From Gemmatimonadota bacterium (lineage in GTDB: Bacteria > Gemmatimonadota > Gemmatimonadetes > Palauibacterales > KS3-K002): DNA of 20,628 bases. Position 1 is the first letter of the stretch, and each line of letters opens with the position of its first letter. Position numbers and translations under genes: made by a program. The DNA is taken from positions 1 through 20,628 of the forward strand of contig JBDHJS010000055.1 in the NCBI GenBank assembly GCA_039586795.1. The letters are read 5' to 3'. Under the pieces are notes generated by a model. That model searched no databases. It worked only from the letters and a program-made list of their open reading frames with translations, and had not been told where the DNA came from. Positions 1 to 20,628 of this stretch are shown here, piece by piece.

Positions 1-576
1 CGTCGCCACCACCAGCACCATGAACGAGGCGTGCAACTGCATCGTGAGAACGCTCGCGGCGGCCAGCGCAGCGCTCGGCCAGAAGCGCGGCTCCGATCGG
101 AGCCGATAGGCGCACGCGAGATGGATCGCCGCGGGGAGAAAGACGAAGCCCGGCTCCCACAGGAACGAGGAGTGGAACAGCCGCCAGGGCGACAACCAAT
201 AGACGGCTAGGAAGAAGACGGTGGACCTGTCGCCGATCGCGCGACGAAGCGTAAGACCGAGAACCGAAACCGCGGCGAGGTGCGTCAGTGACATCATCAG
301 CGCCGGCGCTCTGAAATCGGGCCAGATCTTGAGCGAGCCGCCGATCAACAGCTGAAGCAGCGAGCCCGGGATCCGTCCGCCGCCGCTCATCGGCTTGGCG
401 AACGGCTGGAGCGGGCCGCCCTGGGCCCAGTCGTAGCCCAGCGCCAGCAGCGTTAGCTGATCTCCCGCGACCCAGTGACGCGACCAGAGGAAGAACTGGA
501 ACAGCGTACCGACAGCCAGAATGGCGATCGCAGCGTTTCGAACGCGTCGATCCGCAGTGTTGTCGAGAGCAGCGAT
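1..576 (-). CDS. Polytopic membrane protein, probable GT-C-fold (ArnT/PMT-like) glycosyltransferase; runs off the window at its 3' end; start uncertain
   Basis: Manual translation of the minus frame, open from 630 to 1 and absent from the ORF track: ...RNAAIAILAVGTLFQFFLWSRHWVAGDQLTLLALGYDWAQGGPLQPFAKPMSGGGRIPGSLLQLLIGGSLKIWPDFRAPALMMSLTHLAAVSVLGLTLRRAIGDRSTVFFLAVYWLSPWRLFHSSFLWEPGFVFLPAAIHLACAYRLRSEPRFWPSAALAAASVLTMQLHASFMVLVVAT. A first TM helix followed by an Asp (GDQ) and further hydrophobic helices fits GT-C enzymes (inference). A GGAGGT SD at 581-586 precedes an in-frame ATC at 574-576. Confidence 0.65.
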   Translation of the reverse strand, partial: MAALDNTADRRVRNAAIAILAVGTLFQFFLWSRHWVAGDQLTLLALGYDWAQGGPLQPFAKPMSGGGRIPGSLLQLLIGGSLKIWPDFRAPALMMSLTHLAAVSVLGLTLRRAIGDRSTVFFLAVYWLSPWRLFHSSFLWEPGFVFLPAAIHLACAYRLRSEPRFWPSAALAAASVLTMQLHASFMVLVVAT

Positions 577-655
577 GGGGACCTCCGGTAGACCGGGCTC
601 GAGAATCGAGAGAATATGACGCGGCCGTTCTCATCGATCAACGTGCAAGACACAA

Positions 656-685
656 GAGCCTGTCCCTCACCCGAGGGACAGGCTC
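656..685 (-). terminator. Probable intrinsic terminator of the VOC gene
   Basis: Perfect 13-bp stem GAGCCTGTCCCTC-ACCC-GAGGGACAGGCTC, 24 nt past the VOC stop codon. It is followed on the minus strand by TTGTGTCTT. Confidence 0.75.
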
Positions 686-709
686 CGATACCGCGGATTG
701 CAGCGAGTG

Positions 710-1489
710 CTACTTGGCGGCCGTCGAGTGAATCGCGAACGCCGCACCTTGCGGGTCCATGCAATAAGCGATTAGGTCGCCTCCCGGCACTGGCTCGGGG
801 CCGTGGAGGATTTGGCCGCCGAGGTTCTTGATCTGCTCGGCCGACGCGTTCACATCATCGACGCTGATGTAGAGCATCCAGGCCGGCGGACCGGGCATCT
901 CCGGCGGCTTGTTGAACATTGCGCCCAGCGGATGGGCGCCGCGGCCGTACATGTGGTACATGTTGCCCTCGCCCATGTCCATCGTCTCGGTTGCCTGCCA
1001 ACCGAACAGCTTCGAGTAGAAGTCCCAGGCGCCCTCCCAGTCCGTGGTCGCTAGCTCATGCCACGAGAAGTCGCCCTTCAACGGGGGGTCATCGCTGCCC
1101 GGCGCCTCTTCTACCGCCGTGAACAGCGCGATCACGGCGCCCTGCGGATCGGCGAGCACCGCGAACTTGCCGACCGTCGGGATATCGGTCACCGGATGCA
1201 TGATCTTACCGCCCAACTCCTCTGCCTTCGCGCAGGTGCCGGCGATGTCCGGCGTGTAGACGTAAGTGATCCAGTGCGGCGGGATCTGCTGCGCCACCAA
1301 CTCCGGCGGCAGCGACATCACTCCGCCCAGTGGCTTCTGATTGTTGGTGAACATCACATACGGGTTCTCGCCGCCCTCCCACACGTCGGTACCCCAGCCG
1401 GCGATCTCCGTATAGAACGCCTTTGCCGCATCCGGGTCCGGCGTCATGAGATCGTACCAGCTGAAACGGCCAAGCGGTGAGTCAGACAT
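710..1489 (-). CDS. VOC-family (glyoxalase/bleomycin resistance) two-domain protein, CFP32-like
   Basis: 259 aa with two tandem VOC domains: FSWYDLMTPDPDAAKAFY...DPQGA and FSWHELATTDWEGAWDFY...DPQGA. AAGGAGG SD upstream of the ATG. Confidence 0.92.
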   Translation of the reverse strand: MSDSPLGRFSWYDLMTPDPDAAKAFYTEIAGWGTDVWEGGENPYVMFTNNQKPLGGVMSLPPELVAQQIPPHWITYVYTPDIAGTCAKAEELGGKIMHPVTDIPTVGKFAVLADPQGAVIALFTAVEEAPGSDDPPLKGDFSWHELATTDWEGAWDFYSKLFGWQATETMDMGEGNMYHMYGRGAHPLGAMFNKPPEMPGPPAWMLYISVDDVNASAEQIKNLGGQILHGPEPVPGGDLIAYCMDPQGAAFAIHSTAAK

Positions 1490-1531
1490 TAGGGGCCTCC
1501 TTCACTGCTATTTGATGGTTGGGTCACGTGG

Positions 1532-3961
1532 CTACTCTTCCAGGAGTTGGGTCAATCGCTCATGCGCATAATCGACGAGCGACTGATACTCCGGGTCGGC
1601 TTGCGACCAGAGTTCGAGGAATCGGTTGTAGTGGCGGGCCGCTTCCTCTGGGCGACCCAGCTTCTCGTGCATCTCGGCTCGCCGGAAATGCGACACACCC
1701 AGAAACGCTACGTCATAGGTCGAGTGTTCTAGGAATGAGCGATACCAGTCGGCCGCTTCTTCGTAGCGTCCAAGAGTGTTGAGCAGCTCGGCCCGCATGT
1801 AACGCTCGTAGGTGAGGGCGTAGAACGAAGAGCTGACCGTGAGCAGGTAACTGCGGGTCATCGGTGCCTGCTCCAGTATCTCCAGTGCCTCCCGCGCATT
1901 TCCCTGGGTCCAGGCGATCTGCGCGAGGATTCCTTGCACCTGATCGCGGGCCAGGGCCTGAGCCTCTGGCGTGCCCCCCATGCTGCCAAGCTCCCGGGCG
2001 TATCGTCGGGCCTCGGCCTCGTTATCCAACCGCGCGCTCAGCAGTCCCAATAGATAGACGCGGAGCTGCTCGTGTAGATCATCATGTGGCACGGCGTAAG
2101 GGTCGGGAGGCGGGATCTCAGCCGGCGGGTCCCAGGCCACCAGTTCCGCCCGCAGATTTTCCAATTCCGTCTCAGGCCTCGCAAAGAAGGCAACCAGTGA
2201 GAAGAGTGCTCTGTGCTCCAGGGCTGCGGCGTAGTCCAGTGGTTGGGCGGCGGTAAGCTGTTGACTGGCGGCCTCCCAACGTCCCCGGGCCAGGTCCAGA
2301 TTTGTCATCACCACGTGCCCCGAGACACGCACCGCGGCGGAGCGAGACGGCTGGATGATGGATTCAGTGATCTCCGCCGCGCCGTCCACATCGTCGGTGA
2401 AGACGGAAACGTTGTACGCCGCATTGTTGCGCGCGTTGTCGCTGGCCAACGCCAGGTCGGCCAGCACCTGTTGCTTGGCCGCTTCGTCTTCGAGACCGTA
2501 CGCCAGCAGCGCATTCATGTAGAGTGCGTAGTCACCGCCGGGCTGATAGGCGAGCGCCAGACGAATCAGCGAATCCAGCTCTTCGGGCTGCTTTTCGACC
2601 GACGCGATCCGCGCCATATGGACGAGCGCCGGCACGTGGTTGGGCTCGAAGAACAAGACCCGCTCCCACGCTTCCCGGGACACGGTAATCGATTGTCCTC
2701 GATGGGGCCCGTAGTGGAATAGCAACTCGCCCAACTGCCACCAAACCTCGATGTCGTCGGGATGCGTGCCGAGGATCGATCGGTACAACCGCTCTGCCTG
2801 GTCCGCGTCACCTTCACGCCACAGCATGAATGCCTGCAGAACACGACGATCGTGGTCTGTGAGGCGATTGCTCAACTGCGCGGCCTGCTCGGCGTAGCTC
2901 CCTGCTCGGTCTGGCTGTACCAGCCATTCGGCGACGATGCTCAGACGGTAGTAGGCCAGGGCGAAAGCGCTGTCTTCGATGACGGCGCGTTGGAAGGCGG
3001 AGAGCGCTTGTTCGAACCGACCGGCTCGAAACGCGCTCTCGCCCTCCAGGTACGCCCTCAGAGCCGGGAGTGAGTGCGTCGTGACGGTTGCGATTCCCGT
3101 GGATCCGCTGCTGCCGCCGGCTCGTCCGACGAGCAGTTGCGCGGCCAGTTCGTCGACCGCCGCGAAGATCTCGTCTACGGCCGATTCGGCCGATGCCGTT
3201 GCGACGGGCTCGCTCCCCTGACTCACGTCGTACAGAGCCGCCTCCAGGTGGAGTTGTCCACCGATCTCGAGGACGTCGCCCAACACGAAGAGCCCGGCTC
3301 CGAAACTACCCGCCAGCGCTCCCGCTCGCGCCGGGTCGATCTGGTCCACGGCATCTCGTTCGATGGCTCCGAGCAGCGCCCGCGGGTCCACGGTGCGTAG
3401 ATCGCCGGCGCCGTCGAGCTTCGTGCCCAGCAGGTTGACCATCCCCTCGCCCAGATAGGCGTACTCGTCGCTGCCGCGGACCGAGAAGGGAAGCACGGCG
3501 ACACGCGTGCCGCCCGTGCCGTACATCGCAACCGGTACCTCTCGCGTGGGTGTGCCGGCGACCAACAGCCAGCCCGCCGAGAAGACACCAAAGAGCGCGA
3601 ATGCGAATACGCCGCCCATGATGGCGTTCCGCCATGTGAAGAGTTCTCGCCACGCAAAGCCGGGTGCGCCGGGCTCGGCTACCACCGCTTCGACGTGGGC
3701 ATCAGCCTCTGGGAGAAGCGTGGGGTCACGATGCGATGAAGGGCGAAAGCCCTCCTGCAGGAACGCCGTCGCCAGAACGATCGGCAGCCCCACGATGAAC
3801 AGCACCAAAGCCAGCGCCGGGAACCAGCTCGGAAGATCCAGACCCTCTGTGAGCCCTTGGACCACCGAGTAGCCGACCCAGCCACCCACCACGTAGATGG
3901 CCAGGACCTGCCACAAGGAACGGCGGTGTATTTCGCTGATCAGCTGTCTAAGAGTCGACAT
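1532..3961 (-). CDS. Membrane-anchored TolB-like domain plus tetratricopeptide-repeat protein
   Basis: The likely start is MSTLRQLISEIHRRSLWQV (ATG at 3959-3961, GAGG just upstream) rather than 4168. It has three hydrophobic segments, then RVAVLPF...YLGEGMVNLL (TolB-like domain), then ALRAYLEGE...FALAYYRL and a long run of TPR-like helices. 809 aa. Confidence 0.8.
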   Translation of the reverse strand: MSTLRQLISEIHRRSLWQVLAIYVVGGWVGYSVVQGLTEGLDLPSWFPALALVLFIVGLPIVLATAFLQEGFRPSSHRDPTLLPEADAHVEAVVAEPGAPGFAWRELFTWRNAIMGGVFAFALFGVFSAGWLLVAGTPTREVPVAMYGTGGTRVAVLPFSVRGSDEYAYLGEGMVNLLGTKLDGAGDLRTVDPRALLGAIERDAVDQIDPARAGALAGSFGAGLFVLGDVLEIGGQLHLEAALYDVSQGSEPVATASAESAVDEIFAAVDELAAQLLVGRAGGSSGSTGIATVTTHSLPALRAYLEGESAFRAGRFEQALSAFQRAVIEDSAFALAYYRLSIVAEWLVQPDRAGSYAEQAAQLSNRLTDHDRRVLQAFMLWREGDADQAERLYRSILGTHPDDIEVWWQLGELLFHYGPHRGQSITVSREAWERVLFFEPNHVPALVHMARIASVEKQPEELDSLIRLALAYQPGGDYALYMNALLAYGLEDEAAKQQVLADLALASDNARNNAAYNVSVFTDDVDGAAEITESIIQPSRSAAVRVSGHVVMTNLDLARGRWEAASQQLTAAQPLDYAAALEHRALFSLVAFFARPETELENLRAELVAWDPPAEIPPPDPYAVPHDDLHEQLRVYLLGLLSARLDNEAEARRYARELGSMGGTPEAQALARDQVQGILAQIAWTQGNAREALEILEQAPMTRSYLLTVSSSFYALTYERYMRAELLNTLGRYEEAADWYRSFLEHSTYDVAFLGVSHFRRAEMHEKLGRPEEAARHYNRFLELWSQADPEYQSLVDYAHERLTQLLEE

Positions 3962-4164
3962 TCCTCGATCCGTCTCGAAGCTGCCTGGGACAGTACTCGC
4001 CGGATTGCGGGTAGCAACATGTGTTGCTGGGGCCCACCGATCAACCGGAACGGCCGGCCTACGTAGTAGAAACGTGCCAGCAGGACGGGGGGTTTCGCAC
4101 GGGGTGAGGTGGTATTGATAGTATGGAGTAAACGCTACCCACAGCCTCGTAGGAAGATTGCGCG

Positions 4165-4191
4165 TCACGACTCACCACTCACGACTCGGAC
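4165..4191 (+). repeat. Short tandem heptamer repeat
   Basis: TCACGAC TCACCAC TCACGAC TCGGAC in the divergent intergenic region. Confidence 0.55.
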
Positions 4192-4287
4192 CTAGCGGTA
4201 ACCGCAGCTGTCTGACATACTTATAGGTTACACCATTCGCCCCGAGCGTCCTCGTGCCCGGCGCGAACCCTTTGTACGAGACCATAG

Positions 4288-5541
4288 ATGAGCCAGCTGA
4301 CCAGCAGCGTTGACGACCGCTATTTGACCGACGAGCACCGTATGCTCCGGGAGATGGTCCGGGAGTTTGCCGAGAACGAGATCGCTCCCATCGCCGGGGA
4401 AGTCGACCGCGAGGCGCGTTTCCCTTGGGAGAACGTGCCCAAGATGGCGGAGCTGGGTCTGTTCGGTGTGCCGTGGCCGGAGGAGTACGGCGGCGTCGGC
4501 ATGGACGTGCTGGCGGGCTCGATTGTCAGCGAGGAGATGGCCAAGGTCTGTCCGTCCCATGCGATCACCGTGGGCGCGACGATCAGTCTGGCGGCCAGCC
4601 CAATCTATCATTTTGGAAACGAAGAGCAGAAGCAGAAATATCTGACGAAGCTGGCCCAGGGGCAGGTGATGGGCGCCTTCGGCCTGACCGAACCCGAGGC
4701 GGGCTCCGATGCTCAGGGCACGCAGACGCGGGCCGAAGAAAAGAGCGACCACTGGGTGCTGAACGGCACCAAGATCTTCATCACCAACGGCGGCGTCGGC
4801 GAGATCTTCGTCGCCACCGCGGTGACGGGTGAGAAGAACGGGAACAAAGAGATCAGTTCCTTCATCTTGACGAAAGAGACGCGGGACCTGGCAGAGGCTA
4901 AGGCGGTGGGAGTCGGCCACGCCGACGACCTAGAGTACACGCCAGGTTTCACACATGGCAAGAAGGAGGACAAGCTCGGTTGGCGCGCCTCGGACACCAC
5001 AGAGCTCGTCTTCGAAGACGCGATCGTCCCCAAACAAGACATGCTGGGCGAGCGCGGGAAGGGCTTCAAGAACTTCATGCAAACCCTCGACGGAGGCCGC
5101 ATCAGCATGGCGGCGCACGTGCTGGGCATCGCCGAGGGCGCGCTGGAACACACGGTCAAATACACAGGCGAGCGCGTGCAATTCGGCACGCGCATTTGTG
5201 ACTTCCAGGGCATCCGCTTTGATCTCGCCGATTGGTGGACGCGAATCGAGGCGGGCAAACACCTGGTCTATCACGCAGCGCAGCTTCGGCAGGCCGGCAA
5301 GCCGCACAGCAAAGAAGCGGCGATGGCCAAGCTCTACTGCTCGGAGCTCGCGAATTGGGCAACGGTTAAGGCCGTCCAATTCCACGGCGGTTACGGCTAC
5401 ACGACGGACTACCCCGTGGAGCGCTTGATGCGGGACGCAAAGATCGGGGAGATCGGAGAGGGAACCTCCGAGATCCAGAGAATCGTGATCGCGCGTCATC
5501 TCCTTGGCCCGGAGAAGGTACCGGAAGGAGGCGATGCGTGA
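4288..5541 (+). CDS. Acyl-CoA dehydrogenase (short/branched-chain type)
   Basis: 417 aa with motifs [41 protein letters not shown] and [17 protein letters not shown]. Confidence 0.95.
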
Positions 5542-5565
5542 TGCACACAAAGCTAAGAGTAGGAC

Positions 5566-7077
5566 ATGAAAAGGCAGATACTCATCAATGCGGCTCCCCA
5601 CGAGACGCGAGTCGCGATACTGGAGGACAACGTCCTCGTCGAGCTCATGCTCGACCGCCCGGACGCGCAACGGATGGTGGGCGACATCTATCTGGGGCGC
5701 GTCGAAGGTGTGTTGCCCGGCATCCAGGCCGCCTTCGTCAACATAGGCACGGATAAAGCCGGGTTCCTTCACGTCTCGGACCTCGCCGACGAGGATCCGG
5801 AAGCGTCGGAGGAAGAGAAGGGCGTCAAGCGCTACCCGCCCATCCAGACCCTGATCAAGAAGGGCGATGAGATCCTTGTGCAGGTGACCAAGGAGCCCAT
5901 CAGCACCAAGGGTCCCAGAGTCACCGCCCAGGTCTCCCTGCCAGGACGCAACCTGGTCTATATGCCGAAGAGCGAGCACATCGGCGTCTCCCGAAAGATC
6001 GATAGTCGGGAGGAGCGGACACGGCTGCGCCGGCTGATGCGGAATATTCTCAAGCCGGGCGAAGGCGGTGTCATCGTTCGAACGGTGGGCGAGGACGCGA
6101 AGCGCCGGTCGCTGGAGCGCGAGCTCAAGGGACTCGCGAAGACGTGGAAGAAAGTGGAAGCGAAAGTGGTCGAGGCGCAGGCGCCCGCCATGATCCATCA
6201 GGAAGCCCACCTGGCTGCCGGCATCATCCGCGACTTGTTCAGTGAAAAGGTGGATGCGCTGATCGTCGACTCCCGGGAGATCTACATCGAGGTCCGCAAC
6301 TACCTGGAGGCTGTGGATCCTGACCTGATGAAGCGGGTCAGTTTGGACGACGGCGCCGTGTCGCTGTTCGACAAACTCGATATCGAAGAAGAGATCCGCC
6401 GCTCGTTCGACAGCCGCGTCGAGCTCCCGTCCGGTGGCTACGTGGTCATCGAACAGACTGAGGGGCTGGTGGCGATCGACGTGAACACCGGACGCTACAC
6501 CGGCAAGAAGGATCCGGAGAAGACGATCCTACGCACCAACATGGACGCGGCGCGGGAGATCGCACGTCAGCTGCGGCTGCGCGACATCGGCGGCATCATC
6601 GTCGTCGACTTCATCGACATGGAAGACAAGGCGAACCGCGACAAGGTGATGCAAGAGCTGCGCACCCACCTGGGCCGGGACCGGGCGCGTACGAAGGCGT
6701 TCCCGATCTCCGACCTGGGGCTGGTGGAGATGACCCGGCAGCGGGTGCGGCCCAGCGTCTATCACACCGTCACGCAACCGTGTCCCCACTGCGGTGGCTC
6801 CGGGCGGATCGTGAACCCGTCGACCGTGGTCCGCCGGGTCGAGCGGGCGGTGCGGCGCGTGGCAGCGGCCAAGGAAGAGAAGCGGCTGGTGATTCGGCTC
6901 CACCCGGAGGTAGCGCTACATATTCTGGAAGAAGAACCCAATCTGCTGCGGCGGCTCGAGTCGGAGTACCGGGTCGATATCGAGGTGCGGGACGATCCTT
7001 TGATGCAAGCGGATGAGTTCCGAATCTTGGCGGGGCCTGCGGACGTCGATGTGACGTCGCGGTACGCGGTAGCTTAA
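5566..7077 (+). CDS. rng: Rne/Rng family ribonuclease (RNase G-like, no long C-terminal scaffold)
   Basis: 503 aa. S1 domain GDIYLGRVEGVLPGIQAAFVNIG, catalytic IDVNTG and LRDIGGIIVVDFIDM, Zn-link CPHCGGSG. AGGA SD upstream. Confidence 0.93.
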   Translation: MKRQILINAAPHETRVAILEDNVLVELMLDRPDAQRMVGDIYLGRVEGVLPGIQAAFVNIGTDKAGFLHVSDLADEDPEASEEEKGVKRYPPIQTLIKKGDEILVQVTKEPISTKGPRVTAQVSLPGRNLVYMPKSEHIGVSRKIDSREERTRLRRLMRNILKPGEGGVIVRTVGEDAKRRSLERELKGLAKTWKKVEAKVVEAQAPAMIHQEAHLAAGIIRDLFSEKVDALIVDSREIYIEVRNYLEAVDPDLMKRVSLDDGAVSLFDKLDIEEEIRRSFDSRVELPSGGYVVIEQTEGLVAIDVNTGRYTGKKDPEKTILRTNMDAAREIARQLRLRDIGGIIVVDFIDMEDKANRDKVMQELRTHLGRDRARTKAFPISDLGLVEMTRQRVRPSVYHTVTQPCPHCGGSGRIVNPSTVVRRVERAVRRVAAAKEEKRLVIRLHPEVALHILEEEPNLLRRLESEYRVDIEVRDDPLMQADEFRILAGPADVDVTSRYAVA

Positions 7078-7083
7078 AGAGGA

Positions 7084-7106
7084 AAGGCCCGGCTGTGCCG
7101 GGCCTT
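7084..7106 (+). terminator. Palindromic hairpin after rng (terminator or REP-like; stem identical to 8135-8157)
   Basis: AAGGCCCGGC-TGT-GCCGGGCCTT, a 10-bp perfect stem followed by ACATTT. Confidence 0.65.
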
Positions 7107-7113
7107 ACATTTC

Positions 7114-7173
7114 GACAGCCGACAGCGGACAGCCGTCGCTCCACGGCCGAGGACAATTCGGCGATCGAGGTTC
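7114..7173 (+). repeat. Dispersed 60-bp intergenic element, copy 1
   Basis: GACAGCC GACAGCG GACAGCC GTCGCTCCACGGC CGAGGACAATTCGGCGATCGAGGTTC; 54/60 identical to copy 3. Confidence 0.9.
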
Positions 7174-7214
7174 GATTTCCGACGGTCTTCGGGCAGCGGA
7201 CGGTCGTTGTGACG

Positions 7215-7243
7215 TTGACATGTAGGGCACGTTGGGATAGCCT
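7215..7243 (+). promoter_or_regulatory. Sigma-70-type promoter for rplU-rpmA
   Basis: Consensus -35 TTGACA (7215-7220), 17-bp spacer, -10 TAGCCT (7238-7243), ending about 45 nt before the rplU start. Confidence 0.7.
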
Positions 7244-7287
7244 TTAGGGCTCTCATAAACTACGACTTATTGGTGGGTGTTAGGGCT

Positions 7288-7842
7288 GTGACATACGCGA
7301 TTTTCAAGGCCGCAGGCTTCCAATATCGCGCCGAGTTGGGCGACGTTTTGCGCCTCCCATCGTTGGATGCGGAGTCGGGCGACGAGGTGACGTTCGACCA
7401 GGTGCTGCTGGGGTCGAACGAGGGTGAAGTGATGATCGGGCGGCCGACGTTGGATGGCGCTGCCGTGCGTGCGGAAGTGCTACGCCACGGGCGAGCGGAC
7501 AAGATCATCGTCTTCAGGTTCAAGCGCCGCAAGAACGTGCGCCGCAAGACGGGTCATCGACAGGACTTTACCGAAATACGGGTCAGCCAGATCGACTTCG
7601 GTGGGGACAAGGTCGTGAAGCTGGAGCCGGCGAAGGAGCCCGCCAAGAAGAAGGCGGCGCCGAAGAAGGCCGAGGCGGCGACGGTAAAGAAGAAGGCTCC
7701 GGCCAAGAAGCCGACGACCAAGAAGAAGGCGCCGGCCAAGCCGAAGGCCGAGACGAAGAAGAAGACGACGACGGCCAAGGCGAAGCCGAAGACCGAGGCC
7801 AAGGCCAAGACGACGACGAAGTCCAAGAAGAAGAAATCCTAG
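7288..7842 (+). CDS. rplU: 50S ribosomal protein L21 with a Lys/Ala/Thr-rich C-terminal extension
   Basis: (M)[18 protein letters not shown]...[28 protein letters not shown] is the L21 signature. GTG at 7288 best matches the usual N-terminus. It lies directly upstream of rpmA. Confidence 0.95.
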
Positions 7843-7856
7843 CAGGGACGGCCAGC

Positions 7857-8111
7857 ATGGCTCATAAGAAAGCAGGCGGATCGACGCGCAACGGCCGCGA
7901 CAGCAATCCTAAGTTCTTGGGTGTGAAGAAGTACGGCGGTCAGTTCGTGCGCGCGGGTAACATCATCATGCGGCAGCGTGGAACGAAGATTCATCCGGGT
8001 CGCAATGTCGGCAAAGGCGGTGATGATACGTTGTTCGCGTTGGCGGATGGGTATGTTTCGTTTGGGACTATGCGTGGTAGGAAGGTTGTTTCTGTGGTCG
8101 CAGAAGCCTAA
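7857..8111 (+). CDS. rpmA: 50S ribosomal protein L27
   Basis: [24 protein letters not shown]...[24 protein letters not shown], 84 aa. Confidence 0.98.
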
Positions 8112-8134
8112 CGCTGTGGGGTTTCTAATATGAT

Positions 8135-8166
8135 AAGGCCCGGCTTTGCCGGGCCTTTCTTATTTT
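8135..8166 (+). terminator. Intrinsic terminator of rplU-rpmA
   Basis: AAGGCCCGGC-TTT-GCCGGGCCTT followed by TCTTATTTT. Confidence 0.8.
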
Positions 8167-8226
8167 GACAGCGGACAGCCGACGGCCGCGTACCGACGAC
8201 CGAGGACAATTCGGCGATCGACGTTC
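8167..8226 (+). repeat. Dispersed 60-bp intergenic element, copy 2
   Basis: GACAGCG GACAGCC GACGGCC GCGTACCGACGAC CGAGGACAATTCGGCGATCGACGTTC; 50/60 identical to copy 3, with the last 26 nt identical. Confidence 0.9.
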
Positions 8227-8256
8227 TGCGCTCGGCCGCATCCATTCCCTCAACGT

Positions 8257-8287
8257 TCCGTGCTCCGTGCCCAATGTTCATTGTTCG
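8257..8287 (-). repeat. TGAACAT heptamer-family repeat downstream of dinB
   Basis: The minus strand reads CGAACAA TGAACAT TGGGCAC GGAGCAC GGA; 24/31 identical to 9883-9913 on the plus strand. Confidence 0.75.
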
Positions 8288-8290
8288 ATC

Positions 8291-8803
8291 TCAATCGAAA
8301 CCCATCGTGTCGTCGGCCGAGGGGCCATAGGTGCCGGGTAACGGGACGTCAAGCAGTCTTAGAAAGACCGTTAGCTGACCCCGGTGGTGGATGATGTGGT
8401 TCAGGTTCATGCGTATGACGGATAGCCGCGATTGGGTGAAGATGTCTCGGCCGCCGGCCTTTAGGGTCCAGGGTTCGGAGAAGGCATCCTCTTTGGTGGC
8501 CCGGATGGTGTCGACCATCTGGGCCAGGTTGGTGTCGAACAGCTCGACGATCTCGGATACGGAATCGAGCATCGTCGGCACGAACGGAGGGCCGCCGGGT
8601 GGCATGATGTCTAGCTCGTCCAGCTTCAGGGCGTTCACGCCCCATGTGGGCAGCTCGGCCAGGTGCGTCGCCAGGCGACTCAGTGGCATCGACTTCTCGT
8701 GCGGCTTCCAGCTCAGCTGGTCCTCGGGAACACGCTCCAGCAGCCGACGCGTTGCAGCCGCCTCTTGCTCGATCTCCGGAAGTAAGAATTCGGCGATGGA
8801 CAC
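8291..8803 (-). CDS. DinB/YfiT-family protein (four-helix, His-triad metalloprotein; not DNA polymerase IV)
   Basis: 170 aa with WKPHEKSMPLSRLATHLAE and NHIIHHRGQLTVFLRLLDVPLPGTYGPSAD. GTG start with AGGAGG SD. Confidence 0.9.
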   Translation of the reverse strand: MSIAEFLLPEIEQEAAATRRLLERVPEDQLSWKPHEKSMPLSRLATHLAELPTWGVNALKLDELDIMPPGGPPFVPTMLDSVSEIVELFDTNLAQMVDTIRATKEDAFSEPWTLKAGGRDIFTQSRLSVIRMNLNHIIHHRGQLTVFLRLLDVPLPGTYGPSADDTMGFD

Positions 8804-8901
8804 GGGTGCCTCCTACGGTCGGGGTTGTCTGGATTGGGAATCGAACTTATGAAACGATGTTTCGACGATCAAGAAAACGTGTCATCTAACTCGAGGTTCC
8901 A

Positions 8902-9882
8902 ATGAACCGATGCTTCATCGTTGCGCTGGCGCTTCCTCTCACCTTCCTCGCTTGTAGCTCCGAGTCTTCCGAACGGTCGAATACCGAAGGCGAGTCGGAG
9001 GTGAGTAGCCAAACCGAAGCGGCTTCTGCTAGAGCGCAGCTGCCTGCCGGCCGCACTCAGATCGTTCTGCTGGGCACCGGAAACCCGAACGCCGATCCCG
9101 AGCGCTCGGGCCCCGCGCTGGCCATCGTCGTCGACGACGTGCCGTACCTGGTCGACCTCGGTCCCGGTGTCGTGCGGCGCGCCGCGGCAGCGCACCAAGC
9201 GGGCGTCGAGGGGCTGGCCGTCGAGCGCCTGAAGACCGCCTTCATCACTCACTTGCACACCGACCACACGCTGGGCTACGCCGATTTCATGTTCACTCCC
9301 TGGGTGCTGGAGCGAGACTTGCCCGCCGAGGTCTACGGGCCGCCCGGCCTCGCCAACATGACCCGGCACCTGCGCGCCGCCTACGAGCGAGATGTGCGCA
9401 TCCGCATCGACGGGATGGAGCCCGCGAACACCGAAGGCTATAAGGTGAACGTCCACGAGATCGAGCCGGGAGTGATCTTCGAGGACGAGCGCGTGCGCGT
9501 CACCGCCTTCGCGGTCATCCACGGATCATGGGAACACGCCTTCGGCTACCGCTTCGATACGCCCGACCGCAGCATCGTCATCTCGGGGGATGCTCGACCC
9601 GGCCAGAGCGTGATCGAAGCGTGCAACGGCTGTGACGTGCTGATCCACGAAGTGTACGCCCAGGCCGGATTTGACCGGCGCGAACCAGTGTGGCAGCGCT
9701 ATCATTCGCAATTCCACACGTCGGGCCCGGAACTGGGTGAGTTGGCTGTGCAGGCGAGGCCTGGCGTGCTGATTCTGTATCACCAGTTGTTGTGGGGCGC
9801 TACTCCGGAGGAGCTTGTGGGGGAGATTCGGTCGGTGTTTGATGGGCCGGTGGTGTATGGAAATGATTTGGATGTGTTCTGA
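8902..9882 (+). CDS. MBL-fold metallohydrolase (RNase Z/AtsA-like), predicted lipoprotein
   Basis: LLGTGNP, THLHTDH, HGSW, SGD, DVLIHE and ILYH motifs. The N-terminal signal peptide ends in a lipobox-like FLAC, followed by a Ser/Glu-rich linker. Confidence 0.88.
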   Translation: MNRCFIVALALPLTFLACSSESSERSNTEGESEVSSQTEAASARAQLPAGRTQIVLLGTGNPNADPERSGPALAIVVDDVPYLVDLGPGVVRRAAAAHQAGVEGLAVERLKTAFITHLHTDHTLGYADFMFTPWVLERDLPAEVYGPPGLANMTRHLRAAYERDVRIRIDGMEPANTEGYKVNVHEIEPGVIFEDERVRVTAFAVIHGSWEHAFGYRFDTPDRSIVISGDARPGQSVIEACNGCDVLIHEVYAQAGFDRREPVWQRYHSQFHTSGPELGELAVQARPGVLILYHQLLWGATPEELVGEIRSVFDGPVVYGNDLDVF

Positions 9883-9913
9883 TGAACATTGAACACCGCA
9901 CATGGAGCACGGA
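9883..9913 (+). repeat. TGAACAT heptamer-family repeat downstream of the MBL gene
   Basis: TGAACAT TGAACAC CGCACAT GGAGCAC GGA, starting immediately after the stop codon. Confidence 0.75.
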
Positions 9914-10193
9914 GAGCTGAAGGAAGTGCCCCACGCTGAGCCGTGGCCATGGCAGCTACCCCGACGAAGTCGTCGTTCGTCTCGAGGGCCAGGACAACCT
10001 CCGAGGCGCGAGGCGGTCCAGCAAGTCGAGGAGTTGCTCGCCGGCCGCACCTGAATACGACGCTTGTGAGAACCTAAGAAGAAGCACGATATTTCGAACC
10101 GACAGGAACACGAGGCGTCTATTCGTCGCCGGCGCCAAAAGCAATCGTGCCCTGCAGATGTACGAGCGGCTGTACAGAAACAGGCGGTTGTGA

Positions 10194-12629
10194 ATGTCGT
10201 TGCTCCCGCGGGATCTCCGCATCGCCCTCCGCACCCAGCGGAGAGGCCGGGTTGCCCACCTAATCGCGATCTTCTCTCTCGCACTCGGAGTTGCCGGGAA
10301 CGCAGTTGTCTTCAGCATCGTCAACGCGTTCCTATTCAGGCCGCTGCCCTATCCCGAGTCCGACCGGATCGTCGTGCTGGGCGAGCGTGAGACGAGCCAG
10401 CCCGACTTGGCCATCCTCACCCTGACCTCTTCACTAGCCACCTGGGCCGACTATAGAGAGCAAAGCCGTACGCTCTCCGGGTGGGCTGCCTTCAACCCGG
10501 GATTCCTGAGTCTTTCGACCGGCGATGGATCGGTTCCGGTGAGAACAGGGGCCGTCACGCCCAGCTTCTTCGAGACGCTTGGAGCCAATACAGTTCGGGG
10601 TCGGTTGTTCACGGAGGCAGAGGACGTGCCGGGCGGCCCGAAGCTCGCCCTCCTGAGCTGGGAGTACTGGCAAGCCCGGGCGGGGCAGGAGGAGGATCCC
10701 GTCGGCTCCGTGCTCACGTTGCACGGCGAGCCGTACGAAGTGATCGGCGTCCTTGCCGAGGGGTTCGAGTTCATTGTACCGGACATCGATGTGTGGCTGC
10801 CGCTCCAGCGAGACCCACACGCGGCACCGCGACACCGGCGCAATGTCGTTTCGGTCGCGCGCATGGCGGCCAACGTGACGATGGCGGAGGTCGAGGCCGA
10901 AGTGACCGTCATCGCGGAGCGGATCGAGCGCGAGCACCCGGAGACGAGTGGCGACTGGACGGTGGACGCGCTCAACCTGCGCACGGAGATTCCGGAACCC
11001 CAGAGCCGCCTGTATATGGTGATCCTGCAGGCCTCGGTGTTCCTCGTCCTGCTCATCGCCTGCGCGAATATCGCAATACTTCTGCTCGCCTGGAGCCAGG
11101 ACCGTCGGCGCGAGATCGCGCTACGCGCGGCGTTAGGGGCAGGGCCGCTCCGCATCTTTGCTCAGCTTACCCGCGAGAGCCTGGTCATGGCAGCTATCGG
11201 CGGCGGCGCCGGCCTCGCCCTAGCCGCCGGAGGCATCAAGCTGATCGCCGATCGCTTCGCCTCGTCGGTGATGCCGCGCATGTGGATCCCGTCGCTCGAC
11301 ACACGCGTCGTCTTGTTCACTATCGGGATTACCGCTCTCTGCGGCCTCGCCTTCGGGCTCTTCCCGGCGCTCCAGAGCATCAGGGCGAACCAGGTTGACG
11401 CGCTCAAAGAGGGCGGAGGCGTTGGGTTTTCCGGTGGCCGGCGTCGGGTTCGGGTCCGCACAGCCCTCGTCGTCGCCGAGATCGCGCTGTCCCTCGTCGC
11501 TCTGGGAGGCGGGAGCGTCCTGGTCCGGAGCTTCCTCGAAATGAAGAACCGGGACCCCGGCTTCGAGGCGAGCACCCTCCTGACCGTGCGGTTCAGCCTC
11601 CCGAGTTGGAAGTACGAGGATGTCGCAAGCGGAGTCCCCGTGCTGGATCAGATCCGCGAGGGTACCGCAGCCCTGCCGGGTGCTCTGTCGGCGGCGCTAA
11701 CGACCGCCCTGCCGCAGGATCTGTTCCCTTCGACCGACACCTTCCGCGTCGAGGGTCAGCCCATCCAGCAAGCCGCCGGTGCACCGCGGGCCGTATCGGT
11801 CCGCGCGTCACCCGACTATCTGCAGACATTCGACGTGCCACTGCTCCAGGGCCGTTTCTTCGAGGAATCGGATCGCGCCGACGCTTCGCCGGTCGCCGTC
11901 ATCAACCGGACGATGGCTAGGCGTCGTTTCCCGAGACGGAGTCCGATCGGTCATCGGGTTCTCTTTCGGGGGGAGTCCCGTGAGATCGTCGGCGTGGCTG
12001 CCGACGTGCGGCAGATGCTGATGGGGGGACAGAGCGAAGGGTTCGAGGAGGCCGTTTACATCCCTCTGACCCAAGATCCGACGGGCGCCGCCTATCTCGT
12101 GGTTCGGACAATCGGCGACCCGCGAGCTCTGTCCGAGCCCATCCGGAGGGAGATCGCCAAGATCGATCCCGACGTGACGATCAACACGGTCGAGACGATG
12201 GAGGAATACGCAAGCAAATACGTCGTCGGACTCGACATCTTTAACGCGATCTTCGGCGGGTTCAGCATCTTCGCCCTGTTGCTGGCGTCACTGGGTACCT
12301 ACGGCGTCGTCTCTTACTCCGTCTCGCAGCGGAATCAAGAAATCGGTGTCCGCCTGGCCCTGGGGGGCCGGGCAGGCGACATCGTGGCAATGATCGCCAT
12401 GCACGGCGTCAGGTTGTCGATCGTCGGTCTGCTGGTTGGCACCTTCCTGTTGCTCCCCGTGGTGGCACTGATCGGAAGCGTGCTGGAGGACCTGGCACTG
12501 GCACCGGTCGAACCACTGATCGTGGTGGCGGTGGCCGCCCTATTGTTCGGCGTAACGGTAACCGCCAGCATCATTCCGGCGAGCTGGGCAGCCAGAGTGG
12601 ATCCGATGAGGGTGCTCAAGGCGGAATGA
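10194..12629 (+). CDS. ADOP-type duplicated MacB/FtsX ABC permease
   Basis: 811 aa with two MacB-periplasmic + FtsX units: LALGVAGNAVVFSIVNAFLFRPLPYPESDRIV, LLIACANIA...RRREIALRAALGA, YGVVSYSVSQRNQEIGVRLALG, and a C-terminal AARVDPMRVLKAE. Confidence 0.92.
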   Translation: MSLLPRDLRIALRTQRRGRVAHLIAIFSLALGVAGNAVVFSIVNAFLFRPLPYPESDRIVVLGERETSQPDLAILTLTSSLATWADYREQSRTLSGWAAFNPGFLSLSTGDGSVPVRTGAVTPSFFETLGANTVRGRLFTEAEDVPGGPKLALLSWEYWQARAGQEEDPVGSVLTLHGEPYEVIGVLAEGFEFIVPDIDVWLPLQRDPHAAPRHRRNVVSVARMAANVTMAEVEAEVTVIAERIEREHPETSGDWTVDALNLRTEIPEPQSRLYMVILQASVFLVLLIACANIAILLLAWSQDRRREIALRAALGAGPLRIFAQLTRESLVMAAIGGGAGLALAAGGIKLIADRFASSVMPRMWIPSLDTRVVLFTIGITALCGLAFGLFPALQSIRANQVDALKEGGGVGFSGGRRRVRVRTALVVAEIALSLVALGGGSVLVRSFLEMKNRDPGFEASTLLTVRFSLPSWKYEDVASGVPVLDQIREGTAALPGALSAALTTALPQDLFPSTDTFRVEGQPIQQAAGAPRAVSVRASPDYLQTFDVPLLQGRFFEESDRADASPVAVINRTMARRRFPRRSPIGHRVLFRGESREIVGVAADVRQMLMGGQSEGFEEAVYIPLTQDPTGAAYLVVRTIGDPRALSEPIRREIAKIDPDVTINTVETMEEYASKYVVGLDIFNAIFGGFSIFALLLASLGTYGVVSYSVSQRNQEIGVRLALGGRAGDIVAMIAMHGVRLSIVGLLVGTFLLLPVVALIGSVLEDLALAPVEPLIVVAVAALLFGVTVTASIIPASWAARVDPMRVLKAE

Positions 12630-12636
12630 CCCATGA

Positions 12637-12706
12637 GCAGTAAGCGGTAGACGGTAGCTGATAACTTCGAATTCCATAACTCCACGAATCCACGAGTCCA
12701 CGAATC
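12637..12706 (+). repeat. Adjacent degenerate heptamer and octamer tandem repeats
   Basis: GCAGTAA GCGGTAG ACGGTAG CTGATAA (12637-12664), then TCCATAAC TCCACGAA TCCACGAG TCCACGAA TC (12673-12706). Confidence 0.65.
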
Positions 12707-12879
12707 TGATTCCCACTAACAACATCCCAACGGACGGGCACACGTTCACTGTCGGATCGAGAACACGGTGGACTCCCCGGGGTGTGCCGGAAGGGCTCAG
12801 CAGCTTCCCGACGGCCTTCTGAAATCGGGCGCCTTCACCGCATTGCTGTGCACACGCGCACGTCCTTGAGCGGGCGGCC

Positions 12880-12895
12880 CGGCACCGAAATTGCG
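12880..12895 (+). promoter_or_regulatory. Sigma-54 (-24/-12) promoter upstream of the asnB-like gene
   Basis: CGGCACCGAAATTGCG gives GG-N10-GC, with GGCAC and TTGC matching the TGGCAC-N5-TTGC consensus. It ends about 87 nt before the ATG. Confidence 0.7.
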
Positions 12896-12981
12896 CCCCG
12901 TTGAGATCGCCTCCCGCTCCCGCGAAGGGACCGAGCGCCAGAGGTCGGGGAGAACTCGGAAATAGAAGGGGAGCCACGTAC

Positions 12982-14883
12982 ATGTGCGGAATCGTTGGGG
13001 TATTGAACCTCACCAATCCAGCACCGGTGGATGCGGAGCTGCTACGGGTCGCCAATGCGGCGCTGCACCATAGAGGTCCTGACGGTTCGGGCGAATTCGT
13101 GGAAGCGGACGTCGGGATGGCGATGCGACGCCTGAGCATCATCGACGTCGCTCAGGGCCATCAGCCGATGGCAAACGAGGACGGCAGCGTGCGCGTCGTC
13201 TACAACGGCGAGATCTACAACCACGAAGATTTGCGCCGTGACCTCGAAGCTCGAGGACACAGGTTCCACACCCATGCAGACACCGAGGTGCTCGTGCATG
13301 GCTACGAGGAATGGGGACGCGACGGGCTCCTAGAGAGGCTGCGCGGGATGTTCGCCTTCGCCATCTGGGACGATAAACGCCGTGCGGTGTTTCTCGCCCG
13401 CGATCGCATGGGCATCAAACCTCTGTACACTGCGGAGTACGATGGGCGGTTCTATTTCGCATCCGAAATTCGCAGCATTCTGCTACTCTCGGAAATGCCG
13501 CGGCGCCCAAACTTGAACGCGCTTGGCCTCTATATGCGCGTCGGTTTCGTGACGGCTCCACACACGATTCTCGAGGGTTTAACGAAACTGCCGCCCGCGC
13601 ACTACCTGTGGATCGAGGATGGAAAGGTGTCCAGCCACGAGTATTGGACGCTCTCCTACGAACCCACCAATCGCGACGCGGAGACGGCCATCGTCGAGGG
13701 CTTCCGCGAGCGCCTGGAGGACTCGATACGGACACATCTGATGAGCGAGGTGCCGCTCGGGGCACTACTGTCGGGCGGTGTGGACTCGACCACGACCGTG
13801 GCCTTCATGGGCAGGATGCTCAGCGAGCCGGTCAATACGGTCACCGTCGGTTTCGCAGGGGCGAGCTTAGACGAGACGGAATTGGCGAAGGCGTCGGCCC
13901 GAGAGCTGGGTACCGAGCACCATACGGTCGTCTTCACGCACGACACGATGGCCGACTACCCGTCCGTGATACGCGCTCAAGAGGAGCCATTTGGGCGTCC
14001 CACAAATGCTGCGCTGTACTACTTGTTCAAGGCCTGTCGTGAACACGGCCTGACGGTGATGATGACGGGGGAGGGGGCGGATGAACTGCTCGGTGGCTAC
14101 GGCTGGCACCGCAAGAATCAGAGCGGTCGGCTGCAATCAGCGATCTCGCGCCTGCCGCTTGGGCTGCGTCGGGCGTTTGCCGGCAGTGGCACGCTTCGCG
14201 CAATAGGCCAATCTGGACGCGCGCTGCTGCGCTCCACTCGTGGTGAAGAGACACGCCTCCACCGACGGTTTGCTGAACTCATCCGCATCGGTGATTGCGA
14301 TGTCGGCGTAGAGCTGCTGTCGTCGGACGTGCGCTCCGCAGTCGGCGCCGATGCCGGACAGTCGATCATCGATGGTTGGGAGGATTGGCTGGCCTGCGTT
14401 CGCGGTCAGCCGGAATTCGGCCAACTCCTTTGGCTTCAGTCGCGAACACGCATGCCGGACTACATCATTCAAGGGCTCGACAAACACAGCATGGCACATT
14501 CTGTCGAGGCTCGCCCGCCGCTTCTCGATCATCTGCTTTGGGAGTACTGCGCCGCCCTGCCGAGCGACATCAAGCTGCGCGACGGGACGGAGAAGTATCT
14601 TTTGCGACAGGCCGGAATGCACATCGTGCCGGAAGCAGCTCGCACCCGGCGCAAGAAGCCGCTGCGTGTTCCTTACGAGCGCTGGATCGCAAAACAGCGC
14701 TTGCCCGATTGGGCGGAATGCGCGCTGGATACCACTCAGCTTCGCCGCACCGGGCTGTTCGATCCAAGAGCGGTGAGCCAGCTCCGGCAACGTGTGCAGG
14801 CGGGTGAACGGCGGAACGTTGCGTTGCTTTCTGCGGTGCTGAATCTACAGACGTGGGTCAGCGTTTTTATTGATGCGCCGTAG
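12982..14883 (+). CDS. asnB: Asparagine synthase (glutamine-hydrolysing) family amidotransferase
   Basis: The start is MCGIVG (Ntn Cys2) at 12982, with a GGGGAG SD. Motifs HRGPD, RRLSIID, YNGEIYN, ARDRMGIKPL, LLSGGVDS and TGEGADELLGGY. 633 aa. The substrate may not be free aspartate. Confidence 0.9.
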   Translation: MCGIVGVLNLTNPAPVDAELLRVANAALHHRGPDGSGEFVEADVGMAMRRLSIIDVAQGHQPMANEDGSVRVVYNGEIYNHEDLRRDLEARGHRFHTHADTEVLVHGYEEWGRDGLLERLRGMFAFAIWDDKRRAVFLARDRMGIKPLYTAEYDGRFYFASEIRSILLLSEMPRRPNLNALGLYMRVGFVTAPHTILEGLTKLPPAHYLWIEDGKVSSHEYWTLSYEPTNRDAETAIVEGFRERLEDSIRTHLMSEVPLGALLSGGVDSTTTVAFMGRMLSEPVNTVTVGFAGASLDETELAKASARELGTEHHTVVFTHDTMADYPSVIRAQEEPFGRPTNAALYYLFKACREHGLTVMMTGEGADELLGGYGWHRKNQSGRLQSAISRLPLGLRRAFAGSGTLRAIGQSGRALLRSTRGEETRLHRRFAELIRIGDCDVGVELLSSDVRSAVGADAGQSIIDGWEDWLACVRGQPEFGQLLWLQSRTRMPDYIIQGLDKHSMAHSVEARPPLLDHLLWEYCAALPSDIKLRDGTEKYLLRQAGMHIVPEAARTRRKKPLRVPYERWIAKQRLPDWAECALDTTQLRRTGLFDPRAVSQLRQRVQAGERRNVALLSAVLNLQTWVSVFIDAP

Positions 14884-14925
14884 TGAGTCCTGATCGCTGG
14901 CGGGCCGCCGTGGTAGACCCTCAAA

Positions 14926-15041
14926 TGAACATTGAACATTGTTCACGGAACATGTGAACATTGATGGCTTTGCCCACGCTGGGTCCTGTGCAGTAGTTTC
15001 GTCCCATGTTCAGCTGGTCCATGCCCAATGTTCAATGTTCA
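14926..15041. repeat. 116-bp element with perfect 16-bp terminal inverted repeats (MITE/REP-like, TGAACAT family)
   Basis: TGAACATTGAACATTG (14926-14941) and CAATGTTCAATGTTCA (15026-15041). Extra units at 14955-14961 and 15006-15012. Confidence 0.75.
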
Positions 15042-15058
15042 CCTCGCCAGGAGCGACC

Positions 15059-16774
15059 ATGTCATCCCGTCTAGACCTCGACCGCCGCCGCTTCCTAGCC
15101 TACTTCTCCACCCTAGGCCTCGGCTCATCCCTCTTCCCGGGCGTTCTCTGGGCAAGGCTCCAGGAGGAGGAGGAACCGCGCATAACGGCCGACCTGCTCG
15201 ACGAGGCCGAACAGATCGCCGGCCTGGAATTCACCGAGGAAGAACGCGAGTTGATGCTCCGCGGCCTCAACAGCCGCCTCCGCGCCTTCGAGCAGTTACG
15301 CGAGGTCGAGCTGCCCAACAGCATCTCTCCCGCGCTCTACTTCGATCCGGTGCCGCCCGGACACACCGCCAGCGCGAACGATGGTGTGTCGACGCGCAGC
15401 AGCGTCACCATCGACAGCTTTCCTTCCAACCTGGAAGACGTCGCGTTCTGGCCCGTCACTCACCTCGCGAAGCTGATCGAGACACGCCAGATCACGTCCG
15501 TGCAACTCACCGAGATGTACATGGACCGTCTCGGTCGCTACGGGCCGAAGCTCGAGTGCACCATCAACCCGACGTACGAGCTGGCGATGGAACAGGCGCG
15601 GCGCGCCGACGAGGAGATCGCCGCCGGCCATTACCGCGGGCCGCTGCACGGCATCCCGTGGGGCGCCAAGGACCTGCTGTCGGTGAAGGGCTATCCCACC
15701 ACGTGGGGCGCCATGCCGTTCAAGGACCAGATGATCGAGGAGAACGCCACCGTGGTGCAGCGTCTGGAGGAGGCGGGCGCGGTGCTCATCGCCAAGCTAA
15801 CGCTTGGCGCGTTGGCGATGGGCGATGTCTGGTACGGTGGAAAGACGCGAAATCCGTGGGACTACGAGCAGGGATCGAGCGGCTCGTCTGCCGGATCGGC
15901 AGCGGCGACGGCCGCCGGACTGATCGGCTTCGGAATCGGAACGGAGACACTAGGCTCCATCGTTTCGCCGTGCACCCGGTGCGGAACGACCGGGCTACGC
16001 CCCACCTTCGGGCGCGTGAGTCGGTCGGGCGCCATGGCGCTCTCCTGGAGCATGGACAAGATCGGGCCGATCTGTCGCAGCGTTGAAGACTGCGCCCTAG
16101 TGTTCGACGCGATCTACGGTCCGGACGGACAAGATCTATCGGTGGTCGATCAGCCGTTCGCCTGGAACGCCGACATGGATATTCATTCGCTACGCATCGG
16201 GTACGTCGTCAGCGCATTCGAGGAAGAGCGGGAGCGCGAGCCCGAGTGGCAGCAGTTCGATTTGAATTCGCTGCACGTGATGCGGGCGCTGGGCGTCGAT
16301 CTGATCCCCATCGAGCTTCCCGAGGAGCTGCCGATCGGCGCCATGCGCATCATCCTCAGCGCCGAAGCCGCCGCGGCGTTCGATGACCTCACGCGGAACG
16401 GCCGCGACGATCTACTCAAGAGGCAGGACCGCGGTGCCTGGCCGAACTCCTTCAGGACATCACGGTTCATACCGGCCGTCGAGTATATCCAGGCCAACCG
16501 CGTCCGAACGCTGGCCCTCGAGAAGATGGCGGAGCTCATGTCGGATATCGACGTCTACGTCGTCCCATCTTACGGTGGGAACAACCTGACGTTGACCAAC
16601 CTGACGGGTCATCCCTGCGTGGTGTTGCCGAACGGCTTCAGAGAGGATGGGACGCCGACCAGCCTCAGCTTCATGGGCAGGCTGTATGGCGAGGCGGAAA
16701 CGCTGGCCGTCGCCCGCGCCTACCAGGAAGCAACGCATTTCTACAAACGGCACCCGACGCTACTGATCGACTAA
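15059..16774 (+). CDS. Amidase-signature family enzyme with a Tat-like N-terminus
   Basis: Start MSSRLDLDRRRFLAY at 15059 with AGGAG SD. GPLHGIPWGAKDL, GSSGSSAGS and GTETLGSI supply the Lys-cisSer-Ser triad. 571 aa. Confidence 0.92.
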   Translation: MSSRLDLDRRRFLAYFSTLGLGSSLFPGVLWARLQEEEEPRITADLLDEAEQIAGLEFTEEERELMLRGLNSRLRAFEQLREVELPNSISPALYFDPVPPGHTASANDGVSTRSSVTIDSFPSNLEDVAFWPVTHLAKLIETRQITSVQLTEMYMDRLGRYGPKLECTINPTYELAMEQARRADEEIAAGHYRGPLHGIPWGAKDLLSVKGYPTTWGAMPFKDQMIEENATVVQRLEEAGAVLIAKLTLGALAMGDVWYGGKTRNPWDYEQGSSGSSAGSAAATAAGLIGFGIGTETLGSIVSPCTRCGTTGLRPTFGRVSRSGAMALSWSMDKIGPICRSVEDCALVFDAIYGPDGQDLSVVDQPFAWNADMDIHSLRIGYVVSAFEEEREREPEWQQFDLNSLHVMRALGVDLIPIELPEELPIGAMRIILSAEAAAAFDDLTRNGRDDLLKRQDRGAWPNSFRTSRFIPAVEYIQANRVRTLALEKMAELMSDIDVYVVPSYGGNNLTLTNLTGHPCVVLPNGFREDGTPTSLSFMGRLYGEAETLAVARAYQEATHFYKRHPTLLID

Positions 16775-16780
16775 TGAGTA

Positions 16781-17902
16781 CTAATCGTCCATGAAGAAAC
16801 GCTCGAATTCGTCCCAGCGTGCTCGGGCGTCCTCGTACCCTAGCTCGATCACTTGGCTCAGGTAGGGCTCACCGAAGATCAGATAGCTCAGTAGATCGCC
16901 GGCCTGAACGCGCTCTACTCCTGTGCCGCGCAGTAGGAAGCGTAGCGACCGGGGCAGCAGCTTCCTGTGTCCGGCGGCCATCACCCCTAGGTCGCGGGAC
17001 GGACGCACGATGTGCAGCTTGAGTGGACGAAGCCCTCTTGGATTCGGGATTCCGTAGGGCAGCGCGTCCAGAACGTCGTTCAACCTGCGTAGTCGTTCGG
17101 CATCCTGCTCCAGCGTGTCGAGAAAGATCGTGTTGAACAGCGTACCGGCAATTTGTGCCGGCGATGGGTAATACGTAGAAGCACGCGCCTTTACCTCTTC
17201 CAGCGTCGCCGCATAGCGTGTCGAAATGGCGAGCAGTCGTTTGGCACCCAGATGAACGGCGGGTGCCAGAGGGGCGGCCTGTCGGATGCTACCGTCACCG
17301 TAGTACTCACCGTCCACCTTGATCGCGGGAAAGACCAGAGGGAGCGCGCTTGATGCCATCACATGGTCGACAGTGATTTTTGTGCCCTTTCCGGTACGAC
17401 GGGCGCGTTCCCAGGTTGGAATCCCCTCGCTGCCGTGAACGAACGTGACAGTCTGTCCGGTGGAATAACGCGTGGTCGTGAGCGCGAGGGCCGTCAGCCG
17501 GTCTCGGCGCACGTTCGTCTCTATCCCGTCGACGTCGAGGCAACCGTCTAGAAACTCGCGCAACGGTCGCGTGTCCAAAAGCGCTCCGGACTTCTCCGTT
17601 CGATCGCGCGGGGTTATGCGGCCCATCGTCCACAATCCGCGCACGATGGTTTTGCCGATCGCACCGATGTTTGTATAGAAGACTTGGTCGACGGTCAGAT
17701 TTCGCCACGCCGCTGCCAGTTCATCGAGCACCGGCGGTCCGCTGTCTTGATGGCCGGCTAGGAACGTGGCATTGATGGCGCCGGCCGAGACGCCGGTGAT
17801 GATCGGGAACTGGACGTCAGGTGCCCGTTCCGCGATACAGGTCAGTACACCGACTTGGTAGGCAGCACGCGCGCCTCCACCAGACAAAACGAGGCCGTTC
17901 AT
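16781..17902 (-). CDS. Patatin-like phospholipase
   Basis: LSGGGARAAYQVG oxyanion loop, GVSAG nucleophile elbow, ASSALP and DGS motif. 373 aa. Confidence 0.92.
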   Translation of the reverse strand: MNGLVLSGGGARAAYQVGVLTCIAERAPDVQFPIITGVSAGAINATFLAGHQDSGPPVLDELAAAWRNLTVDQVFYTNIGAIGKTIVRGLWTMGRITPRDRTEKSGALLDTRPLREFLDGCLDVDGIETNVRRDRLTALALTTTRYSTGQTVTFVHGSEGIPTWERARRTGKGTKITVDHVMASSALPLVFPAIKVDGEYYGDGSIRQAAPLAPAVHLGAKRLLAISTRYAATLEEVKARASTYYPSPAQIAGTLFNTIFLDTLEQDAERLRRLNDVLDALPYGIPNPRGLRPLKLHIVRPSRDLGVMAAGHRKLLPRSLRFLLRGTGVERVQAGDLLSYLIFGEPYLSQVIELGYEDARARWDEFERFFMDD

Positions 17903-18175
17903 AACATCAGCGCATCCACTTCTTGTTCAGCGACATCGCGAGACCGACGCCGGGCACGACAGCAGGAACGTCCGCGCCGCGGCGGCAGTTCCTCCGACCC
18001 TGGGCAATGGGTATGGACGGGCACGAGGGACAGGACTCGAAGGTACCACACGGGCTGGCGTGCGACCAGCCGGGTCAGCCGAGCCGTCGTAGTGGAGCGT
18101 CGACAGGGCCGGAGGTGTCTCGTATCTTCTTCAAGGAACACGGGGCAACCTCAATTCCGACAGGGAGATGCGACC

Positions 18176-18658
18176 GTGAATCTCTATCTGCTTCGCCACG
18201 GCGAAGCGCAGGCGAAGCAGCAGGATCCGGAGCGGCCGTTGACCGCAGCGGGCGCTGAGATGGCCCGTCGCGTCGCCCGCTTTCTGGGCGGTCTCGATCT
18301 CCGCCTCGCCGGGGTCCAGCACAGCACCAAGCTCCGTGCTCGCCAGACCGCGGAGATCATCGCCGAGGGCGCCGGTCTCTCCGCCCCCGTCACTCAGGTC
18401 CCGAACCTGGAACCCCTCGATGACGTCGAGGGGCTGGCGGACGCGCTGACTTCCGGAGCGACGAGCGACCTGATGCTGGTCGGTCATCTGCCGCACCTGA
18501 ATCGCCTGGCTTCCCGGCTTGTGGCGGGTGACGCGGGCCTCGAGCTATTCGCGTTTCCGGAATGTGGGGTGCTTTGCCTGCGACGAGGCGAAGGAAACGC
18601 GGGTGCCGGACCGGTGTGGCGCGTGCAGTGGATGATAGCACCGGAGTCGCTACTCTAG
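18176..18658 (+). CDS. sixA: Phosphohistidine phosphatase SixA
   Basis: GTG start at 18176 (GGGAG SD): (M)NLYLLRHGEA...RPLT...HSTKLRARQTA...LMLVGHLPHL. 160 aa. Confidence 0.88.
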   Translation: MNLYLLRHGEAQAKQQDPERPLTAAGAEMARRVARFLGGLDLRLAGVQHSTKLRARQTAEIIAEGAGLSAPVTQVPNLEPLDDVEGLADALTSGATSDLMLVGHLPHLNRLASRLVAGDAGLELFAFPECGVLCLRRGEGNAGAGPVWRVQWMIAPESLL

Positions 18659-18677
18659 AACATTTAGATCGGGGTGG

Positions 18678-19511
18678 GTGAACGAAGTCATAGCAATGGA
18701 ACGTGAACTGGAATTCGAGCCACTGAAAATCCTTCACAACGCTCGCGACGACGAACTGCTGCGTGCCGGCCGTCGCACGATCTGGGGTGACCTCACACCG
18801 GACGAAGACGGGCTGATACGCGCCGACCACGACCAGGTACCGTATACCTATGGCCTATTCATCCAATCGAAGGATGGCAGGGCGATAGACTCCTTGGAAG
18901 GAGGCGTCGGGCGCATGTCCGGCGTGCCGTCCGATCGGTTTGGTCAGCTCGAATTGCGCGCCACCGTCGATGCCTTCCTAGTCGGTGGAGCCACGCTGCG
19001 CGGCGATCGCACGGTGGGCGTGCCCGGCCAGAGCGAGCTCGTGCATCGCCGGCGGAAGGAGAAAGGGAACGACGCGCCGCTCAACGTCTTCTTCTCGAAC
19101 TCGGGTGATATACCAGGGGATCTGCCGGTATTCTTCATGGACGAGGTGAAGACCGCGATCTTCATCGGCGAGAAGGCGGCGGATAGGGCGAAGGAACTGC
19201 GAATTCTCACCAATGATGTGACGGTGGTGAGCGCCGAGTCGCCGCTGCAGGATATGTGGAACGTGCTTTATCGGCGTGGTATCATGACGATTGGGTTTGA
19301 AGGCGGGCCGCATCTCATGGGCCTGGCGCTGCGCGACCGACTCGTCCACGAATTGTTGCTAACGCACTCGCCGCTGTTGTTGGGAGGATTGGGGCCGAGT
19401 TTTTCGGCGATACGGACGCCGCTGGAGGAGACCCGGGTGGAGCCGGTGTTTTTGGGGCTCGATGAGGGGAGTGGGCTCTTGTTTGAGCGTAGTAGGGTGG
19501 TGTACGGGTAG
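18678..19511 (+). CDS. RibD C-terminal / dihydrofolate-reductase-family oxidoreductase
   Basis: FIQSKDGRA, LRATVDAFLVGGATLRGD, FEGGPHL and LVHELLLTHSPLLLGG motifs, with no deaminase domain. An alternative ATG start lies at 18696. Confidence 0.8.
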   Translation: MNEVIAMERELEFEPLKILHNARDDELLRAGRRTIWGDLTPDEDGLIRADHDQVPYTYGLFIQSKDGRAIDSLEGGVGRMSGVPSDRFGQLELRATVDAFLVGGATLRGDRTVGVPGQSELVHRRRKEKGNDAPLNVFFSNSGDIPGDLPVFFMDEVKTAIFIGEKAADRAKELRILTNDVTVVSAESPLQDMWNVLYRRGIMTIGFEGGPHLMGLALRDRLVHELLLTHSPLLLGGLGPSFSAIRTPLEETRVEPVFLGLDEGSGLLFERSRVVYG

Positions 19512-19573
19512 GGCCTTTCTCGGCCGTTTCGGCGGTCGACGTTCGACTCTCTTCTTACGACGTTCTTGATCTG

Positions 19574-19633
19574 GACAGCCAACAGCGGACAGCCGCCGCT
19601 CGACGTTCGAGGACAATTCGGCGATCGACGTTC
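19574..19633 (+). repeat. Dispersed 60-bp intergenic element, copy 3
   Basis: GACAGCC AACAGCG GACAGCC GCCGCTCGACGTT CGAGGACAATTCGGCGATCGACGTTC. Confidence 0.9.
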
Positions 19634-19713
19634 TACGGTCGACTATCGTATGGCGACGTTCCCGGGTTCCGGTTTGAGGCAGAACCTCGGCGCGTAGGGA
19701 GATACTGCAGATC

Positions 19714-20628
19714 ATGGGTCTGACGGGGCGACTCGGCGAGCTTGCTCGCCTTTTTTTGAAGTTGGGCTGTGTGGCGTTTGGTGGGCCCGCGGCGCATATC
19801 GCTATGTACGAGGACGAGGTGGTGCGACGGCGCGGGTGGATGACGGCGGAGCACTTTCTCGACCTGGTTGGTGCGACCAACCTGATTCCTGGGCCAAACT
19901 CCACCGAGATGACGATGCACGTAGGGTACGAACGTGCGGGGTGGGCGGGTCTCGTCGTAGCTGGTGTCAGCTTCATTCTGCCCGCGGCCCTCATCACCGG
20001 TCTGCTGGCCTGGCTCTATGTGCAATTCGGGGCGTTGCCGGCGGCGGCGCCATTCCTCGACGGCATCAAACCGGCGGTGATCGCGATCATCCTCGGCGCG
20101 GTCTGGCGGCTTGGCCGGTCGGCTGTGAAGAACGTTCGCGTCGTGGTGATCGGCGTTGGTGTGTTCGTCGCTGTCCTTGCCGGCCTCAACGAGGTTCTCG
20201 CTCTTTTGCTTGGTGGGGTCCTGGGCATGTTGTGGCTGAGCCTCGGCGGTCGAATTGGGAACGGGGCCGCGCTTCAGGTGCTGCCGCTGGGCGCTCCGTC
20301 GCTCAAAGCGGCTGGACTGGGAACGTTGGGTGCCGGTATCGGCGCTGCGGTGGCGGCTGTGCCGTTGTGGAAGCTGGGGCTCTTCTTCCTCAAGGTGGGG
20401 GCTATCCTCTATGGCAGCGGCTACGTATTAATCGCCTTTCTGCATGGCGATCTCGTGGCCGGGTACGGGTGGCTCACGGATCAACAACTACTCGACGCTG
20501 TCGCCATCGGTCAGTTCACGCCGGGCCCGGTGCTGTCGACGGCGACGTTCATCGGGTTCGTCATCGCCGGTATGCCGGGCGCCATCGTCGCGACCGTGGC
20601 GATCTTCCTGCCATCCTTCTTTTTCGTT
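19714..20628 (+). CDS. chrA: Chromate efflux transporter (CHR family, two-domain); truncated by the window end
   Basis: Manual translation (not in the ORF track): MGLTGRLGELARLFLKLGCVAFGGPAAHIAMYEDEVVRRRGWMTAEHFLDLVGATNLIPGPNSTEM, then a second domain FLKVGAILYGSGYVL...DAVAIGQFTPGPVLSTATFIG. AGGGAG lies upstream. Confidence 0.93.
   Translation, partial: MGLTGRLGELARLFLKLGCVAFGGPAAHIAMYEDEVVRRRGWMTAEHFLDLVGATNLIPGPNSTEMTMHVGYERAGWAGLVVAGVSFILPAALITGLLAWLYVQFGALPAAAPFLDGIKPAVIAIILGAVWRLGRSAVKNVRVVVIGVGVFVAVLAGLNEVLALLLGGVLGMLWLSLGGRIGNGAALQVLPLGAPSLKAAGLGTLGAGIGAAVAAVPLWKLGLFFLKVGAILYGSGYVLIAFLHGDLVAGYGWLTDQQLLDAVAIGQFTPGPVLSTATFIGFVIAGMPGAIVATVAIFLPSFFFV

Follow-up and report, generated by a model that had tools for sequence, protein, structure and literature searches.

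We report that the three repeats found in the window, i.e. the whole 20,628-nucleotide stretch of a Gemmatimonadota bacterium contig analysed here, belong to a family of roughly 90 arms in this genome and are probably gene-less single arms of an intervening-sequence (IVS)-type cassette, whose predicted pentameric protein likely binds them and promotes their spread in trans. Here we document the size and layout of the family, the match of a window copy to a cassette arm, the co-occurrence of arms with the gene, the empty sites in relatives and the selection acting on the gene. New here are the make-up of the arm from two modules, the conserved singletons lying in sense behind terminators, a local halo of G+T and a motif restricted to gene-bearing cassettes.

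The 21-mer highlighted in the first-pass annotation is present exactly at 7148, 8201 and 19608 on the + strand (none expected by chance and none in 100 shuffles). The three copies can be aligned without gaps and, as stated there, lie downstream of the RNase E/G (rng), L27 (rpmA) and RibD_C genes. Its description of the unit as exactly 60 nt long with three heptamers had to be revised, since conservation begins at ATTT, 4 bases before the first heptamer, and extends over approximately 75-80 nt, and five outer heptamers were found. Likewise, the supposed 13-nt variable segment corresponds to heptamers 4 and 5 (unit 4 has two alternative forms), and the 21-mer taken to be invariant is exact in 11 of 77 strong arms, with its linker type occurring in 30 of the 68 classified arms. 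The features of the window are:

7084..7106, T-tract on the - strand: GC-rich hairpin immediately before copy 1
7109..7186, + strand: copy 1, single arm (ATTT 7109-7112, five heptamers 7113-7147, 11-nt linker of type A 7148-7158, four looser heptamers 7159-7186)
8135..8157, + strand: terminator-like hairpin of rplU-rpmA
8162..8225, + strand: copy 2, single arm (five heptamers 8166-8200, linker 8201-8211)
8245..8286, - strand: arm of a second heptamer family (GAACATT type), in sense behind a convergent DinB-family gene
19210..19511, + strand: G+T halo at the 3' end of the RibD_C gene
19517..19566, + strand: degenerate in-strand heptamers before copy 3
19569..19646, + strand: copy 3, single arm between the RibD_C and chromate-transporter genes (five heptamers 19573-19607, linker 19608-19618, four looser heptamers 19619-19646)

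All three copies are single arms that have no partner and carry no gene. Copy 1 is positioned after the rng stop codon and before a TTGACA hexamer conserved upstream of rplU; the rng-rplU site is empty in all 22 informative relatives, and the hairpin preceding the copy is missing from this spacer in 22 relatives. In the inner module of copy 2 two heptamers are intact up to 8225 and decay is seen past that point, and of the 69 other arms the one closest to it is the 5' arm belonging to the cassette that carries the gene on contig C53, with 4 differences over 64 nt. A hairpin similar to that of rplU-rpmA is present in four of the five relatives examined, and its T-tract is partly supplied here by the 5' end of copy 2. 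The GAACATT-type arm faces copy 2, yet is not its partner, and the degenerate heptamers before copy 3 resemble those preceding the arms of the gene-bearing cassette. Contigs from two DNA runs span copy 2 without any difference (X1, 8004-8483; X4, 8071-8423), and copy 2 is therefore not an assembly artefact. None of the joints listed for the DNA contigs of four runs (5000-20628, 85% likeness), or for the RNA-library contigs of four runs (5500-9000), skips a copy; the latter reach a depth of 2-3x over copies 1 and 2 and are uninformative on transcription or strand.

The expectation that three copies in one window signal an abundant genome-wide family was borne out by 90 profile hits, and the 21-mer itself is found 11 times exactly, 21 times with at most one mismatch and 27 times with at most two. 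No arm lies within a called gene. There are 30 convergent inverted pairs and no divergent ones, the pairs fold as long hairpins, and their length is nearly fixed, with 21 of the 30 spanning 177-195 nt. An arm (about 80 nt) consists of five heptamers, an 11-nt linker and about four looser heptamers, where the linkers vary in length and sequence (some with an inserted stem-loop) and those in genomes G002 and G010 are entirely different from those here. The five-unit register shows in the phase, which is broken past the sixth anchor in 74 of 77 arms of this genome and likewise in 33 of 35 arms of G002 and 32 of 37 of G010. In the surroundings of 105 homologous genes, heptamer runs most often measure 37-39 nt (65 of 166); with one large related group set aside, 26 of 110 runs have this length versus 3 of 110 at 44-46 nt, and some cassettes in other phyla have runs far longer than five units (22 of 110 exceed 46 nt).

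A four-helix-bundle gene flanked by copies, which the first-pass annotation had proposed to look for, is present on contig C53, where one arm pair located between two protein genes brackets a PF05635/TIGR02436 (S23p/23S_rRNA_IVP) gene, the single kind of gene that the arms enclose. Each of the other three PF05635 genes of the genome is flanked by inverted arms of a different kind, particular to it. For two of the four cassettes, no dispersed copies turned up with the seeds that were used. A second arm family comprises 24 arms, and no cognate gene for it was found among the four PF05635 matches. A scan with the upstream TGA motif as a sign of a wider regulon gave the training sites themselves as top intergenic matches. 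The cassette gene is under purifying selection (dN 0.14-0.24 versus dS 1.4-3.0 in six of six comparisons). The model of its 129-residue product (pLDDT 92) has 2RLD and 2GSC as first matches, followed by Avd (TM 0.71 to structure 4DWL), and by analogy with the homologues 2RLD and 2GSC the protein is predicted to be a pentamer. Its invariant residues include E58, E63, D67, H70, K77 and E78. S23p is described as a homopentamer (PMC4990558), and Avd as contacting RNA through all five protomers (bioRxiv 10.1101/2023.10.23.563531).

Gene and arms also co-occur among genomes. Specifically, seven of 41 genomes have 4-69 matches to a 16-nt arm pattern and all seven have a homologue of at least 66% identity (five intact, two broken), while the other 34 have 0-1 matches and no homologue above 56%, a split that is overstated because related genomes are not independent. 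Inverted heptamer arms accompany homologues in many phyla, and viral contigs searched with the arm pattern gave no matches. Of 13 genomes, 2 have the gene-bearing cassette at its locus.

The surroundings of the arms differ in composition. On the arm strand, G+T is 0.63 within 400 nt and 0.52 far off, being higher near the arm for 20 of 24 singles, and 1083 control spacers differ by 0.006. The halo remains where the downstream gene is on the opposite strand (+0.08, 11 of 13) and two other families show it weakly (+0.03, 10 of 15; +0.04, 6 of 10). Terminators were rejected as its cause because the difference is -0.001 in the 107 control spacers that contain a GC hairpin. At the 3' end of the RibD_C gene (19210..19511) G+T at fourfold sites is 0.74 versus 0.46 in the gene body, four orthologues without an arm show no such rise, and the arm as the cause of the halo at this gene is supported. 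At the rng 3' end the change is +0.20 here, and in genomes with an empty site it ranges from -0.13 to +0.26, some also rising. The halo gives a hint of a single-stranded state on the arm strand.

In the mechanism we propose, the product of the C53 gene would form a pentamer that likely binds the arm in single-stranded form, with one subunit per heptamer and thus five heptamers per ring. The bound unit would be a 38-nt module (five heptamers plus the sixth anchor triplet), and each arm would hold two such modules with the variable linker looped out. The arm strand would be single-stranded, and the pentamer would likely aid the spread of gene-less copies in trans, without a known transposase. 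To our knowledge no catalytic activity is known for the S23p/four-helix-bundle protein family. As the search for a catalytic mobiliser gave none, host recombination or repair may account for insertion at the 3' ends of genes. Several observations speak against this mechanism: the two arms of a pair resemble each other no more than randomly chosen arms do (0.752 in 19 pairs versus 0.763), no listed joint skips a copy, target-site duplications are lacking, the second arm family has no cognate gene among the PF05635 matches, two cassettes are without dispersed copies, the halo is weak in other families, and some runs are much longer than five units.

Two other readings date from the first-pass annotation. 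CsrA/Rsm-type sites are defined by a conserved GGA in a hairpin loop, and a structured 3'-UTR RNA motif of this kind would fit the sense bias behind genes, the hairpin in the minimum-energy fold and a two-sided change at one lower-stem pair in six arms. This reading is largely refuted and we regard it as the least probable of all: about 30 of 70 arms contain GGA, just 50 of 70 preserve one of the stem pairs, and in 18 arms the pair that shows the six two-sided changes is disrupted. The hairpin that had been drawn does appear in the fold but is no more stable than in shuffles (z = -0.54, +0.07 and -0.48), the proposed stem contributes none of the 25 column pairs of highest information, copy 2 starts at the U-tract of the rpmA terminator, the linkers in G002 and G010 are wholly different, and no Rfam match was found in the window (4227 models, gathering threshold). 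As for the suggestion of a REP/MITE-like element, the abundant intergenic copies do behave in a REPIN- or MITE-like manner, and the inverted doublets of near-constant length are strictly intergenic. Since the assembly is fragmented (107 contigs), an ordinary REPIN or MITE might be moved by an HUH or DDE transposase outside the assembly, with the four-helix-bundle gene as cargo. The RAYT/IS200-type mobiliser that had been envisaged was not found, however; a search limited to Y1 transposases, RVT_1 and PDDEXK_3 gave no Y1_Tnp (PF01797) match in a genome that is 97.8% complete, while 6 of 14 control genomes were positive, and neither RVT_1 (PF00078) reverse transcriptase nor PDDEXK_3 was matched. 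Target-site duplications were absent as well: for 22 pairs with approximate element ends, the longest word common to both flanks was 4.5 versus 4.2 +/- 0.2 in shuffled pairings. Given also that the arm families follow the distribution of the four-helix-bundle gene among genomes and that its homologues have inverted heptamer arms in many phyla, we consider this origin very improbable.

An intervening sequence acting at the RNA level, where RNase III cuts the paired-arm stem from transcripts and singles are leftovers, is somewhat less remote, though still improbable. The pairs fold as long hairpins, the Coxiella IVS, which is excised by RNase III, shares the gene family, the inverted ends and the heptamers (PMC4990558), and the wobble-type differences between the arms of a pair show polarity (chi-square 61.6, 19 df; p = 0.02 versus random pairing). 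The strand favoured by wobble, however, is antisense at the cassette of this genome (7:0) and sense at an orthologous cassette (10:2), co-evolution within pairs was looked for and not found, and the window copies are all partnerless. Neither are singles decayed in their outer module: the outer five units and linker carry 58.6 bits in singles (22 arms) and 58.1 bits in paired arms (46 arms), with p = 0.69 for the outer module and p = 0.83 for the linker, and the inner tail alone is lower in singles (p = 0.035). This conservation, which is unlike that of REP singlets (PMC3116915), would be expected of a domesticated host element, in which arms are pentamer sites kept at gene 3' ends and spread by ordinary recombination and gene conversion rather than selfishly. 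The same holds for the position of singles, in sense behind a gene in 19 of 24 cases (expected 0.41, p = 1.5e-4) and after a GC hairpin in 10 of 24 versus 47 of 1462 controls, and for the purifying selection on the gene. Yet sites are not retained between relatives, the family is missing from the same-genus genome G001 (86% complete), the rng-rplU site in G010 is occupied by that genome's own pair, and different arm families swap at one site, the one behind rpmA, where four relatives have different arm families. Domestication is thus rather unlikely, as are, to the same degree, the roles proposed for it, i.e. protecting mRNA ends, controlling read-through or organising the chromosome.

The preferred reading, gene-less arms of a cassette spread by its protein, has parallels in known systems. 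In the S23p IVS of Coxiella burnetii 23S rRNA a gene of the same protein family lies in the loop between inverted repeats and is preceded by tandem heptamers, GACAGAT there versus a GACAGC-containing unit here, and the ORF is decaying, in contrast to the selected gene described above (PMC4990558). The arms here are about 80 nt with two modules, and about 90 of them are dispersed in the genome without a gene. With S23p-type IVSs in general, the C53 cassette shares the ORF between repeats and the 30 pairs share the long-stem inverted repeats, but arms and cassette are situated between protein genes and not in a 23S rRNA helix, and the window is Rfam-negative. REPIN-RAYT systems likewise have a single-copy gene flanked by the repeat, many intergenic inverted hairpin doublets, and separate repeat families for separate genes within one genome (PMC3116915); here, however, Y1 tyrosine transposases are absent, the repeat consists of a heptamer array with a four-helix-bundle protein as its partner, and outer-module singles are no more decayed than doublets. 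Unlike MITEs, the elements lack target-site duplications. Avd of diversity-generating retroelements has the same fold and is an RNA-contacting pentamer, but binds a stem-loop and not a heptamer array (bioRxiv 10.1101/2023.10.23.563531), and in contrast to such retroelements there is no reverse transcriptase in the genome and no template or variable repeat here. Intergenic multicopy 7-nt arrays are also described for Geobacter metallireducens, where 15 of the 16 sites in one class of the orphan heptanucleotide family have five tandem units (PMC2700814; its supplements may bear on the five-heptamer claim), and for Beggiatoaceae (TAACTGA), where unlike here they mostly precede start codons (PMC4679880). 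The accessible text of these two papers links no gene to the repeats, and 'four helix', 'S23' and 'intervening sequence' are absent from the main text of PMC4679880. In the text of mostly freely accessible papers, no report was found that ties PF05635 genes to dispersed heptamer hairpins.

The finding bears on the movement of rRNA IVSs, the role of the S23p protein and over-represented 7-nt repeats (PMC4990558, PMC4679880). More tentatively, one may envisage a class of transposase-free mobile DNA in which a pentamer of the S23p/Avd fold wraps single-stranded DNA or RNA in five-heptamer modules in a TRAP-like manner, drives the spread of its cassette, along with scores of gene-less hairpins and lone arms, to gene 3' ends and leaves a strand-specific mutation halo, and of which ribosomal IVSs and unexplained heptamer repeats would be products; this broader possibility we hold to be appreciably less likely than the reading for the window copies. 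The 129-residue protein and the 38-nt module constitute a concrete predicted protein-substrate pair of predicted five-to-five stoichiometry, and the same genome supplies controls in the form of paralogous proteins and non-cognate arms, so that the binding step lends itself to a direct in vitro test. Should both the binding and the dependence of spread on the gene hold true, this would be a REPIN-like system working without a known transposase.

We report that the three copies in the window are single arms, i.e. heptamer arrays of ~80 nt without a partner, of a dispersed repeat family that matches a gene-bearing cassette elsewhere in the genome; gene and repeat co-occur across genomes, sites occupied here are empty in relatives, and the gene is under selection. 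The features of the window are:

7084-7106, hairpin before copy 1
7109..7186, + strand, copy 1, behind the RNase E/G gene (rng)
7620-7842, ribosomal protein L21 with a long Lys/Ala-rich C-terminal extension of ~80 residues
8135-8157, rpmA terminator before copy 2
8162..8225, + strand, copy 2, behind the L27 gene (rpmA)
8245-8286, - strand, arm of a second heptamer family (GAACATT type)
9884-9925, + strand, arm of the GAACATT type
14926-15041, pair of GAACATT-type arms
19569..19646, + strand, copy 3, behind the RibD_C gene

The copies align gap-free and share a 21-mer exactly (at 7148, 8201 and 19608; 0 matches in 100 shuffles), and copy 2 was spanned without change by contigs from two DNA runs. 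The first-pass annotation was right about the copies and their upstream genes, but it misdescribed the size (60 nt) and core of the element: with arms written in register, its 13-nt variable segment is heptamer units 4-5 and its invariant core combines one linker type out of several with the following units, the exact 21-mer being present in 11 of 77 strong arms. In register an arm consists of ATTT, five heptamers (the outer module), a phase-shifting 11-nt unit (the linker) and approximately four looser heptamers. The expected abundant family is present in the genome (4.68 Mb, 97.8% complete), with 11 exact and 27 near copies of the 21-mer and 90 arms found with a profile built from 30 seed arms, none within genes called with a purpose-made codon model. 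Sixty of the 90 arms form 30 convergent inverted pairs and there are no divergent pairs; pairs are over-represented in spacers between convergent genes (10/29 pairs vs 172/1615) and under-represented between divergent ones. Pairs without a gene resemble each other in length, and several of them have a common inner-loop sequence, suggesting that they were copied one from another.

The phase is lost beyond the sixth anchor triplet in 74/77 arms here, 33/35 in G002 and 32/37 in G010 (20 retrieved stretches from each of these two relatives; one and the same break is parsed as either 5 or 6 units). In the surroundings of 105 homologous genes, drawn from several phyla, the modal longest period-7 run is 37-39 nt, the length of five heptamers and three further bases (reached by 65 of the 166 runs passing the score, 39 of these 65 from one related group); outside that group (n=110) 26 runs are 37-39 nt, 16 are 30-32, 3 are 44-46 and 22 are longer. 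Geobacter sites with five tandem heptamers are in print, with no partner gene given in the part of that paper considered here (PMC2700814).

A four-helix-bundle gene flanked by copies, which had been proposed as a check, was found on contig C53: the gene for P0001 (129 aa; TIGR02436; S23p/23S_rRNA_IVP) is bracketed by two arms of the window-copy family. The genome has four PF05635 genes, and the remaining three each lie within their own, different inverted arms. Of the 69 other in-register arms, copy 2 is most similar to the 5' arm of the C53 cassette, from which it shows 4 differences in 64 nt. Gemmatimonadota records supply the closest named homologues of the gene, which makes a host of that phylum likely. 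Purifying selection on the gene is evident (dN 0.14-0.24, dS 1.4-3.0 in six comparisons, dS being near saturation). The predicted P0001 structure (pLDDT 92) best matches 2RLD and 2GSC, then Avd; according to the parts of the sources considered, S23p is a homopentamer (PMC4990558) and all five Avd protomers contact RNA (bioRxiv 10.1101/2023.10.23.563531). The charged or His residues invariant in 84 homologues (R17, R47, E58, E63, D67, H70, K77, E78 and R80) may belong to a binding or catalytic surface. That a module of five units accompanies the gene for a predicted pentamer suggests that each subunit takes one heptamer, an arrangement presumably comparable to TRAP.

A direct repeat with an 11-nt period (GWTGA-N6-GWTGA) precedes the 5' arm of the C53 cassette (L105; G000:C53, near 35593, - strand) and of homologous cassettes (L106-L133). 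It is present before the 5' arm in 27/30 gene-bearing cassettes vs 3/30 downstream flanks, among 75 family arms only at the gene-bearing copy, and at all four PF05635 genes of the genome, three of which belonged to the training set of the motif. The repeat may serve as a promoter or operator or, less plausibly, form a box C/D-like K-loop. A gene of the L7Ae family adjoins an ORF that by eye is nusA-like.

Of 41 genomes screened for exact occurrences of a 16-nt arm pattern, seven gave 4-69 matches and 34 gave 0-1. A P0001 homologue of at least 66% identity is present in all seven of the former (intact in five, broken in two), and identity does not exceed 56% in any of the remaining 34; kin among these genomes are not independent, and many of the genomes are incomplete. 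The pattern has 55-69 matches in three intact-gene genomes, 15 and 4 in the two others, and 9 (G023) and 11 (G005) where the gene is broken; the broken genes lie beside an arm (G023:C107 near 22957-23226; G005:C146 near 22606-23026). Against a strict gene-repeat rule, two cassettes lack dispersed copies with the seeds used, and the GAACATT-type family has 24 intergenic arms (seven convergent pairs) in this genome, where no cognate gene was found; in relatives, four-helix-bundle cassettes (L111, L121, L128 and L129) carry arms of this type. A third family, that of cassette L003 (G000:C23:67313-70591), comprises, across the genome, 41 arms in intergenic positions and 12 convergent pairs; its units are less regular.

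The rng-rplU spacer is short and empty in 22 of the 30 rng loci examined, the other eight being that of the genome under study, six partial loci and a rearranged one; in G010 this site holds that genome's own complete pair. The site behind rpmA holds a pair of the window-copy family in G002, no visible arm in G001, and arms that by eye belong to other families in G010, G015 and G009. Four RibD_C orthologues lack an arm. The gene-bearing cassette is present at its locus in 2/13 genomes, with close homologues in other contexts. No target duplication was seen, nor any joint skipping a copy among the reads displayed.

Isolated singles lie in sense behind a gene in 19/24 cases (p = 1.5e-4), and a GC hairpin directly precedes the arm in 10/24 singles, 5/51 paired arms and 47/1462 controls. 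The hairpin before copy 1, absent from relatives, is very similar to the terminator of rpmA that precedes copy 2; near-identical hairpins also precede other singles, and hairpin and arm may therefore have been copied together. On the arm's strand, G+T at fourfold sites within 400 nt on both sides is 0.63 vs 0.52 far away (higher in 20/24 singles; difference in controls 0.006). The rise persists at singles followed by a gene on the opposite strand and is absent around arm-less hairpins; comparison of RibD_C orthologues favours a local, lineage-specific effect, the rng 3' end does not discriminate, and two other arm families show a weak trend. A strand left unpaired typically becomes enriched in G+T, so the rise hints at exposure of the arm strand. 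In outer module and linker, singles are as conserved as paired arms, unlike REP singlets as described in the part of PMC3116915 considered.

We regard it as fairly probable that the predicted P0001 pentamer would bind the five-heptamer module as a single strand and promote copying of arms in trans, host recombination or repair supplying the chemistry at gene 3' ends. That the arms are instead a domesticated 3'-end element appears unlikely. Excision of the stem by RNase III is more doubtful still, since the wobble-favoured strand is not the same between orthologous cassettes. A RAYT-type mobiliser had been suggested, and a transposase could be missing from the assembly; we consider this very improbable, as a scan of the genome for Y1 transposases, PDDEXK_3 and reverse transcriptases found none.

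We give hardly any credence to a GGA-loop RNA. The bulged hairpin put forward as a conserved structure is present in the minimum-energy fold of the copies, yet is no more stable than shuffles (z = -0.54, +0.07 and -0.48), and there is no Rfam match. Across 70 in-register arms, most apical stem pairs show either no variation or variation of a single side, one being intact in only 50; at a lower pair both sides change in six arms, yet 18 arms have it broken, and no stem pair is among the 25 column pairs of highest mutual information. Some pairing is expected anyway, because the heptamer holds self-complementary words. Moreover, linkers in G002 and G010 differ in sequence and length, occasionally with an inserted stem-loop.

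Copying promoted by P0001 would resemble REPIN-RAYT in its way of working, although the arm family is not a member, because there is no RAYT and singles are not decayed. With the S23p IVS it shares the gene, inverted ends and heptamers, but the arms here are not in rRNA. In the literature searched (partial coverage, supplements excluded) no paper joins the PF05635 family to dispersed heptamer hairpins. It is conceivable, and we suggest it tentatively, that this is a transposase-free mobile system; the arm family and P0001 constitute a directly testable protein-repeat pair.

Follow-up and report, generated by a model that had tools for sequence, protein, structure and literature searches.

The TAACTGA heptamers of Beggiatoaceae, Cyanobacteria and Bacteroidetes are mostly direct repeats located before start codons, and their function is unknown (MacGregor 2015, PMC4679880). 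As described there, they resemble the repeats studied here in being abundant, oriented, intergenic and patchy, and the terms 'skew' and 'four helix' are absent from the main text of that report. The G-rich heptamer repeats of Xanthomonas and Nostoc are described as quadruplex-forming (Rehm et al. 2015, PMC4692102), whereas repeat families A and B of the present genome are not G-rich; that paper's text contains no 'four helix' term, and no account of a shift in flanking codons was found in it. Quadruplex-forming heptamers were rejected as a model for our window, in which the repeat arms read GACAGCC and TGAACAT and lack G-tracts; these occur elsewhere, in families E and G. The 23S rRNA intervening-sequence proteins (PF05635, TIGR02436) share their family with four cassette genes of this genome, and that family is distant from the Avd protein of diversity-generating retroelements. 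Intervening sequences lie within rRNA, whereas the cassettes described here lie between protein genes, and no Rfam match was found in the window or at the four cassette loci. In the literature searched on PF05635/TIGR02436 proteins, no mutational or compositional effect on flanking DNA was found described.

Here, we analyse a window (the whole stretch of 20,628 nt examined) from a Gemmatimonadota sediment bacterium with a 97.8% complete genome. A first-pass annotation had claimed a strand-specific, synonymous C-to-T shift next to repeats in this DNA. We report a zone of silent-site cytosine loss on the arm strand, the strand on which the repeat arm reads, and refer to it as the halo; our literature search found no earlier account of it.

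Results

Synonymous C was counted over the terminal 30 codons of each window flank and compared with a genome-wide synonymous expectation matched for codon family and position. The features of the window are as follows (base counts are observed vs expected).

6988–7077, +: RNase E/G gene 3′ tail, C-poor (C 6 vs 10.8)
7084–7106, no strand: intrinsic-terminator-like hairpin between the RNase E/G gene and the arm
7109–7194, +: family A arm, GACAGCC heptamers and conserved core; element shared with the contig C53 arms around a four-helix-bundle gene
8022–8111, +: rpmA 3′ tail, C-poor and T-rich (C 3 vs 10.2; T 12 vs 4.1)
8135–8157, +: intrinsic-terminator-like hairpin in the gap between rpmA and the arm
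8162–8229, +: family A arm, forming the left half of a cassette of hybrid A/B type
8245–8286, −: family B arm, TGAACAT heptamers
8291–8380, −: DinB-family gene 3′ tail, a counter-example that faces the TGAACAT arm and is not shifted (C 12 vs 11.3)
9793–9882, +: metallo-beta-lactamase-fold (MBL) gene 3′ tail (C 2 vs 11.5; T 10 vs 4.4; G 15 vs 9.1)
9882–9925, +: family B arm located at the stop codon of MBL; its inverted partner is the arm at 15015–15041
10194–14883, +: ABC permease and asnB-like genes between two B arms, from Pfam matches and the sequence downstream of MBL in relatives
12641–12706, +: short degenerate GTAGACG-type piece and a run of the 8-mer TCCACGAA
14794–14883, +: asnB-like gene 3′ tail, C-poor (C 3 vs 10.9)
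14925–15041, no strand: paired family B cassette (+ arm 14925–14964; inverted − arm 15006–15041)
15059–15148, +: amidase 5′ start, G-poor and C-rich (G 1 vs 9.0; C 21 vs 12.5)
19422–19511, +: RibD-like gene 3′ tail, C-poor and G-rich (C 4 vs 10.0; G 19 vs 11.3)
19517–19547, +: degenerate repeats
19569–19654, +: family A arm; an inverted partner was looked for and none was found
19714–19803, +: chrA 5′ start, on the 3′ side of the solo arm, likewise low in arm-strand C (C 6 vs 11.6; T 10 vs 4.0)

The C counts of the first-pass annotation were all exact (6 in 8041–8100, 6 in 9811–9880, 22 in 9121–9180 and 8 in 19441–19510), and the rpmA, MBL and RibD-like ends and the chrA start that it had singled out are all C-poor against the matched baseline. 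It had missed the RNase E/G and asnB-like tails. The repeat-free ends that it had judged normal by eye are so by count (acyl-CoA dehydrogenase 9 vs 10.3; amidase 3′ end 12 vs 11.3), as are the patatin and sixA ends, which have no catalogued arm. The ABC permease tail before the degenerate piece at 12641–12706 is likewise unshifted (C 9 vs 10.3). The strongest halo of the window is that of the MBL tail. Next to the minus-strand repeat, the amidase start is C-poor on the minus strand, where the arm reads, and the mirror pattern described for it was borne out, with A at only 5 vs 2.8 expected. In the RibD-like tail the gain is mainly of G, with T at just 6 vs 3.6. An assembly artefact was rejected: across the rpmA, MBL, asnB/amidase and RibD tails, contigs of four studies differ from the window at 0–1 positions.

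A total of 227 intergenic arms built of 6–8-mer repeats were catalogued in the genome. Pooled over 186 flanks, silent-site C on the arm strand was 0.62 of expected at 0–60 nt from the arm (316/508) and 0.79 at 60–120 nt (781/987), and returned to 1.02 and then 1.01 beyond 120 nt; the loss, up to half of silent-site cytosines, is thus confined to about 120 nt from the repeat copies. The median z for C was −1.24 in arm flanks (n=147; 32% below −2) and −0.10 in arm-free flanks (n=4274; 6.1% below −2; p=3e-21). Arm-free gene ends had C at 0.98 of expected, so the halo is not a skew shared by every operon end. All six arm families tested, whose sequences are unrelated to each other, have a halo (four-fold C 0.54–0.70). 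Arms are not sufficient, with a strong shift in only about a third of flanks. Non-coding spacer near arms is similarly C-poor (0.23–0.24 vs 0.29), and the halo continues past an intervening terminator hairpin (C 0.64 at 60–120 nt, n=14). The same effect was found in a relative and, more weakly, next to TIGR02436-type genes of several other phyla.

The claimed dependence on repeats and their orientation was upheld: C is lost on the arm strand, and the loss is absent at repeat-free ends. Among 54 co-directional and 47 convergent 3′ ends, C near the arm was below that of the gene's own interior in 50 and 39, respectively; among 19 read-through 5′ starts and 5 divergent starts, this was so in 14 and 4. 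At equal distance from the arm, gene direction made no difference to the loss: at 31–90 nt, four-fold C was 0.59–0.75 where the gene lies on the arm strand and 0.57–0.60 where it lies opposite. Solo A arms (n=24) and C arms (n=12) had low own-strand C on the 3′ side as well (0.69 and 0.75). Solo B arms showed a mirror there (G 0.38, n=4), which may come from undetected partner arms. In paired cassettes the polarity flips at the element, from G/T-rich on the left to C/A-rich on the right. The forward strand was assigned separately for each arm family; in the C24 cassette the arms are opposite to the family F pattern and the flanks keep the usual left-G/T, right-C/A polarity. Replichore had no detectable influence (median ln ratio −0.44, n=40, vs −0.34, n=49; p=0.61), with the leading strand inferred from regional contig skew only.

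Comparison with orthologues shows that the halo is derived relative to arm-free orthologues, which keep C. In rpmA codons 55–80, a C-ending codon occurs once here vs 9–18 times at 29 of 29 other loci, and the RNase E/G tail has one four-fold C vs 4–12 among the 24 relatives listed. The site downstream of the RNase E/G gene is empty in nearly all of those 24. Where the orthologue majority has C, it was retained at 12 of 38 sites near arms vs 191 of 256 in gene interiors; majority G had turned to T at 6 of 14 vs 3 of 92. The dinB tail is C-poor in two relatives with an abutting arm (L006 and L012). L012, of the same genus, carries the same arm behind rpmA as here, yet has normal codons there (13 C, 2 T). 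As four-fold identity to all relatives found is 0.43 and synonymous sites are thus near saturation, single substitution steps are not polarisable. None of the 40 differences listed (of 75 in total) between conspecific contigs falls inside a halo, so no ongoing hypervariability is visible, although contigs drop rare variants.

The label of a C-to-T shift proved too narrow, as C is replaced by any synonymous base, by G as often as by T, and also by A. At four-fold sites near arms the odds were 2.06 for G:C and 2.03 for T:C (ln odds 0.72 and 0.71), and at two-fold sites the C-to-T odds were 2.5. Arginine AGR:CGR, which requires C to A, rose by 0.70±0.22 (odds 2.0); four-fold A:C rose by 0.27±0.11, below the level suggested by Arg (0.70) and Ile (0.78). 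G:A was flat at two-fold sites (0.09±0.12) and raised at four-fold sites (0.45±0.11); one-way flux from C yields such a contrast, which amounts to only ~2 SE, and simple additive selection on bases does not. Tests of 5′ and 3′ sequence context showed no preference in C loss, with G-gain odds of 2.20, 1.72, 2.23 and 2.17 before A, C, G and T. Some settings of an equilibrium model of deamination and GC-biased fixation reproduce the four-fold shifts against same-gene interiors. Compared with synonymous re-draws, folding of the opposite strand is weaker by 3.6 kcal/mol (n=112), which follows automatically from G loss; folding of the arm strand is unchanged.

Four genes in the genome, none inside the window, match a four-helix-bundle family over the cut-off, and all four pass TIGR02436. 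Each sits between inverted arms, and in each the silent sites pass from G-rich in the first third to C-rich in the last. Alignment of the window's three A arms to the two arms on C53 gave a mean column identity of 78%; a gene-bearing copy of the B arms was looked for and not found. We regard the heptamer arms as terminal parts of TIGR02436 gene cassettes and of their empty copies. A solved relative, 2RLD, has five chains. The cassette between rpmA and dinB varies among genomes, being hybrid A/B here, A/A in L012, of other types in L006–L008 and L010 and empty in others. The 4.7 kb ABC permease/asnB-like block is likely a later insertion at a cassette, because MBL directly precedes the amidase in relatives (L016, L116–L119, L122 and L124).

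Discussion

The halo is likely the mark of a strand-specific mutagenic process that acts locally and is tied to a widespread repeat-and-ring-protein element. We give an even chance to a process in which the arm strand is repeatedly kept unpaired and its cytosines are lost to lesions and error-prone bypass. The duplex would be opened at the arm, leaving the arm strand unpaired on both sides and more so on the 5′ side, perhaps by a ring protein bound to the repeats on the arm strand or by a copy of the repeats, as RNA or DNA, paired with the other strand. Exposed C would be deaminated, the uracil excised, and the abasic site passed by a translesion polymerase to give T, G or A, after which the genome-wide silent-site preference for G/C would convert part of T to G. 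If slow, or episodic in the past, such a process would leave a footprint that is fixed today and uneven between sites. The genome encodes three uracil-DNA glycosylases and two Y-family polymerase genes, as do many bacteria. The local single-strand exposure first proposed remains the best reading; its plain-deamination form is unsupported, given the gains of G and A and the lack of context. Several observations speak against exposure. C-rich arms persist inside a zone expected to erode them, and C-to-G equals C-to-T, which is atypical of abasic bypass in bacteria, where C-to-G is not usually as frequent. The low four-fold A:C, the normal codons beside some arms (dinB here, rpmA in L012) and the invariant halos of conspecific contigs also count against it.

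Selection on RNA is the main rival, though a somewhat unlikely one, in which the opposite strand is kept C-rich, G-poor and unstructured for Rho loading and transcript stop, or arm-strand C is avoided against loading. The zone of 100–120 nt is similar in length to the C>G bubbles of ~80 nt known from Rho terminators (PMC6144790), the opposite strand is less folded (if automatically so), every synonymous base replaces C, one-step changes to G and to A included, as base avoidance predicts, the genome has a Rho gene, and halo sequence is fixed across studies. The composition and length thus fit the Rho alternative raised in the first-pass annotation, but the gene geometry does not: an antisense rut needs an opposite-strand transcript, but the loss is greatest at co-directional 3′ ends (C 0.54 at 0–60 nt vs 0.75 at convergent ends), and at read-through 5′ starts the C-rich sequence is that of the mRNA of the gene itself. 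Nor is G favoured ahead of purines, which would read YC on the opposite strand, and where arms are lacking, convergent ends and long spacers are little affected, if at all. Pooled divergent pairs are weak, as Rho would have it (C 0.98 at 60–120 nt, n=18), but per locus this class is not significant (n=5, p=0.18).

Recombination drive, with arms as polar sites (Chi-like, or the ends of exchanged cassettes) at which G/T-rich invading-strand alleles are preferentially transmitted or converted, seems to us improbable. RecA has a G/T sequence preference, which the equal gains of G and T over C resemble, and the differing cassettes at one rpmA–dinB site and the block between two B arms, where relatives join MBL to the amidase, would suit it; against it, solo arms have a halo on both sides, conspecific contigs are invariant in halos, and escape from C:C mismatches does not account for the two-fold C-to-T odds. 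We consider very improbable a nick or double-strand break at a hairpin, followed by resection and 3′-overhang deamination (C to T on the left, G to A on the right). Such a break with strand flip, a form of the nicking and deamination proposed earlier, suits the paired cassettes and their four enclosed genes, which flip at the centre as 3′ overhangs would, and families A and B clearly gain T (four-fold T 1.44 and 1.28). Solo A and C arms, however, are C-poor on both sides and lack the 3′ mirror, the outer flanks of back-to-back D/E pairs run in the opposite direction (1.18, n=10), arm-free stems of 10–29 bp leave C at 0.98–0.99 of expected, the Arg C-to-A and the C-to-G shifts are not deamination products, and a search of the genome for a RAYT nuclease found none. 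A generic gene-end effect, insertion preference for C-poor sites or spill-over of repeats into genes is scarcely credible as the main cause. Gene ends are slightly A/T-richer everywhere, arms of families C, F and G are themselves G-rich, and C is slightly low in the G000 orthologues of G010 genes that arms flank (79/235 vs 215/556, p=0.20); but the baselines are position-matched, families A and B have equal halos without being G-rich, and the arm-free ends, arm-free orthologues and family comparison refute this as the main cause.

Returning to strand exposure, a more specific form, in our view unlikely, is that an Avd-related four-helix-bundle ring binds one-strand heptamers and holds a bubble of ~250 nt open. 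Each arm would then be a protein-guided, strand-specific mutator of cytosine and a place of recombination that needs no reverse transcriptase, in a widespread selfish element. If so, silent sites of host genes would be rewritten in many phyla, and the footprint would date the arrival at each locus. The halo gives abundant repeats, and a ring protein (TIGR02436), a measurable oriented signature by which their function can be tested. If mutational, it means that bacteria have mutation hot zones that are anchored on a motif, specific to one strand and able to override codon preference, even in a ribosomal protein gene; if selected, it means that hosts adjust the codons of gene ends near repeat elements for transcription control. 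Under either reading, codon bias, GC skew and dS near arms do not reflect translation or replication.

Comparison with known systems

The strand opposite the arm resembles the C>G bubbles of Rho sites (as described in PMC6144790) in length, C-richness, G-poverty and weak folding: it is G-poor over ~120 nt, against a C>G, weakly folded stretch of ~80 nt. The halo differs from Rho utilisation sites in that its orientation tracks the arm, not the transcript, and in that the G gain on the arm strand shows no next-base preference. Several systems were rejected as candidates. A REP/RAYT system would carry a Y1 HUH transposase (PF01797), for which the genome gave 0 matches. For a diversity-generating retroelement, no reverse transcriptase (PF00078) was found in the genome, the best Avd profile score was 39 against a cut-off of 80, and the lost base is C, not A. 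Replication strand skew is contradicted by the lack of leading/lagging dependence, and a kataegis-like deamination cluster by the absence of C-to-T dominance and enzyme context. Strand-asymmetric mutation on exposed single strands is known from replication GC skew and from strand-coordinated clusters at resected breaks. There, as here, one strand loses C and gains G or T; the halo differs in its ~120 nt scale, in being repeat-anchored, replichore-independent and context-free, and in showing no flip at solo A and C arms.

Arms in the window and their relation to a cassette

The window, which is one entire contig (C101) of a 4.68 Mb genome (G000, 97.8% complete), carries two mutually unrelated types of intergenic repeat run, here termed arms:

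7109, arm start, GACAGCC (family A)
8162, arm start, GACAGCC (family A)
19569, arm start, GACAGCC (family A)
8245-8286, minus strand, TGAACAT (family B)
9882, TGAACAT (family B)
14925, TGAACAT (family B)
15006-15041, minus strand, TGAACAT (family B)

Custom gene prediction gave 4012 genes in G000 (89% coding; chrA was entered by hand), between which our catalogue places 227 intergenic arms, assigned to seven families and grouped into 170 clusters, of which 46 are inward-facing inverted pairs. The functional strand must be assigned separately for each family. Family F is a mixture of two sub-types, and family E (17 arms) was excluded from most arm-oriented counts because of its mixed orientation, being retained in early counts by junction class and in the pooled and back-to-back rows.

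All four genes of G000 that encode a four-helix-bundle protein (PF05635/TIGR02436; closest relatives in Gemmatimonadota, 70-73% identity, so that the host probably belongs to this phylum) are enclosed by inverted arms, and both arms of one such cassette, on contig C53, align with the GACAGCC arms of the window. These alignments indicate that the window repeats probably represent a heptamer-armed cassette in empty or partial form. On three other contigs, arms enclose small genes unrelated to it (C39 22366-22818, C64 7650-8377 and C78 15567-16354), possibly as cargo replacing the four-helix-bundle gene. RAYT, PD-(D/E)XK_3/GxxExxY-type and reverse transcriptase genes were rejected as partners of the arms; no RAYT and no reverse transcriptase gene was found in G000. 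Rfam families gave zero matches in the window or the four cassette loci.

The arms at 8162-8286 form a hybrid cassette, with a left arm of family A and a right arm of family B; in relatives, the rpmA-dinB site holds A/A arms, other repeat types, or is empty. Near-identical terminator-like hairpins in inverted orientation (7084-7106 and 8135-8157) lie on either side of rplU-rpmA, and the former appears to have arrived together with the arm, because the rplU promoter of relatives directly follows the RNase E/G stop. RplU (7632-7842) has a long C-terminal tail, rich in Lys, Ala, Pro and Thr, that varies among relatives. Two inverted TGAACAT arms (9882, 15041) enclose 10194-14883 (ABC permease, asnB-like). 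This block may have entered at a cassette, as the metallo-beta-lactamase-fold (MBL) gene is directly followed by the amidase gene in at least seven related loci. Two other short runs, the 7-mer TCACGAC (4165-4187) and the 8-mer TCCACGAA (12681-12706), had no codon shift in those adjoining genes that were tested.

Cytosine loss beside arms

The first-pass annotation had described a synonymous C-to-T shift tied to the repeats. Its four base counts were exact on recount and its gene names were consistent with Pfam. Relative to expectations that took codon family and position within the gene into account, six window flanks had a plus-strand C deficit, and the mirror pattern described at the amidase start was confirmed.

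Observed and expected synonymous bases at window flanks
RNase E/G end, plus strand: C 6, expected 10.8
rpmA end, plus strand: C 3, expected 10.2
MBL end, plus strand: C 2, expected 11.5
asnB end, plus strand: C 3, expected 10.9
RibD-like end, plus strand: C 4, expected 10.0
chrA start, plus strand: C 6, expected 11.6
amidase start (mirror): G 1, expected 9.0

Five window ends without a catalogued arm were normal, as had been noted by eye for two repeat-free ends; the dinB end was normal although an arm faces it. Assembled contigs from four independent studies had 0-1 differences from the window tails, so the C deficit is a fixed feature of the species rather than an assembly error.

Genome-wide, 186 flanks 5' of an arm (families A-D, F and G; E was left out) contained 316 synonymous C on the arm strand against 508 expected at 0-60 nt (0.62) and 781 against 987 at 60-120 nt (0.79), with 1.02 and 1.01 farther out; we term this zone of ~120 nt the halo. 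The median per-locus deviation from the matched baseline (z) was -1.24 in 147 arm flanks versus -0.10 in 4274 arm-free flanks (p=3e-21), with z below -2 in only 32% of arm flanks. This contrast is conservative, because the arm-free controls contain uncatalogued arms (stems of at least 30 bp gave 0.93, and the 'periodic-unassigned' class was partly shifted). The shift was small or absent at repeat-free 3' and 5' gene ends in every junction class, which upholds its proposed link to the repeats, and hairpins of 10-29 bp without an arm had C at 0.98-0.99 of expected.

C loss was seen in all six families tested, was equal for genes on either strand when distance was matched, persisted past an intervening terminator and was present in milder form in non-coding spacer. 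Near-arm C was lowered relative to each gene's interior in 50 of 54 co-directional 3' ends, which were no less affected than convergent ones (39 of 47); divergent pairs were apparently unaffected in pooled counts, a result not significant per locus (five informative loci). The inferred replication strand had no effect with each gene as its own control.

The interiors of arm-adjacent genes across G000 were slightly poorer in A/T-ending codons (~0.8 of expected), and arms may therefore lie preferentially beside core or well-expressed genes.

Orientation of the halo

At paired cassettes, the plus strand is enriched in G and T to the left and in C and A to the right, and this reversal passes through the cassette gene: from the first to the last third, silent G:C went from 25:8 to 7:21, 20:7 to 10:14, 18:8 to 11:18 and 24:8 to 5:26 (4/4 genes). 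The simplest rule is that the halo lies on the arm's own strand and is stronger on the 5' side. Against this rule, solo B arms were mirrored 3' (n=4), single long-stemmed C arms had C at 1.41 on the 3' side (n=11), and the arms of the C24 cassette run opposite to the family F pattern. The strongest and longest halo of G000 surrounds the gene-bearing family A cassette on C53 (L001 600-870 and 1560-1860), at ~300 nt on each side and z of -5.5 in the left flank.

Further candidate explanations were rejected. Left-right flank pairing was no stronger in real than in swapped flanks (-45.5 versus -46.4 kcal/mol, n=31, p=0.50). The idea that flanks avoid base-pairing to G-rich arms is at odds with family B, which has the fewest G and an equally strong halo. 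A raw lagging-strand gap (0.66 versus 0.81, p=0.02) was gone with a same-gene control (p=0.61), and a requirement for transcription through the arm had a pooled hint only, which was not significant per locus.

Comparison with relatives

Codons 55-80 of rpmA include one C-ending codon here versus 9-18 in 29 of 29 other loci. The orthologue comparison proposed in the first-pass annotation found C kept elsewhere and lost here: the RNase E/G, rpmA and MBL tails retained 12 of 38 orthologue-majority C, versus 191 of 256 in interiors, and the C-poor state is thus derived. Among 17 four-fold majority C in these tails, 10 had become G and three T. RibD-like (one orthologue) and asnB (none) were left out. 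The nearest relatives found share 75-83% DNA identity with four-fold sites near saturation, so that single substitutions could not be polarised. An arm alone is not sufficient for a halo, because in another genome of the genus (L012), which also carries this arm behind rpmA, the rpmA codons are normal and it is the dinB tail that lacks C, opposite to the situation in G000.

In the relative genome G010, 40 stretches among the listed part of 88 motif matches yielded 19 gene ends with an arm absent in G000. Four-fold C was 65/235 at arm ends versus 231/556 where no arm was present (p=2e-4), two-fold C was 72/106 versus 166/218 (p=0.14), and 12 of 19 ends with an arm lay below their orthologue, versus 15 of 42 without. 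PF05635 loci were also taken from other genomes, among them Verrucomicrobiota, Planctomycetota and Bacteroidota; the listed carriers include Aporhodopirellula aestuarii and Flavobacterium xylosi. In the best 80 of 138 such loci, scored by gene tail rather than by individual arm, C fell further in 70 cassette-facing tails than in 61 other tails of these loci, at four-fold (-0.18 versus -0.07, p=0.04) and two-fold sites (-0.15 versus -0.01, p=0.007); with shared sites collapsed, 23 of 34 were negative (p=0.006). Patescibacteria were an exception, with the pattern in only two of seven. One left-neighbour family is common to 25 of the 80 loci (L037-L082, Verrucomicrobiota), probably reflecting one ancestral site.

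Substitution spectrum and possible mechanisms

The C-to-T label was accurate only at sites that allow no synonymous base other than T; at four-fold sites, G replaces C as much as T does.

Difference-in-differences odds near arms
Two-fold T:C, 2.52
Four-fold G:C, 2.06
Four-fold T:C, 2.03
Four-fold A:C, 1.32
Leu TTR:CTR, 2.40
Arg AGR:CGR, 2.01
Ile ATA:ATC, 2.19
Two-fold G:A, 1.09

Arg AGG:CGG was unshifted (1.01) under the simpler end-matched control alone, and the evidence for C-to-A therefore depends on the choice of control. C near arms was 0.93, 0.92 and 0.67 at first, second and third codon positions, and no neighbouring-base preference was found around changed sites. An equilibrium model in which C-to-T and A-to-G rates are elevated and fixation is GC-biased fitted the four-fold shifts at some settings; the fit needs near-saturation, and the Arg shift was not reproduced.

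A process tied to the DNA strand accounts for all junction classes together, which leads us to favour, at about an even chance, a mechanism whose every molecular step we infer: the arm strand would be repeatedly exposed as a single strand, and its cytosines would suffer lesions followed by error-prone bypass. G000 has uracil-DNA glycosylases and Y-family polymerases, common genes that show possibility only. The exposure proposed in the first-pass annotation is thus retained, but its break-centred deamination we consider very improbable. The reversal at paired cassettes does run in the direction that 3' overhangs at a break would give; yet solo arms without a stem still give a halo (0.68, n=22), the arm strand is depleted of C on the 3' side of solo A and C arms as well (0.69 and 0.75; chrA is an example), and back-to-back D/E pairs have outer flanks of opposite sign (1.18, n=10).

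A serious rival, although we think it unlikely, is selection that keeps the strand opposite the arm C-rich and unstructured, as for Rho. It predicts that any other base can replace C in one step and that the sequence is fixed, both of which we see, but it would require antisense transcripts precisely where none is expected and would place loading sites in the starts of genes' own mRNAs. Recombination drive seems less probable still. Strand exposure with cytosine lesions remains our preferred reading.

The local strand asymmetry is real, general and underexplored. Our literature search, which covered main texts and few subscription papers, did not turn up a description of the halo. Intergenic heptamer runs with a set orientation are known in Xanthomonas and Nostoc (PMC4692102) and in Beggiatoaceae (PMC4679880); in the accessible parts of both accounts, these runs are linked neither to four-helix-bundle genes nor to codon shifts in the flanking genes.
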